Origin: Phreatobacter sp.
Lineage (GTDB): Bacteria; Pseudomonadota; Alphaproteobacteria; Rhizobiales; Phreatobacteraceae
DNA: 64,000 nucleotides
Assembly (NCBI RefSeq): GCF_030691135.1
Contig: NZ_JAUYFA010000058.1
Span: forward strand, 1,620-65,619
Direction: 5' to 3'
The notes under the pieces were generated by a model. The model was not told the DNA's origin. It worked only from the letters and a program-made list of their open reading frames with translations, and did not search any database. A program made the position numbers and the translations under genes. This document shows, one piece after another, positions 1 through 64,000 of this stretch. How positions within the stretch are numbered: the stretch's first letter is position 1; each line of letters starts with the position of its first letter.

Positions 1-2
1 GG

Positions 3-662
3 CTGACCTTTCTCCAGCTCACCTACAACAACCAGTCGCTGCTCGGCGCCGGCTGGCAGGAATATGAGGACGGCGGCATCACCCGCATGGGCCGCGAGGT
101 CATCGCCGAGATGAACCGGCTCGCCATGGTCATCGACATGTCCCATGCCGGCGAGCGCACCGCGATCGAGGCGATCGAGCGTTCGGCGCGGCCGGTGACC
201 GTCTCCCACGCCAATCCGCGCTGGTGGCGCGACACGCCCCGCAACGTCTCCGACCGCGTCATCGACGCGCTCGCCGCCCATGACGGCCTCCTCGGCCTGT
301 CGCTCTATCCGCACCATCTGGCCGGCGGCTCGGCCTGCACCCTCGCCGAATTCGCCGCCATGGCGGCGCGCCTCGCTGAGCGGATCGGCCCTGATCGCAT
401 CGGCATCGGCTCGGACCTCTGCCAGGACCAGCCCGATTCCGCCGTCGCATGGATGCGCGACGGGCGCTGGACGTTCCAGACGGCTGCGAACCCCAACGGG
501 CCGCCGGTCTTTCCGGCCCAGCCCGCCTGGTTTCGCAGCAATGCCGATTTTCCGGGCATCGCCGCGGGCCTCGCCGCCACAGGCTTTGCACCGGCGGAGG
601 TCGAGGGCATCATGGGCGAGAACTGGATGGCATTCCTGCGCCGGGCCCTCGCGCCGGGGTGA
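3..662 (+). CDS. membrane dipeptidase (peptidase M19 family), 5' end outside window
   Basis: The frame is open from the window edge (LTFLQLTYNNQSLLG...). GREVIAEMNRLAMVIDMSHAGERT and VSHANPR motifs are typical of renal-dipeptidase/M19 enzymes. Stop is TGA 660-662. Confidence 0.8.
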   Translation: MTFLQLTYNNQSLLGAGWQEYEDGGITRMGREVIAEMNRLAMVIDMSHAGERTAIEAIERSARPVTVSHANPRWWRDTPRNVSDRVIDALAAHDGLLGLSLYPHHLAGGSACTLAEFAAMAARLAERIGPDRIGIGSDLCQDQPDSAVAWMRDGRWTFQTAANPNGPPVFPAQPAWFRSNADFPGIAAGLAATGFAPAEVEGIMGENWMAFLRRALAPG

Positions 663-735
663 GACTGGCGCGGACCATGCATGAGGGCTGCGGCGGCCGG
701 TGGGGCTGCCGGCCCCGAGGGGTTGAGGAAATGAC

Positions 736-1746
736 ATGCCGCGCATGACAGTCGATGCCATCGAAGCTCTCGCCGCTGCGGCGCTGCGCCGGCATGGGGC
801 GAACGAGGTGCAGGCCAAGGCGCTGGCCGCCGGCCTCGCCGGTGCCGAGCGCGACGGCATCCGCTCCCACGGGCTGATGTACCTGCCGGTCTATTGCGAG
901 CATCTGACCTGCGGCAAGGTGATCGGCGGCGCCGAGCCGGTCCTCACCCGGCCGGCCCCGGGCAGCCTGGTCGTCGATGCCGGTGCGGGCTTCGCCCACG
1001 CCGCCATCGACCTCGGCCTGCCCGACCTGATCGCCACCGCGCGAAGCCAGGGCATCGCCAGCCTCGCCATCCGCAATTCCTACAATTGCGGCGTCCTCGC
1101 CTATCATACCGAGCGGATCGCCGAGGCAGGACTCGTCGGCCTCGGCTTCACCAATGCGCCGGCCTCCATCGCCCCTTCCGGCGGTCGCAAGGCGGTGCTC
1201 GGCACCAATCCCTGGTCCCTCGCGGTCCCGGACGGCGCCGGCGGCGCCCGTTTCGTCATCGACCAGAGCGCCAGCGTCATCGCCAAGAGCGAGGTGATCA
1301 AGCGCTCGAAATCCGGTGAGGCCATTCCCGAGGGCTGGGCGCTGGACGCCGACGGCCGGCCGACCACCGACCCGGTCGAGGGCCTCAAGGGCACGATGGT
1401 GCCGTCGGGCGGCTACAAGGGCGTCGGCGCGGCGCTGCTGGTGGAAGTCTTCGCCGCCTGTCTCGCGGGCGCGACGCCCGGCATCCAGGCGAGCCCCTTT
1501 TCCGGCCCCGCAGGCGGGCCGCCGAGGACCGGTCAGTTCTTCATCGCGCTGGCGCCGGACATCTCCTCCGGCGGCGCCTTCGCCGACCGGCTCAGCGTCG
1601 TGGTCGAAGCGCTGGGCGCCGAAACCGGCGGACGGCTTCCCGGCGGACGGCGGGCTGCAGCGCGCGCCCGCATCGCCGCCGAGGGCGTCGAGGTCGACGA
1701 GGCGACCGGGGCCATGCTGCTCCGGCTGGCGGGGCAGGGCGCATGA
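736..1746 (+). CDS. Ldh_2 family oxidoreductase (malate/L-lactate/sulfolactate/ureidoglycolate dehydrogenase type 2 family)
   Basis: 336 aa. SD GAGGAA lies 5 nt before ATG 736. The N-terminal region (AGAERDGIRSHGLMYLPVY) and GYKG motif are typical of Ldh_2 enzymes. The stop overlaps the next start (ATGA at 1743-1746). Confidence 0.8.
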   Translation: MPRMTVDAIEALAAAALRRHGANEVQAKALAAGLAGAERDGIRSHGLMYLPVYCEHLTCGKVIGGAEPVLTRPAPGSLVVDAGAGFAHAAIDLGLPDLIATARSQGIASLAIRNSYNCGVLAYHTERIAEAGLVGLGFTNAPASIAPSGGRKAVLGTNPWSLAVPDGAGGARFVIDQSASVIAKSEVIKRSKSGEAIPEGWALDADGRPTTDPVEGLKGTMVPSGGYKGVGAALLVEVFAACLAGATPGIQASPFSGPAGGPPRTGQFFIALAPDISSGGAFADRLSVVVEALGAETGGRLPGGRRAAARARIAAEGVEVDEATGAMLLRLAGQGA

Positions 1747-3395
1747 CGATGGCCCTCCGCCCGCCTGACGAGGTGATGCGGCTCGACCGCCTTGGCGCCG
1801 CCCATCCGACGCGGCTGAGTTTCCTGCGCGCCTTGCTGCGGCGGGTGGAAGGTGAGGGCTGGTCCTATCGCCGCACCGCCTGGGAGATCGATCCGGAAGG
1901 CTTCGGCCATGCCGTGCTGACCGTCGTCGCGCCGGCGAGCACCTATTCGCTGGTCGCCTTCTCGACGCCGCTCGCCGACGAGATGCGCACCGACCGCGTC
2001 ATCGCCGAGGCCTGGGACACGAGCTATGTCCTCTATGACGGCGTCCCCGACGCCGCCGAGATCGCCCGGCTGCGCGCCAATGCCCCGCGCCAGGAGGCCG
2101 GCCGCTTCACCGAGCGCGATCTGGTGCTGGCCCGCGCCAACAAGAGTGTCCGTCTGTTCGCCCATGTGGCCGAAAGCCTCGCGAACGGCCATCAGCCGGA
2201 TGCGGATCTGCTGGCGAGCGTCGGCTATCTGATGCGCACCACCGCCGTCTACGGCAACGGCAAGTTCGGCATCGCCGACCGCGACCGCATCGCCGGCCGC
2301 ACCGAACTCGCCGGTCCGTTCCGCGCCGAGATGCTCGCTGTCTGGCTGATCCGCGCCTTCACCCTCGATCTCGTCGAACATGTCGCTGCGGCGCAGGGCG
2401 GGGCGCGTGCGACGACCCTCGACCCGTCGCTGCGGCGCAGCCTCGGCGTCGGCAATTCCACCGGCCTCGGCATGGCGCCCTTCCTGGTCCGTCATCCCCT
2501 CCTGGTCCACCGCTGGTTCCATGCCCGCGAGACGGCGCTGGCGCGGGTGCGCGCGCTGGCCGCCGCCGGTCCCGCCGAACAGGCGGCGTTCCGGACGGCA
2601 CTGGCGGCGATGCGCCAGACCGTGAGCCGCTGGCACACCGAGGATCCGGTGCAGGCGCCGCGGGTCGCGGTGCTGGCAGATGATCTCGCCGCCCTGGCCG
2701 CCGCCGCCGGACCGCTCCTGGCCGGGCCCGATCCCTGGGACGCGCTCTATCGTCACGCCTGTGAGGCTCTGTCCGTCGAAGCACAGGAGGCGGTGGTGGC
2801 GCTCGTTCTCGAGCCGCACGGCGCCCTGGTCGACGATCTGGCCGAGACCATGCAGGCCGACGAGGACACCGTCTTCCGCATCGACGGGACGATGACCGTC
2901 GGCGCATTGATCGCCCAGCTCGCCGAACATTACGGCTGGGTGCGCCGGTTCGACTTTTCCGACCCCGCCAGCGAGGCGCGCTTCTGGTACGTCTCGGAAG
3001 AAAAGCTGGAGCCGCGGCTCGGCGAGCGCGGGGCAGAGGACGGCGCTGAACGCGAACAGCCGCTGGCGGTGGCCCGTGACGTGAGCCGGCTCGGGGCGGC
3101 GCTACTCGCCGCGCGACAGGACGAGCCGGTCGCCGCCTTCCTGATGCGGCAGCCCGCCTTCCGCCATGTCGTGCGGCGGGCGCAGGTCGCCATCGCCCAT
3201 CCCTATGCCGAGGTGCGCGACAATCTCGTCGCGGCCACCATGCGGCCCGTCGATTTGCTGCGGGCCAAGCTCGCCTTTTTTGGCGCCAGCCGCTTCGATC
3301 CGCGCTCCGACCGCTGGCTGCGGATTTCGCTCTTCGCCGATGCGCCCTTCCCGGAGGAGATCTGCCGGCAGGACCGGGAGCGCATCGCCTCATGA
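1743..3395 (+). CDS. hypothetical protein, 550 aa, no family recognised
   Basis: Long ORF with an ATGA overlap to the upstream gene and a protein-like, non-repetitive translation. The competing antisense and alternate-frame ORFs are Arg/Pro/Ala-rich artefact-like strings. I recognise no catalytic motif. Confidence 0.65.
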   Translation: MTMALRPPDEVMRLDRLGAAHPTRLSFLRALLRRVEGEGWSYRRTAWEIDPEGFGHAVLTVVAPASTYSLVAFSTPLADEMRTDRVIAEAWDTSYVLYDGVPDAAEIARLRANAPRQEAGRFTERDLVLARANKSVRLFAHVAESLANGHQPDADLLASVGYLMRTTAVYGNGKFGIADRDRIAGRTELAGPFRAEMLAVWLIRAFTLDLVEHVAAAQGGARATTLDPSLRRSLGVGNSTGLGMAPFLVRHPLLVHRWFHARETALARVRALAAAGPAEQAAFRTALAAMRQTVSRWHTEDPVQAPRVAVLADDLAALAAAAGPLLAGPDPWDALYRHACEALSVEAQEAVVALVLEPHGALVDDLAETMQADEDTVFRIDGTMTVGALIAQLAEHYGWVRRFDFSDPASEARFWYVSEEKLEPRLGERGAEDGAEREQPLAVARDVSRLGAALLAARQDEPVAAFLMRQPAFRHVVRRAQVAIAHPYAEVRDNLVAATMRPVDLLRAKLAFFGASRFDPRSDRWLRISLFADAPFPEEICRQDRERIAS

Positions 3396-3405
3396 GGTGG
3401 CTTTC

Positions 3406-3798
3406 GTGACGGCCGGCCTGATCGACATGTCGCTCAACGAGGTGGAGACTCTCGCCGCCAAGGCAGCGCGGGGGGCGGGGCTGTCCTGGGGCGGCGCCGA
3501 GGAATTCGGCCGGGCGGCGCGGCTGCTCGCCACGGCGGGCCGCGACTGGCCGGCGCTGGTCACAGCTCTCGCCGGAACGGCTGACGACGTCGCTGCCGAA
3601 GCGGCGGCGCTGGCGCGCTGCGAGGCGACCCTTGAAGCGGCGGGCCTCGGCGCGCCGGGTTCCGGCGTGGCGACCCGCGCTGCGGTGGCCCCGGCGACGC
3701 TCGCGGCGCTCGAGGCGCTGGCCGCCAGGACCTATGTCCCGGCATCGGCGCAGTCGCGGGTCCTGGGCGCCGGCGCAGGGCTGACCGACAACGACTGA
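3406..3798 (+). CDS. small Ala/Gly-rich hypothetical protein (possibly DUF3726-like)
   Basis: GTG 3406 is preceded by GAGGTGG (3393-3399) and lies 10 nt after the upstream stop. The N-terminus MSLNEVETLAAKAARGAGLSWGGAEEFGRAA resembles what I remember of DUF3726 proteins. ATG 3427 is an alternative start. Confidence 0.5.
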   Translation: MTAGLIDMSLNEVETLAAKAARGAGLSWGGAEEFGRAARLLATAGRDWPALVTALAGTADDVAAEAAALARCEATLEAAGLGAPGSGVATRAAVAPATLAALEALAARTYVPASAQSRVLGAGAGLTDND

Positions 3799-3886
3799 TC
3801 CGGAGAATACCGCAGACGTTTTGGCGTTGCGTCACCGACCATTGCAGATAGGCTGTTCTTCGAAAGCCGCACCGAGGGAAATGCGC

Positions 3887-5005
3887 ATGGCAGGCAAGGC
3901 TTCGGCCCAGGTGATCGCGATGCGCGGCGCCGGCTACTATTCCTCCAACACCGTGGGTGCCAAGGCCGTCATCGACAAGGCCGGCGACCTCGTCGTCGAA
4001 GCCCTCGGGAGCATGGCGATCAAGCCGGCCAAGACCGCCTTCTCGGTCTGCGACTACGGCGCCGCCGATGGTGGCACCTCCCTCGACATGATGCGGCGCC
4101 TCGTCGAGACGGTCCGGCAGCGGGCCCCCGACCGCGCCATCCAGGTCACCTATACCGACCTGCCGCACAACGACTTCTCGGCGCTGTTCCGGCTCACCCA
4201 GGGCCTCCTCGGCGACCAGGCCAAGACGCCGCTCGCCGAGACGCCGAACCTCTACATCGCCGGCTCGGGGACGAGCTTCTACAAGCAGATCGTGCCGGAC
4301 GGCACGCTGCATCTCGGCTTTTCCGCTACCGCCATGCACTGGCTGAGCAAGCGGCCCGGGCTCATCGCCGACCATGTCCAGGCGGTCGGCGCCACGGCGG
4401 CGGAACAGGCGCTGTTTCGCCGCCAGGCCATGGCCGACTGGGACACGATCCTGCTCGCCCGCGCCAGGGAACTGGCGCCCGGCGGCAGGCTGGTCCTTGC
4501 CAATTTCTGCGCCGACGAGCAGGGCCGCTATCTCGGCCATACCGGCGGTGTGAACATGTTCGACGCCTTCGCCCGCCACTGGCGCGACCTGTGGAAGAAG
4601 GGGCGCATCACCGAGGCGGAATATCGGGGCGCGACGTTCCAGCAGTTCTACAAGACGCCGGACGAATTCGCCGCGCCCTTCCGCGACAAGGGCTCGGCCG
4701 TTTCCCGCGCCGGCCTCAGGCTCGATCACATCTCGACGACGGTGACGGCCTGCCCCTATGCGGCTGATTTCGCCAGGCACGGCGACGCCGCCGCTTTCGC
4801 CAGCGCCTATGTGCCGACCCTGCGCTCCTGGTCAGAGACCGTCTTCGCCGGCGCTCTCGACGCCAAGCGGTCGGCGCATGAGCGGGGCTCCATCGTCGAC
4901 GCCTTCTACGGCGCCTACGAGGCCGACGTCGCCCAGAACCCCGCCGGCCACGCCATGGACTACGTCCATTGCTTCATGGTCATCGGCAAGAAGGGCGGCC
5001 GCTGA
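3887..5005 (+). CDS. SAM-dependent methyltransferase, SABATH / Methyltransf_7-like
   Basis: Motifs MRGAGYYSSNTVGAK, CDYGAADGGTSL, VTYTDLPHNDFSALF and GSGTSFYKQIVPDGTLHLGFSATAMHWLS line up with the plant-type carboxyl methyltransferase signatures (M.GG...SY..NS, NDLP.NDFN, GSFY.RLFP...H...SS.SLHWLS). ATG 3887 has GAGGGA 8 nt upstream. The ORF-track start at 3821 is TTG. Confidence 0.75.
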   Translation: MAGKASAQVIAMRGAGYYSSNTVGAKAVIDKAGDLVVEALGSMAIKPAKTAFSVCDYGAADGGTSLDMMRRLVETVRQRAPDRAIQVTYTDLPHNDFSALFRLTQGLLGDQAKTPLAETPNLYIAGSGTSFYKQIVPDGTLHLGFSATAMHWLSKRPGLIADHVQAVGATAAEQALFRRQAMADWDTILLARARELAPGGRLVLANFCADEQGRYLGHTGGVNMFDAFARHWRDLWKKGRITEAEYRGATFQQFYKTPDEFAAPFRDKGSAVSRAGLRLDHISTTVTACPYAADFARHGDAAAFASAYVPTLRSWSETVFAGALDAKRSAHERGSIVDAFYGAYEADVAQNPAGHAMDYVHCFMVIGKKGGR

Positions 5006-5087
5006 CGCATCACACGACCAGTCTTTGGGGGAACGTCGAGGAAGGCACGCAAAAGGGCCACCGACGCCGATTACACGGGAGACCAAC

Positions 5088-6176
5088 ATGAAGAGACGTC
5101 ATTTTCTGGCCGGAACGGCGGGCGCTGCCGCTGCAACCCTCGCTGCGCCGGCTCTGGCCCAGGCTCCCACCGTGCGCTGGCGCATGGTGACGAGCTGGCC
5201 GAAGAGCCTCGACACCATCCACGGCTCGGCCATGGCCATGGCCGAGCGCATCAGCCAGATCACCGAGGGCAGGTTCCAGATCCAGGTCTTCGCCGCCGGC
5301 GAGATCGTGCCGGCCCTCGGCGTCTTCGATGCGACGTCGAATTCCACGGTCGAGTGTTCCCACACGCTCTCCAGCTACTTTTTCGGGCGCAACCCGGCCA
5401 TCGGCTTCGACGGCGGCATGCCCTTCGGCCTCAACACCCGCCAGCAGCAGGCCTGGATGGTGGCGGGCGGCGGCAAGGAGCTGATGCGCGATGTCTTCGC
5501 CAAGTTCGGCCTCGTCGCGGTCCCCTGCGGCAATGTCGGTGTCCAGATGGGCGGCTGGTTCCGCAAGGAGATCAACACGCTCGAGGATCTCAAGGGCCTG
5601 AAGTTCCGCATCGGCGGCATCGGCGGCACCGTCCTCTCCAAGCTCGGCGCCGTGCCCCAGCAGATCGCCGCCGGCGACATCTATTCCTCGCTCGAGCGCG
5701 GCACGATCGACGCCGCCGAGTGGATCGGCCCCTATGACGACGAGAAGCTCGGCTTCGCCAAGGTGGCGCGCTTCTACTACACGCCCGGTTTCTGGGAGGG
5801 CGCGGCGCAGATCACCTCCTTCGTCAATCAGGCGAAATGGGCCGAGCTGCCGCCCGCCTTCAAGGCCGCCTACGAGGCCGCCGCGAGCGAGCAATGCGTG
5901 CAGATGATGGCCAATTACGACGCCAAGAACCCGGACGCCCTGCGCCGGCTCGTGGCGGCCGGAGCCCAGCTGCGCGCCTTCCCGCGCCCGGTTCTCGACG
6001 CCTGCCTCAAGGCGACCGTCGAGACGCTCGACGATTTCGCCGCGAAGAGCCCGGAGTTCAAGACCGTCTACGACAGCTGGAAGAAGTTCACCGACGATTC
6101 GAACCTGTGGTTCCGCATCGCCGAGAACACCCTCGACCAGTTCCGCTTCGCAGCGCCCAGCTGGGTGAAGAGCTGA
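5088..6176 (+). CDS. TRAP transporter substrate-binding protein (DctP family) with Tat-type signal
   Basis: MKRRHFLAGTAGAAAATLAAPALAQA is a twin-arginine signal. The body (WRMVTSWPKSLD, GGWFRKEINTLEDLKGLKFRIGG) is typical of DctP-type TRAP binding proteins. SD GGGAGA precedes ATG 5088. Confidence 0.8.
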   Translation: MKRRHFLAGTAGAAAATLAAPALAQAPTVRWRMVTSWPKSLDTIHGSAMAMAERISQITEGRFQIQVFAAGEIVPALGVFDATSNSTVECSHTLSSYFFGRNPAIGFDGGMPFGLNTRQQQAWMVAGGGKELMRDVFAKFGLVAVPCGNVGVQMGGWFRKEINTLEDLKGLKFRIGGIGGTVLSKLGAVPQQIAAGDIYSSLERGTIDAAEWIGPYDDEKLGFAKVARFYYTPGFWEGAAQITSFVNQAKWAELPPAFKAAYEAAASEQCVQMMANYDAKNPDALRRLVAAGAQLRAFPRPVLDACLKATVETLDDFAAKSPEFKTVYDSWKKFTDDSNLWFRIAENTLDQFRFAAPSWVKS

Positions 6177-6358
6177 TCCGGACGGGCGTCGGCGGCGCCG
6201 GCGCCCTGACGCCGATGCACGGCGGCGCAGCATTGTGCTGCGCTGCACAGGAATCTGCGTCACTTACGTAGATATTCGTATGCCACCTTATGGAACAGCA
6301 CCCCTAGACTGGTGCGAGAAGCGGTCATGTTCGTAAGGACCGCCAGAGGAGAACGACG

Positions 6359-7321
6359 ATGTCGCAACCGTCCACCCTGCGCGGCCTCCTGGCCGGCGCG
6401 GCCCTTGCTGTCGGCCTGGCTCTCGCCGGCCCCGCCAGTGCCCAGACCAAGGTCAGCATCGGCATTTCCGGCTGGACCGGCTTCGCGCCGCTGACGCTGG
6501 CCAAGGAAGCCGGCATCTTCGCCCGCAACGGCCTCGACGTGACGATCCGCAAGATCCCGCAGGCGAGCCGCCACCTCGCCATCGCCTCGGGTGACCTCCA
6601 GTGCGCCGCCACCACGGTCGAGACCTGGATCGTCTGGAACGCCAACGGCATCGCCACGACCCAGCTGTTCCAGCTCGACAAGAGCTACGGCGCCGACGGC
6701 ATGGCGGTCCGCAACGGCATCAACTCGATCCGCGACCTTCGCGGCAAGACGGTGGCAGCCTCCGCCCCCGGCACTGCGCCCTATTTCACGCTCGCCTGGA
6801 TGCTGAAGGAGAACGGCCTCTCCATCCGCGACGTCACCGTCGTCAACATGGAGCCGGGAGCCGCCGCCCAGGCCTTCGTCGCCGGCCAGAACGATGCGGC
6901 GATGACCTACGAGCCCTTCCTGTCCTCGGTGCGCAATGCGCCCCAGGCCGGCAAGATCATCGCCACCACCCTCGACTATCCGATGGTGATGGACACGTTC
7001 GGCTGCACGCCGGCCTTCATCCAGGCCAACGAGGCCGCCGTCCGGGCGCTCGCCAAGAGCTATTTCGAGGCGCTCGAGATGATCAAGACCAACCAGGCGG
7101 AGTCCTACCGCATCATGGGCGCCGACGTGCGCCAGACGGCCGAACAATTCGGCAATTCGGCCCAGTATCTGCGCTGGCAGGACCGCGAGGCGAACCGGAC
7201 TTTCTTCGCCGGCGAGTGGCGCACGTTCTCCGAGAAGGCCGCCGACCTGCTGCTCGAGCTCGGCATCATCCGCAACAAGCCGAACTTCGACACCATGGTC
7301 GACACGCGCTTCATCCAGTAG
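6359..7321 (+). CDS. ABC transporter substrate-binding protein (NitT/TauT, NMT1-like)
   Basis: Has a signal peptide ending ASAQ. GISGWTGFAPLTLAKEAGIF and DLRGKTVA motifs are typical of the aliphatic sulfonate/nitrate/taurine binding-protein family. SD AGAGGAG precedes the ATG. Confidence 0.8.
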   Translation: MSQPSTLRGLLAGAALAVGLALAGPASAQTKVSIGISGWTGFAPLTLAKEAGIFARNGLDVTIRKIPQASRHLAIASGDLQCAATTVETWIVWNANGIATTQLFQLDKSYGADGMAVRNGINSIRDLRGKTVAASAPGTAPYFTLAWMLKENGLSIRDVTVVNMEPGAAAQAFVAGQNDAAMTYEPFLSSVRNAPQAGKIIATTLDYPMVMDTFGCTPAFIQANEAAVRALAKSYFEALEMIKTNQAESYRIMGADVRQTAEQFGNSAQYLRWQDREANRTFFAGEWRTFSEKAADLLLELGIIRNKPNFDTMVDTRFIQ

Positions 7322-7370
7322 GGGCGGACGAATGCGGCGGTCGTGAGCGAAAGCCGCGACCGCCCACGAC

Positions 7371-7514
7371 GTCATGCCCGGCCTCGTGCCGGGCATCCAC
7401 GAATTCCTGCCAGGTCGTGGTCAAGTCGTGGATGGCCGGCATGGCCGGGGCAAAGCCCCGGCGTGTCCAAGCCTTGAGCGGCGGCCGCAGGCCGCTTTTG
7501 GCCCGGCCATGACG
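7371..7514. repeat. MITE/REP-like GC-rich palindromic intergenic element, long copy
   Basis: Termini GTCATGCCCGG (7371-) and CCGGCCATGAC(G) (-7514) are inverted repeats. It shares GGCATCCACGA and an identical 19-mer TCAAGTCGTGGATGGCCGG with the element at 28605-28685. Internal hairpins are ATGCCCGGC/GCCGGGCAT and GCCGGGG-CAAA-CCCCGGC. Confidence 0.7.
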
Positions 7515-7557
7515 CTTGGGAAGTTGCGCCCATGCCCGCATCGGAACGGATGAGTCC

Positions 7558-8331
7558 ATGAAACCCCTCGAGCCCGTATCGACGACGGCGCGTGTCGTTC
7601 TCGGCATCTCCTTCTTCGTCATCTTCTTCGCGGCCTGGGCGGCGGTGACCTTCGGCGGCCTCGTGCCGAAGATCTTCCTCGCCGATCCCGTCACGATGCT
7701 GCAGGAGGGCTGGTATCTCATCACCAACCACGGCTTCCTCGTCGACATCGGGGTCACCGTCTGGCGCGTCGTCGGCGGCTTCATCCTGGCGGCACTCGTC
7801 GCCGTGCCGCTTGGCCTCGCCATGGGCGCCTACAAGCCGGTCGAGGCCTTCTTCGAGCCTTTCGTCTCCTTCGCCCGCTATCTGCCGGCCTCCGCCTTCA
7901 TCCCGCTCTTCATTCTCTGGGCGGGTGTCGGCGAGAAGCAGAAGCTGCTGGTCATTTTCGTCGGTTCGGTCTTCCAGATCGTCCTGATGGTGGCGGTGGC
8001 GGTGGGATCGATCCGCCGCGACCTGGTCGAGGCGGCGCTGACGCTCGGCGCGCGCGACCAGGGCATCGTCGGCCGGGTCATGGTGCCCTATGCGGCACCG
8101 CAGATCGCCGAGATCCTGCGGCTCGTCCTCGGCTGGGCCTGGACCTATGTCATTGTTGCCGAGCTGATCGGCTCGTCCTCCGGCATCGGCCACATGATCA
8201 TCGAGAGCCAGGCGCTGCTTGCCACCGGCCAGATGATCTTCGGCATCATCGTGATCGGCGTAATCGGCCTCATCTCGGACTTCCTGTTCAAGGCCGTGAA
8301 CCAGAAGATGTTCCCCTGGAGCACGATATGA
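7558..8331 (+). CDS. ABC transporter permease (NitT/TauT family)
   Basis: Multi-pass hydrophobic protein carrying the BPD_transp_1 EAA-like region (DLVEAALTLGARDQGIVGRVMVPYAAPQI). ATG 7558 is chosen over the upstream in-frame start at 7516. Confidence 0.85.
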   Translation: MKPLEPVSTTARVVLGISFFVIFFAAWAAVTFGGLVPKIFLADPVTMLQEGWYLITNHGFLVDIGVTVWRVVGGFILAALVAVPLGLAMGAYKPVEAFFEPFVSFARYLPASAFIPLFILWAGVGEKQKLLVIFVGSVFQIVLMVAVAVGSIRRDLVEAALTLGARDQGIVGRVMVPYAAPQIAEILRLVLGWAWTYVIVAELIGSSSGIGHMIIESQALLATGQMIFGIIVIGVIGLISDFLFKAVNQKMFPWSTI

Positions 8332-9116
8332 GCGACGTCGTCGTCAGGGGCGTTTCGCGCACCTTCCCCTCGGTGCGTGGCGGCGAGCCCGTCCAGGCGC
8401 TGTCACCGGTCGATCTCACGGTCGGGGAGGGCGATTTCGTCGCCATTCTCGGCCCCTCGGGCTGCGGCAAGTCGACCCTTCTGCGGATCGTCGCCGGTCT
8501 CGACCGGCCGACCACGGGAACCGTCACCCTCGACGGCAGGCCCGTTGCCGGCCCGGGCGCCGATCGCGGCATGGTGTTCCAGAGCTACACGCTCTTTCCC
8601 TGGCTGACAGTTGTCGAGAACATCGAGTTCGGCCCGCGCGAGCGCGGTGTGGCGGCGGCCGAGCGCCGCGCCACCGCCGAGAAGCTGATGGCGCAGGTGG
8701 GCCTCACCCAATTCGCCAACCACTATCCCAAGCAGCTCTCGGGGGGCATGCAGCAGCGCACCGCGCTCGCCCGGGCACTGGCCAATGATCCCAAGGTGCT
8801 GCTGCTCGACGAACCCTTCGGTGCGCTCGACCACCAGACCCGTTCGCTGATGCAGGAACTGCTGCTGTCGATCTGGGAGACGCACCGCAAGACCGTGCTC
8901 TTCGTCACCCACGACATCGAGGAAGCGGTGTTCATGGCCAACCGCGTGCTGGTGATGAGCGCCAGGCCCGGCCGCTTCAAGAGCGAGGTCCCGATACCCT
9001 TTGCTCACCCGCGGTCCTACAAGCTGAAGACCACGCCGGAGTTCGGCCGGCTGGAAGAACAGCTCACCGAGGATATCCGCGGCGAGACGATCATCGCCGT
9101 GCAGGCCGGGTTCTGA
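8328..9116 (+). CDS. ABC transporter ATP-binding protein (NitT/TauT family)
   Basis: ATGA overlap with the permease. Walker A GPSGCGKST, signature LSGGMQQR and Walker B LLLDEPF are present. Confidence 0.9.
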   Translation: MSDVVVRGVSRTFPSVRGGEPVQALSPVDLTVGEGDFVAILGPSGCGKSTLLRIVAGLDRPTTGTVTLDGRPVAGPGADRGMVFQSYTLFPWLTVVENIEFGPRERGVAAAERRATAEKLMAQVGLTQFANHYPKQLSGGMQQRTALARALANDPKVLLLDEPFGALDHQTRSLMQELLLSIWETHRKTVLFVTHDIEEAVFMANRVLVMSARPGRFKSEVPIPFAHPRSYKLKTTPEFGRLEEQLTEDIRGETIIAVQAGF

Positions 9117-9132
9117 GCGGCGGCGGTCGGCC

Positions 9133-9150
9133 GCGCCGGTCTCCCGGCGC
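9133..9150. terminator. GC hairpin between convergent genes (weak terminator candidate)
   Basis: GCGCCGG-TCTC-CCGGCGC is a perfect 7-bp stem lying between the ABC ATPase stop and the cynS stop. There is no U-tract. Confidence 0.3.
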
Positions 9151-9169
9151 CGCCGTCGCAACGGGCCGG

Positions 9170-9658
9170 TCAGGCCTCCTTGAATCCGTAGTCGGGAACG
9201 CCCTGCTCGTTGCCGTAATATTTGAACGGCAGGAACTTGCCGGACATGGAAATCTTCACCCGGTCGCCCTTCGGGTTCGGCTCGCGCTCGAACTCCATGT
9301 TGAAGTCGATGGCGGACATGATGCCGTCGCCGAACTCCTCCTCGATGATCGCCTTCCAGGCCGGGCCGTTGACCAGCACCAGCTCGTAGAAGCGGTAGAT
9401 CAGCGGATCGGTCGGCGGCATCGACGTGCCGGTGCCGCGATAGGGCACCTCGTTCAGCATCCGCTCCTCCATCGGCGTCAGGCCGAAGAGAGCGGCCGCC
9501 TTGGCGGCGAGCGGCTTGACCAGCTTGTGCTGGCCGAGCAGGGCGCCGATCACGAGCACCGGCGACATGCCGCCGATCTCGTCGGTGATGTGCTTCCAGG
9601 TCCAACCCTTCTCGCGCTTGATGTCGAGAATCTTTTCCGTGAGCTCTTCGCGGATCAT
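9170..9658 (-). CDS. cynS: cyanate hydratase (cyanase)
   Basis: 162 aa. The N-terminal HTH-like part (LTEKILDIKREKGWTWKHI) and C-terminal part (PPTDPLIYRFYELV...GDGIMSAIDF...GDRVKI...GKFLPFKYY) are the unmistakable cyanase pattern. Confidence 0.93.
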   Translation of the reverse strand: MIREELTEKILDIKREKGWTWKHITDEIGGMSPVLVIGALLGQHKLVKPLAAKAAALFGLTPMEERMLNEVPYRGTGTSMPPTDPLIYRFYELVLVNGPAWKAIIEEEFGDGIMSAIDFNMEFEREPNPKGDRVKISMSGKFLPFKYYGNEQGVPDYGFKEA

Positions 9659-9699
9659 GTCCGTCTCCTTGGGTATAACGGGGCAGGGGGTGGCGAGTG

Positions 9700-10596
9700 T
9701 CAGACGGCCCGGACCAGCGGGGGCGCGGCGTCGGGCGCACCCGGCGTGACGATCGGCGGGGCGCGGCGGTTCCAGACCCTGCCGGGCTGCGCGAGTTCCT
9801 CGGTGAAGCTCCTGGAGCGCGCCACGAGGAAGTCGATGATGTGATTGCGCACGGGGTAATAGGCCGGATGCTTGTGGACTTCGTTGCGTGAGCGATCAGC
9901 CGGCAAAGGATTTGCGACGATCTCGGCGATCCGGGCGTCCGGTCCATTGGTCATCAGCACGATCTTGTCGGCGAGATAGATGGCCTCGTCGACGTCGTGG
10001 GTGATCATGAACACGGTCTGGCCGGTATTGCGGCAGATGCCGCGCACCTCGTCCTGCAGCGTGCCGCGGGTGAGCGCGTCGAGGGCCGAGAAGGGCTCGT
10101 CCATCAGCATGATCTTCGGCTCGATCGACAGCGCCCGGGCGATGCCGACGCGCTGCTTCATGCCCCCAGAAAGCTGAGCCGGCTTCTTCATCTCGGCGCC
10201 CGTCAGACCGACGGTCGCAATCGCCTTGCGCGCATGCTCCTCGACCCTGGCCTTCGGCCAGTCACGCCATTTCGAGGAGACCGCATAGCTGACATTGCCG
10301 AGCACCGTCCGCCAGGGCAGGAGGCCGTGGCTCTGGAAGATGACGGCGCGGTCGAGGCTCGGGCCCTCGATCGCCTTGCCGTCGATGATGACTGCCCCCT
10401 CGCTCGTCTCGTCGAGCCCTGCGAGGATGTTGAGCACCGTCGTCTTGCCGCAGCCGGAATGGCCGATGACGCAGACGAACTCGCCGCGCTCCATGGCGAA
10501 CCAGAGGTCCTCGAAAATGGTGGTGCGACCGCCCTCGGGGGCGGGGAAACGGCGGGCGATGCCCTCGATGGAGATGTAGGAACGGGCCATCCGCAT
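9700..10596 (-). CDS. nitrate/cyanate-type ABC transporter ATP-binding protein (CynD/NrtD-like)
   Basis: Walker A GHSGCGKTT, signature LSGGMKQR and Walker B MLMDEPF are present. The start is set at ATG 10596, which forms an ATGA overlap with the permease stop. The longer ORF to 10713 would overlap the permease. Confidence 0.85.
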   Translation of the reverse strand: MRMARSYISIEGIARRFPAPEGGRTTIFEDLWFAMERGEFVCVIGHSGCGKTTVLNILAGLDETSEGAVIIDGKAIEGPSLDRAVIFQSHGLLPWRTVLGNVSYAVSSKWRDWPKARVEEHARKAIATVGLTGAEMKKPAQLSGGMKQRVGIARALSIEPKIMLMDEPFSALDALTRGTLQDEVRGICRNTGQTVFMITHDVDEAIYLADKIVLMTNGPDARIAEIVANPLPADRSRNEVHKHPAYYPVRNHIIDFLVARSRSFTEELAQPGRVWNRRAPPIVTPGAPDAAPPLVRAV

Positions 10597-11444
10597 CACT
10601 CCGGATAGGTCACGAGGCGGGTGAGGCGGGCGAGGATCTGGTCCAGCACCATGCCGACGAGGCCGATCAGCAGGATGGCCGTGATGATGTCGGTGAGCGA
10701 CAGGTTGTTCCACTGGTTCCAGACGAAGTAGCCGATGCCGGTACCGCCGACGAGCATTTCGGCTGCGACGATGACCAGCCAGGCGATGCCGACGGAAATG
10801 CGCATTCCCGTCAGAATGGTCGGCGCGGCGGCCGGCAGGATCACGGTGAAGGCCTTTCGCACCGGCCCGACCTCGAGGGTGCGCGCCACGTTCAGCCAGT
10901 CCTTGCGCACCGACGCGACCCCGAAGGCCGTGTTGATCAGCATCGGCCAGAGCGAGCAGATGAAGATGACGAAGATCGAGGAGAGCGAGGAATCCTTGAT
11001 CGTGTAGAGCGCGAGAGGCATCCAGGCGAGCGGCGAGATCGGCTTCATTACCTGGATGAAGGGGTCGAGAGCGCGATAGATGAGCGGCGACATCCCGATC
11101 AGGAAGCCGAGCGGCACGGCGACCGCCACGGCGATGCCGAAGCCGATGAGCACGCGGACCAGCGAATAGGCGAGCTGGATGCCGATGCCCATGTCGTTGG
11201 TGCCGCGGACGTAGAACGGGTCGGACAGGTGTTTCCAGATTGCCTTGCCGACGTCGATGGGTCCCGGCATCGGCGTCTGGCCGCCAGTGGCCGCCGCCGC
11301 TCCCACGAGCTTGGCGTATTCCGGATCGACCACCTGGCCGCCGCCGCCGCCGCCCGAGCCCACGGCGACGTGCCAGGCCGCCAGGAATATCGCGAGGATG
11401 ACGAGGGAGAGGACGAACGCCCTCGCACCGATCGAGCGGGTCAT
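10596..11444 (-). CDS. nitrate/cyanate-type ABC transporter permease (CynB/NrtB-like)
   Basis: Multi-pass membrane protein with a BPD_transp_1 core (DWLNVARTLEVGPVRKAFTVILPAAAPTILTG). Contains a (GGC)6-encoded Gly6 run. Confidence 0.85.
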   Translation of the reverse strand: MTRSIGARAFVLSLVILAIFLAAWHVAVGSGGGGGGQVVDPEYAKLVGAAAATGGQTPMPGPIDVGKAIWKHLSDPFYVRGTNDMGIGIQLAYSLVRVLIGFGIAVAVAVPLGFLIGMSPLIYRALDPFIQVMKPISPLAWMPLALYTIKDSSLSSIFVIFICSLWPMLINTAFGVASVRKDWLNVARTLEVGPVRKAFTVILPAAAPTILTGMRISVGIAWLVIVAAEMLVGGTGIGYFVWNQWNNLSLTDIITAILLIGLVGMVLDQILARLTRLVTYPE

Positions 11445-11469
11445 GGCCGGGCCTCCTGCATGGCGGGTG

Positions 11470-11934
11470 TCACAATCCGAGCTCCGTCAGGCCGGGGGCA
11501 TCGGCGGGGCGTATGCCGAGCGGCCAGGTGAACCTGCGATCGGCCTCGCCGATCGGCACGTCGTTGATGCTGGCCTCGCGCCGCTCCATGAAGCCCGCGG
11601 CGTCGAACTGCCACTGTTCGTTGCCGCAGGAGCGGAACCAGGCCCCGGAAGCATCGTGCCATTCGTACTGGAAGCGCACGGCGATCCGGTTCTCGTGGAA
11701 GGCCCAGAGCTCCTTGATCAGGCGATAGTCCATCTCCTTCGCCCATTTGGCGACGAGGAAGGATCGGATCGCCGGACGGCCCGTGAAGAACTCGGACCGG
11801 TTCCGCCAGGTGCTGTCCTCGGTATAGGCGAGCGCCACCCGTTCGGGATCGCGGGTGTTCCACGCGTCCTCGGCGGCGCGCACCTTCTGGTGCGCCGTTT
11901 CCAGCGTGAAAGGCGGAACGGGAGGCCGGGTCAT
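11470..11934 (-). CDS. DUF1348 / NTF2-like (SnoaL-like fold) protein
   Basis: 154 aa. [47 protein letters not shown]...[11 protein letters not shown] matches my memory of DUF1348 proteins. It lies 23 nt after cynA and 25 nt before cynB. Confidence 0.7.
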
Positions 11935-11957
11935 CGGGGTGGGTCCTGGCGTGCCTG

Positions 11958-13337
11958 TCAGCGCCTGATGGCGAAGGAGGCGATGTACTCCTCGGGCTTC
12001 GCCGGATCGAAGGGCTTGCCCATGACCGAGAAGGTCTTGCTGGTCGTCTCGGGCGGGGTCAGGCCGAGTTCCCTCATCATTGCCGCCGCGTCGGTGGCCA
12101 GGAACACCTGCCGGGTTATGCCGTTGTAGTCGACATCGCCGCGGATCTGGCCCCAGCGCTTCATCTGGGTGAGGATCCACACCGAGAAGCTCTCCCACGG
12201 GAAGGGATCGAACTGGATGCGGTTCGGGTCGCGTTTCACCTGGCCGAGGCCATCGGCATAGGTGCCGGTGAGGATCTGCTCCAGCACCGTGACCGGCTGG
12301 TTGAGATAGTTAGGTGCGGCGATGGCCGTGGCGATCTCCCTGCGGTTCTCCGCCTTCTGCGCATGGGCGGTGGCGTCGATGATCGCCTTCAGAAGGGCAC
12401 GGTAGGTGTTCGGCAGGGTAGTGACGAATTCGCGGCTGGCCGCGAAGGCGCAGCAGGGATGGCCGTCCCACAGTTCCTTCGACAGCAGGTGGATGAAGCC
12501 GACGCCGTCGAAGACCGCGCGCTGGTTGAACGGATCCGGGCCGAGGAAGCCGTCGATATTGTCGGCGCGCAGGTTGGCGACCATTTCCGGCGGCGGCACC
12601 GAGCGGATCTGCACGTCGCGATCGGGGTCCAGGCCGGCCTCGGCGAGGTAGTAGCGCAAGAGGTAGTTGTGGATCGAGAAGTCGAAGGGCACGGCGAAGC
12701 GGAAGCCCTTCCAGTCCTTTGGGTCGCGCTTGTCCTTGTGCTTGTTGGCGAGGGTGATGGCCTGGCCGTTGATGTTCTCGATGGCCGAGACCGAATAAGG
12801 GATCGGGTTGGAGCCGACGCCCATGGTGATGGCGAGCGGCATCGGCGCCAGCATGTGGGCGGCGTCATATTCCTTGTTGATGGTCTTGTCGCGGATGACG
12901 GCCCAGCCGGCCGTGCGCACCACCTCCACGTTCAGACCGTGCTTCGAATAGAATCCGAGCGGATGGGCCATGATGATGGGCGTCGCGCAGGTGATCGGGA
13001 TGAAGCCGACCTTGAGGTCTTTCTTCTCGATCGGACCGGTCTGGGCGAGGGCCTCGGTCGCCGCGCCGATGGGGAAGAAGGTTGCAATGGCGGCGGCCGC
13101 CGTCGTGGCACCCACCGCTTTCAGGAAGGCACGGCGCTGGTGATCCTGCGGAAACAGCGCCCGCATCACCGCCTGCTCGACGATGCGGCGATAGCGGCTT
13201 TCCTCGCCGGCCGCCTCGACGGCGACCGCCTCGGCCTTAATCTCGGCCTCATGCTCGGTATCGGAGGCGTGGCGCCCGCAGACGCAGCCCTTGAGGAACT
13301 TTTTCGCGGCATTGAAGGGATTGTCGAACAGAGCCAT
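11958..13337 (-). CDS. CmpA/NrtA-family ABC substrate-binding protein (cyanate/nitrate type), Tat signal with long N-terminal extension
   Basis: Twin-arginine motif [17 protein letters not shown]. The body ([25 protein letters not shown]) is typical of NrtA/CmpA/CynA. ATG 13337 has GAGGACG upstream, and the 57 codons before the Tat motif have mostly G/C third positions. Confidence 0.85.
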
Positions 13338-13391
13338 GGGTCGTCCTCAGGGTTCCGGCGTTCGGCGCCTCGGCTTCACTGAGACTGGTCA

Positions 13392-13408
13392 AGCAAGGTT
13401 GGGGCCAG
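13392..13408 (-). promoter_or_regulatory. sigma-54 (-24/-12) promoter for the cyn operon
   Basis: The minus strand reads CTGGCCCCAACCTTGCT, that is TGGCCC-N5-TTGC with canonical GG-N10-GC spacing. It sits 55-70 nt upstream of ATG 13337, and a GAFTGA-type EBP gene is divergent. Confidence 0.7.
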
Positions 13409-13454
13409 TGCGCGGGCCCGTGAGAAAGCGGACAAAATGGCGGATACCCGCCGG

Positions 13455-13520
13455 TTCGCGTGACAACGAAAATTCGTGATTGACGAAAGATCGGGATCAA
13501 GAGCACGAATAGTCGTGAAA
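13455..13520. promoter_or_regulatory. candidate upstream activator sites (TCGTGA/CACGA repeats)
   Basis: Short inverted repeats TTCGT-N5-ACGAA (13473-13487) and CACGA-N4-TCGTG (13504-13517), plus TTCGCGTGA (13455-). They lie 50-115 nt upstream of the -24 element in the divergent intergenic region. Confidence 0.35.
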
Positions 13521-13534
13521 TTGGAGACCCGCGC

Positions 13535-15472
13535 ATGGCCAGTGCCGCATCGTCATCCGCCGCACCGTCCCTTGCCGCGGGGTCGTCCTTCGGGCCGGCC
13601 TTCGACAGCCTGTCCGATGTGGCCGTCGTGGTCGACCCGCGGTCGGGGGCGATCCGCGACGCCAATCCCGCAGCGCAGCATCTGCTCGGCTATCCGGTGG
13701 CGGTGCTGCGGACGCTGAAGATCACCGATCTCCACCGGGGCCAGCGTCCGGCGCTCGTCGTCTTCACCGAGGAGGTCCTGCACCGCGGCCGGGCCTTCAC
13801 CCGCAGCCTGACCCCGCTGAAGGCCGGCGGCGGCGAGTTGCGGCTCGAATATGCCGGCACCGTGCTGCCGGCGGCCGATGGCCCGCTCGTTCTCCTCACC
13901 ATGGCGGATCTGGCGGCGCGCCATCGCCGCGACGTCGACGCCGATGCCGACGGCACGCTGCGCCAGGGGATCGACGAGTGGAAACGGGTCGAGCGGCTCT
14001 TCCACACGATCGAGAAGGAGAACCAGCTCATCCTCAAGGCAGCCGGCGAGGGCATCTATGGCGTCAACGCCGACGGCAAGACCACCTTCGTCAATCCGGC
14101 AGCGGAGGCGCTGCTCGGCTGGACGGCCGAGGAACTGGTCGGCAAGGACATGCACTCCCTGGTGCACCATCACCGCGCCGACGGCACGCCCTATCCCAAC
14201 CACGACTGCCCGATCTATGCCGCCTTCCGCAACGGCGCCGTCCAGACCGTGGCGGGCGAGGTGTTCTGGCGCAAGGACGGCACGCCGCTCTGGGTGGAAT
14301 ATACCTCGACACCGATCCGCGAGCGCGGCGCCATCATCGGCGCCGTCATCGTCTTTCGCGACGTCAGCCGTCGCCGCGAGGCCGAGGAGAAGCTGCGGCA
14401 GGCGCTCGCCGAGGTCGATACGCTGCGCCAGCGGCTGGAGCGGGAGAACGCCTATCTGCAGGAGGAAATCCGCATCGAGAGCAACCACCGCGGCATCATC
14501 GGCCGCTCGGCGGCGATCCAGAAGACGCTGCGCCAGATCGACCTCGTCGCCCCGACCGACGCCACGGTCCTGGTCACTGGCGAATCCGGCACCGGCAAGG
14601 AACTGATCGGCCGCGCCATCCACGAGGCGAGCGCGCGCCGGGACCGGCCGCTGATCCGCGTCAACTGCGCAGCCATTCCGCGCGAACTCTTCGAGAGCGA
14701 ATTCTTCGGCCATGTCAGGGGCGCCTTCACCGGCGCCCTGCGCGACCGCCTCGGCCGCTTCGAACTCGCCGACGGCGGCACGCTCTTCCTCGACGAGGTC
14801 GGCGAGATCCCGCTGGAGCTGCAAGGCAAGCTCCTGCGCATCCTGCAGGAAGGCCAGTTCGAACGCGTCGGCGAGGAGCGCACCCGTAGTGTCGACGTCC
14901 GCGTCATCGCCGCGACCAACCGCGACCTCAGGGCCGATGTGAGGGCAGGGCGCTTCCGCGAGGATCTTTATTTCCGCCTCGACGTCTTTCCCATCCATTC
15001 CGTGCCGCTGCGCGAGCGGGTTGACGACGTCGCGTCGCTGGCGCTGCATTTCCTCCGCCACGCCGAGCGCAAGCTGAAGACTTCCGGGCTCGGCCTGTCG
15101 GAGGCTGACGTTCGCCGCCTCGCCGGCTATGCCTGGCCGGGCAATGTGCGTGAATTGCAGAACGTCATCGAAAGGGCAGCCATCCTCGCCCGCAACGGCC
15201 GCCTGATGATCGACCTGCCGGGTTCGTCGATCCGCCTACCGGTGCCCGGGCCCCTCGCGCCGGCCGGCCCTGGCGTTCTGACCGAGGAGAATCGCCGGGC
15301 CCGCGACCGTCACAACCTCGTCGCCGCCCTGGAACTGGCGGGAGGCAAGGTATCCGGTCCGGGCGGCGCGGCGGAGCGTCTTGGCCTCCGCCCGACCACC
15401 TTCGCCTCGCGGCTCAAGGTTCACGGCCTCGATGCCCGCACCTATCGGGACGGGTCCCGTCCGACCCGCTGA
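13535..15472 (+). CDS. sigma-54-dependent transcriptional activator, PAS-PAS-AAA+-HTH (CynF-like)
   Basis: Two PAS-like N-terminal modules are followed by Walker A GESGTGKE, the GAFTGA loop ([11 protein letters not shown]), Walker [10 protein letters not shown] and a C-terminal Fis-type HTH ([17 protein letters not shown]). Confidence 0.9.
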
Positions 15473-15840
15473 ATGACCGCCCTGCGCAAAACGTGGTGCG
15501 GCAGATTGCCGCGCGTGTCGTTCAGAGGCCGCAGGATGTCGCGCCCGCTGCCCGTTCGATGGGCATGTGGTCTCCGTTGATCCCGGCAGGGAACCCAGAT
15601 GCGGCGACCATCAGGCCGGCTGCTGACCGGCCTCTGCCACGCAATACGGCAAAAACGGGTCAGCCTGCGCAATCGATAAACAGCCCTGATGCAAATTGTC
15701 ACAGATATTGATGCCCCCGTTGAAAACGTAAAGGAACAATTTCAGAACTTACCAGGGCTCGCGGGCGTTCCGGGAGCGAGGTGGTTTTACCGGCGGCCGC
15801 CGCTCCGGCTGGTCCGCAGGTTTTTACAGGAGAGTAACGA

Positions 15841-16875
15841 ATGATCAGGAATTTCGTCCTGGCGGGCCTCGCGGCCGCGGCCTTCGTGTTCGGCCCGACG
15901 GCCGCAGAAGCCGGCCGTGACCTCGACGCCATCAAGGCCCGCGGTACGCTCCGCTGCGGCGTGCAGGGCCCGTCCAACCCCGGCTTCGGTGTGCCGAACG
16001 CCCAGGGCGTCTGGGGCGGCTTCAACGTCGAGGTCTGCCGTGCCATCGCCATCGCCATCTTCAACGACCCGTCCAAGGTCGAGTTCGTGCCGGTGACGAC
16101 GCAGTCGCGCTTCCCGGCCCTGACCAACGGCGAAGTCGACGTCCTGTCGAGCAACACGACCTGGACCCTGACCCGCGACACCGGTGTCAACCGCTTCAAC
16201 TTCCCGGCCATCGTCTTCTATGACGGCCAGGCCATCATGGTTCCGCGGCGCCTGAACGTCACCTCGGCCCGCGGGCTGAATGGTGCCACCGTCTGCGTCC
16301 AGCCGGGCACCACGACCGAACTGAACCTCGCGGACTTCTTCCGCCAGCACAACATGACGTTCCGTCCCGTCGTCATCGAGGCGCTGGACGAACTGCGCCG
16401 CGCCTATGACCAGGGCCGCTGCGACATCTTCACCAACGACTTCGCCGCGCTCGCCGCGCAGCGCACGCTGCTCAGCAACCCGCGCGACCACGTGATCCTG
16501 CCGGAGCGTATCTCGAAGGAGCCCCTCGCCCCGACCATCCGTCAGGGCGACGAAGAGTTCACCAACATCGTCGCCTGGACGGTCTTCGCCCTGATCGACG
16601 CCGAGGAATTCGGCATCACCCAGGCCAATGTCGACCAGATCGCTGGTTCTGCCACCGATCCGCGCATCCGTCGCCTGCTTGGCGTCGAGCCCGGCATGGG
16701 CACGGCGATCGGCGCGGCCAACGACCAGTATGCCCGCACCATCATCAAGGCCTTCGGCAATTACGGCGAGATGTTCGAGCGTCACCTCGGCGTCAACACG
16801 CCGCTCGGCCTGGAGCGCGGTCACAACAACATCTGGACCAAGGGCGGCCTGCTTTACGCCCCGCCGGCCCGTTGA
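15841..16875 (+). CDS. aapJ: general L-amino-acid ABC transporter substrate-binding protein
   Basis: Has a signal peptide. RGTLRCGV...GFGVPNAQGVWGGFNVEVCRAIA and TWTLTRD match AapJ/BztA-type binding proteins. SD AGGAGAG precedes the ATG. Confidence 0.85.
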   Translation: MIRNFVLAGLAAAAFVFGPTAAEAGRDLDAIKARGTLRCGVQGPSNPGFGVPNAQGVWGGFNVEVCRAIAIAIFNDPSKVEFVPVTTQSRFPALTNGEVDVLSSNTTWTLTRDTGVNRFNFPAIVFYDGQAIMVPRRLNVTSARGLNGATVCVQPGTTTELNLADFFRQHNMTFRPVVIEALDELRRAYDQGRCDIFTNDFAALAAQRTLLSNPRDHVILPERISKEPLAPTIRQGDEEFTNIVAWTVFALIDAEEFGITQANVDQIAGSATDPRIRRLLGVEPGMGTAIGAANDQYARTIIKAFGNYGEMFERHLGVNTPLGLERGHNNIWTKGGLLYAPPAR

Positions 16876-16910
16876 CCGGCCATAATGCCGAACTCCGGCT
16901 GTCATGACCA

Positions 16911-16942
16911 ACCGGGGCGCGCGAGCGCCCCGGTTCCTCTTT
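16911..16942 (+). terminator. intra-operon stem-loop / attenuator between aapJ and aapQ
   Basis: ACCGGGGCGC-GCGA-GCGCCCCGGT forms a 10-bp perfect stem followed by TCCTCTTT. Confidence 0.6.
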
Positions 16943-17000
16943 GCCGGGCATGCTTCTTGCGTGCCTTCTTCCGTGCCACCGGCACCCTGGAAGCCTTGAC

Positions 17001-18179
17001 ATGAGCACGATCGAGACCCCCCCGGCAGCGAAGACGGCGTTCTGGAACGATCCGGTCAAGCGCGGTCTGGCGCTGCAGTCGATCCTCGTCGTCTTCGTCC
17101 TCGTCGTCGTCTGGGCGGCCTGGAACAACATGTCCGCCAACATGGTGGCGCGTGGTCTGATCTTCGGCTGGGATTACCTCGGCCGTCCCGCCAATTTTGC
17201 CATCGGCGAGGGGCTCATCCCCTTCGCGCCGACCGACAGCTACGGTCGTGCCTTGTTCGTCGGCCTGCTCAACACACTGCGGATCGCGGTGGTCGGGATC
17301 ATTCTCGCCACCCTGCTCGGGGTCGCGCTCGGCGTCATGCGCCTGTCCTCAAACCCGCTGCTGGCGCGCCTGGTCTCCGGCTATGTCGAGGTCGTGCGCA
17401 ACACGCCGCTGCTGCTGCAACTCTTCCTCTGGTACGCCATCATCAATGCCCTTCCGGGTCCGCGACAGGCCCTGCCGCTGGGGCCGGGCATGTTCCTGTC
17501 GAACCGCGGCCTGAAGGTGCCGTGGGTCGAATGGTCGCCTGCGCTCTGGCCCGTCATCTGGGCCCTCGTCGCCGGCATCGTCGGCGCCTTCATCGCGGCC
17601 CGTGCGCTGCAGCGGCGCCGCGAGGCCACCGGCGACGCGCCGCCGACCTTGCCGATCGCCGCCGCGCTGATCATCGGCCTTCCGTTCCTGACACTGGCCG
17701 CGCAGGGCTTCCCCGCGACCCTGAGCGTTCCGGTTCTCCAGGGCTTCAACTTCACCGGCGGCATCGAACTCTCGCCCGAATTCGTTGCCCTTCTGCTCGG
17801 CCTTGTCCTCTACACCGCTGCCTTCATCGCCGAGATCGTCCGCGGCGGCATCGTTTCGGTCTACAAGGGCCAGTGGGAGGCAGCCCGGGCCCTGGGTCTG
17901 CCGGCGCCGCGCATCATGCGGCTCGTCATCCTGCCGCAGGCGCTGCGGGTGATCATCCCGCCACTCACCAGCCAGTATCTCAACCTCACCAAGAACTCGT
18001 CGCTGGCTGTAGCGATCGGCTACCCCGAGCTCGTCCACGTCTCCAACACGACGATGAATCAGACCGGTCGCGCCGTGGAGGTGATCCTTGTCTTCGCCCT
18101 GGTCTACCTGACGATCTCGCTTCTGACCTCGGGCTTCATGAATTGGTATAACGGCCGTGTCGCGATCCGGGAGCGCTGA
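17001..18179 (+). CDS. aapQ: general L-amino-acid ABC transporter permease
   Basis: Long N-terminal domain (FWNDPVKRGLALQ) followed by a His/Glu/Gln-type permease core (FIAEIVRGGIVSVYKGQWEAARALGL). ATG 17001. Confidence 0.85.
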   Translation: MSTIETPPAAKTAFWNDPVKRGLALQSILVVFVLVVVWAAWNNMSANMVARGLIFGWDYLGRPANFAIGEGLIPFAPTDSYGRALFVGLLNTLRIAVVGIILATLLGVALGVMRLSSNPLLARLVSGYVEVVRNTPLLLQLFLWYAIINALPGPRQALPLGPGMFLSNRGLKVPWVEWSPALWPVIWALVAGIVGAFIAARALQRRREATGDAPPTLPIAAALIIGLPFLTLAAQGFPATLSVPVLQGFNFTGGIELSPEFVALLLGLVLYTAAFIAEIVRGGIVSVYKGQWEAARALGLPAPRIMRLVILPQALRVIIPPLTSQYLNLTKNSSLAVAIGYPELVHVSNTTMNQTGRAVEVILVFALVYLTISLLTSGFMNWYNGRVAIRER

Positions 18180-18183
18180 TGCC

Positions 18184-19329
18184 ATGAACCGCCCAGTCGC
18201 ACCGGACGCGCTCGTCCACTATGTCGCCAGCGAAAAGCTCGCCGACCTGAAGCCGCCGGCGAGCGTTCTGCCGTCACTGCCGGTCGCGCTGTTCCGAACC
18301 TATTTTGGCACCCCGGGCACTGCGGTGATCACCGTGGTCTGCCTCGCCATCCTCGCCTGGACCCTGCCGCCTTTCCTGTCATGGGCCTTCGTCAACGCGA
18401 CGTGGATCGGCACCGCGGCCCAGTGCCGCGAGGCCGGCGGCGCCTGCTGGGCCTTCATCAGCGAGAAGTTCTGGTTCTCGGTCTTCGGCCTATACCCCTT
18501 CGAGCAGCGCTGGCGGCCGGCCACCGTCCTGGTGATCTTCGCCGTCATGGTGGCCCTCTCGACGCAGCGCCTCTTCTGGCGCCGCGAGCTGATCTATGCC
18601 TGGCTCGCGGTGCTCGCGGTCATGTGGGGGCTGATGGGCGGCTCGGTCCTCGGCATTCCGATCCCCGGCCTCGCACCGGTGGCGACGCAGCTCTGGGGCG
18701 GCTGGCTGGTGACCATCTTCCTGTCGGTCTTCGGCCTCGCCATGGCCTATCCGATCGGGATCATCCTGGCGCTCGGCCGCCGCTCGAAGCGGCCCATCGT
18801 GCGGGCGCTGTCCGTCGCCTGGATCGAATTCATCCGCGGCGTGCCGCTGATCTCGCTGCTCTTCATCGCGACCTTCATCGTGCCGCTCTTCATGCCACAG
18901 GGCGTCGAGATCGACCGGCTGATCCGCGCCCAGATCGCCTTCATCCTCTTCGCCGCGGCCTATATGGCGGAAGTCTTCCGCGGCGGTCTGCAGGCGATCC
19001 CGAAGGGCCAGTTCGAGGGCGCCGAATCGTTGGGGCTGAACTATGCCCAGACGATGCGGTTCATCGTTCTGCCGCAGGCCCTGAAGATCACCATTCCGGC
19101 GCAGGTGAACACCTTCATCGGCCTGTTCAAGGACACGACGCTGGTACTCATCATCGGCATCTTCGACTTCTTCACGACGCTGCGCTCGGCCCTCGGTGAT
19201 TCCGCCTGGCTGGGCTTTGCCACCGAGGCCTATCTCTACGCCGCCTTCGTCTATTTCGTCGCCTGCTACACCATGAGCCGCTATTCGCAGCGCCTGGAGA
19301 CGGACCTCAGCCCCGAACGGGTGCGCTGA
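18184..19329 (+). CDS. aapM: general L-amino-acid ABC transporter permease
   Basis: Lies 4 nt after the aapQ stop. Core motif YMAEVFRGGLQAIPKGQFEGAESLGL. The Cys-containing periplasmic loop (AAQCREAGGACWAF) is typical of AapM/BztC. Confidence 0.85.
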   Translation: MNRPVAPDALVHYVASEKLADLKPPASVLPSLPVALFRTYFGTPGTAVITVVCLAILAWTLPPFLSWAFVNATWIGTAAQCREAGGACWAFISEKFWFSVFGLYPFEQRWRPATVLVIFAVMVALSTQRLFWRRELIYAWLAVLAVMWGLMGGSVLGIPIPGLAPVATQLWGGWLVTIFLSVFGLAMAYPIGIILALGRRSKRPIVRALSVAWIEFIRGVPLISLLFIATFIVPLFMPQGVEIDRLIRAQIAFILFAAAYMAEVFRGGLQAIPKGQFEGAESLGLNYAQTMRFIVLPQALKITIPAQVNTFIGLFKDTTLVLIIGIFDFFTTLRSALGDSAWLGFATEAYLYAAFVYFVACYTMSRYSQRLETDLSPERVR

Positions 19330-19336
19330 GGCCGGA

Positions 19337-20812
19337 TCAGAGGATCAGCGCGCCCGGCGCCTCGGCGTCGATGGGCCATTTCGGCCGGGCGATGCGGTCG
19401 TAGCTGTGCTTCTCGTAGCGCTGGGTCGAGGGGCCCTGCGTCTCCGAATAGAAGACCCGGGAGGCGAGCGGCCCATAGGCCGCCATGAAATGCTGGGCCG
19501 ATTTGAGCACCAGCAGCCGGTAGGAAGCCGGGTCGAGCCCGAGCGCGGTGAAGAGTTCGCGCCCTAGCGCCTGGGCGCGGTTGGTGTTCATGACCACCGT
19601 GACGCCGCCGATCCTGACCGCCGCGAGATCGCCGACCGGCCCCTTGGCCTCGCCGAAACTCTGGTGGCAGTCCTTCGCCACCGCCAGCACCTCGCAATCG
19701 GCGTCGAACGGATCGCCGGACAGCTCGGACGTCTTGCCGCCGATCCTCAGGCGCAGCCGCGCGCCGGCGCCGACGGCATGGCAGAAGCCGACCGCCATCG
19801 GGTCCCAGAGAGGCGCCACGGCGGCGTTCTCGACCCCGCGGGCGACGAGTTCGCGCAGCGACATCGTGTTGTCGGAGGCGGAGCCGCCGCCGGCATTGTC
19901 GGCCGGCTCGGCGATGATGGCGGGTCCGGTCGCCGTATCGGTTGCGAGCGCCTGGTCGAGGGCGTCGACGAAGTCGAGGTTGGGAGGCGCGGTCCTGCCG
20001 CGCAGCGCGACGATCTCCTCGCCGAGCCGGATCGCCAGCGCGTCTCCCTGCGCCTTGGCATTGTCGGTATAGACCAGCATGCGCGACCCCATTTCCGGCA
20101 CGTCGGCATGGGGGAAGCCATGCACGAAGGAGACGGAGAGCACCCCGTCGTGGCCCTCGAAACTCTTCTGGCGGGCGACGAAGGACGTGTTGGGCTCCGA
20201 GGTCGTCGGATAGAAGGCGATCATGCCGCAATCGTAGAGCGAGGCCACCGGGCGGATCTCGCCGCGGATCGTCTTCAGCACCAGCGTCACCAGTTCCTCG
20301 GCGCGCGGCACGATGTCGACATGCGGATATTCCTTGAAGCAGATGATGATGTCGGCGAGGCCGACGCGCTTCAGCGTCATGTGGTTGTGCGGGTCGAGTT
20401 CGACGCCGATGACGCATTTTGGTCCGACCAGCGCGCGCACGCGCTCCAGCACGTCGCCCTCGCAGTCGTCGTAGCCGCCGGCGACCATGGCGCCGTGCAT
20501 CCCGAGGAGCACGCCGTCCAGCGGCAGTGCGGCCTGCAACTGGCCGAGGATTTCATCGCGCATCGTCTCATAGGCGACCCGGGTCGTCGGCCCGGCCGGC
20601 TGGGCGAAGAAGCAGGAGCCCTCGACCAGCGTGAACCCTTCCTGCGTGGCGCGGCGGCGGGCGACGAAAAGCGGTGCGCTGCACAGCGTCGGCTGGTCGG
20701 CCGGGTGTTCCCCCGGGCGAAAGGCGACGCAGGTGAGGTAGTTCTCCATCGCCGTCGGGATCGGCGAGAACGTGTTGGTCTCCGTGGCGATGCTGGCCGT
20801 GAAGATGCGCAT
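19337..20812 (-). CDS. M81 family metallopeptidase (MlrC-like)
   Basis: MRIFTASIATETNTFSP and GVLLGMHGAMV...DCEGD are typical of the MlrC N-terminal domain. ATG 20812 is chosen over the upstream in-frame start. Confidence 0.8.
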   Translation of the reverse strand: MRIFTASIATETNTFSPIPTAMENYLTCVAFRPGEHPADQPTLCSAPLFVARRRATQEGFTLVEGSCFFAQPAGPTTRVAYETMRDEILGQLQAALPLDGVLLGMHGAMVAGGYDDCEGDVLERVRALVGPKCVIGVELDPHNHMTLKRVGLADIIICFKEYPHVDIVPRAEELVTLVLKTIRGEIRPVASLYDCGMIAFYPTTSEPNTSFVARQKSFEGHDGVLSVSFVHGFPHADVPEMGSRMLVYTDNAKAQGDALAIRLGEEIVALRGRTAPPNLDFVDALDQALATDTATGPAIIAEPADNAGGGSASDNTMSLRELVARGVENAAVAPLWDPMAVGFCHAVGAGARLRLRIGGKTSELSGDPFDADCEVLAVAKDCHQSFGEAKGPVGDLAAVRIGGVTVVMNTNRAQALGRELFTALGLDPASYRLLVLKSAQHFMAAYGPLASRVFYSETQGPSTQRYEKHSYDRIARPKWPIDAEAPGALIL

Positions 20813-20965
20813 GTCCTGAGGTTCCGTTCGCTGGCCGCCCGATGTGTCAGGCAGGACCATTCCACGGGCCCGCGTGGTTTTCCAGCAAGGCCCGGGGCGA
20901 GCGAGGCATCCACTCCGCGCATGGCTGGGCGACGGCTGGACGCTTCGGCTGAAGGCTGCCGCCGT

Positions 20966-21268
20966 TCAGGGGGCGGCGCGGCGGCTGAGGATGGCGAAGT
21001 CGAGATTGCTGAGTTCGAGGGTGAACCGGGCGCCCGTTGCGACGACGGACGCCTTCAGCGACCAGCGGCTGCCGACCAGCGTCACGTCCCCCGCCGCAGC
21101 GTAGCCGGCTTCGGTCAGCTGGAACTCGATGGCCCGCCGTTCCTCGGTGGTCGGCGCCCGTCCGGTTTCCGCCGGCGGCTCGGTGGCGGCGCCGGCCATG
21201 GTCGCGACGCAGACGGTTGTGAAGGCGAGACCGCGCAGCAGGCTGGTGATCGTCATGGGAACGGTCAT
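20966..21268 (-). CDS. small exported protein, PepSY-like
   Basis: 100 aa with an N-terminal hydrophobic signal. TTEERRAIEFQLTEAGYAAAGDVTLVGSRWSLKA...FTLELS resembles small PepSY-type periplasmic proteins. ATGA overlap with the upstream ORF. Confidence 0.5.
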   Translation of the reverse strand: MTVPMTITSLLRGLAFTTVCVATMAGAATEPPAETGRAPTTEERRAIEFQLTEAGYAAAGDVTLVGSRWSLKASVVATGARFTLELSNLDFAILSRRAAP

Positions 21269-21693
21269 AGACGGAACGGAATGACGGTTGCCGACGCTGC
21301 GGGCGAGACATGCCCCATGCGTCGCAAGGTGTCGCGACCGGAGATCCCGGACGATCCGCCGGCATCATTGGCGTGGCGCGGGGCGAGGGCACCGGCGGTG
21401 ACGAAGGCCGGCAGTGACTCCCCGGGCTTGCCGGAGCCTTCGACACCCTGGCGCGACCACGGAAGCATCCCGCGGCGCGTTTCCACCATGATCGTCAGCG
21501 TCGTGGTCCAGCCGTGACCGCAGGCGTCGCAATGCCAGTCGTGCTGGATGCGGTCGGGCGCGAGGTTGCGTGAGCTGATCGGTGCGATGGGATGGCGGGT
21601 GCCGCAGGCCGGGCAGCCGGATGACCCTTCGCCGCGGGTCTCGTCGAAATGGCGCGGTGACAGCGACCTGTGGAGGGAACCGTGATGGGTCAT
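21265..21693 (-). CDS. hypothetical zinc-ribbon protein
   Basis: CPACG-N26-CDACGH four-Cys ribbon near the N-terminus, with a low-complexity tail. The stop overlaps the next start (ATGA). The start is placed at ATG 21693, and the upstream part of the 216-aa ORF lies in AT-richer intergenic-looking DNA. Confidence 0.4.
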   Translation of the reverse strand: MTHHGSLHRSLSPRHFDETRGEGSSGCPACGTRHPIAPISSRNLAPDRIQHDWHCDACGHGWTTTLTIMVETRRGMLPWSRQGVEGSGKPGESLPAFVTAGALAPRHANDAGGSSGISGRDTLRRMGHVSPAASATVIPFRL

Positions 21694-22137
21694 GGGTGAG
21701 CTTTCTGTCGGCGAACGCGCACAGTCCGGCGCGAGGCCAGCAACACTGGCGCACCGGATCGAAGCGCAATCGCAAGAAAAAGGGGCGCGGTCGTCAGGAT
21801 CGCATTCGATCATCAAATCCGGCGCAATGACGCTGGACCTGCCTCGCTTCGCATTGACGGCGGCGCGGATCAACAGAGCGCGCTCTTGAAAGATCGCCAA
21901 TGGATCGAATTGCACCGCAGCAAGGTGACGACACGTTGCAACGATGAGACATCATCGCACGAATAGTAAAGAACGACAATGGTTTATTTGTACGGCGCGG
22001 GGCCGCCATGGGTCTTGAGGGGGCTCGGCAGTTCCGGAACGGCAGACGCGCGCGCCGGTGTGGTGACAGACGCCGGCGGCCAGCCTACCACTTGCGCTTC
22101 CCCGCGACTGCCCGATCCATCGCCCTTTGGTTTCACG

Positions 22138-23289
22138 ATGCCTGATCTCATGCCCATGGCCGGTGGCGCCGCCTTCCTGGCCAATCCCGCGCTGGACCGC
22201 CGGCGTGCTTACGGCGCGGCCGAACAGGCGATCCTGTCGCTCGCCAAGGCCGCGCAGGCGCATCATGCCATTGCCGCCTGGGACGGCTACCGACCGACAC
22301 CGATGATGTCGCTCGCAAACCTCGCGCTTGAGACCGGCGTCGCCGAAGTGCTCTACAAACACGAGGCACATCGCTTCGCGCTGAAGAGCTTCAAGGCGCT
22401 CGGCGGGGCCTATGCGGTCGAGCGGCTGGTCGCCGCGCGGGGATCGGCGGCGGGCCTGACGGTCACCTGCGCCACCGACGGCAATCACGGCCGCGCCGTC
22501 GCCTGGGGCGCCAGGCGTCTCGGTGTCGAGGCGGTGATCTATGTCCACGAAACCGTGAGCGAGGGCAGGGCGGCTGCCATCGCCGGCTTCGGCGCCGAGG
22601 TGCGGCGGGTCCCCGGTAATTACGACGATGCGGTGCGGACCTCCGCGCAGGCCGCCGCGGTGAACGGCTGGACCATCGTCTCCGACACATCCTGGCCGGG
22701 CTATGACCTCATCCCGCGCGATGTCATGCAGGGCTATGCCGTCCTCGCGCTGGAGGCGGAGGGGCAGGGCGCCCGGCCGACCCATGTCTTCATCCAGGGC
22801 GGCGTCGGCGGTCTCGCGGCCGGTGTCCTGTCCTGGTACTGGGAAAGTCAGGGGGCGGACCGGCCGGTGCTGGTGGTGGTCGAACCGGACAAGGCCGACT
22901 GCCTTCTCGCCAGCGCCGCGGCGGGACGCTGGACGAGCGTCGGCGGCGATCTCGACACGATCATGGCGGGCCTTGCCTGCGGCGAACCTTCGGAACTCGC
23001 CTGGACGCTGCTGTCGCCCGGCGCCGACGCCTTCATGGCGATCCCCGACGCGCTCGCGGCCGGGACGATGCGCCTCCTCGCCGGCCAGGGCATCGCTGCC
23101 GGTGAGTCGGGCGTGGCCGGCCTCGCCGGTTTCCGGGCGGTGGCCGCCGATCCCGCCATGCGCACGCTGCTCGGCATCGATGCCGCCTCGCGGGTGCTCT
23201 GCATCGGCACCGAGGGCGCCACAGACCCCGCCATCTATCGTGAGATCGTCGGCAGGGATGCCGCAGAGGTCGAGAGGGAAGCCCCATGA
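22138..23289 (+). CDS. dpaL: diaminopropionate ammonia-lyase (PLP-dependent)
   Basis: WDGYRPTPMMSLANLALETGVAEVLYKHEAHRFALKSFKALGGAYAV matches the DAP ammonia-lyase N-terminal signature, including the PLP lysine in SFKALGG. TDGNHGRAVA follows. Confidence 0.8.
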   Translation: MPDLMPMAGGAAFLANPALDRRRAYGAAEQAILSLAKAAQAHHAIAAWDGYRPTPMMSLANLALETGVAEVLYKHEAHRFALKSFKALGGAYAVERLVAARGSAAGLTVTCATDGNHGRAVAWGARRLGVEAVIYVHETVSEGRAAAIAGFGAEVRRVPGNYDDAVRTSAQAAAVNGWTIVSDTSWPGYDLIPRDVMQGYAVLALEAEGQGARPTHVFIQGGVGGLAAGVLSWYWESQGADRPVLVVVEPDKADCLLASAAAGRWTSVGGDLDTIMAGLACGEPSELAWTLLSPGADAFMAIPDALAAGTMRLLAGQGIAAGESGVAGLAGFRAVAADPAMRTLLGIDAASRVLCIGTEGATDPAIYREIVGRDAAEVEREAP

Positions 23290-24215
23290 GCCGTATCGTC
23301 ACCGTCGGCGCCGCCCAGATGGGTGCCATCCAGCGGGGTCATTCACGCCGCGAGATCGTCGCCCGGATGCTCGAGCTGATGCGCGAGGCGGCGTCGCACC
23401 GCTGCGATCTCGTCGTATTTCCCGAACTCACCCTGACGACCTTCTTCCCCCGGTGGTGGATGGAGAGCCAGGACGAAATCGACACCTTCTTCGAGCGCGA
23501 GATGCCGTCCAACGAGACCGCGCCGCTCTTCACCGAGGCGGCGCGGCTCGGCATCGGCTTCTCGATGGGTTACGCCGAGCTGACGCCCGAGGGGCGGCGC
23601 TTCAACGCCGCCATCCTCGTGAACAAGTCCGGCGAGATCGTTGGCAAATATCGAAAGATCCATCTTCCGGGCCATGCCGGCCATGAGCCCTGGCGCGCCT
23701 TCCAGCATCTCGAGAAGCGCTATTTCGAGGTCGGTGACCTCTCCTGGGGCGTCTGGAACGCCCTCGGCGGCAATATGGGCATGATGATCTGCAACGACCG
23801 CCGCTGGCCGGAGAGCTACCGGGTCATGGGGCTGCAATCCGTCGAGATGATCCTCCTCGGCTACAACACGCCGCGCCACAATCCGCCGGCCCCGGACCAC
23901 GACCGTCTCGGCGAGTTCCACAACCAGCTCGTCATGCAGGCCGGCGCCTACCAGAACGCCACCTGGGTGGTCGGCGTCGCCAAGTGCGGGGTGGAGGAGG
24001 GCTGCGAGATGATCGGCGGCTCCTCCATCATCGCGCCCACCGGCGAGGTGATCGGCCAGGCGCTGACGCAGGAGGATGAACTCGTCGTCGCCCGCTGCGA
24101 CCTCGACCTGACCCGGAGCTACAAGGCGACGACCTTCAATTTCGACCTGCACCGCCAGCCGGACGAGTACCGCCGCATCGTCGAGCAGAGGGGCGCGGTG
24201 GGGCCGGAGGGGTAG
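23286..24215 (+). CDS. N-carbamoyl-D-amino-acid hydrolase (D-carbamoylase, nitrilase superfamily)
   Basis: Colinear with the Agrobacterium D-carbamoylase as I remember it: VVFPELTLTTFFPRWW (Glu), GKYRKIHLPGH (Lys), MICNDRRWPE (Cys), GYNTPRHNPP, NFDLHRQP. ATGA overlap with dpaL. Confidence 0.88.
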   Translation: MSRIVTVGAAQMGAIQRGHSRREIVARMLELMREAASHRCDLVVFPELTLTTFFPRWWMESQDEIDTFFEREMPSNETAPLFTEAARLGIGFSMGYAELTPEGRRFNAAILVNKSGEIVGKYRKIHLPGHAGHEPWRAFQHLEKRYFEVGDLSWGVWNALGGNMGMMICNDRRWPESYRVMGLQSVEMILLGYNTPRHNPPAPDHDRLGEFHNQLVMQAGAYQNATWVVGVAKCGVEEGCEMIGGSSIIAPTGEVIGQALTQEDELVVARCDLDLTRSYKATTFNFDLHRQPDEYRRIVEQRGAVGPEG

Positions 24216-24219
24216 CGTC

Positions 24220-25605
24220 CTACTCCGCCGCCTGCTGCGCCTCTGCCTCCCAGCCCAGCAGCTTGCCCGGGTTCATCAGGCCATGGGGATCGGCGTGCCG
24301 CTTGAATTCCGGCTGCGGCGCGTCGATTCGCTTCCAGCCGGCATTGTTGAGCACGAAACTGTGCGCATTCGACGGCTGCACGCCGCCTTCCGCCGCCCTG
24401 GCCATGATCTCCATAAGGCGCTCGGGCGTGGTGAACTTCACCAGCGGCAGCGACGAGGTGATGACCTTGCCCTCGCGGCGCTGGAACTCGAGGTGGAAAT
24501 AGACGTCCTCGTCGAATTCCTTGGCCGCCCATTCGACCAGGGCGAGATTGTTCGGCGCCGGAAAACGCAGCTGCAGATAGGTGATGGATGGGTCCATCTT
24601 GAGGGCGTGCAGTGTCGTGTGGTTCCAGGTGTATTCGTAAAGCGGGCCGGGGCCGCCGCGCTCCCGGTGCGTGCCGAAGGCGACCGCCTTGGCTTCGGCC
24701 GCGCCGCGCCGGAAGGTGACCTCGCCCTTGTGGTCGGCGATCAGCAGGTCGAGCGTGTCCGCCTGCGGTTCCGACACCATCAGGATGGCGAAGGCGCGGC
24801 CTTCCCGCAGATAGGGCGCGAGGCGCTTGAGATAGGGCACGATGCGCGGGTCGTGGACCGAGACGAGCTTCTTGGCGATGCCGTCGCATTCCATGAAGGC
24901 CTGGCCGAACCGGGCCGCAGCCATCAGACTGTCGAAGGTGACGATCCGCTCGGCCCAGTCGTGCGCCGGGGCGGTCGGAACCTCCACCTCGGTGATGATG
25001 CCGTTGACCCCATAGGCATGCATGACCTTGAGGATCTCGCGGCCGCGCAGCTCGATCAGGCGCGGCGTCTCCTCGACGGTCATCACCTGGAGCGCCGTGA
25101 CGGCGCCGAGATTGTCGATCTGCCCCCAGGTGCACGAGCCGGCGCCCGCCGCGCCGCCGGCGACGAAGCCGCCGATGGTGGCCTGCGCCCGCGTCGAGGG
25201 ATGGAAGCGCAGTTCCTGGCCGTGCGGGTCCAGCAGCTTGTCGATGTCGAGCATGTTGGCGCCGGCCTCGAAGCGTGCGCCGCCGGGCCGGGCGAAGACC
25301 AGGCGGTTGAGCTGGCGCATGTCGACGATGAGCCCGCCGGCCAGCGGCACGGCCTGGCCGTAATTGCCGGTACCGCCGCCGCGGATGACGAGCGGGATGC
25401 GGTGGCGGGCGCAGGCGGCGGCGATGCGCGTGAGTTCGTCCTTGTCCGCCGGGATGGCGACGAGGTCGGCGACCTTACCTTCCAGCTCCGGTTTCAGGAT
25501 CGGCGAGAACCAGAAGAAATCGCGGCTCGCCATCCGCACGGACGCGGCATCCTCAACAAGAGAGATGCCGGCAAGGTCGGCCCGAAGGCGGTCGAGAGCG
25601 CTCAT
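24220..25605 (-). CDS. FAD-binding oxidoreductase (FAD_binding_4 / FAD-linked oxidase), paralog 1
   Basis: RGGGTGNYGQAVPL FAD motif and C-terminal DPHGLMNPGK. ATG 25605 is preferred, because the ORF-track start at 25641 is TTG. Colinear paralog of 29351-30718. Confidence 0.8.
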   Translation of the reverse strand: MSALDRLRADLAGISLVEDAASVRMASRDFFWFSPILKPELEGKVADLVAIPADKDELTRIAAACARHRIPLVIRGGGTGNYGQAVPLAGGLIVDMRQLNRLVFARPGGARFEAGANMLDIDKLLDPHGQELRFHPSTRAQATIGGFVAGGAAGAGSCTWGQIDNLGAVTALQVMTVEETPRLIELRGREILKVMHAYGVNGIITEVEVPTAPAHDWAERIVTFDSLMAAARFGQAFMECDGIAKKLVSVHDPRIVPYLKRLAPYLREGRAFAILMVSEPQADTLDLLIADHKGEVTFRRGAAEAKAVAFGTHRERGGPGPLYEYTWNHTTLHALKMDPSITYLQLRFPAPNNLALVEWAAKEFDEDVYFHLEFQRREGKVITSSLPLVKFTTPERLMEIMARAAEGGVQPSNAHSFVLNNAGWKRIDAPQPEFKRHADPHGLMNPGKLLGWEAEAQQAAE

Positions 25606-25723
25606 GGTTTCCGTCCGTTCGATGAAGCGACACAGTGCCAAATTGCATCGCCGTGCGCCATGCCGTCATGTCGGCGGAAGGGGGGTGCGGAAGGTGACAA
25701 TTTACGCTGCGGAAACGGCAAAA

Positions 25724-25740
25724 TGCACAATAATTGTGCA
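25724..25740. promoter_or_regulatory. perfect 17-bp palindrome, NtrC-type site candidate
   Basis: TGCACAAT-A-ATTGTGCA. The outer pentamers TGCAC-N7-GTGCA have the spacing of the enterobacterial NtrC consensus TGCACC-N5-GGTGCA. It lies about 40 nt upstream of a sigma-54 -24 element. Confidence 0.55.
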
Positions 25741-25778
25741 CCCTGATCCGGGCGCCTTCACGATATCGTAGGATAAGC

Positions 25779-25794
25779 CGGCACGCCCGTTGCT
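25779..25794 (+). promoter_or_regulatory. sigma-54 (-24/-12) promoter for the 25852-28575 ABC operon
   Basis: CGGCACGCCCGTTGCT equals GGCACG-N4-TTGC, an exact match to the conserved core with GG-N10-GC spacing. It lies about 58 nt upstream of ATG 25852. Confidence 0.7.
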
Positions 25795-25851
25795 CTGATC
25801 GCCGTCATGGATTTCAAGGGTCTTGCGAGGCCCGTTGCAAGAGAGGTCGCC

Positions 25852-26886
25852 ATGTCCGTCACATCCCCCGCCAACCGCATCTCCCGCCGCCGTGCCCTCG
25901 TGCTCGGTGCCGGTGTCTCCGCCGCTTATCTGATGCGGTCGGACCTCGTGACGGCCCAGGGCCTCGACCGGGTGTCCTACCAGACCAACTGGCGCGCCCA
26001 GGCCGAGCATGGCGGCTTCTACCAGGCTGTCGCCGCCGGCATCTACCGGAAGTACGGCATCGAGGCCGACATCCGCATGGGCGGCCCGCAGCAGAACCCC
26101 TCGCAGCTCCTCCTCGGCGGCCGCGTCGACATGATCATGTCGAACTCCTTCGAGGCTGTCCGCTACGTGCAGGAAAACCTGCCTTTCCTTTGCATCGGCT
26201 CGATCTTCCAGAAGGACCCGCAGGTCATCATCTGCCATCCTGGCGTCGGCAACGACAGCCTCGCCGCGCTCAGGGGCAAGACCATCCTGGTCGGTGCCGG
26301 CGGGCGCACGTCGTTCTGGCCCTATCTGAAGGCGCGCTTCGGTTTCACCGACGAGCAGGTGCGCCCCTACACCTTCAACATGGCGCCCTTCCTCGCCGAC
26401 AAGAACATCTGCCAGCAGGGCTTCCTGTCCTCCGAGCCCTTCGCCATCGAGCAGCAGGGCGGGGTGAAGCCGCTGGTCCATCTCATCGCCGATGCCGGTT
26501 TCGCCAACTACAACACCACCATCAACATCTCGAGGAAGATGGTCGACGAGCGCGCCGATGTCGTGCAGCGCTTCGTCACCGCCTCGCTCGAGGGCTGGGC
26601 CGAGTACATGAAGGGCGGGCCGGCCATCGCCGAGGCCAACAAGCTGATCATGCGCGACAATCCTGACATGGATCAGAAGAAGATCGACTATGCGATCAAG
26701 GTCATGACCGAGAACGGCATCGTCATGTCCGGCGATGCGACGACGCTCGGCATCGGCGCCATGACGGACGCGCGCTGGCAGGCCTTCTACGTGCAGATGC
26801 GCGACGCCGGTGTCTTCCCGGCCGGGATCGACGTGAAGCGGGCCTATGACCTGCGCTTCGTCAACAAGGGCGTGGGCAGGGCCTGA
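25852..26886 (+). CDS. ABC transporter substrate-binding protein (NMT1/THI5-like, NitT/TauT family), Tat signal
   Basis: RISRRRALVLGAGVSAAYL is a twin-arginine signal. YQTNWRAQAEHGGFYQAVAAGIY is typical of NMT1-like binding proteins. ATG 25852 is downstream of the predicted sigma-54 transcription start. Confidence 0.8.
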   Translation: MSVTSPANRISRRRALVLGAGVSAAYLMRSDLVTAQGLDRVSYQTNWRAQAEHGGFYQAVAAGIYRKYGIEADIRMGGPQQNPSQLLLGGRVDMIMSNSFEAVRYVQENLPFLCIGSIFQKDPQVIICHPGVGNDSLAALRGKTILVGAGGRTSFWPYLKARFGFTDEQVRPYTFNMAPFLADKNICQQGFLSSEPFAIEQQGGVKPLVHLIADAGFANYNTTINISRKMVDERADVVQRFVTASLEGWAEYMKGGPAIAEANKLIMRDNPDMDQKKIDYAIKVMTENGIVMSGDATTLGIGAMTDARWQAFYVQMRDAGVFPAGIDVKRAYDLRFVNKGVGRA

Positions 26887-26887
26887 C

Positions 26888-27694
26888 GTGAACCTTGCCG
26901 AAGCCGATAGCCCGGTGGCCAAGGGCGCGAGGACGCTCGTCGCCGTCCGCCATGTGTCCAAGCAGTTCGCGAACGGCACCATTGCCGTTCGCGACGTCAA
27001 TCTCGACCTGGCGCGTGGCGAGTTCGTCAGCCTGCTCGGGCCGTCCGGCTGCGGCAAGTCGACCCTGCTGCGCATGATCGCCGGTCTCGGCGATCCCAGC
27101 GTCGGGACCATCGACTGGGCGACCATGAACCACGACGCCTGGGGCAGACCGGCCCGGGAACTCGGCTTCGTCTTCCAGGATCCGACGCTGATGCCCTGGG
27201 CGACGGCGCTCGACAACGTCATCCTGCCGCTGAAGCTGTGCGGCACGAACAAGGGCGAGGCTCAGGCCCGCGGCGCGGAGATGCTGGCTCTCGTCGGCCT
27301 CAAGGGCTTCGAGACGAGCTATCCGCGCGAACTCTCCGGCGGCATGAAGATGCGCGTGTCCATTGCCCGCGCCCTGGTGACCCATCCGAAGATCCTGCTG
27401 ATGGACGAGCCCTTCGCCGCACTCGACGAGATCACCCGCCACAAGCTCAACGACGATCTCCTGCGGCTGTGGGAGGCGAACCAGTTCACCGCCGTTTTCG
27501 TCACCCATTCGGTCTTCGAAAGCGTCTATCTGTCCCAGCGCATCGTCGTCATGGCGGCGCGGCCGGGGCGGGTCATGGCGGATCTCAGGGTCGAGGCGCC
27601 CTATCCGCGGGACGACATGTTCCGCACCTCCGCGGAATATGCCCAATGGTGCCGTATCGCATCGGAGAAGCTGAAGGAGGCGATTTCCGCATGA
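26888..27694 (+). CDS. ABC transporter ATP-binding protein (NitT/TauT family)
   Basis: Walker A GPSGCGKST, signature LSGGMKMR and Walker B LLMDEPF. GTG 26888 lies 1 nt after the binding-protein stop. ATG 26846 would overlap by 41 nt. Confidence 0.85.
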   Translation: MNLAEADSPVAKGARTLVAVRHVSKQFANGTIAVRDVNLDLARGEFVSLLGPSGCGKSTLLRMIAGLGDPSVGTIDWATMNHDAWGRPARELGFVFQDPTLMPWATALDNVILPLKLCGTNKGEAQARGAEMLALVGLKGFETSYPRELSGGMKMRVSIARALVTHPKILLMDEPFAALDEITRHKLNDDLLRLWEANQFTAVFVTHSVFESVYLSQRIVVMAARPGRVMADLRVEAPYPRDDMFRTSAEYAQWCRIASEKLKEAISA

Positions 27695-28575
27695 CCGACG
27701 CGACCCTTTCACCCGCCGCGGTGCCCCATGACGGCACCGATGCCGAGGCCCGGCCGATCTTCCGCGAGGACCGCAAGGTGCTCGGCATCTCCACCGAGGC
27801 CTGGCCGGGCATCCTCGCCCCGCTCGGGATCGGGATCCTGGCGCTCGCCGCCTGGGAGACCATCGTCTGGTGGCGGGAGATCCCGCACTTCATCCTGCCG
27901 GGCCCGTGGCTCATCGCGAAGACGCTGGTGACGGACTGGACGACGCTATCCGCCTCCCTCTGGGTGACGCTCAGGATCACCGCCGCAGCGCTGATCGCCG
28001 CGGTCTCCCTCGGCGTCGGCCTTGCCGTGCTCTTCACCCAGTCGAAATGGCTGGAGAAGTCGCTGTTTCCCTATGCGGTGATCCTGCAGGTGACGCCGGT
28101 CGTGTCGATCGCGCCGCTGATCATCATCTGGGTCGGCGACATCAACCTGTCGCTGCTGATCTGCGCGTGGATCGTCGCCTTCTTCCCGATCCTGTCGAAC
28201 ACCATCCTCGGGCTCAACTCGGCCGACCACAACCTGCGCAACCTGTTCGAGCTCTACGGTGCATCGCGCTGGCAGACCCTGCGCTATCTCCGGCTGCCGG
28301 CCGCGCTGCCCTATTTCCTCGGCGGCCTGAAGATTTCCGGCGGCCTCGCCCTGATCGGCGCGGTGGTGGCCGAATTCGTGGCAGGGTCGGGCGGCTCGGC
28401 CTCGGGCCTCGCCTATCGCATCCTCGAGGCCGGCTACCAGCTCAAGATCCCGCGCATGTTCGCGGCCCTGATCATGATCTCGATGTCCGGGATCGCCATC
28501 TTCCTGACGATCAGCTGGATTTCGCATCTGCTGCTGCGCCGCTGGCACGAGAGCGCATTGAAGCGGGAGAACTGA
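27691..28575 (+). CDS. ABC transporter permease (NitT/TauT family)
   Basis: ATGA overlap with the ATPase. Six hydrophobic segments and an EAA-like loop (LRNLFELYGASRWQTLRYLRLPAALPYF). Confidence 0.85.
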   Translation: MTDATLSPAAVPHDGTDAEARPIFREDRKVLGISTEAWPGILAPLGIGILALAAWETIVWWREIPHFILPGPWLIAKTLVTDWTTLSASLWVTLRITAAALIAAVSLGVGLAVLFTQSKWLEKSLFPYAVILQVTPVVSIAPLIIIWVGDINLSLLICAWIVAFFPILSNTILGLNSADHNLRNLFELYGASRWQTLRYLRLPAALPYFLGGLKISGGLALIGAVVAEFVAGSGGSASGLAYRILEAGYQLKIPRMFAALIMISMSGIAIFLTISWISHLLLRRWHESALKREN

Positions 28576-28604
28576 CTCGGCTGAGGTCACGCCGACCGAA
28601 CCGC

Positions 28605-28685
28605 GTCAGGCCCGGACATCCACGATTCTTCTATTGGCATGCGGTTTTCAAGTCGTGGATGGCCGGGACAAGCCCGGCCATGACG
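28605..28685. repeat. MITE/REP-like GC-rich palindromic intergenic element, short copy
   Basis: GTCAGGCCCGGACATCCACGA...TCAAGTCGTGGATGGCCGGGACAAGCCCGGCCATGACG. It has the same termini and 19-mer as 7371-7514, with hairpin ATGGCCGGG/CCCGGCCAT. It lies between convergent genes. Confidence 0.7.
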
Positions 28686-28711
28686 TAAGCCCGCGCGTTG
28701 CAGCCGCCCCG

Positions 28712-29296
28712 TCACAAACCCGCCATCGCCGCCTTCACCCTGGCGATGAAACCGGCGCGCTTGTCGGCGCTCGCGACGTTGAGGTGGTAGAGCGCGAGAT
28801 AGCGGCGGCGCGCTTTCCAGCCGGTGAACCACCACAGATAGCGCATGACGATCTTGCGCGGCGGATCGCCCATATAGACCGCATACCAGAACGGCCTGCC
28901 ATAGGTGACGATGCCGGTGATCGAGCGCAGGTTGCCGAGCAGCGGCTTGACCGCCGCCGGATCGGAAATGTCGAAGCCGACCCCCGGCATGAACATGCGG
29001 TCGAAGAAGCCTTTCAGCATGGCCGGCGGACCGAAGCTCCAGGTTGGAAACTGTACCACCAGTGCCTCGGCATTGCGCAGTCGCGCGATCAGAGGCTCCA
29101 GCCCCTGCTGGTCGCGGCTCTCGTCGTGATAGCGCCGGCGGCCATCCTCGGAGAGAACGGGGTCGAAGCCCTCGGCATAGAGATCGAGCAGGTCGACCTC
29201 ATGGCCCGCGGCCAGGAGGGCCGCCAGCGCCTCGGCGCGGATGGCGGCATGAAAGCTCTCGGGGAGGGGGTGGCAATAGAGATAGAGGACGCGCAT
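28712..29296 (-). CDS. NAD(P)H dehydrogenase (quinone)-like, flavodoxin-like fold (Flavodoxin_2)
   Basis: MRVLYLYCHPLPESF...DLYAEGFDPVL...VVQFPTWSFGPPAMLKGFFDRM is typical of the family. Paralog of 53126-53719. Confidence 0.75.
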   Translation of the reverse strand: MRVLYLYCHPLPESFHAAIRAEALAALLAAGHEVDLLDLYAEGFDPVLSEDGRRRYHDESRDQQGLEPLIARLRNAEALVVQFPTWSFGPPAMLKGFFDRMFMPGVGFDISDPAAVKPLLGNLRSITGIVTYGRPFWYAVYMGDPPRKIVMRYLWWFTGWKARRRYLALYHLNVASADKRAGFIARVKAAMAGL

Positions 29297-29350
29297 GGAT
29301 CGCCTGCGGAACGAGGAACGGGGTCCGACTGGCAAGTCCCGTGCCCGTCC

Positions 29351-30718
29351 TTACCGGACCGGCACGTAGCTCTCCATCTTGCCGGGATTGAGCAGGCCCA
29401 TGGGATCGACCTCGGCCTTGAACCCGAGCTGGTCGGCCTCCGCGCGCTTGTGACGCGATCCGCCCTCGAGGCCGAAGACATGCGGGTTGGCGACCATGAC
29501 GCCGCTGTCCTCGTGCTCGCGGATGATGGCGAACAGCCGCTCCGGCGTCGAATAGCGCACGATCGGCAGGGCCGAGCAGGTGATGCGTCCGGCGAAGCGG
29601 ATGAATTCGAGATGCGGCAGGACCTCGCCGTCGAAGCGCTCCATCATTTCCCGCACGCTGTCTTCCAGACGGTCATGAGGGTAGAGCAGTTGCAGGTAGG
29701 TGATGGACCGGTCGGTCTTCAGCCACTGCAGCGTCGTGTGGTTCCAGGCATATTCGTAGAGCGGGGTCTCGGTCGGTTCCTCGCGTGACGGCGCTTCACG
29801 CGTGATCGTGCCGCGTCCGCCGAGGATGGCCCGGAAGCTTTCGAGGAACGGCTCGGCGATCATGCAGACGAGGATCGCCTTGCCGTCAGGACAGGCGTCC
29901 TTCAGGGCGGTGAACTGCGCCGGGATCGGCCAGGCGATCGGCGTCACCAGTTTCTTGACCACGCCGTCGGCATGGGCGATGTCGCACCCGGCCGCGAAGG
30001 CCTGCATGAACGTGTCGAAGGCGACGACCACGTCGATCCAGGGCCAGGCCGGCGCCGTCGGCATTTCGAGCTCGGTGATGATGCCCGTCGTGCCATAGGC
30101 GCGGTTGACCTTCTGTGCCGCGTCCTGCCGGAGTTCGAGAACCCGCGGCTCCTCCTCGATGGTGACGATGCGGGCCGCGAGGATGTTGCCCGGCTCGCGC
30201 AGGCCGCCATAGGCGACCGACCCGACCCCGCCCGAACCACCGGCGACGAAGCCGCCGATGGTGGCGGTGCGCTTCGTCGAAGGATGCATCCTCAGCTCGA
30301 AGCCGTTCGGCCGGGTCTCCTGGTCGAGCGCCAGGATATTCGTGCCGGCGCGCACGCGGACCGATCCCGGCTTTTGCCAGACGACCCCGGTGATGTCCGT
30401 CATGTCCAGGAGCACGCCGCCCGCCAGCGGCATGGCCTGGCCGTAATTGCCGGTGCCGCCGGCCCTGACGGTGAGCGGAACGCGCAACTTCGCACAGGCC
30501 GAAACGGTCCGGATCACATCCGCCTCGTCGCGCGGCCGGACGATGATGTCGGCCGCGACCTGTTTCAGCTCCTCGGCCAGAATGGGCGAATACCAGAAGA
30601 AGTCGCGCGATTTCCGCCGGACGATGGTGGGCTCGGTGATGGTCGGCACGTCGCCGAGAAGTGGCGCCAACCGATCGAGGTCCACATCTGCGCGCGGAGG
30701 ATGTGCTGCGGGTCGCAT
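29351..30718 (-). CDS. FAD-binding oxidoreductase (FAD_binding_4 / FAD-linked oxidase), paralog 2
   Basis: RAGGTGNYGQAMPL and C-terminal DPMGLLNPGK. Colinear with 24220-25605 (SRDFFWYSPIL, HPSTK.TATIGGFVAGG, YGTTGIITELEMPTAPA, PLYEYAWNHTTL). The start is uncertain: ATG 30718, 30778 or 30811. Confidence 0.8.
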   Translation of the reverse strand: MRPAAHPPRADVDLDRLAPLLGDVPTITEPTIVRRKSRDFFWYSPILAEELKQVAADIIVRPRDEADVIRTVSACAKLRVPLTVRAGGTGNYGQAMPLAGGVLLDMTDITGVVWQKPGSVRVRAGTNILALDQETRPNGFELRMHPSTKRTATIGGFVAGGSGGVGSVAYGGLREPGNILAARIVTIEEEPRVLELRQDAAQKVNRAYGTTGIITELEMPTAPAWPWIDVVVAFDTFMQAFAAGCDIAHADGVVKKLVTPIAWPIPAQFTALKDACPDGKAILVCMIAEPFLESFRAILGGRGTITREAPSREEPTETPLYEYAWNHTTLQWLKTDRSITYLQLLYPHDRLEDSVREMMERFDGEVLPHLEFIRFAGRITCSALPIVRYSTPERLFAIIREHEDSGVMVANPHVFGLEGGSRHKRAEADQLGFKAEVDPMGLLNPGKMESYVPVR

Positions 30719-30873
30719 CGGGTCGCTCGTCTCGCCATTGAACCCACCGGCTCTAGCGTTTCCCGAGCCCGCTGTCATGCCGCACAACCCGACAATGGCC
30801 AGGGACGACATGCGTTAACGCCACGGCAAGCAATAACGCACCACCATAACGGTATATCTAGGGAGAACAATTC

Positions 30874-32544
30874 ATGCAGATCAAGACCAAGCTGTTCGCC
30901 ATCGTTGGCGGCTTGACGGTCGCCTCACTGATCGTCGCAGGCGTCGCCGGCTATGGCTTCCAGCGGTATCAGCATGCGGTGACGGAAAACCAGCGCACGG
31001 CGCGGGTCACCCAGCTCGCCGAGCGTGCCAACGGCTTGATCTATGCTGTCGTCATGGAATCGCGCGGCATCTACATGTCGGCCCAGAAGGAAGCCCTCGA
31101 GCGCTTCGCCGCCGGCCAGGATCGCGAACTGGCCAGTTTGCGCACGGTCATCACCGAATGGGCCGGGTTGGCCCGTCCTGAGGACGAGGCCCTGAAAAAC
31201 CGGCTTCTCGAGCAGACGGAAGCCTTCATCAGGCTGCGCAACGAGCTCGCCCAGGCCGGCCGCACCAGCGGCAACCAGGCGGCTCGCGTGATCGGCGACA
31301 ATGACGCTAACCGCCAGACCCGCACGCGGCTCAATGCCGAAATGGCTGCCTTCGCACAGTCGAACGCCCGGCATGTCACGACTCTCTCGCAGGAAGTGGA
31401 AGAAACCCGCCAGACGCTGACCTGGCTTATCGCTCTGACGGTCGGCCTCGCCGTCCTCGCTGGCCTGGCCGCCTTCTGGACAATTCTCACCGGTGTGACC
31501 CGCCCACTCGGTCGCCTGACCAGCGCGGTGGACGCGGTCGCTGACGGACGGACCGATGCCGAAGTCAGCGACACCGACCGCAAGGACGAGATCGGCGGGC
31601 TGGCCCGCTCCGTTCTGGTCTTCCGCGACAATGTCCGCGAGGTCGAGCGCCTCAAGGCGACCGAAGCCGAGCGTGAAGGCGCTAACCGCGCGCAGCGGAC
31701 CCGCGAGATGGCTGAGCTCGCCGATGCATTTTCCGGAACCGTGCAGTCGGTCGTCGCCACGGTGACCCGCTCCGCCGAGGAGATCGTCGGCAATGCCAGC
31801 CGCGTCGGTCTCGTCGCCCGTAACGTCTCCGAACTCGGCCAGACCGTGGCCGCGACCTCGGCCGGCGCGACGCAGAGCGTCGAGAGCGCGGCCAGCTCGG
31901 CCCAGGAACTCGCCTCGTCCATCGGCGAGATTTCCAGCCGGACCGCCCAGGCCCAGCATATCGCCGCTTCTGCGGTTCAGCAGGCGACCCGTACGGGCGA
32001 AATCGTCGCCACCCTCGCCACATCGACCCAGAAGATCGGCGATGTCGTCGCCCTCATCAACGCCATCGCCGCGCAGACCAATCTCCTGGCGCTCAACGCG
32101 ACGATCGAGGCGGCGCGGGCCGGTGAGGCCGGCCGCGGCTTCGCGGTGGTGGCCACCGAAGTCAAGAGCCTCGCCGCTCAGACGTCGAAGGCGACGGAAG
32201 AGATCGCCAGCCAGATCGGTGCTGTCCAGTCGGTCACCGGCGATGCGGTCGCCGCCATCGAGGCGATCAACCGCACCATCGGCGAGATCAACTCGGTGTC
32301 GTTCTCGATCATGGCCGCCGTCGAGGAACAGTCCGCCGTCACCAATGGCATCGCCGGCTCGGTCTCCGAAGCCGCGTCGGGCACCCGCTCGGTCGAGACC
32401 GATATCGGCCGCGTCACCCGCGCCGCCGACGAGACCGGCGCGGCGGCCAATGCCATGAACGAGGCCGCGCGTCACCTCAAGGACGGTTCCGTGCAACTGG
32501 ACCGTGCTGTCGCCGGCTTCCTCGGCCGCATCCGCGCCGCCTGA
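30874..32544 (+). CDS. methyl-accepting chemotaxis protein (transmembrane, periplasmic helical sensor + HAMP)
   Basis: N-terminal TM segment, a sensor region of about 170 aa, a second TM segment, HAMP, and the conserved signalling hairpin [36 protein letters not shown]. Confidence 0.9.
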
Positions 32545-32565
32545 TCCGCGCGCCGCGCCAGACCA

Positions 32566-32598
32566 CAAAAAAGCCCGGCGGAGACGCCGGGCTTTTCG
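32566..32598. terminator. rho-independent terminator (bidirectional position)
   Basis: AAAAAAGCCCGGCG-GAGA-CGCCGGGCTTTTCG is a 9-bp GC stem flanked by an A-run and a T-run, lying between convergent genes. Confidence 0.8.
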
Positions 32599-32616
32599 TA
32601 TTCAGGCGGCCTTCTG

Positions 32617-33789
32617 TCATGCAGTGGCGAGCTTGCGGAACTTGTTGGACCGCTTCGGGTGCCACCATTTGCCTGCCACGACGGTGCCTTCCGAGACGAT
32701 CTTCCTGTCACCGATCAGATGTTCGCCGACCACGTCGACATAGTCGAACTTGCCGTCCTTGATCGACAGGATCGTCGCATCGCCTGCGGAACCTGGCTTC
32801 AGGCTGCCGAGTTCGGGACGCTTCAGCGCCATGGCGGCGTTGACCGTCGAGGCCGCGATGACCCGGTCAAGCGGCATGCCCATGCACAGGAACTTCGAGA
32901 GCGTCGTGACCTGATCGAAGGCGGGGCCTTCGATGCAGAGCGTATGGACATCGGAGGAAATGACATCCGGCTCGAAGCCGCCGGCGAGCATGGCCCGCGT
33001 CGTCTTGAACGAGAACGAGCCCTTGCCATGGCCGATGTCGAAGATGACGCCCTTCTTGCGCGCGGCGACGACCTCGGGCTTCACGGCGCCCTGGGCGGTG
33101 ACGGGCGCGTTGGGGAAGGGGCGGAAGGCGTGGGTCAGCACGTCGCCGGGGCGCAGGCGGCCGATGACATGTTCGTAAGAGGGCGGGGGATGGTCGATAT
33201 GGGCCATCAGCGGCATGCCCACCTCGTTCGCCACTTGCAGCGCCATGTCGAGCGCCGCCTCGCCGTTGGTGCCGGAGGAATTGCGGCCGACGCGGACCTT
33301 GATACCGACGATGAGGTCGCGGTTCTCGTCGGCGACGCGGGCGCAGTCCGACGGGTTCAGCATGTCGATCTCGCGGCTCTCGCCGACCATGACCTTCTTG
33401 TCGAAACCGTAGATGCCGGCGTGGCTGACATGAAGATAGGCGAGAATCCGCACCTGGCTCTTCTCGATGACGTGCTTGCGGAAGCCCATCCAGTTGCCGG
33501 GCCCGGCCGAGCCGGTGTCGATGGCCGTAGTGACGCCCGACGTGCGGCAGAACTCCTCCGCATCGATCCCGAGCGAGGTCCCGCCCCAATAGACATGGGT
33601 GTGGAGGTCGATGAGGCCCGGCGTGACGATGTAACCCGAGACATCGCGGATTTCGGTCCCCGGACCCGGCTTCAGATCCTTGCCCACCGCGGCCACCTTG
33701 CCGCCGGTAAAGGCGACGTCGCGCACCCCGTCGATCTTCTGCGAGGGGTCGATCACGCGGCCGCCGCGCAGGATCAGGTCGAAAGTCAT
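32617..33789 (-). CDS. amidohydrolase-superfamily metallohydrolase (dihydroorotase/deacetylase-like, COG3964 type)
   Basis: MTFDLILRGGRVIDP...GLIDLHTHVYWGG (HxH metal motif), MAHIDHPP, THAFRP, DVISSDVH. Confidence 0.8.
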   Translation of the reverse strand: MTFDLILRGGRVIDPSQKIDGVRDVAFTGGKVAAVGKDLKPGPGTEIRDVSGYIVTPGLIDLHTHVYWGGTSLGIDAEEFCRTSGVTTAIDTGSAGPGNWMGFRKHVIEKSQVRILAYLHVSHAGIYGFDKKVMVGESREIDMLNPSDCARVADENRDLIVGIKVRVGRNSSGTNGEAALDMALQVANEVGMPLMAHIDHPPPSYEHVIGRLRPGDVLTHAFRPFPNAPVTAQGAVKPEVVAARKKGVIFDIGHGKGSFSFKTTRAMLAGGFEPDVISSDVHTLCIEGPAFDQVTTLSKFLCMGMPLDRVIAASTVNAAMALKRPELGSLKPGSAGDATILSIKDGKFDYVDVVGEHLIGDRKIVSEGTVVAGKWWHPKRSNKFRKLATA

Positions 33790-33911
33790 CGAAGGCTCCG
33801 CTTGCTGGAAAGGCCGGGCCGGTGCATTGCGCGGCCCTTGTCCGGCGCGCACATTGCGCGCCGGAGCGCGGCTTGCCAACAGCCGTGACATGAGCCTTGC
33901 GGAGACCTCCC

Positions 33912-34709
33912 ATGCCGGCCCGTCACTGGGGTGACCTGAAGACCACCGATTTCGACCGGCTCGATCCGGCGACCACCGTCGCCGTGCTGCCGCTGGCGGC
34001 GATCGAGCAGCACGGGCCGCATCTGCCGGTCTCCACCGACACATCCATCATGCAGGGCATGATCGAGACCGCCTTTCCGCTGGTCGGGCCCGGCGTGACC
34101 GCGCTCTTCCTTCCCGTCGAGGCGGTCGCCAAGTCCAACGAGCACCTCCATTCCAAGGGCACCCTGACGCTCTCTGCCGAGACCGTGCTGAAGAGCTGGA
34201 TCGAGATCGGCGAGAGCGTGAAGCGCGCCGGCATCGACAAGATCGTGCTTCTGACTTCCCACGGCGGCAATCTCGATCCGATGCGCGTCGTGGCGCGCGA
34301 GCTGCGCATCCGCTTCCGCCAGCTTGCCGTGGTGACGAGCTGGACCGCCTTCGGCCGGCCGCCGGGACTCTATGGCGACCTCGACATCAAACACGGCATC
34401 CACGCCGGCGATGTCGAGACCTCGCTCATGCTGCATTTCCGGCCCGACCTTGTCGACATGGGTGCGGCCAGGCTGTTCGAGCCGGTCATGGTGTCGATGG
34501 AAAAGGAATTCACTTATCTTCGGCCGACGCTGAACCACGCCTTCGGCTGGATGGCGCAGGACATCAACCCTGACGGAGCCGCGGGTGACGCCACGCTCGC
34601 CGATGCCGGGAAGGGCAGGGCGACCGCCGGCTGGCAGGCGGCCGAATTCGTCAAGCTGCTCGACGACATGGCGCGCTTCGACCTCGGCAGGCTCTATACC
34701 CCGGCCTGA
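33912..34709 (+). CDS. creatininase-family amidohydrolase
   Basis: LPLAAIEQHGPHLPVSTD...LLTSHGGN...HAGDVETSLML are the creatinine-amidohydrolase family metal-binding motifs. SD GGAGAC precedes ATG 33912. Confidence 0.85.
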   Translation: MPARHWGDLKTTDFDRLDPATTVAVLPLAAIEQHGPHLPVSTDTSIMQGMIETAFPLVGPGVTALFLPVEAVAKSNEHLHSKGTLTLSAETVLKSWIEIGESVKRAGIDKIVLLTSHGGNLDPMRVVARELRIRFRQLAVVTSWTAFGRPPGLYGDLDIKHGIHAGDVETSLMLHFRPDLVDMGAARLFEPVMVSMEKEFTYLRPTLNHAFGWMAQDINPDGAAGDATLADAGKGRATAGWQAAEFVKLLDDMARFDLGRLYTPA

Positions 34710-34742
34710 GTGGCCGGGGTCGATTGTCGACGGGACATTCGA

Positions 34743-36218
34743 TCAGGCGAGCGAGCGCGATGCGATCCGGACCTTGGCGGTCGCCTCGTCGATGTCGCCA
34801 GATGACGTGGCGATCATGCTGATGCTGCTGGAGATGGCCTGGACGCCTTCCGCGGCCACGCGCATGTTCGACGACATCTCGGCTGTCACCGCGCTCTGTT
34901 CCTCGACCGCCGTGGCGATGGCCGTCGATATCTCGCTGATCCGCATGATCGTCGAGGAGATGTCGCCGATGGCGCTGACCGCCCCCTCGGTGGACGCCTG
35001 TACCGATGCGATCTGAGCACCGATCTCCTCGGTTGCCCGCGAGGTCTGGGTGGCGAGGCTCTTGACCTCCGAGGCGACGACCGCGAAGCCCTTTCCGGCC
35101 TCGCCGGCGCGTGCCGCTTCGATCGTGGCGTTGAGGGCAAGAAGGTTGGTCTGGGCGGCGATGCTGTTGATGAGCTGCACCACGTCGCCGATGCGCGCCG
35201 CAGCAGTAGACAAGCCCGATACGATCTCGCCGGTCCTCGCAGCCTGCTCGACGGCACCGCTGGAGATATCCCGAGCACTCGTGACCTGTCGGCTGATCTC
35301 GCCGACGGACGCGGAGAGCTCTTCGGCACCCGCGGCGACCGCCTGGACGTTGCCTGACGTCTGGATCGAGGCTGCGGCGACCTGGGTCGCCTCGTGCTTG
35401 GCGCGGGACACGGATTCACCGATGCCGACAAGATCACCGTCGATCTGCCGCTGCACCTCGGAGCGGCGTTCCTGCTCCTTGACAATGGCCGTGATGTCGG
35501 TGGCGAACTTGACCACCTTGAAGGGCTTTCCATTCATGTCGAAGATCGGATTATAGGTCGCCTGGATCCAGATCTCCCTGCCGCCCTTGCCGATTCGCTT
35601 GTACTGCGCCGCCTGGAACTCGCCGCGCGCCAGGGAGGCCCAGAAAGCTTTGTATTCGTTGGAATGCGCTTCTGCGGGCGCGACGAACAGCGAATGGTGC
35701 CGTCCGCGGATCTCGTCGAGGCCATAGCCGACGGCGCCGAGGAAATTCTCGTTCGCCGTGATGATCTTGCCGTCGAGCTCGAACTCGATGACCGCCTGCG
35801 CCTTGTGGATGGCGGCCAGCTGTCCCTGGATGTCGGCGTGGCGGAGCTTCTGCTCGGTGACGTCGGTCGCATATTTGGCGACCATGTAGACGCGACCGCG
35901 GGAATCCATCACCGGATTGTAGGACGCCTGAATCCAGACCTCCTTGCCGCCCTTGCCGATGCGCTTGTATTCGGCGACCTGGAACTTGCCGGCGCGCAGA
36001 TTGTCCCAGAACTGACGATAGTCCTGGCTGTCGCGTTCGTCGGGAGCAACGAAAATCGAGTGGTGCTGTCCGCGAATTTCCTCGAGCCTGTAGCCGACCG
36101 TCTTCAGGAAGTTCTCGTTGGCCGTGACGATCCGGCCGTTGGGTTCAAATTCGATCACCGCCTGGGAGCGGTCGATGGCCGCAAGCTTGGCGGCAGCGTC
36201 GTTACGAAACAGCATCAT
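34743..36218 (-). CDS. soluble methyl-accepting chemotaxis protein with two PAS domains
   Basis: Has a duplicated module SQAVIEFxxxGxIxTANENFL...[19 protein letters not shown] and no TM segment. The C-terminal signalling domain reads [36 protein letters not shown]. The start is ATG 36218 or 36257. Confidence 0.88.
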
Positions 36219-36374
36219 CACGTTTCCCGGTTGGATTTGCTTTCGTTCTGGCGCCATCCATCACTCGCCGCGATTGAACAAAATCTGAATCGATATATCG
36301 CAAAAACCCACATTATCTGACGTAACGACAACCAAGGCGCGCTCGTCGCGGACAATCAAATTCCTGTGGAGAAA

Positions 36375-36417
36375 TGTGTAATCATTGTGCAGTATCAAAC
36401 TGTGCAGACGCTGTGCG
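36375..36417. promoter_or_regulatory. four TGTGYR direct repeats (candidate CarH/LitR operator)
   Basis: TGTGTA 36375, TGTGCA 36386, TGTGCA 36401 and TGTGCG 36412, spaced 11/15/11 nt. They lie in the AT-richer divergent region between the PAS-MCP and MerR/B12 genes. Confidence 0.4.
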
Positions 36418-36494
36418 GCGAGCGAGACCGTCATGGTAGTCATGCAGAATCGCGTATCGGTTTTTGTCTATCCGTACGGCGACCGGGGCACCCC

Positions 36495-37382
36495 ATGAAC
36501 AGGGCTATCGACATCTCCCGACTGTCGCAGCTGACGGGCGTCAATGTCTCGACCCTGCGCAGTTGGGAAACGCGCCACGCGCTGATCACGCCGTCTCGTT
36601 CGGTCGGCGGTCATCGGCTCTATTCGGCGGAGGATGTCGAGCGGCTCATGCTCGTCAAGGGCCTGATCGACAGTGGGCATCGGCTGTCGGAACTGCGTGG
36701 CCTGACCACCGACGAACTGAAGCAGTTGCAGCCCGCGATCTCCAGCGCTGGTGCCCTCGACCGGGACATGGTCATCAAGCTCGAACGGGCGGTCGACGAC
36801 TGCGACGTCGAAGCCTTCGGCATGCTCCTGCGCTTCGTCTTCGCAGCGTCGCCACCGGCCTTGGCCATCGATGTCTACGGCCATGCGATCCGCTACATCG
36901 GCCAGCGCTGGCAGGAGGGCAGGCTGGGGGTCGGCGGCGAGCACCGGCTTTCGGCCAAGGCGCGCGACGTCGTCACTGCCGCCACCAGCGCATTGGCGCC
37001 CGCAGCGCACCGGCGGCCGATCGCCTTCGCGACGCTCGGCGACGAACGTCATGAACTCGGCCTTCTCGCCGGAGCCTATCTCGCCGCATCGCTCGGCCAT
37101 CGCATGATCTATTTCGGCGCGGGGATGCCGGCGAGAGAACTCGCGGCCGATGTGGCCGGGTCCCAGGCGGCGCTTCTCGTCGTCAGTGCGGTGCACAGCG
37201 TCCCCGGCGGTTCCCTCCAGCACGATCTTGTTTGGCTCGACCGCGGCCTGCCCGAGGAGATTCCCATCTGGATCGGCGCCCATGAGGCGACCCTGGCGCA
37301 TCTCGTGGTGCCCTCAAGGATGGTCGTCATGCGCGACTATGCCGAGTTCCGTCGCCGTCTCAGCATGGCCTTCGAGTCCTGA
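36495..37382 (+). CDS. MerR-family regulator with cobalamin-binding domain (CarH/LitR-type photoreceptor candidate)
   Basis: The N-terminal MerR HTH is LSQLTGVNVSTLRSWETRHALITPSRSVGGHRLY. W139-x9-E149-H150 (RWQEGRLGVGGEHRL) and E184-x-H186-x-x-G189 (DERHELG) match the Wx9EH and ExHxxG AdoCbl-binding motifs of Thermus CarH. Confidence 0.8.
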   Translation: MNRAIDISRLSQLTGVNVSTLRSWETRHALITPSRSVGGHRLYSAEDVERLMLVKGLIDSGHRLSELRGLTTDELKQLQPAISSAGALDRDMVIKLERAVDDCDVEAFGMLLRFVFAASPPALAIDVYGHAIRYIGQRWQEGRLGVGGEHRLSAKARDVVTAATSALAPAAHRRPIAFATLGDERHELGLLAGAYLAASLGHRMIYFGAGMPARELAADVAGSQAALLVVSAVHSVPGGSLQHDLVWLDRGLPEEIPIWIGAHEATLAHLVVPSRMVVMRDYAEFRRRLSMAFES

Positions 37383-37405
37383 CGCCGGTCACACGGCGAC
37401 CGGCG
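37383..37405. terminator. GC hairpin between convergent genes (weak terminator candidate)
   Basis: CGCCGGTC-N7-GACCGGCG is an 8-bp stem immediately after the MerR/B12 gene stop. There is no clear U-tract. Confidence 0.3.
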
Positions 37406-37461
37406 TCACCTCGACCACATGGCGCGCGTCGGCATCGCCCGGCCGGGGTCGCCGTGCCGAC

Positions 37462-38283
37462 CTAGTCGGGCAGATCGTCGCCCTCGGCGCGGCGCAGGTC
37501 GAAGGAAAAGACCCGGGTGGCCGATTCTCCCCGCAGGAAGCCGATGCCGAAGGCTTTCCACCGGACGTTGCGCACCTGACCGGCCGAGAACGTCATGACG
37601 GCCTGTCCGGCGAGCGCCTCGTTCGAGAGCAGCGCCCCGCGGATGATCGCCTCGAGCTTTTCGGACAGGCTCTCGACCAGTCCGAAGACGTTCTGGCGGA
37701 TCACCATCCGCTTGTCCCGCACGTTGAGGCATTTCAGGAAGGCGGGGTTGCAGTTGAGGACCGTGCCGTCGCGGGCGAGGACGACCATGCAACTGGTGGA
37801 TTCGGCGATCAGCGTATCGAGGCTGGTTCGCAGCGCGCCCACCATCGCGGCCTGCCGTCTTTCCTTCTCGCACTTGCGGTAGAGACCCACCACGACCGGG
37901 TGTCCGGACAGCCATTTCAGGACGCAGACCGATTCGATCTCGCTGTCGGCGTGGTCGAGGTCGTCGAAGCGGAAATGATCGGGACCGGCACTGCCGGTGT
38001 CGATGGCCTGCTTCAGATGGGCGCGGAACTTGGCCGCATCCTCGTCGTGGGCCTGCTTGAGCAGGTCGGAGAGCGTCGCCTTGATGACGATGGTCCGATT
38101 GTTCGCATCGACGGTGTCCCAACGGACCCGTTCGGTCTTCAGGTCGATGGACCAGCTGTGAATACCCAGCCGCTTGAGCAGTTCGCTGTGGCGCGGCGCT
38201 TCGGCCGGTTCATCGGGCAACGGCGGCGGCGCGGCGTTCCCAGGACGTCCTAGGATGGCGGTCGGAGACAGAAGCAGGGACAT
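37462..38283 (-). CDS. stand-alone tandem PAS-like protein, no output domain
   Basis: 273 aa. Two PAS-like modules (HSWSIDLKTERVRWDTV... and MVVLARDGTVLNCNPAFLKCLN...) with no kinase, GGDEF or HTH part. Starts at ATG 38283. Confidence 0.6.
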   Translation of the reverse strand: MSLLLSPTAILGRPGNAAPPPLPDEPAEAPRHSELLKRLGIHSWSIDLKTERVRWDTVDANNRTIVIKATLSDLLKQAHDEDAAKFRAHLKQAIDTGSAGPDHFRFDDLDHADSEIESVCVLKWLSGHPVVVGLYRKCEKERRQAAMVGALRTSLDTLIAESTSCMVVLARDGTVLNCNPAFLKCLNVRDKRMVIRQNVFGLVESLSEKLEAIIRGALLSNEALAGQAVMTFSAGQVRNVRWKAFGIGFLRGESATRVFSFDLRRAEGDDLPD

Positions 38284-38404
38284 GGCAAGACCCTCCCTTC
38301 GACGCGATCCTCGCAAAAATCCATAAAACAAACGAGAAAATAGAAGGAAAATGAGGATGTAACGCGATGTCGACCAGCGGGTTAACGGCGACGCCGGCGC
38401 TGGT

Positions 38405-39286
38405 TCAGGCCCCCAGCGGTTTGACGTCCACCGCTACCGCGATGTCATGGTCGCCGGCCGCGATGACCACGCCGCCGTTCGGTGCGACATCGACGAAATC
38501 GCGCCCGATGGCGAGCACGATATGGTCCTCGCCGACGATCAGGCCGTTGGTCGGGTCGAGCCCCCACCATCCCAGTTCAGGTCCGCACCAGAGCGACACC
38601 CAGGCATGCGTCGCATCGGCACCCTCGAGGCGCGGCCTGCCGGCGGGCGGGATGGTGCGCAGGAAGCCCGAGACATAGGCCGCGGGCAGGCCGAGCCCGC
38701 GCAGCCCCGAGATCATGATGTGGGTAAAGTCCTGGCAGACCCCGCGCCGCATGGCGAAGGCCTTGGCGGCCGGCGTCGAGGTGTCCGTCGTCCCCGGCGC
38801 ATATTTGAAATCGCCCTGGATCCGTTTGGCGAGGTCGAAGGCGGCTTCGAGAACCGGGCGGCCCGGCGGAAACGACGCGCTGGCATAGGCGCGGATCATC
38901 GGGTCGCGCGGCACATAGGTCGACGGGAACAGTGCATGGACCGGTGATGAAGGCGACATGTCGGCGCTGGCGAAGGCGGTCTCGCGCACCCGCTCCCAGG
39001 GCGGGTCCATGCCGGGCAGCGGCCGGCTCGTCCCCGCCACCGTGATGTCTGCCCGCATTTCGATCGACAGGGTCCGGTGCGGGCGATCGAAATCGAGGAA
39101 GATGCGCCGGTTGCCGAAGAAGTCCCTGTCGTCACGCCGCATGGCCGGGCTCGGCGTGATGGCGATGTCGCAGCGCGAGACCTGCTGGCCCGGGCGGTCG
39201 ACCGGCATGATGCGCAGCACGTGCTGGGCGAACACCACCGGCCGCGCATAGCTGTAATCGGTGACCTGGCGGACCTGGTAGCGCAT
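38405..39286 (-). CDS. transglutaminase-like cysteine peptidase family protein (Bact_transglu_N + core)
   Basis: The Cys-His-Asp triad is intact: RRGVCQDFTH, DATHAWVSLW, WWGLDPTNG. ATGA overlap with the upstream gene at 39286. Confidence 0.88.
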   Translation of the reverse strand: MRYQVRQVTDYSYARPVVFAQHVLRIMPVDRPGQQVSRCDIAITPSPAMRRDDRDFFGNRRIFLDFDRPHRTLSIEMRADITVAGTSRPLPGMDPPWERVRETAFASADMSPSSPVHALFPSTYVPRDPMIRAYASASFPPGRPVLEAAFDLAKRIQGDFKYAPGTTDTSTPAAKAFAMRRGVCQDFTHIMISGLRGLGLPAAYVSGFLRTIPPAGRPRLEGADATHAWVSLWCGPELGWWGLDPTNGLIVGEDHIVLAIGRDFVDVAPNGGVVIAAGDHDIAVAVDVKPLGA

Positions 39287-41787
39287 CAGAACAGATCGCT
39301 GGTTGCGGGACCGACGGGGTTCGCCCCGTCGCGATGCGTGAAGTAGCGCTCGGAAACCTCGTCGGAAATCGCCATCAGCCGCTGCTCGATGGCGAGGATC
39401 TGGCGGCTGTCGAGCGTATGGGCATCCGCCGTCTGCAGGTCGACCCGCGTCCGGGCGATCAGCTTCTCCGGCACGTTCAGCCGTCCGTCAGCGGCATGGT
39501 CGGGCAGGTGGGCGAGATGGTCGGCGATCCGCTCCACCTGGAAGGCGACGGAGCGCGGATTGTTGGGGTCGAGCACGATGAGGTCGAGGACGGGCGCGCG
39601 CGCGGCGATCATCACGTAGCGGCGGCGATAGGTGATCTGGCTGTCGGCCAGCGCCAGCAGCAGATCGAGCCCCGCCGTCCCTGAGCGCGCATCGCCGAAA
39701 TTGCGTCCGAACCGGCAGATGGCCAGTGCCCTCTCGATCCGCTTGCCGATCTTCAGGAAGCGCCAGCCGATGAGCTGGTTCATGTTCTCCTGGGTGAGGC
39801 CCGAGAAGACGGCGGCCAGCCGCAGCCCGGTCTCGACCCGGTCGAGGGCGCCCGTCTCGAGGCGCTTGTCACCTTCGGCGAGGTGGACCATGTCGTTGAT
39901 GGTCTTCCAGGCGTCGGGTGAGAACCGGTCGCGGATGACGGAGGCGGCATTGTGCGCCGATCGCGACAGCGACAGGAGCCCGCCCGGTGTGCGTCCATGC
40001 AGGACCGCCGCGGCGACGGCCTGCGGCTCGGTGAGCACCGTATCCTTCGGCAGGGCCTCCCATGTGATCAGCAGGTCGACGAGGCGCTTGAGCATGTCGG
40101 GCCCGGTCGTCTCGCCGCTGCCGACCTGGTCGCCAAGCGCCCGCAGCAGGCGCAGCGTCCCCTCCGCCCGCTCCATGTAGCGGGCGAGCCAGAACAGGTT
40201 GTCCGCGGCGCGGCTGGGGAGGGACGAGGTCGAACGCCGGAGCTCGATCTTGTCGGGCGTCGGCAGCAGCGTCGTCTCCGCCACCGGCCCCTCCGCCAGG
40301 ACGCAGACATCGGCCGAGCGGCCGTCGCGCTGCATCGTCACCGCGCGGGCGTCGACCCTGTCGCCGATGCGGCAGAAGCCACCGGGCATCACCTCCCAGC
40401 CGTCACCGACACGGGCCAGGAACAGCCGCAGGATGAACGGGCGGGGCTCCAGATAACCGTCGTTCCAGACCGGCATGGTGGAGAGCTTGACGACCTCCTG
40501 GGCGACGAAGTCGGACCCGCGCAGGCGGATTTCCTCTGCCAGCCGCAAGCGGTGCTCCGGCGACAGGCTGGAGGCCAGGACCGCGCCGTCGTCGAGGAGC
40601 CCGGGAATGGTCTGCGTGAAGGCCGGGGCGATCACGAAGGAATCGAGATCGGCGATGACGGCGCCGCGCTCCAGCGGCTGGCCACACCACCATGTCGCGA
40701 CATGCGGTATGGCGAGGTCGCGGCCGAGGCGCGCGCGGGCGATCGAGGGCAGGAAGGCGAGCAGCGAACGCGCCTCCAGCACCCCTGATCCCAGGGCATT
40801 GGCCAGCGTCACCTTGCCCGATCGGATGGCGTGGACGAGGCCGGCAACGCCGAGCTGCGAGCGCGGATTGAGTTCCAGTGGATCGGCGAAATCGGCGTCG
40901 AGCCGGCGCCATACCATTTCCAGCTTCTTCAGGCCGGAGACCGTGCGGACATAAAGCGTGTCGTCGCGCACCGTGAGATCGGCGCCCTCGGCCAGGAGGA
41001 AGCCGAGATAGCGCGCCAGGAAGGCATGTTCGAAATAGGTCTCGTTGAGCGGCCCTGGCGTCAGCACCGCGACGCGCGAATTCGTCGCCGCCGCATGCGA
41101 CGAGAACTCCGAGCGCAGCGACTGGAAGAAGCCCGCGAGCCGCTCGACCGGCAGGTTTCGGTAGATTTCCGGCAGCGAACGCGCCATGGCGAGCCGGTTC
41201 TGCAGCGCATAACCGGCGCCCGAAGGGGCCTGGGCGCGGTCGCCGAGCACCCACCATCGGCCGTCCGGGCCGCGGCCGACATCGACGGCGTAGTAGAGGA
41301 GGTGCGAACCGCCGCGCGGCGGTGTGCCGACCAGCGGTCGCAGGAAGTCCGGAGATCCGGCGATGGTCGCGCCGGGCACCAGCCCGTCGCGCACGAGATC
41401 GGCCGGGCCGAACAGATCCTTCAGGACGAATTCCAGAAGCTCCGCCCTCTCACGCAGGCCTTTCGAGAGGGCTTTCCACTCGTCGGGAGCGATGACCAGT
41501 GGCAGATGGGCCAGCGGCCAGGCCCTCTCGCCGTTCTTCGGATCGTCGTAGACGCGGTAGAAGACGCCGGAATCACGCATGTAGCGATCGGCGCCGGCGA
41601 ACCGCTTCTCGAGCTCCCGCGGGCCGAGATCGGCGAGGGTGGCGAGCACCGGCTTCCAGTGTTCGCGCGGCTCGCCCTTCGCGTCGAGGATCTCGTCATA
41701 GACGCCGGGCACCGGCTGATAACGCGCCAGCATCGCCAGGATGCGTTCGGCGCGGTGATCGGTCGTGCGTTGGCTCCGGAAGGTCAT
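39286..41787 (-). CDS. circularly permuted type-2 ATP-grasp protein fused to alpha-E domain
   Basis: 833 aa. The N-terminal two thirds match CP_ATPgrasp_2 as I remember it (DSGVFYRVYDDP, WWVLGDRAQAPSGAGYALQNR, ETYFEHAFLARYLG, LANALGSGVLEA). The C-terminal part carries the alpha-E signature AADNLFWLARYMERAEG. Confidence 0.85.
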   Translation of the reverse strand: MTFRSQRTTDHRAERILAMLARYQPVPGVYDEILDAKGEPREHWKPVLATLADLGPRELEKRFAGADRYMRDSGVFYRVYDDPKNGERAWPLAHLPLVIAPDEWKALSKGLRERAELLEFVLKDLFGPADLVRDGLVPGATIAGSPDFLRPLVGTPPRGGSHLLYYAVDVGRGPDGRWWVLGDRAQAPSGAGYALQNRLAMARSLPEIYRNLPVERLAGFFQSLRSEFSSHAAATNSRVAVLTPGPLNETYFEHAFLARYLGFLLAEGADLTVRDDTLYVRTVSGLKKLEMVWRRLDADFADPLELNPRSQLGVAGLVHAIRSGKVTLANALGSGVLEARSLLAFLPSIARARLGRDLAIPHVATWWCGQPLERGAVIADLDSFVIAPAFTQTIPGLLDDGAVLASSLSPEHRLRLAEEIRLRGSDFVAQEVVKLSTMPVWNDGYLEPRPFILRLFLARVGDGWEVMPGGFCRIGDRVDARAVTMQRDGRSADVCVLAEGPVAETTLLPTPDKIELRRSTSSLPSRAADNLFWLARYMERAEGTLRLLRALGDQVGSGETTGPDMLKRLVDLLITWEALPKDTVLTEPQAVAAAVLHGRTPGGLLSLSRSAHNAASVIRDRFSPDAWKTINDMVHLAEGDKRLETGALDRVETGLRLAAVFSGLTQENMNQLIGWRFLKIGKRIERALAICRFGRNFGDARSGTAGLDLLLALADSQITYRRRYVMIAARAPVLDLIVLDPNNPRSVAFQVERIADHLAHLPDHAADGRLNVPEKLIARTRVDLQTADAHTLDSRQILAIEQRLMAISDEVSERYFTHRDGANPVGPATSDLF

Positions 41788-41793
41788 GGTGTG

Positions 41794-44700
41794 TCAATGC
41801 ACCGGCGGACGACGCAGGTCGAGCGTCGCGGGAAACTCTCCCGACCGCTCGCCGCGCGGGGGATCGACGAGGCCTGGCGTATGGCCGTGATCCTGGAACC
41901 GGGCGCGGCGTCGTGCCTCGGCCTCATAGGCATTGACCGGGAACGTGTCGTAGCTGCGCCCGCCGGGATGGGCGACGTGGTAGACGCAGCCGCCCATCGA
42001 GCGGCGGCTCCAGACATCGACGATGTCGAAGGTCAGCGGCGCATGGACCGGAATGGTCGGCTGCAGGCCGGACGGCGGCTGCCAGGCCTTGAAGCGCACG
42101 CCGCCGACGAACTCGCCGCTGCGTCCGGTGGCGGTCAACGGAACCGGGCGGCCGTTGCAGGTCACCGTGTGGCGTTCGGGCTGTAACCCGACCAGCCGCA
42201 CCTGCAGGCGCTCCACGGAGGAATCGACGAAACGCACGGTGCCGCCGATCGCTCCCTCCTCGCCGAGCACATGCCAGGGCTCCAGCGCCTGCCGGATCTC
42301 CATGCGCACGCCGGCATGGTCGACCTGACCGGCGAGCGGGAAGCGGAACTCGAACTGCGCCTCGAACCATGCGGGGTCGAAGGCGTAGCCGGCGCGGCCG
42401 AGATCGCCGAGCACGCCGAGAAAATCCTCCCAGACGAAATGCGGCAGCATGAACCGGTCGTGCAGCGCCGTGCCCCACCGCGCCAGGCCTCCGTCCTGCG
42501 GTTCCTTCCAGAACCAGGCGACGAGGGCGCGGATAAGGAGCTGCTGGGCGAGGCTCATCCGCGGGTCTGGCGGCATTTCAAAGCCACGGAACTCGACGAG
42601 GCCGAGGCGACCCGACGGGCTGTCGGGCGAGAACAGCTTGTCGATGCACAGCTCGGTGCGGTGGGTATTGCCGGTGGAATCCACCAGCAGGTTGCGGAAC
42701 AGGCGGTCGACGAGCCAGGGCGCGGGCGCTGCGCCCTCGCCGGGCTTCGGCACCATCGCCATGGCGATCTCGAGTTCGTACAGCCCGTCGTGGCGGGCCT
42801 CGTCGACGCGCGGCGCCTGGCTCGTCGGGCCGATGAAGAGGCCGGAGAACAGGTAGGAGAGCGACGGATGGCGCTGCCAGTAGAGTACGAGGCTCTTCAG
42901 CAGGTCGGGCCGGCGCAGGAAGGGTGAATCGGCCGGCCGCGCCCCGCCGACGACCACGTGGTTGCCGCCACCGGTGCCGGTGTGACGGCCGTCGACCATG
43001 AATTTTTCGGTGCCGAGACGCGCCAGACGCGCCTCCTCGTAGAGTCCCTGCGTGATCGCGACACATTCGCGCCAGGAGGCGGCGGGGTGGACGTTCACCT
43101 CGATCACGCCGGGATCGGGCGTGACCTTGATGACGTTGAGGCGCGGGTCGGTCGGCGGCGGATAGCCCTCGACATGGACGGTCAGACCCAGTTCCTTGGC
43201 GGTTGCTTCGGTCGCGGCGAGCAGTTCGAGATAGTCCTCCAGCCGCTCGGTCGGCGGCATGAAGACGCAGAGCTTGCCGTCGCGCGGCTCGACCGCCAGC
43301 GCCGTGCGCACCGAATTGTCCTCGGTCAGCACCTGCTCGACCTGGTCGGTCCGCTCGGCCTCCCTTTCGCGCTCGACCGAAACGCGCTGGGTGATCCGCC
43401 CCTCGATGTCGTGGGGATCTGGGAGTTCGGCCGGCACAGTCCAGGGATCGGCGGCGACGACATAGGGATAGGCAGCCGGCGGCACATAGGGCAGGGAGCC
43501 GAGGGGGAGGCGGTAGCCGACCGGACTGTCGCCGGGCACGAGGAAGAGCTTCTCGCGCTTCAGCTTCCACTTCTCCGTCATCCAGTTGGACGTCGCCGGT
43601 GCGGCGTTCCATCGCTGGATCGGCAGAACGAAGCCCGACGGATGGGTCAGGCCACGGGCGAAGACGCGGGCGATCCGGGCACGGGCCTCGGGATCCTCGA
43701 GCTTGGAGTCCAGCGCATCGACATTGACCGGAAGCTCGGCCTCCTTGATCACCCAGTGGGCCGGGTCCTCATAGGCCGGGAGCGCCGCCTCCCCGTCGAG
43801 ACCGAGTTTCTCGGCGATCCCGGCAGCGAGAGCCCCGGCGCCGTCGATCGTCGCAGGCGTCGCCGCCGCCTCGCGGGCGATGAGGGTCTCGTCGCGCCAG
43901 ACCGGCTTGCCGTCGCGGCGCCAGTAGAGGGCGAAGGTCCATCGCGGCAGGCTTTCGCCGGGATACCACTTGCCCTGGCCGTAATGCAGGAAGCCGCCGG
44001 GCGCGAAGGTGTCGCGCAGCCGCCGGATAAGGACGTCGGCGCGCTCCCGCTTCGTCGGACCGACGGCTGCGGTGTTCCACTCCTCGCCCTCGTAATCGTC
44101 GATGGAGATGAAGGTCGGCTCGCCGCCCATGGTCAGACGGACATCTGCAGCCACGAGGTCGGCGTCGACGCGGTCGCCGAGGGCGTCGAGGCGCTGCCAG
44201 GCCTCGTCGGAGAAGGGCGCGGTGACGCGCGGGCGCTCGTCGATGCGGTCGACGCGCATGTCGAAGACGAAAGACACCTCCGCCGGTTCGACGGCCCCGG
44301 ATATCGGGGCTGCGGAACGGTAGTGCGGCGTCGCCGCCAGGGGGATATGTCCCTCGCCGCAGAGAAGGCCGGAGGTCGGATCGAGGCCGACCCAGCCGGC
44401 GCCGGGAATGTAGATCTCGGTCCAGGCGTGGAGGTCGGTGAAGTCCTTCTCCGTGCCGGCCGGCCCGTCGAGCGCCTTGAGGTCTGGCTTCAGCTGGATG
44501 AGGTAGCCCGAGACGAAGCGCGCGGCGAGGCCGAGGCGCCGCGCCAGCTGGACGAGGAGCCAGGCCGAATCGCGGCATGAGCCCGAAGCGTTCTCGAGCG
44601 TTTCGTCCGGCGTCTGGACGCCCGGTTCCATCCTGACGATATAGCGGATGTCCTGTTGCAGCTGCTGGTTGAGGGCGACCAGGAAATCGATGGTCTGCGT

Positions 44701-45114
44701 CGGCCTGCGCGGGATGCCGGCGAGATAGCGCTCGAAATGGGCTTCAGTCGGCTCGATGGCGAGGTACGGCGCCAGTTCCTCGGCGAGAGCCGGCGCATAG
44801 GTGAAGGGGAACGTGTCGGCGTAGCTTTCGATGAAGAAGTCGAAGGGATTGACCACCGCCATGTCGGCGACGAGGTCGACGGTCACCGAGAATTCGGTCG
44901 TCTTCTCGGGGAAGACGAAACGCGCCAGCCAGTTGCCGTGCGGGTCCTGCTGCCAGTTCACGAAATGCTGCTCGGGAACCACCTTGAGCGAGTAGCTGGG
45001 AATGGTGGTGCGGCTGTGCGGCGCGGGTCGCAGGCGGATCACTTGCGGGCCCAGCGTGACCGGACGGTCGTAGAGGTAGCGCGTGACGTGATGCAGCTTT
45101 GCGAGAATGGCCAT
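41794..45114 (-). CDS. large transglutaminase-family protein with DUF2126 C-terminal region
   Basis: 1106 aa. N-terminal Bact_transglu_N plus a core with an intact triad ([26 protein letters not shown]). The remainder ([37 protein letters not shown]) is typical of DUF2126. Confidence 0.85.
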
Positions 45115-45265
45115 GGTGATGATCGGTAAAGGGTGACGACCGGCCGGTCAAAGGCAGAGATGGGGACGCACGCTGCCGGACAAGCAAAGACTGCGCCGCC
45201 GTCCTCCCTCCGGAGGGCTTTCCAGCCCCGGCGAAGCGACCCATAACCACGTCCGCTGGAGAACC

Positions 45266-46438
45266 ATGATGCCGCTGACCATCCCGGACGCCAACGACCA
45301 TGCCGACCTCAGGGACGCCGTCCGCGACCTGTGCGGACGCTATGACGACGCCTACTGGCGCGGCATCGACGAGGAGCGCGGCTATCCTGAGGCCTTCACC
45401 GAGGAGCTGACGCGGGCCGGGTGGCTCGCCGCCCTCATCCCGGCCGAATATGGCGGCTCGGGCCTCGGGCTGACGGAAGCCTCCATCATCATGGAGGAGA
45501 TCAACCGTTCCGGCGGCAATTCCGGTGCCGTCCACGGCCAGATGTACAATATGGGCACGATCCTGCGCGGCGGCTCCGATGAGCAGAAGGCGCGCTACCT
45601 GCCCAAGATCGCGGCGGGCGAACTGCGCCTGCAGAGCATGGCCGTGACCGAGCCGACGACCGGCACGGATACGACGAAGCTGAAGACGACGGCGGTCCGC
45701 AAGGGCGACCGCTACGTCATCAATGGCCAGAAGGTCTGGACCAGCCGGGTCCAGCATTCCGATCTCATGGTGCTGCTCGCCCGCACGACACCGATCGACC
45801 AGGTCCGCAAGAAGTCCGACGGCCTGTCGGTGTTCCTCGTCGACCTGCGCGAGGCGATCGGGCGCGGCATGACGGTCCGCCCCATCCGCAACATGGTCAA
45901 CCACGAGACCAACGAGGTCTTCTTCGACGATCTCGAGATCCCGGCCGAGAACCTCATCGGCGAGGAGGGCAGGGGCTTCAAGACGATCCTCTCCGGCCTC
46001 AACGCGGAGCGCACGCTGATCGCCGCCGAATGTATCGGCGACGGCTACTGGTTCATCGAGCGCGCCCGCAAATACGGCTCCGAGCGGATCGTCTTCGACC
46101 GCCCGATCGCGCAGAACCAGGGCATCCAGTTCCCCATCGCACGGGCCTATGTGAACATCCGCGCCGCCGACCTCATGCGCTTTCAGGCCGCCGCCCTCTG
46201 CGATGCCGGCGCGGAATTCGGCGCCGAGGCGAACATGGCCAAGCTGCTGGCGGCGGATGCCTCCTTCGAGGCGGCCAATGCCTGCATCCAGACCCATGGC
46301 GGGTTCGGCTTCGCGGCCGACTATGACATCGAGCGCAAGTTCCGCGAAACGCGGCTCTACCAGGTGGCGCCGATCTCCACCAACCTGATCCTCGCCTATG
46401 TCGGCGAGCATGTGCTCGGCATGCCACGGTCATACTAG
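45266..46438 (+). CDS. acyl-CoA dehydrogenase family protein
   Basis: 390 aa. AVTEPTTGTDTT, INGQKVWTS and a C-terminal region with the catalytic-Glu context (YDIERKFRETRLYQVAPISTN). SD GGAGAA. Confidence 0.88.
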   Translation: MMPLTIPDANDHADLRDAVRDLCGRYDDAYWRGIDEERGYPEAFTEELTRAGWLAALIPAEYGGSGLGLTEASIIMEEINRSGGNSGAVHGQMYNMGTILRGGSDEQKARYLPKIAAGELRLQSMAVTEPTTGTDTTKLKTTAVRKGDRYVINGQKVWTSRVQHSDLMVLLARTTPIDQVRKKSDGLSVFLVDLREAIGRGMTVRPIRNMVNHETNEVFFDDLEIPAENLIGEEGRGFKTILSGLNAERTLIAAECIGDGYWFIERARKYGSERIVFDRPIAQNQGIQFPIARAYVNIRAADLMRFQAAALCDAGAEFGAEANMAKLLAADASFEAANACIQTHGGFGFAADYDIERKFRETRLYQVAPISTNLILAYVGEHVLGMPRSY

Positions 46439-46534
46439 ACCTGCGCTGAAATGCGCCCGCGGTCGCCCGTTTGGCCTTGACGTGACAGGTGTTTTCCGGC
46501 CTTCGATGGGTGCACACCCTGGCCGGGGACAACC

Positions 46535-47467
46535 GTGCAGCTTTACCTTCCGATCGCCGAATTGCCCGTCAACATGCTCCTCATCCTGGGCATGGGGCTG
46601 GCGATCGGCTTCATCTCCGGCATGTTCGGCGTCGGCGGCGGTTTCCTGCTGACACCGCTCCTCATCTTCATCGGCATACCGCCCGCCATCGCCGTCGCCA
46701 GCGTCTCCGGCCAGATCGCCGCCTCGTCCCTGTCGGGCACCCTGAGCTATTGGCGCAAGAATGCGGTGGATCCGAAACTGGTCGGTGTGCTGCTGATCGG
46801 CAGCGCCTTCGGCACGGCCGGCGGTGTCGCCGCCTTCTCGCTCCTCAGACGCGAAGGACAGCTCGACCTCTTCATCGCCCTGTCCTACGTCACGCTGCTC
46901 AGCGGCATCGGCATGCTGATGGTGGTCGAGAGCGGCCGGGCCATCGCCCGTTCGCGCTCGGGGGAGCCGCCGAAGCTGCTGCCGGCCCGGGATCGCAGGG
47001 TCGGCACCGGGCTGCCCTTCGTCATGCATTTCCCGCGGTCGCGCATCACCGTCTCGGCGATCCCGGTCGTCGGCATCGGGCTCGGGATCGGCTTCCTCGG
47101 TTCGATCATGGGGATCGGCGGCGGCTTTCTTCTCGTGCCGGCGCTCGTCTATCTCCTTCGGGTCTCGACGGCGGTGGTGATCGGCACGTCGAGCCTGCAG
47201 ACGCTGGTGACCATGCTGATGGCGGTGGTCTTCCATGCCGCCACCAACGCCTCGGTGGACGTCGTCCTCGCCCTCCTGTTGATGATCGGCGGCGTCGTCG
47301 GCGCCCAGTTCGGCGCCCGCACATCGCTGTCGATGAAGGGCGAGGAACTGCGCCTGCTGCTCGGTCTCGTCGTGCTCGCGGTCGGAATGCGCTTCCTCAT
47401 CGATCTCGTCGTTCGGCCCGACGACCCCTTCTCCAGCACGGTTTTGGAATGGGTGGTGCGGGTATGA
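46535..47467 (+). CDS. TauE/SafE-family anion exporter membrane protein
   Basis: Polytopic protein with duplicated G(M/I)FGVGGGFLL / IMGIGGGFLLVP motifs. The start is GTG 46535 or ATG 46574. Confidence 0.8.
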   Translation: MQLYLPIAELPVNMLLILGMGLAIGFISGMFGVGGGFLLTPLLIFIGIPPAIAVASVSGQIAASSLSGTLSYWRKNAVDPKLVGVLLIGSAFGTAGGVAAFSLLRREGQLDLFIALSYVTLLSGIGMLMVVESGRAIARSRSGEPPKLLPARDRRVGTGLPFVMHFPRSRITVSAIPVVGIGLGIGFLGSIMGIGGGFLLVPALVYLLRVSTAVVIGTSSLQTLVTMLMAVVFHAATNASVDVVLALLLMIGGVVGAQFGARTSLSMKGEELRLLLGLVVLAVGMRFLIDLVVRPDDPFSSTVLEWVVRV

Positions 47468-48225
47468 GCCGCATCGTCCTCGTCATCTTGGTCCTGCTCA
47501 CGGTCGTGCCCGCCCGGGCCGAGACGATGATCACCTCGCTCTCCACCCACCGGCTGCAGATCACGTCCAATTTCGTCGGATCCGAGATCGTCCTGTTCGG
47601 CTCGATCGAGCGCGATGCGCAGACGATCTCCCGTCCCGGCGGCTATGACATGGCCGTCGTCGTCCGCGGCCCCCGCGCGTTGATGGTCACGCGGCAGAAG
47701 ACCCGCTTCTTCGGCATCTGGGTCAACACCGATTCCCGCCAGTTCGTCGAGATGCCGGCCTTCTATGCGCTGCTGTCGAACAAAGCCGCTGCCGACCTTG
47801 CCGATATTGAATTGCGGGCGCGCCAGCAGATCGGCGTCGACTCGCTCACCGCCATCACCCCACGGCTCGGACCCGATCCCGCGGCGACCCCGGCTTTCCG
47901 CGACGCCCTGCTGCGGATCAACCGCGCCAAGGGTCTCTATCGCGAGAACCCCACCGGCGTGACCTTCCTCACCCCCAACCTGTTTCGTGCCAACATCCCC
48001 ATTGTTCCGAACACGCCGGTCGGTTCTTTCGACGTCGACATCTTCCTGATGTCCGGCGGCGTTATCCTCGCCCGCGAGAGTACGAACTTCGAAGTGACGA
48101 AGACCGGATTCGAGGCCTTCGTCGCCAATGCGGCCCGCGATCACGGTGTTCTTTATGGACTCGCCGCCGCCATGCTCGCCCTGTTCACGGGGTGGGCGGC
48201 GAGCGTCGTCTTCCGGCGCGATTGA
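47464..48225 (+). CDS. TIGR02186-type alphaproteobacterial membrane protein
   Basis: ATGA overlap with the TauE gene. It has a signal peptide, a large periplasmic part and one C-terminal TM segment. I remember this family as a constant partner of TauE-like genes in alphaproteobacteria. Confidence 0.65.
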   Translation: MSRIVLVILVLLTVVPARAETMITSLSTHRLQITSNFVGSEIVLFGSIERDAQTISRPGGYDMAVVVRGPRALMVTRQKTRFFGIWVNTDSRQFVEMPAFYALLSNKAAADLADIELRARQQIGVDSLTAITPRLGPDPAATPAFRDALLRINRAKGLYRENPTGVTFLTPNLFRANIPIVPNTPVGSFDVDIFLMSGGVILARESTNFEVTKTGFEAFVANAARDHGVLYGLAAAMLALFTGWAASVVFRRD

Positions 48226-48290
48226 GATGACCCCCGGGATCGTGTTCTCGCCGGCGGGACGGGCAGCACGATCAAGGCAGGGACGCGCCA

Positions 48291-49613
48291 GTGGGTGATG
48301 ACATCGACACCGGGTGGAACGAAGGGTGGCTCGGCACCCTGTTCCTCTATGGGGCCGGAGCCTTGCTCGCGCTGATCCTCGCAGCGGCGGGCGATCTGGC
48401 CTTGCCCTATGCCACCGGAGCCGGACTCGCCCTGGTGGGAGCCGGCACGTTCGTCCGCCGCCGCCCGCGCGTCCGCGCGCCGATGGAAGACGACGTTATG
48501 GCCCGGCGCGCCGCGCGGCTGACGGACCTCTCGGTCGAGGGCCTCATGGCGGCGCTGCCCGTTCCCGCCATCCTCCTCGACCCGAAACTGGTGGTGCGCA
48601 CCCACAATGCCCGCGCCGCGACACTGCTGCCCAGCCTCAGACGCGGCGAGCCGCTGACTCTGTCGCTCAGAGCGCCCGAAGTGGTCGAGATCGTGCGGCG
48701 CGCCGTTGCCAGCAACAGCCCCCAGGTCATCGATTATTCCGAACGGGTTCCTGTCGCGCGCTGGTTCAGCGTCGAGGCGACGCCGGTCGCCGTCACGCCG
48801 GAAGCGCGGGACGGCGGCCGCGCCGATTTCATCCTCCTGTCCCTTCGCGATCTCACCGAGGAGCGCCGCCTCGAACAGTTGCGGGCCGATTTCGTCGCCA
48901 ATGCCAGCCACGAGCTGCGCACGCCGCTTGCTTCCGTCGTCGGCTTCATCGAGACCATTCAGGGACCCGCCCGCAACGATCCTGACGCCCGCGAGCGGTT
49001 TCTCGGCATCATGCTGGCCCAGGCCCGCCGCATGTCGCGGCTGATCGACGACCTGCTCTCGCTGTCGCGAATCGAGCTCAACGAACATGTTCAGCCCGTC
49101 ACCGTGGTCGACCTGGTGCAGCTGCTGCGCCATGTGCGCGACACGCTGGGGCCCTATGCGAAGGCGCAGGGGGTGTCGGTGGAGATCGAGGCGGGGGAGG
49201 CGACCCTGCCGGTCAAGGGCGATCAGGACGAACTCATCAGGCTCTTCGAGAACCTCGTGCAGAACGCCATCAAATACGGCGCCGAGGGGGGGCGGGTCGA
49301 CATCGCCCTGGCCCGCGAGAACCGGAACGGCCGCGGCGCCGAGGCCGTTGTCAGCGTGCGCGACCATGGCCCGGGCATCCCAACCGAGCATCTGCCGCGT
49401 CTGACCGAGCGATTCTACCGTGTCGACATCGCCTCGAGCCGGGAAAAAGGCGGTACGGGTCTGGGCCTCGCCCTCGTCAAGCACATCCTCAACCGTCACC
49501 GCGGCCGGCTCGCCATCGAGAGCGTCCAGGGCGAGGGGGCGACCTTCACCGTGCGGATCGAGGCCGCCGACCGTGGCGAGGATGCCGGCGCGCCCGTCTC
49601 GACCGCGTCCTGA
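48291..49613 (+). CDS. phoR: phosphate regulon sensor histidine kinase
   Basis: Two N-terminal TM segments, PAS, H-box FVANASHELRTPL, N-box ENLVQNAIKYG and G-boxes DHGPGI / GGTGLGLALV. Neighbours are phoU and phoB. GTG start. Confidence 0.85.
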   Translation: MGDDIDTGWNEGWLGTLFLYGAGALLALILAAAGDLALPYATGAGLALVGAGTFVRRRPRVRAPMEDDVMARRAARLTDLSVEGLMAALPVPAILLDPKLVVRTHNARAATLLPSLRRGEPLTLSLRAPEVVEIVRRAVASNSPQVIDYSERVPVARWFSVEATPVAVTPEARDGGRADFILLSLRDLTEERRLEQLRADFVANASHELRTPLASVVGFIETIQGPARNDPDARERFLGIMLAQARRMSRLIDDLLSLSRIELNEHVQPVTVVDLVQLLRHVRDTLGPYAKAQGVSVEIEAGEATLPVKGDQDELIRLFENLVQNAIKYGAEGGRVDIALARENRNGRGAEAVVSVRDHGPGIPTEHLPRLTERFYRVDIASSREKGGTGLGLALVKHILNRHRGRLAIESVQGEGATFTVRIEAADRGEDAGAPVSTAS

Positions 49614-49697
49614 CGACGCTGTGTGCCGCGATTGCGGATGCGTTCTGCCGCCAATTTGTCGCAACATCGGCAAGGCATTGAAAAAAATACGCAATCG

Positions 49698-49716
49698 GTG
49701 TCATTGATGCGTCACC
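49698..49716 (+). promoter_or_regulatory. Pho-box-like direct repeat upstream of phoU
   Basis: GTGTCAT-TGAT-GCGTCAC has half-sites TGTCA / CGTCA 11 nt apart, about 75 nt upstream of ATG 49788. Confidence 0.35.
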
Positions 49717-49787
49717 TGACGGGCATAGAACCGTCGCGGCGCAGGGTTATTCAACAAGTCCCTTTCGCCCTCTCGCAGGAGCCTGCC

Positions 49788-50495
49788 ATGACCGAACATA
49801 CCGTGAGCGCCTTCGAGAACGACCTCAAAGGCCTGGCACAGCGCGTGGCCGAGATGGGCGGACTGACCGAAAAGCAGATTGTCGGCTGCATCGACGCCCT
49901 CATTCGCAGCGATTTCGAGCTTGCGCGCCAAGTGCGCTCGGTCGATCCGCAGATCGACGCCCTGCAGCGCGAGATCGAGGAACTCGGCATCCTCATCATC
50001 GCCAAGCGCCAGCCGATGGCCGTCGACCTTCGTGAGATCGTCGGTGCCCTGCGCATCGCCTCCGATCTGGAGCGGATCGCCGATCTCGCCAAGAACATCG
50101 CCAAGCGCGTCACCGCGATGAATGGCTCGGTTCCGCTGGCCAAGGTGACCGGCGGCTTCGACGCCATGGCCCGTCTCGCTCTCGAGCGCGTCAAGCAGGT
50201 GCTCGACGCCTATGCCCAGCGTGACGTTGTGGCGGCGCTCGACGTCTGGAAGTCCGACGGCGACATCGACGCGCTTTACAACTCGCTGTTCCGCGAGCTC
50301 CTCACCTACATGCTCGAAGATCCGCGCAATATCGGCTCCTGCACGCATCTCCTGTTCTGCGCGAAGAATCTCGAGCGGATCGGCGATCACGCCACCAACA
50401 TCGCAGAGACCGTTCATTACATGGTCAAGGGCGTCACCTTGCCCGACGAGCGTCCGAAACTCGACACCACGACGATGGCAACGGTCGGCCTCTGA
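49788..50495 (+). CDS. phoU: phosphate signalling complex protein PhoU
   Basis: 235 aa with a duplicated PhoU repeat: E/D-x-x-x-D motifs (ASDLERIADLAKNIA and AKNLERIGDHATNIAE). Confidence 0.92.
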   Translation: MTEHTVSAFENDLKGLAQRVAEMGGLTEKQIVGCIDALIRSDFELARQVRSVDPQIDALQREIEELGILIIAKRQPMAVDLREIVGALRIASDLERIADLAKNIAKRVTAMNGSVPLAKVTGGFDAMARLALERVKQVLDAYAQRDVVAALDVWKSDGDIDALYNSLFRELLTYMLEDPRNIGSCTHLLFCAKNLERIGDHATNIAETVHYMVKGVTLPDERPKLDTTTMATVGL

Positions 50496-50525
50496 TCGCA
50501 GCACCGGGCAAACAAGGACATCTCC

Positions 50526-51230
50526 ATGACCGCACGCATTCTGGTGGTCGAGGACGAGGAGCCGATCACGGTTCTTCTGCGCTACAATCTGGAAGCCGAG
50601 GGCTATCAGGTCGAAGTCGTCGGCCGCGGTGACGAGGCCGAGGTGCGGCTTCGCGAAGCGGTTCCCGACCTTGTCCTTCTCGACTGGATGTTGCCTGGCC
50701 TGTCCGGCATCGAACTGTGCCGCCGCATCCGCCTGCGCCCCGAGACCGAGCGTCTGCCGGTGATCATGCTCACCGCCCGCGGTGAAGAGGGCGAACGGGT
50801 GAGGGGGCTCGCCATCGGTGCCGACGACTATGTGGTCAAGCCGTTCTCCGTTCCGGAACTGCTGGCACGGGTCCGTGCGCTCTTGCGCCGTGCCAAGCCT
50901 GAACACCTGTCGAGCCTCCTGAAGTCGGGAGACATCGAGCTGGACCGCGAGACCCGCCGCGTTCATCGCGCCGGTCGCGAAATCAACCTCGGCCCGACCG
51001 AGTTCAGGCTGCTCGAATTCCTGATGCAGTCACCCGGCCGTGTCTACACGCGCGAACAGCTGCTCGACGGCGTCTGGGGCCGCGACGTCTATATCGACGA
51101 GCGCACCGTGGACGTCCATATCGGCCGGCTGCGCAAGGCGGTGAAGCGCGGCCGCGAGGCGGACCCGATCCGCACGGTCCGCGGCTCCGGCTACTCGTTC
51201 AACGAGCGCTTTGCCGGCGTGGCAGCCTGA
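50526..51230 (+). CDS. phoB: phosphate regulon response regulator
   Basis: Receiver domain (ILVVEDEE...LVLLDWMLPGLSG...MLTARGEE) plus an OmpR-type winged helix (LGPTEFRLLEFLM...VDVHIGRLRK). Confidence 0.92.
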   Translation: MTARILVVEDEEPITVLLRYNLEAEGYQVEVVGRGDEAEVRLREAVPDLVLLDWMLPGLSGIELCRRIRLRPETERLPVIMLTARGEEGERVRGLAIGADDYVVKPFSVPELLARVRALLRRAKPEHLSSLLKSGDIELDRETRRVHRAGREINLGPTEFRLLEFLMQSPGRVYTREQLLDGVWGRDVYIDERTVDVHIGRLRKAVKRGREADPIRTVRGSGYSFNERFAGVAA

Positions 51231-51236
51231 TCGGCG

Positions 51237-53054
51237 TCACGCCTCGAGGCTTTCCTTCAGCATTTCAAGTTCCAGCCAGCGGTCCTCGGCGGCAGACATG
51301 TCGCCCTGCGCCTTGGTCATCGACGCACTCGCGCGGTCGAAGGCGGCGCGGTCGCGCGCATAGAGTGCGGGATCGGCGAGGATCGCCTGCAGCTTTGCGA
51401 TGTCGCGCTGCAGCGCTTCCATCCGCGCCGGCAGCGTGTCGAGGTCGTGCTTGTCCTTGAACGACATCTTGCGGCGGGTTGGCTCGGCCTGCGGCTCGGT
51501 CCTGACTGCTGTCGGTGACGTCGCCTCGCCCTTGGCGGCCCTCGCGACGGTGCGCGCCGCGATCCCCGCACCGCGCTGGTTCAGCATGTCGGAATAGCCG
51601 CCGGCATATTCCACCCAGCGCCCGTTCCCCTCGCTGACGAGCACCGAGGTACAGACCCGGTCGAGGAAGTCGCGGTCATGCGAGACGAGAATGACCGTGC
51701 CGGGAAAGTCCGTGAGCATTTCCTGCAGCAGGTCGAGCGTCTCGAGGTCGAGATCGTTGGTCGGCTCGTCGAGCACCAGCACATTGGCGGGCGAGGCGAG
51801 CGCCCGCGCGAGCAGCAGGCGACCGCGCTCGCCGCCCGACAGGACGCCGACCGGCGTGCCCTTCTGCTCCGGCGAGAAGAGGAAGTCCTTCATGTAGCCG
51901 ATGACATGGCGGTTCTCGCCGTTGATGGTGACATAGTCGCCGCGCCCGCGCGTCAGGGCCTCCGTCAGCGGCATGGCGGGATCGAGGTCCTCGCGCTTCT
52001 GGTCGAGCGTCGCCATGGCGAGGTTGGTGCCGAGGTCGATCGTGCCGGAATCGGGAGCCAGCGTCCCCGTCAGCAACTGGACCAGCGTCGTCTTGCCAGC
52101 GCCATTCGGCCCGACAATGCCGAGCCGGTCACCGCGCAGGATCCGGATCGTCAGATCGTCGACGATCGTCCGGTCGCCGTAGTGCTTGGAAATGCCGCGG
52201 GCCTCGACGACGCGCTTGCCCGAGACTTCCGCCTCGCTCACGGTCATCGACACCGTGCCGACCGCCTTGCGGTGCTCGCGGAAATCCTTGCGCAGGGCAT
52301 GGAGGTTCCCGAGACGGCGGACGTTGCGCTTGCGCCGGGCCGAGACGCCATAGCGCAGCCAGTGTTCCTCGCGGGCGATCTGCCGGTCGAGCTTGTGCTG
52401 ATCCTTCTCCTCCTGCTCCAGCACCTCGTCGCGCCAGGCCTCGAAATGGCCGAAGCCCTTGTCGAGGCGCCGCGTCGTGCCGCGGTCGAGCCAGACCGTG
52501 GCGCGCGACAGCGTCTCGAGGAAGCGGCGGTCATGGCTGATCATGACGATGGCGCAGGAGAGGCGTCGCAGCGTCTTCTCCAGCCACTCGATGGCGGGAA
52601 GGTCGAGATGGTTGGTCGGCTCGTCGAGAATCAGGATGTCGGGTTCCGGCGCGATGGCATGGGCCAGCGCCGCGCGCTTGGCCTCGCCCCCCGAGAGCGA
52701 GGTTGTGCCCTCCTCGCCGGTCAGGCCTAGGTCTTCCAGCAGCATGCGCGCGCGATAGGGGTCGTCGCTCGGCCCGAGCCCGCTTTCGACATAGGCGAGC
52801 GTCGTCGGGAAGGCGGAAAGGTCCGGCTCCTGCAGGAGATAGCGGATCGTCGCGCCCGGCTGGGCGAAACGGCTGCCGCCGTCCGTCTCGATCAGGCCGG
52901 CGGCGATCTTGAGCAGCGTCGACTTGCCCGAGCCGTTGCGGCCGACCAAGGCGAGCCGGTCGCCGGCCTCGACGGAGAGGTTCGCCGCGGTCAGCAGCGG
53001 CGTGCCGCCGAAGGTCAGGGCGATGTCTTGGAGTTGCAGAAGGGGAGGAGCCAT
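51237..53054 (-). CDS. uup: ABC-F family ATPase with C-terminal coiled coil
   Basis: Two ABC cassettes (GRNGSGKST / LSGGEAKR; GPNGAGKTT / LSGGERGR) and the Uup-type tail (SFKDKHDLDTLPARMEALQRDIAKLQAILADPALY). Starts at ATG 53054. Confidence 0.85.
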   Translation of the reverse strand: MAPPLLQLQDIALTFGGTPLLTAANLSVEAGDRLALVGRNGSGKSTLLKIAAGLIETDGGSRFAQPGATIRYLLQEPDLSAFPTTLAYVESGLGPSDDPYRARMLLEDLGLTGEEGTTSLSGGEAKRAALAHAIAPEPDILILDEPTNHLDLPAIEWLEKTLRRLSCAIVMISHDRRFLETLSRATVWLDRGTTRRLDKGFGHFEAWRDEVLEQEEKDQHKLDRQIAREEHWLRYGVSARRKRNVRRLGNLHALRKDFREHRKAVGTVSMTVSEAEVSGKRVVEARGISKHYGDRTIVDDLTIRILRGDRLGIVGPNGAGKTTLVQLLTGTLAPDSGTIDLGTNLAMATLDQKREDLDPAMPLTEALTRGRGDYVTINGENRHVIGYMKDFLFSPEQKGTPVGVLSGGERGRLLLARALASPANVLVLDEPTNDLDLETLDLLQEMLTDFPGTVILVSHDRDFLDRVCTSVLVSEGNGRWVEYAGGYSDMLNQRGAGIAARTVARAAKGEATSPTAVRTEPQAEPTRRKMSFKDKHDLDTLPARMEALQRDIAKLQAILADPALYARDRAAFDRASASMTKAQGDMSAAEDRWLELEMLKESLEA

Positions 53055-53125
53055 GGCCCGCCGTCTAGCATCCTTGGACGAGCTGTGCACGCTGGGACCT
53101 GACGATTCTCCTGCCGGGGCCTGTC

Positions 53126-53719
53126 ATGCGCATGCTGGTGATCTACTGCCATCCCTGTCCCGAGAGCTTCACCGCCGCCCTGCGCGACCGGGCGCTGGCC
53201 GCCCTCGCCGCAGCGGGTCACGAGATCAGGCTGATCGATCTCTACGGCGAGGGTTTCGATCCCGTCATGGATGCCGGTGAGCGGCGCGCCTATCACACCG
53301 CCGGCGCCAACGAGGCGCCCGTCGCCGCCCATCTCGACGCCCTGCGCTGGGCGGAAGGGCTGCTCTTCGTCTATCCGACCTGGTGGTACGGGCTGCCGGC
53401 CATGCTGAAGGGCTGGCTCGACCGCGTCTGGGTGCCGCATGCGACTTTCACCATGCCCGAGGCCGGCAAGCCGATCGGCCGCGTGCTGACGCAGATCCGC
53501 TTCATCGGTGCGGTCTCGACGCTCGGCTCGCCCTGGTGGTGGTGGCGTCTCGTGATGTCTGAGCCCGGCCGCCGGACCCTGCTCCGCGGCCTCCGCCCCC
53601 TCGTCGCCCCGCGCTGCCGCACGCTGTGGCTGGGGCTGCACGGCATCGACGGTGCCGGTACCGACCTGCGCACAGGATTTCTGCAGAAGGTCGAGCGCCG
53701 GCTCGCGGCGCTGCGCTGA
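53126..53719 (+). CDS. NAD(P)H dehydrogenase (quinone)-like, flavodoxin-like fold (Flavodoxin_2)
   Basis: MLVIYCHPCPESF...DLYGEGFDPVM...FVYPTWWYGLPAMLKGWLDRV. Paralog of 28712-29296. Confidence 0.75.
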   Translation: MRMLVIYCHPCPESFTAALRDRALAALAAAGHEIRLIDLYGEGFDPVMDAGERRAYHTAGANEAPVAAHLDALRWAEGLLFVYPTWWYGLPAMLKGWLDRVWVPHATFTMPEAGKPIGRVLTQIRFIGAVSTLGSPWWWWRLVMSEPGRRTLLRGLRPLVAPRCRTLWLGLHGIDGAGTDLRTGFLQKVERRLAALR

Positions 53720-53722
53720 GCC

Positions 53723-54673
53723 TCAGTCGAACAGGCTCGACACGCTTTCCTCGCTCGCCGTGCGGGCGATGGCCTCGCCGATGAGGCTGGCGATCGATAG
53801 CGTGCGGATGTTGCGGGCGACCCGGACCGCCTCGGTCGGCTGGATGGAATCGGTGATCACCAGTTCCTTCAGTTTCGAGGCGGTGATGCGGGCGACGGCG
53901 CCGCCCGACAGCACGCCATGGGTGATGTAGGCCGAGACGTCCTTGGCGCCGCGCGCCAGCAGCGCCTCGGCGGCGTTGACCAGCGTGCCGCCGGAATCGA
54001 CGATGTCGTCGACGAGGATGCAGCTCTTGCCCTCGACGTCACCGATGACGTTCATCACCTCGCTCTCGCCCGGGCGCTCACGGCGCTTGTCGACGATGGC
54101 GAGCAGTGCGTCGATGCGTTTGGCGAGCGCGCGCGCGCGCACCACGCCGCCGACGTCCGGCGAAACCACCATCACGTCCTCGATGCTGCGGCTTTCCCGG
54201 ATGTCCTTCGCCAGCAGCGGCGCGGCGACCAGGATGTCGGTGGGGATGTCGAAGAAGCCCTGGATCTGCCCGGCATGGAGATCGAGCGTCATGACGCGAT
54301 CGGCGCCGGAGCGCGTGATCAGGTTGGCGACGAGCTTGGCGGAGATCGGCGTCCGCGAGCCGGACCGGCGGTCCTGGCGGGCATAACCGAAATAAGGGAT
54401 CACCGCGGTGATGCGCTTGGCCGAGGAGCGACGCAGCGCGTCACAGATGATCAGCAGCTCCATCAGATGGTCGTTGGTCGGATACGATGTCGACTGGACG
54501 ACATAGACGTCCTCGCCGCGCACGTTCTCCTGAATTTCGACGAAGATTTCCATATCCGCGAAACGGCGGACGGAGGCCTTGGCCGGGGGCGTGTTGAGAT
54601 AGGCCCCGATCGCGTCGGCGAGCGGCCGGTTGGAATTGCCGGAAACGATCTTGATCCCGGGTTTTCGCGACAT
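53723..54673 (-). CDS. prs: ribose-phosphate pyrophosphokinase
   Basis: [43 protein letters not shown] and the PRPP loop [12 protein letters not shown]. Confidence 0.95.
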
Positions 54674-54831
54674 GAGGCAGCTCTCGGGGCAGCGATGAAG
54701 GCGCCCTCATAGCAACCGAACCCCCGCGCTACAATGCCGCGCGCGCCTTACCCACCTGGCCATCAACAGGGTGTGACGCCTGGGTGACGCGGAAAAGGCC
54801 GTATCGTGCCGCGGTGCGATACGAACGCGGC

Positions 54832-55599
54832 TCAGGTGGCCAGGGCGATGCCGGCGATATGCCGGCCGTAGTCTGGCTCCTTGCGGTGGGTGGTGCGCCG
54901 GTAGGAGTAGAAGCGCGCCTCGTCCGCATAGGTGTCGAGGCGCAGGTCGTCGAGATGGACGATGCCGGCGGCCGACAGCCTGGCGGAGATGAAGCCCGGC
55001 AGGTCGAACTGGGCATGGCCCGGCCGGCCTGGGGCGAAGAACCGGGCATAGGCCTCGTCGGTGCCGCGGAACTGGTCGACGAAGGCCTGCGAGACCTCGT
55101 AACTCGGCTGCCGGATCAGAGGGCCGATGGCGACGCTGATGCGGGAGCGGTGGGCGCCGAGCCCTTCCATCGCCGCGATGGTAGCCTCAAGGACCCCGCC
55201 GATGGCCCCCTTCCAGCCGGCATGGGCGGCGCCGACCACGCCCGCCGCGGCATCGGCGAAGAGCACTGGTCCGCAGTCGGCGGCGGCGACGCCGCAGGCG
55301 ATGCCGGGCACCCGCGTCACCACCGCATCGGCTTTGGGCCGGTCGCCGCCGTCATGGGGCCTGTCCGCAATGATGACGTCGGGCGAATGGATCTGGAAAC
55401 AGGAGATCAGGGCATTGTCGGCGACGCCCAGCGTGGCGGCCATGCGGCGGCGGTTCTCGCGCACGTTCCCGCCGTCGTCCCCCGAGCCGAGCCCCGCATT
55501 GAGCGAGGCGTAGAGCCCCTCCGACACGCCCCCCTCGCGGGTGAAGAAGGCATGGCGAATGCCGGGCAGGGCGGCGAGGGCGGGCGAGGTCACGAACAT
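54832..55599 (-). CDS. pgeF: peptidoglycan editing factor PgeF (YfiH/DUF152 laccase-domain protein)
   Basis: IRHAFFTREGGVS, QIHS, ADCGPVLF and AHAGWKG motifs. The start is ATG 55599 or TTG 55635. Confidence 0.85.
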   Translation of the reverse strand: MFVTSPALAALPGIRHAFFTREGGVSEGLYASLNAGLGSGDDGGNVRENRRRMAATLGVADNALISCFQIHSPDVIIADRPHDGGDRPKADAVVTRVPGIACGVAAADCGPVLFADAAAGVVGAAHAGWKGAIGGVLEATIAAMEGLGAHRSRISVAIGPLIRQPSYEVSQAFVDQFRGTDEAYARFFAPGRPGHAQFDLPGFISARLSAAGIVHLDDLRLDTYADEARFYSYRRTTHRKEPDYGRHIAGIALAT

Positions 55600-55652
55600 G
55601 GGCAAAGCGAAATCTGCTTCGCGCGCCGGTGTCAATCGGCGCCGCGCAGACG

Positions 55653-56735
55653 TCAGGCGAGCCGCGGCAGCCGGTCGAGGAGATCGCGCGACGAGGCCAC
55701 CGCCATCGCCTTGAACAGCGATCCCATGCCGGCAGGGGCCGGATCGATCAGCCGCTCGACCCCGGCCCGCAGCGTCTCGAACGCGTCCGGGCGGCTTTGA
55801 GCGAGACGTTCCGCCCGCTCGCGGAGACCGAGGCCGAAGAGCAGGGCGCGCTGGTCGACGGCGGGCGAGGCCGCAAGGCCCGAGGCAACGGCGGCCGCCG
55901 CGAAAGCCTCGAAATCGACATGGGCGGTGATGTCCGCCTCTCCCGGCGCGGCCAGGGGATCGGTGAAGCGATGCGCCTGTACCGCCTGCAGCGTCTCGCC
56001 ATGGGCCGATGCGACATGGCCATAATCGATGAAGAGGCCGGCCAGAGGAGCGCGCCTGGCGGCGAGGCCGGCCGCGAGGTGATGGAAGGCCGGACAGATC
56101 TCGACGACCGCCCCTGGCTCTCCCTGGCGGAGCGCGGCGGGGATGAGCGCTTGCGGCACGGGATCGCGGGCGAGGCCGAAGGCGAGCGCTCCGTCGACGA
56201 GCCCGACGACACGCTCGCGCCAGCCGGCGGCAGTCATGACGAATTGCCGGATCGGCAGGGCGTCGAGAAACTCGTTGGCGACGAGAATGGCGGGCCCGGG
56301 CGGGACGGTCGAGAGGTCGCGATGCCAGGCGAGCGGTACACTCGCCGCGCTCAGCACCTCATTCTGCCGCGCCGCGAGCACGGGCGAGGTCTCGACCAGA
56401 TGCACCGAGAGGGCCGCCCGAAAGGCTGGCAGCGCCTCTGCCGCGCGCAGGAGATCGGCCATCAGCGTGCCGCGCCCCGGCCCGAACTCGACGAGGGCGA
56501 CGGCCGCCGGCCGGCCCAACGCCTCCCAGGCGCTGGCCGCCCAGACGCCGGTCAGCTCGCCGAAGACCTGGCAGATCTCCGGCGCGGTGATGAAGTCTCC
56601 GGCGGCGCCGAAGGGGTCACGCGTCATGTAGTAGCCGTGGCGCGGGTGACCCAGCGCCAGCGCCATGAAACGGTCGACGGGCAGGGGTCCTTCCGTCGCA
56701 ATGAGCGCCTTCAGCTCCGCCGCCAACGGCGTCAT
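55653..56735 (-). CDS. class I SAM-dependent methyltransferase (DUF185 / NDUFAF7-MidA-like)
   Basis: GDFITAPEICQVFGEL, LVEFGPGRGTLMAD and ANEFLDALP. ATG 56735 overlaps the lgt stop (ATGA). Confidence 0.85.
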   Translation of the reverse strand: MTPLAAELKALIATEGPLPVDRFMALALGHPRHGYYMTRDPFGAAGDFITAPEICQVFGELTGVWAASAWEALGRPAAVALVEFGPGRGTLMADLLRAAEALPAFRAALSVHLVETSPVLAARQNEVLSAASVPLAWHRDLSTVPPGPAILVANEFLDALPIRQFVMTAAGWRERVVGLVDGALAFGLARDPVPQALIPAALRQGEPGAVVEICPAFHHLAAGLAARRAPLAGLFIDYGHVASAHGETLQAVQAHRFTDPLAAPGEADITAHVDFEAFAAAAVASGLAASPAVDQRALLFGLGLRERAERLAQSRPDAFETLRAGVERLIDPAPAGMGSLFKAMAVASSRDLLDRLPRLA

Positions 56736-57547
56736 GCCGGCTGGCGCCGCGACCTGAGCACCAGCCACAGCCCGACGCCGACCAGCGGTACCGATAGGAG
56801 CTGGCCCATGGTCGCGCCGGCGAAGAGGAAGCCGAGTTGCGGATCGGGCTGGCGGAACAGCTCGCCGAAGGACCGCGCCAGCCCATAGCCGATGCCGAAA
56901 CAGCCGGCGAGGAGGCCCGGTCGCTTCAGCCCGCCGGCCCGGACGATCAGCAGCAGGACGACGAAGAGCAGCAACCCCTCGGTCAGCGCCTGGTAGATCT
57001 GGCTGGGGTGGCGCGGCTCCGGCCCCGCACCGGGGAAGATGAAGGCCCACGGCACATCGGTGACGCGGCCCCAGAGCTCCGGCTTGATGAAATTGGCGAG
57101 CCGGCCGAGGGCGATGCCGATCGGTGCGACGACGGCGGCGAGATCGACCAGCGGCAGGAGCGGCAGGGAATTGCGCCGCGCGAAGATGAGGAGGCCGACG
57201 ACCGCCCCGACGATGCCGCCGTGGAAGGCCATGCCTCCCTCCCAGACCGCCAGGATCGCGGCCGGGTTGGCGAGGTAATAGTCGAGATTGTAGACGAAGA
57301 CGAAGGCGAGGCGGCCGCCGAGAATGCCGGCGAGCGCCGCCCAGACGATGGCGTCGTCGATGACCGCCGGCGCGAAGGGCGCCCTGCCGCCGGGCCAGAG
57401 GCGGTCGGTCGCGACGAGCCTCTTGGCCAGCCACCAGCCGAACAGGAACCCGCCGATATAGGCCAGCGCATACCAGCGGATCGCCAGCGGGCCGACCGCG
57501 ATCAGGACCGGGTCGATGACGGGAAAGGGCAGGGCGAGGAGCGTCAT
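56732..57547 (-). CDS. lgt: prolipoprotein diacylglyceryl transferase
   Basis: IRWYALAYIGGFLFG, GGMAFHGG, ALGRLANFIKPELWGR and HPSQIYQAL motifs. Starts at ATG 57547. Confidence 0.92.
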   Translation of the reverse strand: MTLLALPFPVIDPVLIAVGPLAIRWYALAYIGGFLFGWWLAKRLVATDRLWPGGRAPFAPAVIDDAIVWAALAGILGGRLAFVFVYNLDYYLANPAAILAVWEGGMAFHGGIVGAVVGLLIFARRNSLPLLPLVDLAAVVAPIGIALGRLANFIKPELWGRVTDVPWAFIFPGAGPEPRHPSQIYQALTEGLLLFVVLLLIVRAGGLKRPGLLAGCFGIGYGLARSFGELFRQPDPQLGFLFAGATMGQLLSVPLVGVGLWLVLRSRRQPA

Positions 57548-57650
57548 GGAGGCGGTTTGCCCGCGCCGGCCCGCGAGGTCAAGCAGCCCCGTCGGCTCTT
57601 GCGCCGCGGCCGGTGCGACCCCATACCCTGACCAGCAGCGGAGAGATCCC

Positions 57651-57905
57651 ATGACACAGAGCAGCGACCGCATCGCCGACGAGTTCGCCAAGTTCATGAC
57701 CGATGCCGCGGGCTTCGCCCAGGGCATGAAGCGCGAGGCCGACACCTTCGTGAAGACCCAGGCCGAGCGCCTGTTGCGCGACATGGACCTGCCCAGCCGC
57801 GAGGAATTCGAGGCCGTGCGCGACATGGCCGTGAAGGCCCGCGAGGAAAACGAGGCACTGAAGGCGCGCATCGAGGCGTTGGAGGCGCGGCTGTCGGCCG
57901 GCTGA
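57651..57905 (+). CDS. UbiK/BMFP-family accessory factor (small coiled-coil protein)
   Basis: 84 aa. DMDLPSREEFEAVRDMAVKAREENEALKARIEALEARL is the typical C-terminal leucine-zipper-like helix of this family. Confidence 0.75.
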   Translation: MTQSSDRIADEFAKFMTDAAGFAQGMKREADTFVKTQAERLLRDMDLPSREEFEAVRDMAVKAREENEALKARIEALEARLSAG

Positions 57906-58142
57906 GCCATCTGCCCGAGAGTGGGCGAGTTGCACGGGCCAAAGACGTGCGCGGGCCAAGTGCGTCCTTCGAGGCTCGCCGTAGCGTCGAGCGAATGCGG
58001 GACGCGTTCGTTTGTCGCCAGGCGGCCATTTCCGGGCGATGAGAGTGAAGGCCGACCCCTAGGGATCATGACGCGCCCCGGTCGAGCCTCTAGGGCAGCA
58101 GGGCCTTCACGCCACAGGTCCGGATCTCGTTTTCGGGCCGGC

Positions 58143-59033
58143 TCAACCCGGCCAGCGCTGCGCCTTGGAGACGAGGAAGTCGCGGAACACCTGCACGCGG
58201 GCGACCGACTTCAGCTCTTCCGGATAGACGAACCATGCGTCGAGCACCGGCATTTCCTCATCGTCGAGGATCTGGACGAGCCCCGATCCGTCACGGACGA
58301 GATAGTCGGGCAGAACCGCGATGCCGATGCCGTTCTCGACCGCCGCCACCAGCCCCGAGATGTTGTTGATCGTCATCGCGAAGGAGCGCGGAACCATGCC
58401 GCTGCGGCCGGCGGTCGATAGCCAGGTGACATTCTGCATGTAGTTCGGCGCCCTGCCACCGAAGGCCAGGATGCGGTGACCGTCGAGTTCGTTGGCGTTC
58501 TTCGGCGAGCCGTTGCGCTTCAGGTAGTCGGACGAGGCGAAGGCGTGGAACTTGATCTGGAACAGCTTGCGCTGGATGAGGTCTGGCTGCACCGGCTGGC
58601 GCACGCGGATGCCGACATCCGCCTCGCGCATCGACAGGTCGAGTTCCTCGTCGGTGAGGATCATCTTGATCTGGATGTCGGGATAGAGGTCGAGGAATTC
58701 GCCGAGACGCGGTGCGAGCCATGCGGTGCCGAGGCCGACGGTGGTCGACACCTTCAGTTCGCCGTTCGGCCGTTCCTTCGAGTCCGTCAGCTTGATCTTG
58801 GCACTTTCGAGCTTCATCAGCACGTCTTGCGCCGTATGGTAGAGAAGCTCTCCCTGTTCGGTCAGCACCAGGCCGCGGGCATGGCGGTGGAACAGGGGAA
58901 CCTTGAGGTCCTGCTCCAGCGACGAGACCTGTCGCGAAACGGCCGACTGCGACAGTCCCAGCGTATCGGCTGCATGGGTGAAGCTGCCCGCTGCTGCGGC
59001 GGCATGGAAGATCCTCAGCTTGTCCCAGTCCAT
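58143..59033 (-). CDS. LysR-family transcriptional regulator
   Basis: N-terminal HTH LRIFHAAAAAGSFTHAADTLGLSQSAVSRQVSSLE plus a LysR substrate-binding domain. It sits directly downstream of trxB on the same strand. Confidence 0.9.
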   Translation of the reverse strand: MDWDKLRIFHAAAAAGSFTHAADTLGLSQSAVSRQVSSLEQDLKVPLFHRHARGLVLTEQGELLYHTAQDVLMKLESAKIKLTDSKERPNGELKVSTTVGLGTAWLAPRLGEFLDLYPDIQIKMILTDEELDLSMREADVGIRVRQPVQPDLIQRKLFQIKFHAFASSDYLKRNGSPKNANELDGHRILAFGGRAPNYMQNVTWLSTAGRSGMVPRSFAMTINNISGLVAAVENGIGIAVLPDYLVRDGSGLVQILDDEEMPVLDAWFVYPEELKSVARVQVFRDFLVSKAQRWPG

Positions 59034-59066
59034 CGAAGTCTCCCGGAGGCGGCTGCTTTGCCCGTC

Positions 59067-60029
59067 TTATTCTGCGGCTTGTCGGATCGTCGCGTGGTGA
59101 GCGAGATACCGTTCGGCTTCGAGGGCGGCCATGCATCCCATGCCGGCGGCGGTGACCGCCTGGCGATAGGTGTCATCGGTGACGTCTCCGGCGGCGAAAA
59201 CGCCGGCGACGTCGGTGGCGGTGGAATCGGGAGCGGTCCACAGATAGCCGGTCGGCTTCTTGCGGAGTTGGGCCTCGAAGAGTTCGACGGCCGGGGCATG
59301 GCCGATGGCGATGAAGACGCCGGCGACGGGGCGCTCGTGCATCTCACCGGTCTTGACGTTCTTCAGACGCACGCGGGTCACAGCGGTCGGATCGTCACGA
59401 CCGATGATCTCGTCCAGCGCGCTGTCCCACACCACCTCGATCTTCGGATGGGCGAAGAGGCGCTCCTGCAGGATGCGCTCGGCCTTGAAGGCGTCGCGGC
59501 GATGGACGACGGTCACCCTGGAAGCGAAATTGGTGAGGAAAAGCGCCTCCTCGACGGCCGTATTGCCGCCGCCGACCACCAGCACATCCTTGTTGCGGTA
59601 GAAGAAGCCGTCACAGGTGGCGCATGCGGAGACGCCGAAGCCGCGAAACTTCTGCTCCGAGGGCAAGTCCAGCCATTTGGCCTGGGCGCCGGTACAGATG
59701 ATCAGCGCGTCCGTCTCGTAGACGTCACCGGATTCGCAGGTGATGCGGAACGGGCGCTGCTGCAGGTCCACGGCGGCGACGTGATCGGAGACGATGCGGG
59801 TGCCGACATGGGCCGCCTGCTTCTCCATCTGCTCCATCAGCCAGGGACCCTGGATGACGTCGGCGAAGCCCGGATAGTTCTCGACGTCGGTGGTGATGGT
59901 CAGCTGTCCGCCGGGCTGGATGCCCTGGATCATGACCGGCTTCAGCATGGCGCGGGCCGCGTAGATGGCGGCCGTGTAGCCGGCCGGGCCGGAACCGATG
60001 ATGACGACGCGCTCGCGATGGGAGACCAT
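59067..60029 (-). CDS. trxB: thioredoxin-disulfide reductase
   Basis: GSGPAGYTAAIYAAR FAD motif, redox-active CATCDG and GGGNTAVEEA NADPH motif. Confidence 0.95.
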   Translation of the reverse strand: MVSHRERVVIIGSGPAGYTAAIYAARAMLKPVMIQGIQPGGQLTITTDVENYPGFADVIQGPWLMEQMEKQAAHVGTRIVSDHVAAVDLQQRPFRITCESGDVYETDALIICTGAQAKWLDLPSEQKFRGFGVSACATCDGFFYRNKDVLVVGGGNTAVEEALFLTNFASRVTVVHRRDAFKAERILQERLFAHPKIEVVWDSALDEIIGRDDPTAVTRVRLKNVKTGEMHERPVAGVFIAIGHAPAVELFEAQLRKKPTGYLWTAPDSTATDVAGVFAAGDVTDDTYRQAVTAAGMGCMAALEAERYLAHHATIRQAAE

Positions 60030-60456
60030 GATGTCCGGCCGAGGGATAGGAGAAGGCGCCGAAAAAGGCCCCGCAGGCCGATAATCTGGAACAGCTATGC
60101 GCTTGGCGCAAGGCTCATTCCACCGACTTCATCATCTTGTCAACGAAATGGATTGATGGGATGCCGCACAAATCTGAATGATATGCATCGCATAGCGATA
60201 CTTTCGTGGCGTTTTGTGATGCGGAGCTGATCCTTGGTTGTCCGATCCAGCAGGCGCTCGTCCTCGAAGGCGCGACGTCCCGCCTGACGCCCCTTTTGCC
60301 CCGCTCGGTTCCAAAGTTTCAGGCGTGCTACCGTTTTGTCCATGCGCGGGAATGCCGCTGATACCCATCGGCGCGGGCCGGTCGCCGTCTGGCGATGCGC
60401 GAAATTTTGTTGCGCAAAAAGGGGGGTTGCGCTACTCGGCTGATACATCAGCCACC

Positions 60457-60951
60457 GTGGAGACGTGCCCCGTGAAGGCCCGCCTGGACGCCATCGACTG
60501 GAAGATTCTCCGCGAGCTTCAGGGCGACGGGCGGATGACCAATGTCGAACTGGCGAGCCGGGTCGGCATTTCGGCGCCGCCCTGCCTCAGGCGCGTGCGC
60601 GCGCTGGAGGAGATGGGCGTCATCCGCGGCTACCGCGCGCTGCTGGCGAGCGAGAAACTCGGATATGGCATCACCGTTTTCGCCATGGTGCACCTGGCGA
60701 GCCAGGCCGAGGCTGATCTCCACGCCTTCGCCGAGAAGGTCCGGCACTGGCCGGTCATCCGCGAATGCCACACGGTCTCGGGCGATTTCGATTTCGTCAT
60801 GAAATGCGTGGCGCCGGACCTGGCGAGCTTTCAGAATTTCGTCTCCGACCTCACCGCGACGCCCAATGTGCGCAATGTGCGCACCGTCCTGACCCTCGGC
60901 CAGGTGAAGGACGAGGCGGCGGTGCCGCTCGAAATCGCGCCTGTCGACTGA
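60457..60951 (+). CDS. Lrp/AsnC-family transcriptional regulator
   Basis: LDAIDWKILRELQGDGRMTNVELASRVGISAPPCLRRVRALEEMGVI plus an RAM/ACT-like C-terminal domain. The start is uncertain (GTG 60457 or GTG 60472). Confidence 0.85.
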   Translation: METCPVKARLDAIDWKILRELQGDGRMTNVELASRVGISAPPCLRRVRALEEMGVIRGYRALLASEKLGYGITVFAMVHLASQAEADLHAFAEKVRHWPVIRECHTVSGDFDFVMKCVAPDLASFQNFVSDLTATPNVRNVRTVLTLGQVKDEAAVPLEIAPVD

Positions 60952-60999
60952 CCGTGTGCGCAGCGAGAGCGCCGGGGATCGAACAGCACGGATGCCATC

Positions 61000-61899
61000 A
61001 TGACGACGACCCCCGCGGACCCGGGTGACCGCCTGTCGATCGCCCTGCCGGACGGTGCGATGTCGGGTCTGCGCTGGGGGGCCGGCGAGACGCCGCCCGA
61101 CCTCGTCTTTCTCCACGCCAACGGCTTCAACGCCGCGACCTACGGCCCGCTGCTCGCGCCGCTGGGAGCCGGCAACAGCATCGTCGCTCTCGACTTGCGC
61201 GGTCACGGATTGTCCAGCCTGCCGGCAGAACCGGTGCGGATGACGAACTGGAACGCCTATGCCGACGATCTCGTCGAGGTCCTCGACCGGATCGTGCCCG
61301 CGGGCGCCCGCCCGCCCATCCTCGCCGGTCATTCGATGGGATCGGTCGCGGCGCTGCTGGCGGCGGCGCGCCGCCCCGCCCGCGTGCGCGGGCTCGTTCT
61401 CCTCGACCCCGTGATGATGCACCCGTGGCTGTGGCTCTACGCGCGCACGCCCTGGGGCGCGGCCCGCATGCGCAACATCGACCTCGCCGTCGGTGCGGCC
61501 AAGCGCCGCGCCGTCTTTCCGTCCAGGGACGAGGCGGTGGCGACCTACCGCACCCGCAAGACCTTCGCCTCGTGGCAGCCGGGATTCCTGGAGGGCTATG
61601 TCGCTGGCGGCTTCGTCGACGACCCCGAGGGCGTCCGGCTCGCCTGCGCCCCGGCCTGGGAAGCGGCCAATTTCGCCTCGCAGACACAGAATCCATGGGG
61701 CGCGCTGAAGCGGGTGGAGGTTCCTGTCAGGATCTTGGCCGGCGGCGTCCGGTCCACCGTCTATGGCGGCGAAGCGCGGCTCGCCCGCGTCGCACCCCAC
61801 GTCCCCGTCGAGACGCTGCCCGACACCTCGCATTTCTTCCCCATGGAGCGCCCCGACCGTGTCAGGGACGTCCTCCGCGAGGCACTCGCGCAGTCGTGA
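61000..61899 (+). CDS. alpha/beta-fold hydrolase
   Basis: HANGFNA oxyanion region, nucleophile elbow GHSMGS and a C-terminal His (DTSHFFPME). Confidence 0.8.
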   Translation: MTTTPADPGDRLSIALPDGAMSGLRWGAGETPPDLVFLHANGFNAATYGPLLAPLGAGNSIVALDLRGHGLSSLPAEPVRMTNWNAYADDLVEVLDRIVPAGARPPILAGHSMGSVAALLAAARRPARVRGLVLLDPVMMHPWLWLYARTPWGAARMRNIDLAVGAAKRRAVFPSRDEAVATYRTRKTFASWQPGFLEGYVAGGFVDDPEGVRLACAPAWEAANFASQTQNPWGALKRVEVPVRILAGGVRSTVYGGEARLARVAPHVPVETLPDTSHFFPMERPDRVRDVLREALAQS

Positions 61900-62005
61900 T
61901 CACGCGTGGGCTTTCGTGATCGCGCTATCAAAACTTTAGCCATGTTTTCCGGATAGGGATGCTGCACTGCAAAAGCGCCGGAGCGTCCGGCCTTTCCCTC
62001 CAGAT

Positions 62006-63214
62006 ATGGTCTGCATGTCCACCCATTTGTCCTTCGGCTCCTGGTTCTGGCTCGGCGCGTCACCGAAAGCTCCGGTGCGTGTGGAGAGGGACGTCCGCGT
62101 CGATGTGTTCCGCGGCCTCGCTCTCCTGATCATCTTCATCGACCATGTCGCGGGAAACATCCTGATTCGCGTCACCCCGACCTCTCTCGGTTTTTCCGAC
62201 GCGGCAGAGCATTTCGTGCTGCTCGCCGGTTTCTCCGCGGCACTCGCCTACGGCACGGTGATGGACCGCCGCAGCCTGGTGACCGGCACCGCCCAGATCG
62301 TCGCCCGCATCTGGAAGCTCTATCTCGCCCATCTCGGGCTCTTCGTGTTCACGGCCGTCGCCGTCGCCTTCATGGCCGTGCGCTTCGGCAACCCGCTCTA
62401 TTACGAACACGTCGCGATCCTGCCGTTCTTCCAGGACCCGGCCACGACGCTGCTGCAAACCGTGGCGCTCGTCTTCCTGCCGAACTACCTCGACATCCTG
62501 CCGCTCTACATCGTCCTCTTGGGCATGCTGCCTTTGCTCTGGCTGCTGGCGCGGGTCTCGCCGGCCCTGGCGCTCGCCGCCTCCGCAGGGCTTTACGGCG
62601 CCGCCTGGATGCTGGAACTCGCCATCCCCAACATGTCCACCGGTGGTGTCTGGTTCTTCAACCCCTTCGCGTGGCAACTGCTCTTCGCCGTCGGAATAGT
62701 GACGGGCCAGGCCGCCCTGCGCGGTGTCGCGCTTCCGCGCTCGCCGTTCATCACCGTCGTAGCGATCGCCATCGTCCTGTTCGGTCTGGTCAGTGCCGCC
62801 CCCTGGGCCGTCATTGCCGGGATGGAAGGCCTGATCCTGCCCGATGACTGGCGCCTCGACCTCGACAAGACCAACCTGTCGCTGTGGCGTTTCGCCCACG
62901 CGCTGTCGCTCGCCTACCTCATTGCCGCACATGTGCCGCGTACGGCCGGCTGGCTCGGTTCGGCGGTGGCGCGCCAGCTCGAACAGGCCGGACGTCACTC
63001 GCTCCCGCTCTTCTGCTTCGGCATCATCCTGTCGCTGCTCGGCACTTTCGCCCTCACCGAGATCGGCCGCGGCCTGCCGATGCAGGTTGCCGTCAACGTT
63101 GTCGGCATTACCCTCTTGCTCGGCACCGCAACTGTGCTTGAATGGTACCGTGGTGCGACAGCGAAAGCTTCTGCCAGGGCTCTGCCTGGCGTCGGCGAGG
63201 TGAAGGCGGCGTGA
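62006..63214 (+). CDS. OpgC-domain membrane acyltransferase-like protein
   Basis: RDVRVDVFRGLALLIIFIDH followed by about 10 hydrophobic segments, typical of OpgC/MdoC (glucan succinylation) proteins. Confidence 0.7.
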   Translation: MVCMSTHLSFGSWFWLGASPKAPVRVERDVRVDVFRGLALLIIFIDHVAGNILIRVTPTSLGFSDAAEHFVLLAGFSAALAYGTVMDRRSLVTGTAQIVARIWKLYLAHLGLFVFTAVAVAFMAVRFGNPLYYEHVAILPFFQDPATTLLQTVALVFLPNYLDILPLYIVLLGMLPLLWLLARVSPALALAASAGLYGAAWMLELAIPNMSTGGVWFFNPFAWQLLFAVGIVTGQAALRGVALPRSPFITVVAIAIVLFGLVSAAPWAVIAGMEGLILPDDWRLDLDKTNLSLWRFAHALSLAYLIAAHVPRTAGWLGSAVARQLEQAGRHSLPLFCFGIILSLLGTFALTEIGRGLPMQVAVNVVGITLLLGTATVLEWYRGATAKASARALPGVGEVKAA

Positions 63215-63999
63215 TACACTCGTGGTCCATCCGGTTCCTCGGGGCATTCCTGGCTCTGGTGGCTCTCGCGAGTCCGCCGGCCCTGGGGACGGGTATGCGC
63301 CCGGCCGTCGATGCGACCTGCACCGTCCCGGAGTCGTTGCGCGGCTTTGCGGCTGATCTGCCCCTTGCGAGAGCGGCCATCGCCGATGGCCAGAAGCTCA
63401 CCATCGTCGCGCTCGGCTCGTCGTCGACGCAGGGTGCGGGAGCCTCCTCCGAGGAGCGATCCTATCCGACGGTGCTCCGCAAGGAACTCGCCCACCTGTT
63501 GCCCGGTCACGAGATCGATGTCGTCAATGCCGGCATCGGTGGCAATTCCGCGCATCAGATGTATCAGCGCATCGACGCGGACGTGCTCTCCGAGCAGCCG
63601 CGGCTCGTCATCTGGCAGACCGGCGTCTTCGATGCGATCAACGATATCGGCATCGAGAAGTTCAAGCGGATCCTCCGCAAGGGCATCGCCAGGATCCGTG
63701 ACGGTGGTGCCGACGTCATGCTCGTGGATCAGCTGCCCCTGCCGCGGCCCGATCGTTTCCCCGCCTATGCCGGCTATGTCGCGGCCCTGCATGAGGTCGC
63801 GGCGGAAACCGAGACGGCGGTCTTTCGCCGCAGCGACATGTTCGGCTTCCTCATGGAGTCGGGACGCCTGCGGCTTGACCAGATGCTGCCGACCGCCGGC
63901 GACCACCTCGTCGACGGCAGCTACCATTGCCTCGGCGTGAATATCGGCCGGACCCTCGCCGAGAAACTGTCGCCAAGGGCGACGGCGAGCCGACCCTGA
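63211..63999 (+). CDS. SGNH/GDSL-family hydrolase, exported
   Basis: GTGA overlap with the OpgC-like gene. It has a signal peptide, block I IVALGSSSTQG, block II/III NAGIGGN and VIWQTGVFD, and a C-terminal D-x-x-H-like GDHLVDGSYH. Confidence 0.75.
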   Translation: MIHSWSIRFLGAFLALVALASPPALGTGMRPAVDATCTVPESLRGFAADLPLARAAIADGQKLTIVALGSSSTQGAGASSEERSYPTVLRKELAHLLPGHEIDVVNAGIGGNSAHQMYQRIDADVLSEQPRLVIWQTGVFDAINDIGIEKFKRILRKGIARIRDGGADVMLVDQLPLPRPDRFPAYAGYVAALHEVAAETETAVFRRSDMFGFLMESGRLRLDQMLPTAGDHLVDGSYHCLGVNIGRTLAEKLSPRATASRP

Positions 64000-64000
64000 C

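Follow-up and report, generated by a model that had tools for sequence, protein, structure and literature searches.

A CarH-like putative B12 photoreceptor gene paired with a soluble chemoreceptor gene across a predicted four-repeat operator in Phreatobacter

In the window, the 64,000-nucleotide stretch of Phreatobacter sp. DNA analysed here, a carH/litR-like regulator gene is transcribed divergently from a gene for a soluble chemoreceptor (MCP), and the control region between them holds a predicted operator. In our preferred reading, the regulator would oligomerise in the dark when bound to adenosylcobalamin (AdoCbl), and the oligomer would bind four repeats arranged as two tandem pairs 4 bp apart. 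Binding would repress the divergent control region and hence both the regulator's own gene and the PAS-PAS chemoreceptor gene. Light would break the Co-C bond and dissociate the oligomer, and transcription would rise, with the proposed consequence that the cell's chemoreceptor complement changes in light. On the strength of sequence comparisons and a structural model, we give this reading a probability of about 0.55. Such an arrangement suggests control by light and B12 over the amount of a taxis receptor and not over pigments. We infer AdoCbl binding, photolysis, the sign and strength of repression, the promoter or promoters controlled and the input of the chemoreceptor.

The recognition helix of the 295-aa regulator, L21-R-S-W-E-T-R-H28, has R22, W24, E25 and R27 invariant in the clade and gives the protein the RxWERRY-like MerR winged helix of class I CarH/LitR regulators; characterised CarH proteins carry RxWERRY at this point (excerpts of PMC9304148). 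Further along, WQEGRLGVGGEH starts at residue 139 and supplies W139, E149 and H150. In TtCarH, the Wx9EH motif caps the 5'-deoxyadenosyl group. The ExHxxG motif is followed by x41-S231xV233-x27-G261A262, reaching window position 37280, with exact spacing and with GA in place of the final GG; within the clade, S231, V233 and G261 do not vary and A262 shows at least 90% conservation. The published B12 motif is ExHx2Gx41SxV/Tx22-27GG, with D or E in the first position (PMC8156234). The residues of Wx9EH and ExHxxG were invariant in an alignment of 20 sequences extending down to 26% identity; in a 60-sequence alignment, E149 and H186 were invariant and W139, H150, E184 and G189 were at least 90% conserved. 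Among the elements of the light-responsive SignatureFinder signature, G136xxW139, E149H150 and G208xxxP212 were present, and GxxH read G182-D-E-R-H186, with Gly one position early (some clade members have GExH). The ORFs and the positions of both motifs (W139/E149/H150 and E184/H186/G189) given in an earlier note on this DNA were confirmed. That note had also taken Wx9EH together with E/DxHxxG to define CarH/LitR regulators, in agreement with PMC8156234, where the two motifs in combination define CarH homologs; both are present here with the correct spacing.

Alignment to TtCarH, which the earlier note had proposed as a check, indicated full-length homology with the family motifs aligned. A phmmer search matched 5c8d (E 4e-19, residues 7-241) and placed W139/E149/H150/H186 against W131/E141/H142/H177, so that Wx9EH and ExHxxG align residue for residue at about 24% identity. 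The predicted structure (AF2, pLDDT 91, pTM 0.81) has a TtCarH-like overall fold. The top 50 Foldseek matches were all TtCarH/LitR, the best being 5c8d/5c8e at E 2e-15, and the modelled B12-binding domain superposed on that of TtCarH with TMt of 0.75-0.80 and an rmsd of 3.2-3.6 Å. TtCarH/LitR (5C8D, 5C8E) is thus the best structural match, sharing the three-module architecture of MerR wHTH, four-helix bundle and Rossmann domain. At the dark-state oligomer interface, R185 and G201 are kept (R176 and G192 in TtCarH), G160 is replaced by Pro169 and the salt-bridge residue Asp201 by Gly210; in addition, His132 is replaced by Gln140. Pro at the equivalent of G160 is common among homologs (excerpts of PMC9304148).

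The best NCBIfam model was NF052513 (TransRegCarH), whose equivalog cut-off of 400 bits is far above the 82 bits scored here; the window protein is thus distantly related to the TransRegCarH seed proteins rather than orthologous to them. Pfam matches to B12-binding (PF02310, E 0.1) and B12-binding_2 (E 0.035) both fell below threshold. The class II LitR regulators (Pseudomonas PplR/PmlR2, with short LOV partners) also belong to the MerR-type LitR/CarH family; they have the four-helix bundle only, with no functional Rossmann B12 domain and no B12 motif in the C-terminal domain, and do not need B12. By contrast, the window protein keeps the full motif and the axial His. Taking motifs and model together, we assign it to the class-I (AdoCbl-type) repressors of the CarH/LitR family, and it would be expected to bind AdoCbl.

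The control region had been described as AT-richer, and indeed its GC content is 0.52-0.56, compared with about 0.67 in the surroundings. The repeats and the conserved blocks around them are listed in Table 1.

Table 1. Positions in the window of the two genes, the protein motifs and the elements of the shared control region
Feature	Position	Strand	Basis or content
Soluble PAS-PAS-MCP gene	34743..36218	-	likely start ATG 36218 (M14) or 36215 (M15); longest ORF to 36257
Block A (TGAACAAAATCTGAATCGA; T[GAC]AA-N7-T[GA]AA)	36273..36294	.	most conserved element
Block B (TGACGTAACGACAACC)	36318..36333	.	conserved
Putative CarH operator, four 11-bp direct repeats	36374..36421	- (MCP-sense)	alignment of 11 orthologous intergenic regions
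DR1	36374-36384
DR2	36385-36395		followed by 4-bp spacer
DR3	36400-36410
DR4	36411-36421
Block D (GTCATGGTAGTCATGCAGAAT)	36430..36450	.	conserved
carH/litR-like gene	36495..37382	+	295 aa; MerR winged-helix, four-helix bundle, Rossmann-type B12-binding domain
DNA-binding domain, residues 1-75	36495..36719	+	Pfam MerR_1 E 2e-15, residues 7-71
Wx9EH motif, W139...E149-H150	36909..36944	+	aligned to TtCarH W131/E141/H142
Lower axial His ligand motif, E184-x-H186-x-x-G189	37044..37061	+	ERHELG from residue 184

On the minus strand, three of the repeats read exactly nnnnTnnACAn, and DR4 is a pseudo-repeat. The published CarH operator unit is an 11-bp direct repeat, nnnnTnnACAn (excerpts of PMC9304148), and the array differs from it in having a central spacing of 15 bp rather than 11. 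Both the repeat positions and the 11-15-11 spacing were fixed in 11 aligned orthologs with protein identity down to 53%. Across the 11 intergenic regions, the repeat block was nearly free of indels (one 1-nt gap, in locus L006), and the repeat-unit consensus had T in 42/44, G in 34/44 and A in 41/44. The window site scored 40.7 with a matrix partly built from the site itself, where the null maximum per 64 kb was 13.3, and no second repeat array was found elsewhere in the 64-kb window. Between the end of DR4 and the carH ATG lie 73-75 bp, varying by no more than ±1 bp over 11 loci, and the repeats begin about 155 bp from the MCP ATG. We regard the array as operator-like, a predicted CarH-type site matching the published unit.

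The array can be placed among known CarH operators by way of the excerpts of PMC9304148. The TtCarH operator also consists of 11-bp repeats with a TnnACA core, although it has three strictly tandem repeats where the window has four. The operators of Bacillus megaterium and myxobacterial CarH (Cystobacter fuscus, Sorangium cellulosum) have four repeats or combine true repeats with pseudo-repeats, and they likewise sit between divergent promoters, but they control carotenoid genes, unlike the window. A 4-bp insert splitting two tandem pairs was not found for the published operators in those excerpts. A tetramer that engages all four of its DNA-binding domains would fit this layout, as would two dimers; CarHCfu acts as dimers, each requiring two tandem repeats (PMC9304148, same excerpts).

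Block A lies 98-102 bp from DR1 in all loci and some 55-80 bp upstream of where the MCP gene starts, and its pattern has no other exact match in the window; it could be an MCP promoter or activator site. In block D, CATG stands 20 bp past DR4 in most loci, including a second cassette in L006. A scan of both strands for sigma-70-like promoters detected none, and sigma-28, sigma-54, ECF and CtrA-box readings of blocks A, B and D were rejected as poor fits by eye. An Rfam search of the window matched no family, and thus no cobalamin riboswitch.

The product of the divergent gene was confirmed as a cytoplasmic two-PAS chemoreceptor. In ORF 34743-36257(-), Pfam identified two PAS_3 domains (E 4e-30) and MCPsignal (E 1.5e-28) without HAMP, and hydrophobic or TM segments were absent (maximum Kyte-Doolittle 19-mer, 1.29). 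The protein combines a signalling domain with a conserved hairpin tip, PAS domains and no TM, as cytoplasmic PAS-type MCPs do. Identity across the clade was 79-95%. The PAS region's best PDB match is the FAD-binding PAS of MmoS (3ewk), and the protein is probably a redox or energy-taxis type of receptor. The sequences show no NCRFLQ-type Cys motif, and LOV-type sensing by its PAS domains was rejected on that ground. A homolog search returned only a very large multi-PAS MCP family without functional names and gave no functional clue. Azospirillum AerC and Pseudomonas BdlA are soluble PAS-PAS chemoreceptors that, like the window MCP, are cytoplasmic, with two PAS domains at the N-terminus and an MCP signalling domain at the C-terminus; we know of no report of CarH control of this type of receptor.

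The carH-MCP pair was present in 12/12 Phreatobacter-clade loci and in 0/6 outgroup CarH loci. Genome and metagenome scans gave 6 clade loci; the six outgroup CarH/LitR loci were checked for MCP by tblastn, with gene content listed for four, and one of them, L007, has a classical light-regulon neighbourhood. The earlier note had named, as a refutation of its proposal, orthologs always lying beside crt/phr genes with a unique and accidental MCP adjacency here; this check did not refute the proposal, the neighbour being the MCP gene in all 12 clade loci. Those parts of the note's interpretation open to computational checking were all supported. The pair has stayed intact through two independent rearrangements. 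In P. aquaticus, about 2.7 Mb separates pair and operator from the ancestral syntenic site, where both are missing. At all loci with called genes, carH is monocistronic, with convergent genes after it. Lineages differ in how the pair is ordered relative to orfX, the gene for a PAS protein restricted to Phreatobacter, but the pair itself stays unbroken. We rejected a role for orfX (37462-38331) in the module, whether as its third member or as a sensor partner, because it switches side between lineages; it was left at the ancestral site when the P. aquaticus pair moved. As the earlier note had stated for crt and phr, Pfam scans of the long high-GC3 ORFs, covering the 64 kb up to about 27.7 kb and from about 28.7 kb on, turned up no crt, phr, cob, che or fla gene. 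Because all of this evidence is from one genus, the synteny counts are inflated by shared ancestry.

Locus L006, from a relative, carries a second A-B-DR-D cassette (about 190 bp) upstream of a HAMP-MCP gene with no carH beside it, known from a single metagenomic contig. Its blocks are 50-83% identical to those of the other cassettes, whereas the remaining columns are 29-30% identical (random level), and the block A-DR1 spacing of 100 bp is kept. The cassette, including repeats and block D, has apparently been kept under selection. On this view the cassette would consist of a CarH operator, made up of two pairs of tandem repeats, and three further conserved blocks. We tentatively suggest, with somewhat less than even confidence, that in Phreatobacter a B12 photoreceptor once serving photoprotection now acts on behaviour and that this portable cassette puts at least one chemoreceptor gene under light/B12 control.

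The main rival to repression of both genes is that the repeats serve carH autoregulation only, with an independent MCP promoter near block A, a light regulon (crt, phr or other genes) elsewhere in the genome and an adjacency that is inherited genus synteny. It is favoured by the position of the repeats, which are nearer to the carH ATG than to the MCP ATG (at least 155 bp away), so that simple promoter occlusion fits carH better than MCP; block A, conserved more than any other element, stands on the MCP side of the repeats, before the start of that gene, and the clade is a single genus. Thermus LitR/CarH is a direct repressor of its own operon, as such a reading would have it. Yet the monocistronic carH, with convergent genes downstream, would leave self-regulation alone without an output there. 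The joint translocation of pair and operator in P. aquaticus, and a full cassette kept at an MCP gene without an adjoining carH, also argue against autoregulation as the whole explanation, which we consider unlikely.

We think it less probable still that the regulator is a CarH-family member that is no longer a direct AdoCbl photoreceptor, acting as a B12-only reporter or under a partner sensor in the manner of class II LitR with short LOV. Its divergent Rossmann domain, the deviating GxxH and the Gln and Gly at the His132 and salt-bridge positions point this way, and so do the MCP itself and the orfX product, PAS proteins encoded next to it at most loci. Phreatobacter isolates come from groundwater and purified water, habitats that are dark for the most part. 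Moreover, sensing mechanisms have changed repeatedly in this family, as LitR classes II-V indicate (PMC9758184). Unlike class II, however, the protein has the lower-ligand His, the exactly spaced ExHxxG-x41-SxV-x27-G and Wx9EH, all clade-invariant, and its modelled B12-binding domain superposes on TtCarH. As for partners, no LOV-type Cys motif can be read in the sequence of either PAS protein, and orfX did not move with the pair. The array might instead bind a different transcription factor, such as a response regulator for 11-bp-spaced repeats, its likeness to the CarH unit being coincidental. The core TGYGCA is short and nearly palindromic, with a high-scoring reverse strand as well; the central 15-bp spacing departs from the strictly tandem 11-bp operators of TtCarH and BmCarH (excerpts of PMC9304148), and blocks A, B and D indicate that further factors act at the region. 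We nevertheless hold this to be very improbable: the array is confined to loci with the clade's carH and is absent from the P. aquaticus pair-less ancestral site and the outgroup loci, its T, G and A positions match published CarH contacts (PMC9304148, in part) alongside the conserved R22/W24/E25/R27, and published CarH operators are plastic, mixing true and pseudo-repeats (same excerpts).

The characterised CarH/LitR regulators that the literature consulted describes target carotenoid synthesis (excerpts of PMC9304148; PMC9758184; PMC8156234), and in class II relatives the targets are photolyase and other genes of photoprotection (PMC9758184); the earlier note had likewise given mostly carotenoid or photolyase genes as known targets. 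The neighbours of TtCarH are carotenoid genes, in contrast to the chemoreceptor gene in the window. Non-carotenoid light regulons driven by class II LitR (phrB, folE, ufaM; PMC9758184) show that the family can be rewired. Full-text literature searches found no paper linking CarH/LitR to a chemoreceptor, in keeping with the earlier note, whose author had not seen such a wiring described. By sequence comparison, we judge the carH-MCP pairing to be a new wiring in a photoreceptor family already known; it is confined to one genus, and the evidence for it is comparative. Should the level of a soluble, redox-type chemoreceptor be set by light and B12, B12 photoreceptors would be tied to motile behaviour, and a non-phototroph would have a transcriptional route to light-dependent taxis. 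One regulator, one operator and one receptor would then make a simple system for light as a positional cue in non-phototrophs, and CarH-based optogenetic tools would gain a natural 11-15-11 operator geometry.

Gene starts set the length of the control region. The 276 bp first reported for it is correct with the MCP ATG at 36218, while the interval given alongside, 36258-36494, is 237 bp and does not match. The regulator's ORF, 36366-37382(+), opens with GTG, and the 295-aa form begins at ATG 36495, a start kept in orthologs as M/L-N-R-x-I-D-I-S. We ruled out the GTG at 36366: the extension overlaps the repeats, and the distance between repeats and gene differs by 1-2 nt among orthologs, so the reading frame is not kept in it. 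On the other side, the N-terminus conserved in MCP orthologs (MLFRN) starts at M15, ATG 36215.

The open reading frames (ORFs) matched those described in the earlier note, and the 295-aa carH product carried both motifs noted there, WQEGRLGVGGEH from residue 139 and ERHELG from residue 184. Pfam placed MerR_1 at residues 7-71, with two B12 domains at sub-threshold scores (E 0.035 and 0.1). The best phmmer matches among PDB sequences were Thermus CarH/LitR (E ~4e-19, residues 7-241), and the alignment placed W139, E149, H150 and H186 onto W131, E141, H142 and H177 of the Thermus thermophilus protein (TtCarH). The top-scoring NCBIfam model was TransRegCarH; the score, 82 bits, falls short of the equivalog cut-off (400) and marks the protein as a distant family member. 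An AlphaFold model from a 60-sequence alignment had a pLDDT of 91; among PDB structures, Foldseek ranked TtCarH/LitR at all of the first 50 places, and the predicted B12-binding domain aligned to them with a TMt of 0.75-0.80 at 3.2-3.6 Å.

PMC8156234 and PMC9304148 define CarH homologs by Wx9EH together with ExHx2G-x41-SxV/T-x22-27-GG. The second motif here reads E184xH186xxG189-x41-S231xV233-x27-G261A262; among close carH relatives (the clade), S231, V233 and G261 are invariant and A262 is conserved in at least 90%. SignatureFinder uses four elements, GxxW, EH, GxxH and GxxxP (PMC11796333); the protein has GxxW, EH and GxxxP, with GxxH displaced (G182-D-E-R-H186). By the phmmer alignment, TtCarH Arg176 (salt bridge) and Gly192 (interface) are retained as Arg185 and Gly201, whereas His132 (the second His of the light-state bis-His adduct), Asp201 (salt bridge) and Gly160 (interface) are replaced by Gln140, Gly210 and Pro169, respectively. 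Class II LitR proteins are without the Rossmann B12 domain and partner with a short LOV protein (PMC9758184); we rejected this identity because the B12 motif is complete. By mechanism, the protein resembles a class I CarH/LitR, for which adenosylcobalamin binding and photolysis are predicted.

The divergent gene (MCP, 34743-36218(-)) encodes, as had been proposed, a soluble two-PAS chemoreceptor: Pfam found two PAS domains and an MCP signalling domain with no HAMP, and no hydrophobic segment was found (maximum KD(19) 1.29). Its conserved start is ATG 36218/36215, and the N-terminus common to orthologs, MLFRN, begins at M15. The 276 bp attributed to the control region holds when counted from ATG 36218; taking the longest ORF instead shortens it to 237 bp. 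This region is indeed AT-richer, with GC down to 0.52-0.56. The closest solved structure for the PAS region was the FAD-binding PAS of MmoS, and the receptor falls in a very large unnamed multi-PAS MCP family; a redox or energy-taxis role is thus a guess.

The clade is narrow, with 17 clusters at 51-93% identity; outside it, ordinary LitR/CarH proteins reach at most 39%. Members for which the source gave an organism were all Phreatobacter. The earlier note had allowed that the adjacency might be accidental, with orthologs always beside crt/phr genes. Instead, the divergent pair was present at 12 out of 12 clade loci (the window, L001-L006, L008, L011-L013 and L052), and no MCP neighbour was present at any of six outgroup CarH loci with 33-39% identity (L007, L009, L010, L014-L016). 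The surroundings of outgroup L007, comprising CMAS (cyclopropane-fatty-acid synthase family), a sigma-70-family sigma factor, a second MerR and a DUF1722/2-thiouridine desulfidase gene, are a classical light-regulon setting. Single-genus synteny alone is weak evidence; the pair nonetheless came through two rearrangements. In P. aquaticus, the ancestral neighbourhood is complete at 28-49 kb of the chromosome (transglutaminase/ATP-grasp operon, orfX, creatininase, amidohydrolase, HAMP-MCP) and lacks both pair and repeat array; unrelated genes flank the pair and its intergenic region, which are found at 2.73 Mb. The pair also lies on the opposite side of orfX in the window and L001-L003 from that in L005, L006, L008, L011 and L052. 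Across the clade, MCP is 79-95% identical, versus 53-90% for the regulator.

Alignment of 11 orthologous intergenic regions revealed four conserved islands amid otherwise diverged sequence. The third is an array of direct repeats, DR1-DR4, with a single indel among orthologs (a 1-nt gap in L006). Across 44 units, T was found at position 2 in 42, G at position 3 in 34 and A at position 7 in 41. PMC9304148 gives the CarH repeat as 5'-nnnnTnnACAn-3'; on the minus (MCP-sense) strand, CGTCTGCACAG, ATACTGCACAA and TGATTACACAT match it exactly, and the fourth unit, TCGCCGCACAG, is a pseudo-repeat. More distant orthologs have TnnGCA. An ortholog-built position matrix scored the window site at 40.7 versus a null maximum of 13.3 (30 Markov-shuffled windows), with no further window site above the null; because the matrix was built partly from this site, the phylogenetic footprint carries more weight. 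Good scores on the reverse strand as well reflect a nearly palindromic core. The same source states that dimers of Cystobacter CarH each require one tandem pair; two tandem pairs 4 bp apart would suit two dimers or a tetramer with all four DNA-binding domains. Judged by eye, orthologs with His at recognition-helix residue 28 (RSWExRH) tend toward TGTGCA/TGTACA cores and those with Tyr (RSWExRY) toward TGCGCA, which may reflect protein-operator co-variation.

Features of the window and of contig L006 (window coordinates unless stated)
Feature	Position	Strand	Description
carH-like ORF	36495-37382 (ATG 36495)	+	295-aa product
Block A, with TGAACAAAATCTGAATCGA at 36275-36293	36273-36294		conserved island, T[GAC]AA-N7-T[GA]AA
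Block B	36318-36333		conserved island
DR1-DR4	36374-36421		four 11-bp units, spacing 11-15-11 (ortholog alignment)
Block D	36430-36450		conserved island
Bact_transglu_N/Transglut_core	within 38405-45114	-	293 aa
Circularly permuted ATP-grasp + Alpha-E	within 38405-45114	-	833 aa
Transglutaminase + DUF2126	within 38405-45114	-	1106 aa
Second cassette	L006 5862-6045		blocks A, B, repeats, D (alignment)

The best argument that the putative operator serves MCP transcription, beyond carH, comes from one contig, L006 (362 kb, metagenomic). Its best matrix match was not the carH-MCP intergenic site but 5962-6009. This site precedes, by ~205 bp, the gene for a HAMP-containing MCP (4111-5757(-)) that has been inserted downstream of the PAS-PAS-MCP. 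Here all four blocks recur in the order and spacing of the main cassettes, with block A to DR1 at 100 bp and the block D CATG 20 bp past DR4. Identity to the main L006 and window cassettes was 50-83% in block columns (A 12/22-15/22, repeat cores 16/28-18/28, D 6/12-10/12) and 29-30%, the random level, elsewhere. No carH remnant was found beside this cassette, and the sequence past block D is read as a putative terminator hairpin of the upstream gene. Since the HAMP-MCP retains four blocks without carH, the whole cassette, repeats and block D included, appears to be kept for the MCP gene itself; this strain may thus have a small CarH-MCP regulon.

Spacing is fixed as well: block A to DR1 is 98-102 bp in 12 out of 12 cassettes, and 85-87 bp separate the DR4 end from carH codon 5 in 11 out of 11 loci. 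The repeats keep a constant 73-75 bp from the carH ATG, consistent with DR3/DR4 overlapping a carH promoter. The MCP promoter has two possible positions: farther upstream, close to block D and the repeats, which would place blocks A and B in a long leader, or at block A itself, the repeats then acting from about -100. Neither a scan nor inspection by eye turned up a sigma-70-type promoter. Sigma-28, sigma-54, ECF and CtrA readings of blocks A, B and D were rejected, as their consensus sequences were not matched, so other factors probably act there.

In place of carotenoid or photoprotection genes, the output here would be a chemoreceptor gene, two in one relative, and the 11-15-11 operator geometry is a second departure. 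In full-text searches combining CarH/LitR with chemotaxis or methyl-accepting terms, the only matches were reviews and Vibrio LitR papers, all unrelated, which does not prove that such a link is missing from the literature. The proposed chemoreceptor-linked CarH/LitR wiring is confined to a single genus and can be tested directly.

No crt, phr, cob, che or fla genes turned up when long high-GC3 ORFs were scanned with Pfam over all but ~1 kb (near 28 kb) of the 64-kb window, in agreement with the earlier view that crt and phr are not nearby; Rfam gave no matches. Contents included transporters, amidohydrolases, PhoR/PhoU/PhoB-like genes, a second HAMP-MCP and the transglutaminase/ATP-grasp cluster, whose three genes are syntenic in L005, L006, L008 and L052 (the clade loci with called genes) and in P. 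aquaticus. Two high-GC3 ORFs, 1743-3395(+) (550 aa) and 55629-56888(+) (419 aa), had no Pfam match at E 1e-5; each overlaps opposite-strand ORFs, so either may be spurious. The product of orfX (37462-38331(-), ~273 aa, weak PAS match) is Phreatobacter-only (17 clusters), with homologs in L001-L003, L005, L006, L008, L011, L051 and L052; the gene flanks the pair on a side that varies by lineage, and in P. aquaticus it remains at the ancestral site. L002 (CALRLZ020000009.1), labelled 'MAG: Archangium gephyra', carries the pair and orfX at ~89-94% protein identity to the window and is probably mis-binned or mislabelled Phreatobacter. In L008 (4741-6216) and L052 (8404-9879), a tandem PAS-PAS-MCP paralog lies directly downstream of the first, ~160 bp away; the L008 scan found no separate repeat array for it, and the tandem genes are probably co-transcribed.

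Follow-up and report, generated by a model that had tools for sequence, protein, structure and literature searches.

Layout of the operon and its flanks

The window analysed is a stretch of 64,000 nucleotides from Phreatobacter sp. Three co-directional genes lie on its minus strand: A (41794–45114, 1106 aa), B (39286–41787, 833 aa) and C (38405–39286, 293 aa). Their open reading frames were found exactly where an initial annotation of this DNA had placed them. The 6-nt gap between A and B was also as annotated, with the stop TGA of A, the spacer CACACC (41788–41793, minus strand) and the ATG of B. For B and C, a 4-nt ATGA overlap had been reported. The actual junction is cTGATGc, a 1-nt TGATG overlap in which the stop TGA of B (39286–39288) and the start ATG of C (39284–39286) have one base in common. 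The TGATG junction still fits the translational coupling that had been deduced from the gap and the overlap.

GC3 was 0.87 in each of the three genes, which is typical of real genes in a window of 67% GC. No transmembrane or signal-like segments were detected in A, B or C by sequence scan. A-B-C is a real, tightly packed, probably translationally coupled three-gene operon, predicted to be cytoplasmic, and it is inherited as a unit.

A candidate sigma-54 −24/−12 element, CGGCGCAGTCTTTGCT (45183–45198, minus strand), ends 68 nt upstream of the A start codon. The assignment is weak and tentative: 9 of the 12 consensus positions agree, both the GG and the GC core among them. An element was present at the same position in locus L001. 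A score of at least 9 was reached in 18 of 79 related loci, compared with about 8% of random windows, and the family as a whole does not conserve the putative site. In the window, the operon is followed directly downstream by a gene for a MerR regulator and a weak PAS-domain gene, an adjacency that is not conserved. The earlier statement that no regulator or precursor gene adjoins the operon holds for conserved neighbours, but, as regards a regulator, not for the window itself.

Domains and putative active sites

All five domains predicted for the three proteins were matched by Pfam strongly, over their full length and far beyond chance. In A, residues 1–275 (44290–45114, minus strand) form a Bact_transglu_N (2.5e-26) and Transglut_core (1.7e-17) module, and DUF2126 was matched over profile positions 1–826 of 826 (E=0). 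C gave Bact_transglu_N (4e-22) and Transglut_core (6.6e-15), and residues 1–275 of A are paralogous to C along their entire length (E = 2e-20). The expected motifs were present in both proteins (GSCRDS, DLHAWTEIY and GLDPTSG in A; GVCQDF, ATHAWV and GLDPTN in C). The triads Cys180/His229/Asp245 of A and Cys184/His227/Asp244 of C align with each other, with the Cys/His/Asp motifs of 6G49, the TgpA transglutaminase domain, and partly with 3ISR. C itself aligns to 3ISR (8.9e-9) and 6G49 (3e-7). Each triad was kept in 50/50 orthologues, and this conservation, together with the alignment to solved structures, supports the earlier placement of both at catalytic positions. The operon is predicted on these grounds to encode two papain-fold Cys-His-Asp enzymes: one is the N-terminal domain of A, the other is C, a stand-alone predicted transglutaminase-like thiol enzyme.

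More than 8000 homologues of A were found, the closest in Phreatobacter (88–95% identity). A evolves slowly, with a median identity of 66% compared with 36–49% for B and C. No NCBIfam model matched A, and matches in a PDB profile search were limited to the transglutaminase part, with none for DUF2126. The AlphaFold2 model of the DUF2126 region (residues 276–1106; 41797–44289, minus strand; pLDDT 86.5, pTM 0.88) includes large insertions and ends in an all-beta domain. Its best Foldseek matches were the YbdK/GCS2 structures 1TT4 and 1R8G (E about 5e-4, prob 1.00), followed by GmaS, 1-naphthylamine GS and glutamine synthetases, and then Dop (E = 0.06). Almost all matches were carboxylate-amine ligases, with small-molecule gamma-glutamyl ligases on top. 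The likeness to GS-fold ligases is remote (TM-score 0.35–0.39 on target, RMSD 9–10 A).

Candidate catalytic motifs of DUF2126 are GGEPTF (330–335), DPGVIEVN (667–674), GTGGGNH (713–719), GNTHRTE (815–821) and a 12-residue motif at 838–849. Nine residues (E332, E672, H711, H719, H818, E841, K382, K704 and K826) are kept in at least 98% of type 1 proteins and in 0–8% of type-2 paralogues. The latter are divergent and degenerate, and have mostly lost the transglutaminase Cys along with the Glu/His/Lys set. Protein A of the window retains that Cys and the whole set. The residues lost in the degenerate paralogues probably mark the ligase active site of DUF2126, an assignment based on the paralogue contrast and on a likeness of the motifs to ligase catalytic motifs. 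As judged from the model, DUF2126 is itself a second predicted ATP-dependent ligase, of the GS/GCS2-fold carboxylate-amine type.

In B, the reported fusion of an ATP-grasp to an Alpha-E domain was recovered. Residues 96–474 (40366–41502, minus strand) matched CP_ATPgrasp_2 (5.4e-133) and CP_ATPgrasp_1 (9.2e-86), and residues 523–816 (39340–40221, minus strand) matched Alpha-E (3.8e-65). The quoted motif AADNLFWLARYMERAEG is contained in B. Residues 46–497 match 3N6X (7.6e-69), a circularly permuted (CP) ATP-grasp structure deposited as a putative glutathionylspermidine synthase. The ER motifs of Alpha-E (R536/Y537/E539/R540 and E685/R686) were invariant across 63 orthologues of B. The Alpha-E model (pLDDT 85.9) has 13 helices, and its search against the PDB returned no significant neighbour (best E = 0.4).

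The operon encodes two predicted ATP-dependent amide-bond ligases of unrelated fold, DUF2126 of A and the CP-ATP-grasp of B. The initial annotation had counted one ligase and two thiol hydrolases or transferases. Because DUF2126 is itself a predicted carboxylate-amine ligase, the count becomes two ligases and two thiol enzymes. The annotated idea of a ligate-and-trim cycle stays reasonable, with its list of ligases completed.

Gene neighbourhood and proposed function

The order A-B-C was preserved as a collinear block in 67 of the 72 informative genomes or loci, and it was also found in Beta- and Gammaproteobacteria. The operon is common in bacteria, and it is frequent among free-living soil and water bacteria. 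In a comparison of related loci, no gene was consistently linked to A-B-C, be it for a precursor peptide, a regulator, Anbu or any other partner. The window and 80 alphaproteobacterial loci were devoid of an Anbu gene. An Anbu (proteasome-like) gene was linked at locus L081, and a Peptidase_Mx (Zn-ribbon metallopeptidase) gene in 11 loci. In Burkholderia and some gammaproteobacterial loci, a split CP-ATP-grasp/Alpha-E/TGase triad directly adjoins the DUF2126 triad. At some loci, the TGase-DUF2126 gene directly follows a split grasp and Alpha-E pair, in the usual slot of the small TGase, an arrangement suggesting that every ligase has a thiol domain as its counterpart.

The operon is a known predicted system, first predicted in 2008–2009, and the window carries an ordinary copy of it. 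The initial annotation rightly credited the Aravind group. [quoted passage not shown] The 2009 prediction, as summarised in three later papers, describes the ATP-grasp/Alpha-E/transglutaminase association as a peptide synthesis or tagging system. For proteins of the A or B type, our literature search found neither a substrate nor a product nor an activity. The earlier statement that no substrate, product or phenotype had been shown stands for substrate and product; for phenotype it no longer holds strictly, given a deletion mutant of Rv2569c, described below. Neither the Pfam matches, the triad alignment, the search for a characterised ortholog nor the synteny clearly spoke against the initial annotation.

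At a probability of roughly 40%, our preferred reading is a make-and-break system of a glutathione-like kind that works in the cytoplasm and may be linked to nitrogen, whose substrate would be a small gamma-glutamyl peptide or amine conjugate and not a protein. By superfamily precedent, the DUF2126 ligase would phosphorylate a carboxylate, most likely the gamma-carboxylate of glutamate, and join an amine to the phosphorylated group. The ATP-grasp ligase of B would make a second amide bond, with Alpha-E probably its substrate-binding or regulatory partner. Each transglutaminase-like domain would attack a gamma-glutamyl-type amide via a thioester, followed by hydrolysis or transfer. We prefer this reading because the fold matches rank small-molecule gamma-glutamyl ligases above Dop, and because the Glu/His/Lys set is invariant in the window's orthologue group and lost together with the TGase Cys in paralogues. 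The 2008 view of the Rv2566 family, the match of B to 3N6X, the conservation of both triads, the collinearity of A-B-C, the lack of a conserved small ORF or partner gene at the loci compared and the lack of membrane or signal-like segments in the scan argue in the same direction. Against it stand the remote likeness of the DUF2126 model to GS-fold ligases and the fact that proteins or peptides are the usual substrates of transglutaminase-like enzymes with a papain fold. The Anbu or metallopeptidase genes in subsets of loci hint at such substrates, and the unusual size and slow evolution of A are also consistent with a macromolecule as substrate or with a large assembly.

The last two observations lend some weight to protein or peptide tagging, which we consider unlikely, if less so than the other alternatives. 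Here, the ligases would attach amino acids or short peptides as tags to the side chains or termini of target proteins, like RimK, TTL or PafA, the transglutaminase-like domains would remove or trim them, and Alpha-E would recruit targets. Besides the extra peptidases and the large, strongly conserved A, tagging matches the Aravind-group reading of the triad as later papers summarise it, and Dop and PafA-type structures are among the fold matches. Pseudoenzyme paralogues sit in tandem at some loci, which suggests hetero-oligomeric machines. However, no Pup-like or other conserved small ORF was found in the window or 80 related loci, the top structural matches are not Dop, and the Aravind group itself disfavoured protein conjugation for the Rv2566 family. 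Moreover, neither interactions nor peptidase activity could be detected for the Anbu-operon proteins of Yersinia bercovieri.

The nitrogen link of the preferred reading is drawn from three observations. In Pseudomonas putida, PP_2688 (CP-ATP-grasp) and PP_2685 (Anbu), of a split Anbu-type operon, were up by log2 4.0–4.4 on nitrate, a poor nitrogen source, versus ammonium; the abundance of related split-triad domains tracks urea-metabolism domains in marine metagenomes; and the weak sigma-54-like site lies upstream of A. Together with the matches to GmaS, 1-naphthylamine GS and glutamine synthetases, they could also indicate a nitrogen-salvage relay. Under nitrogen limitation, the TGase-like domains would deamidate glutamine or other amides of peptides or metabolites, freeing ammonia or capturing the acyl group, and the GS-like and ATP-grasp ligases would re-fix the amines set free, as in the PuuA/PuuD or GmaS gamma-glutamylation routes. 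We regard such a relay as improbable. The expression data come from the split Anbu-type and not the DUF2126-type operon, which also weakens the nitrogen link of the preferred reading, the sigma-54-like site occurs in a minority of loci, and transporter or oxidase genes of the catabolic gamma-glutamylation pathway were not consistently linked.

Rv2569c, the TGase partner at the Mycobacterium tuberculosis DUF2126 locus, was called a "serine protease" in a 2024 report of in vitro protease activity; it fractionated with the cell wall, the deletion mutant crossed epithelial layers less well, and AEBSF and PMSF blocked its activity, whereas E-64 and NEM failed to do so (PMC11081392). By analogy, C would be a protease of broad specificity that is exposed at the surface and attacks external proteins, in an operon for host or environment interaction. 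This is very improbable, since the inhibitor profile contradicts a Cys-His-Asp papain fold, no active-site point mutant was found in the text of that report, C lacks a signal peptide or TM segment and is probably translationally coupled to a predicted cytoplasmic ATP-dependent ligase, and the operon is common in free-living bacteria.

Comparison with known systems

The Rv2566/Rv2567/Rv2569c locus of M. tuberculosis, with consecutive locus tags, resembles the operon. Rv2566 belongs to the DUF2126 family, Rv2567 is a candidate ATP-binding enzyme, and Rv2569c is a YebA/COG1305 transglutaminase-like protein, the putative counterpart of C. The suffix "c" places Rv2569c on the strand that does not encode Rv2566 and Rv2567, so that, unlike C, it lacks translational coupling. 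An rv2566 transposon mutant appears in a host-interaction QTL table. Rv2567 and Rv2411c were negative for GABA-trehalose synthesis, which excludes that one product only.

The Anbu operon has CP-ATP-grasp, Alpha-E and Bact_transglu_N/Transglut_core in the same order. There, grasp and Alpha-E are split and Anbu is present; here, they are fused, a DUF2126 ligase is added and Anbu is missing. A and C have the Transglut_core fold and Cys/His/Asp motifs in common with TgpA of Pseudomonas aeruginosa and with 3ISR, a structural-genomics protein of 293 aa, equal in length to C. A and C are predicted to be soluble and cytoplasmic, unlike TgpA, which is a membrane-anchored periplasmic protein.

PafA and Dop belong to the same carboxylate-amine ligase superfamily as DUF2126, and the TGase and ligase fusion of A could mirror their deamidate-then-ligate logic. 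In contrast to pupylation, the operon has no Pup-like ORF and no linked proteasome genes, and the Dop match (E = 0.06) falls behind the best ones (5e-4).

In glutathione biosynthesis, a GS/GCS-fold ligase is paired with an ATP-grasp ligase. The operon has the same pairing, with YbdK/GCS2 as the top structural match of DUF2126. DUF2126 is over twice as large as GCS2 and has no sequence-level membership in glutathione-type families. Escherichia coli GspSA joins a papain-like thiol amidase and an ATP-dependent amide ligase in one protein, and the two catalyse opposing reactions. A also fuses a thiol domain to a ligase, its thiol domain being transglutaminase-like and not CHAP. The proposed make-and-break cycle would unite two kinds of logic, that of glutathione biosynthesis, in which an ATP-grasp ligase follows a GCS-type one, and that of glutathionylspermidine synthetase/amidase.

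Operon layout and domain content

The three minus-strand ORFs were found exactly where the initial annotation had placed them: gene A, encoding the transglutaminase-like (TGase)-DUF2126 protein, at 41794..45114 (1106 aa), gene B, encoding the fusion of a CP-ATP-grasp and an Alpha-E domain, at 39286..41787 (833 aa), and gene C, encoding a stand-alone TGase-like protein, at 38405..39286 (293 aa). Third-position GC was 0.87 for each of them, like that of other real genes (window GC 67%). Between A and B the 6-nt gap was recovered, with the TGA stop followed by a CACACC spacer and then ATG. The B/C junction, previously described as an ATGA overlap, reads cTGATGc. The stop codon of B and the start codon of C have one base in common, and the earlier description was therefore wrong in detail. 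Translational coupling of A, B and C is plausible despite this correction.

A scan of positions 37000-46000 for sigma-70 promoters and intrinsic terminators gave nothing above the shuffled expectation, and the single Rfam match, to a snoRNA, was at chance level. A weak candidate sigma-54-like −24/−12 element (CGGCGCAGTCTTTGCT; 45183-45198, minus strand) ends 68 nt upstream of the A start and is conserved in the related alphaproteobacterial locus L001. Such sites were present in 23% of the related loci vs 8% of random windows. Because this enrichment is modest and not family-wide, we treat the sigma-54 idea as a side note. Neither transmembrane nor signal-like segments were found in A, B or C, and all three proteins are predicted to be cytoplasmic.

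All five predicted Pfam families gave full-length, very strong matches across the three proteins. Protein A matched DUF2126 (PF09899) over profile positions 1-826 of 826 (E = 0, 1339.6 bits), preceded by Bact_transglu_N (residues 6-83) and Transglut_core (residues 134-246), which is the architecture described for the Rv2566 family (PMC2588565). Protein C matched the same two transglutaminase families. The fusion proposed for B was borne out, with CP_ATPgrasp_2 (PF14403, 5.4e-133), CP_ATPgrasp_1 (PF04174, 9.2e-86) and Alpha-E (PF04168, 3.8e-65) all detected in it. NCBIfam (June 2026) held no model matching A, B or C, and the PADLOC anti-phage defence models assigned them to 0 families.

Every peptide motif quoted in the initial annotation was found in the translations. 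Residues 1-275 of A are paralogous to the full length of C (26% identity, E = 2e-20), with Cys180/His229/Asp245 of A aligned with Cys184/His227/Asp244 of C. Both sets of motifs could also be aligned with their counterparts around Cys, His and Asp in the solved TgpA transglutaminase domain (6G49), and in part with those of 3ISR. The TGase Cys of A was kept in 50/50 sequences sharing at least 50% identity with the window in the DUF2126 region, and the triad of C in 50/50 orthologues. From these alignments and this conservation, we conclude that both Cys-His-Asp triads, which the initial annotation had pointed out, occupy catalytic positions and are under selection.

The ATP-grasp half of B matched 3N6X (7.6e-69), an entry deposited as "putative glutathionylspermidine synthase". 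Its Alpha-E half (window 39340-40221, minus strand) gave a confident model of 13 helices (pLDDT 85.9). A Foldseek search of the PDB with this model gave nothing significant (best E = 0.4), and this structural orphan thus offers no functional lead from its fold. The Alpha-E ER motifs, R536/E539/R540 and E685/R686, were invariant in 63 orthologues of B.

DUF2126 as a putative second ligase

In Pfam, DUF2126 is labelled "putative amidoligase". For the Rv2566 family, Iyer, Burroughs and Aravind (2008, PMC2588565) reported the fusion of a transglutaminase-like domain with a carboxylate-amine ligase belonging to the glutamine-synthetase (GS) superfamily. At the sequence level, a family profile searched against PDB sequences matched in the TGase part alone, with no match in DUF2126, and DUF2126 sub-regions gave no cross-family Pfam match at E up to 10. 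Residues 276-1106 of A were modelled with AlphaFold2 using 117 diverse homologues as input (pLDDT 86.5, pTM 0.88). The best PDB matches of the model were YbdK/GCS2 structures (1TT4 and 1R8G, E ~5e-4, probability 1.00). Below them, gamma-glutamylmethylamide synthetase, glutamine synthetases and the depupylase Dop made up nearly the whole list, and GS-fold ligases accounted for all of the first 39 Foldseek PDB matches. With TM-scores of 0.35-0.39 on the target the likeness is distant, which is not surprising for a region of ~830 residues that carries large insertions as well as an all-beta domain at its C-terminus.

By its modelled fold, DUF2126 is predicted to be a second ligase, of the GS/GCS2 carboxylate-amine ligase type. 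The initial annotation had counted a single ligase and two thiol enzymes. Its ligate-and-trim reading of the operon retains the ATP-grasp ligase and the intact thiol triads, and gives way on the ligase count, which the model raises to two ligases of unrelated fold. Taken as a whole, that annotation was sound in its observations (genes, motifs, domains and triads) and partly so in its interpretation, where the ligase count failed.

Comparison with divergent DUF2126 paralogues pointed to candidate active-site residues. Some gammaproteobacterial loci carry tandem DUF2126 gene pairs (L081:5753-12255, L086:5657-12288 and L082:5648-12375). The copy types were checked in L081, where the upstream copy keeps GSCRDS, as in the window (type 1), and the second copy, P0197, is divergent and has lost the TGase Cys. 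Among such degenerate paralogues (type 2), the TGase Cys was kept in 10/66. Ten further residues, E332, E672, H711, H719, H818, E841, K382, K704, K826 and H948, showed 0-8% retention in type 2. Together with the TGase Cys, they were at least 98% conserved in type 1 and are present in the A protein of the window, while structural residues were retained in the divergent copies. The motifs holding this Glu/His/Lys set look like those by which glutamine synthetase binds metal and phosphate; the proposed equivalence of E332, E672, H719 and E841, among others, to GS metal ligands comes from motif resemblance only. On this conservation pattern, the type-1 set may form the ligase active site, and the type-2 copies may be pseudoenzyme partners.

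Distribution, synteny and neighbouring genes

The DUF2126 family comprised at least 8,000 homologues, 3,142 50%-identity clusters at E <= 1e-30 and at least 600 species genomes. Among the matches listed, a Phreatobacter MAG was closest to the window (95% identity). Protein A (1,100 residues) was 60-76% identical across alphaproteobacterial orders.

Synteny was assessed in the 80 best loci, 72 of which had enough downstream sequence to judge. A, B and C were collinear on one strand in 67/72 informative loci, and the triad also occurred outside Alphaproteobacteria, in Burkholderia, Ramlibacter, a Chromatiaceae MAG and a metagenome contig; the genes travel together. The other five (L008, L061, L062, L064 and L069) had A alone; they encode a full-length A (64-70% identity), with B and C absent from the available downstream sequence. 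Median identity to the window fell from 66% in the DUF2126 region to 49% in the grasp domain, 45% in C and 36% in Alpha-E, which makes A by far the slowest-evolving part.

Outside Alphaproteobacteria, the triad was often joined to a split grasp and Alpha-E (plus TGase) set. In Burkholderia multivorans (L083:5499-16248), the two systems are physically contiguous: separate genes for CP-ATP-grasp, Alpha-E and TGase (the split, Anbu-type set) are followed by the fused set of TGase-DUF2126, grasp-Alpha-E fusion and another TGase, six genes in all. The metagenome contig L081 encodes a 248-aa Anbu-like proteasome homologue (19980-20726, minus strand; N-terminus MTYCVAIT...) ~4 kb downstream of the DUF2126 triad. 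A tblastn search with this protein found nothing in the window or in L001-L080, the related alphaproteobacterial loci, and none of the 10 ORFs flanking the operon in the window had a Proteasome-family match.

Clustering of flanking ORFs of at least 60 aa across the 80 loci revealed no further consistently linked family; the runner-up was generic ABC ATPases, in 20 loci. A gene for a Zn_ribbon_DZR_6 + Peptidase_Mx metallopeptidase adjoins the triad in 11 loci, which span several genera, and is absent from the window. It lies at 15437-16585 in L003, and upstream of A also in L014, L016, L018, L019, L037, L041, L057, L060, L072 and L077; in ten loci it stands divergent to A, and in the remaining one it comes after C.

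The initial annotation had seen neither a regulator nor a precursor-peptide gene next to the operon. The second part stands: neither intergenic flank held a Pup-like or other credible or conserved small ORF, only mechanical ORFs. The first part needs amending, as a MerR-family regulator gene (36366-37382, plus strand) lies between the MCP genes and the operon; it is not a conserved neighbour. The MCP genes comprise a PAS-PAS-MCPsignal (aerotaxis-type) chemoreceptor gene (34743-36257, minus strand) and, a few kb away, a second MCP-signalling-domain paralogue (~31846-32415, plus strand, 56% identity). We rejected the flanking acyl-CoA dehydrogenase, MerR, PAS and MCP genes as parts of the system because they are not conserved neighbours. 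Also on the minus strand, a 273-aa ORF (37462-38283) with a good Shine-Dalgarno sequence lies 121 nt downstream of C. The sole Pfam match of this ORF, to PAS, was below the curated threshold, and NCBIfam gave no match. It lies outside the conserved unit, since its L001 homologue is ~4.5 kb from C.

Proposed function and comparison with known systems

A system of CP-ATP-grasp, Alpha-E and TGase-like peptidase was proposed by Iyer et al. 2009, as its content is given in citing papers. The features tested, a CP-ATP-grasp domain, an Alpha-E domain with its ER motif, a neighbouring TGase-like gene with an intact triad and a gene order shared across genomes, were all present here. In the literature searched, we found no paper naming DUF2126, nothing functional under the COG or Pfam identifiers of these families, and no published ATP-dependent carboxylate-amine ligase activity for any DUF2126-family member. 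The earlier statement that no substrate or product has been shown for the DUF2126 version agrees with this, as none was found there. A uS11 isoaspartate preprint and an S. meliloti GWAS paper proved irrelevant to the operon. [quoted passage not shown] In Mycobacterium tuberculosis, expressed Rv2567 and Rv2411c made no GABA-trehalose (GABA-trehalose preprint), an rv2566 transposon mutant is listed in a host-interaction QTL table, and Rv2566 is listed for within-host diversity.

Rv2569c, the TGase partner in the M. tuberculosis DUF2126 locus, was reported in 2024 to act in vitro as a serine protease and to occur in the cell-wall fraction, and its deletion led to less epithelial translocation (PMC11081392). 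Its activity was blocked by AEBSF and PMSF and not by E-64 and NEM, in conflict with the predicted cysteine-protease domain, as the authors acknowledge. We found no active-site mutant of Rv2569c in that paper, where "mutant" denotes deletion strains only and "catalytic" occurs nowhere. We do not take the protease claim to establish the native function, and it cannot account for an operon that is cytoplasmic, coupled to ATP-dependent ligases and carried by free-living bacteria.

The operon combines two ligases of unrelated fold, one of them assigned by its model, with two intact thiol triads, tight gene coupling and conserved synteny. The GS-fold ligase of A would activate a carboxylate, by family precedent the gamma-carboxylate of glutamate, and the ATP-grasp ligase of B would make a second amide bond. 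The TGase domains of A and C would then hydrolyse or transfer these amide bonds via a thioester. We tentatively favour a small gamma-glutamyl peptide or amine conjugate as the product (probability roughly 0.4), because no tag gene was found, small-molecule ligases were the best structural matches, and the 2008 paper took the same view. For the Rv2566 family, that paper leaned towards glutathione or a related peptide (PMC2588565). Protein or peptide tagging, the main rival, draws on the peptidase genes associated in some loci and on the size and conservation of A; with no Pup-like tag gene linked, it seems somewhat unlikely. An extended form of the proposal is unlikely: A, B and C would make an undescribed gamma-glutamyl-type peptide or amine conjugate, either a glutathione-like compound of low molecular weight or a short, Pup-less, non-ribosomal protein tag, at a level set by the built-in thiol amidases and tied to nitrogen status, and the degenerate tandem copies would serve a large ligase assembly as its regulatory pseudoenzyme subunits. 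A role in nitrogen salvage, suggested by the induction of related P. putida genes on nitrate, co-variation with urea-metabolism domains and the weak sigma-54-like site, is improbable.

Predictions of the A-B-C system date from 2008-2009 and it is very common, and the copy in the window is thus a member of an already known, uncharacterised system, ordinary and with nothing unusual in itself. For the functional question, the window is no more tractable than thousands of other genomes. The analysis yields a residue list for mutagenesis, the two-ligase statement, a synteny census and a critical reading of the sole biochemical claim. Solving the system would close one of the larger conserved "known unknowns" in bacterial metabolism. 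It could bring to light a new type of protein modification or a new compound of the small-peptide or thiol type, and it bears on M. tuberculosis (Rv2566-Rv2569c).

Among known systems, the Anbu operon contains the Anbu gene, whereas A-B-C of the window stands without it. Pupylation has a linked small Pup-like tag gene, whereas none lies beside the operon of the window or recurs among the flanking ORFs of at least 60 aa in the 80 loci. The proteins are not sequence-level members of the curated GshA, GshB and Gsp families, as NCBIfam matches none of them and Pfam yields only DUF2126 and CP_ATPgrasp for the ligase parts; their likeness to these enzymes is confined to fold and architecture. Glutathione biosynthesis uses the same fold pairing of two ligases as A plus B, and glutathionylspermidine synthetase/amidase fuses a ligase to a thiol amidase, as in A.
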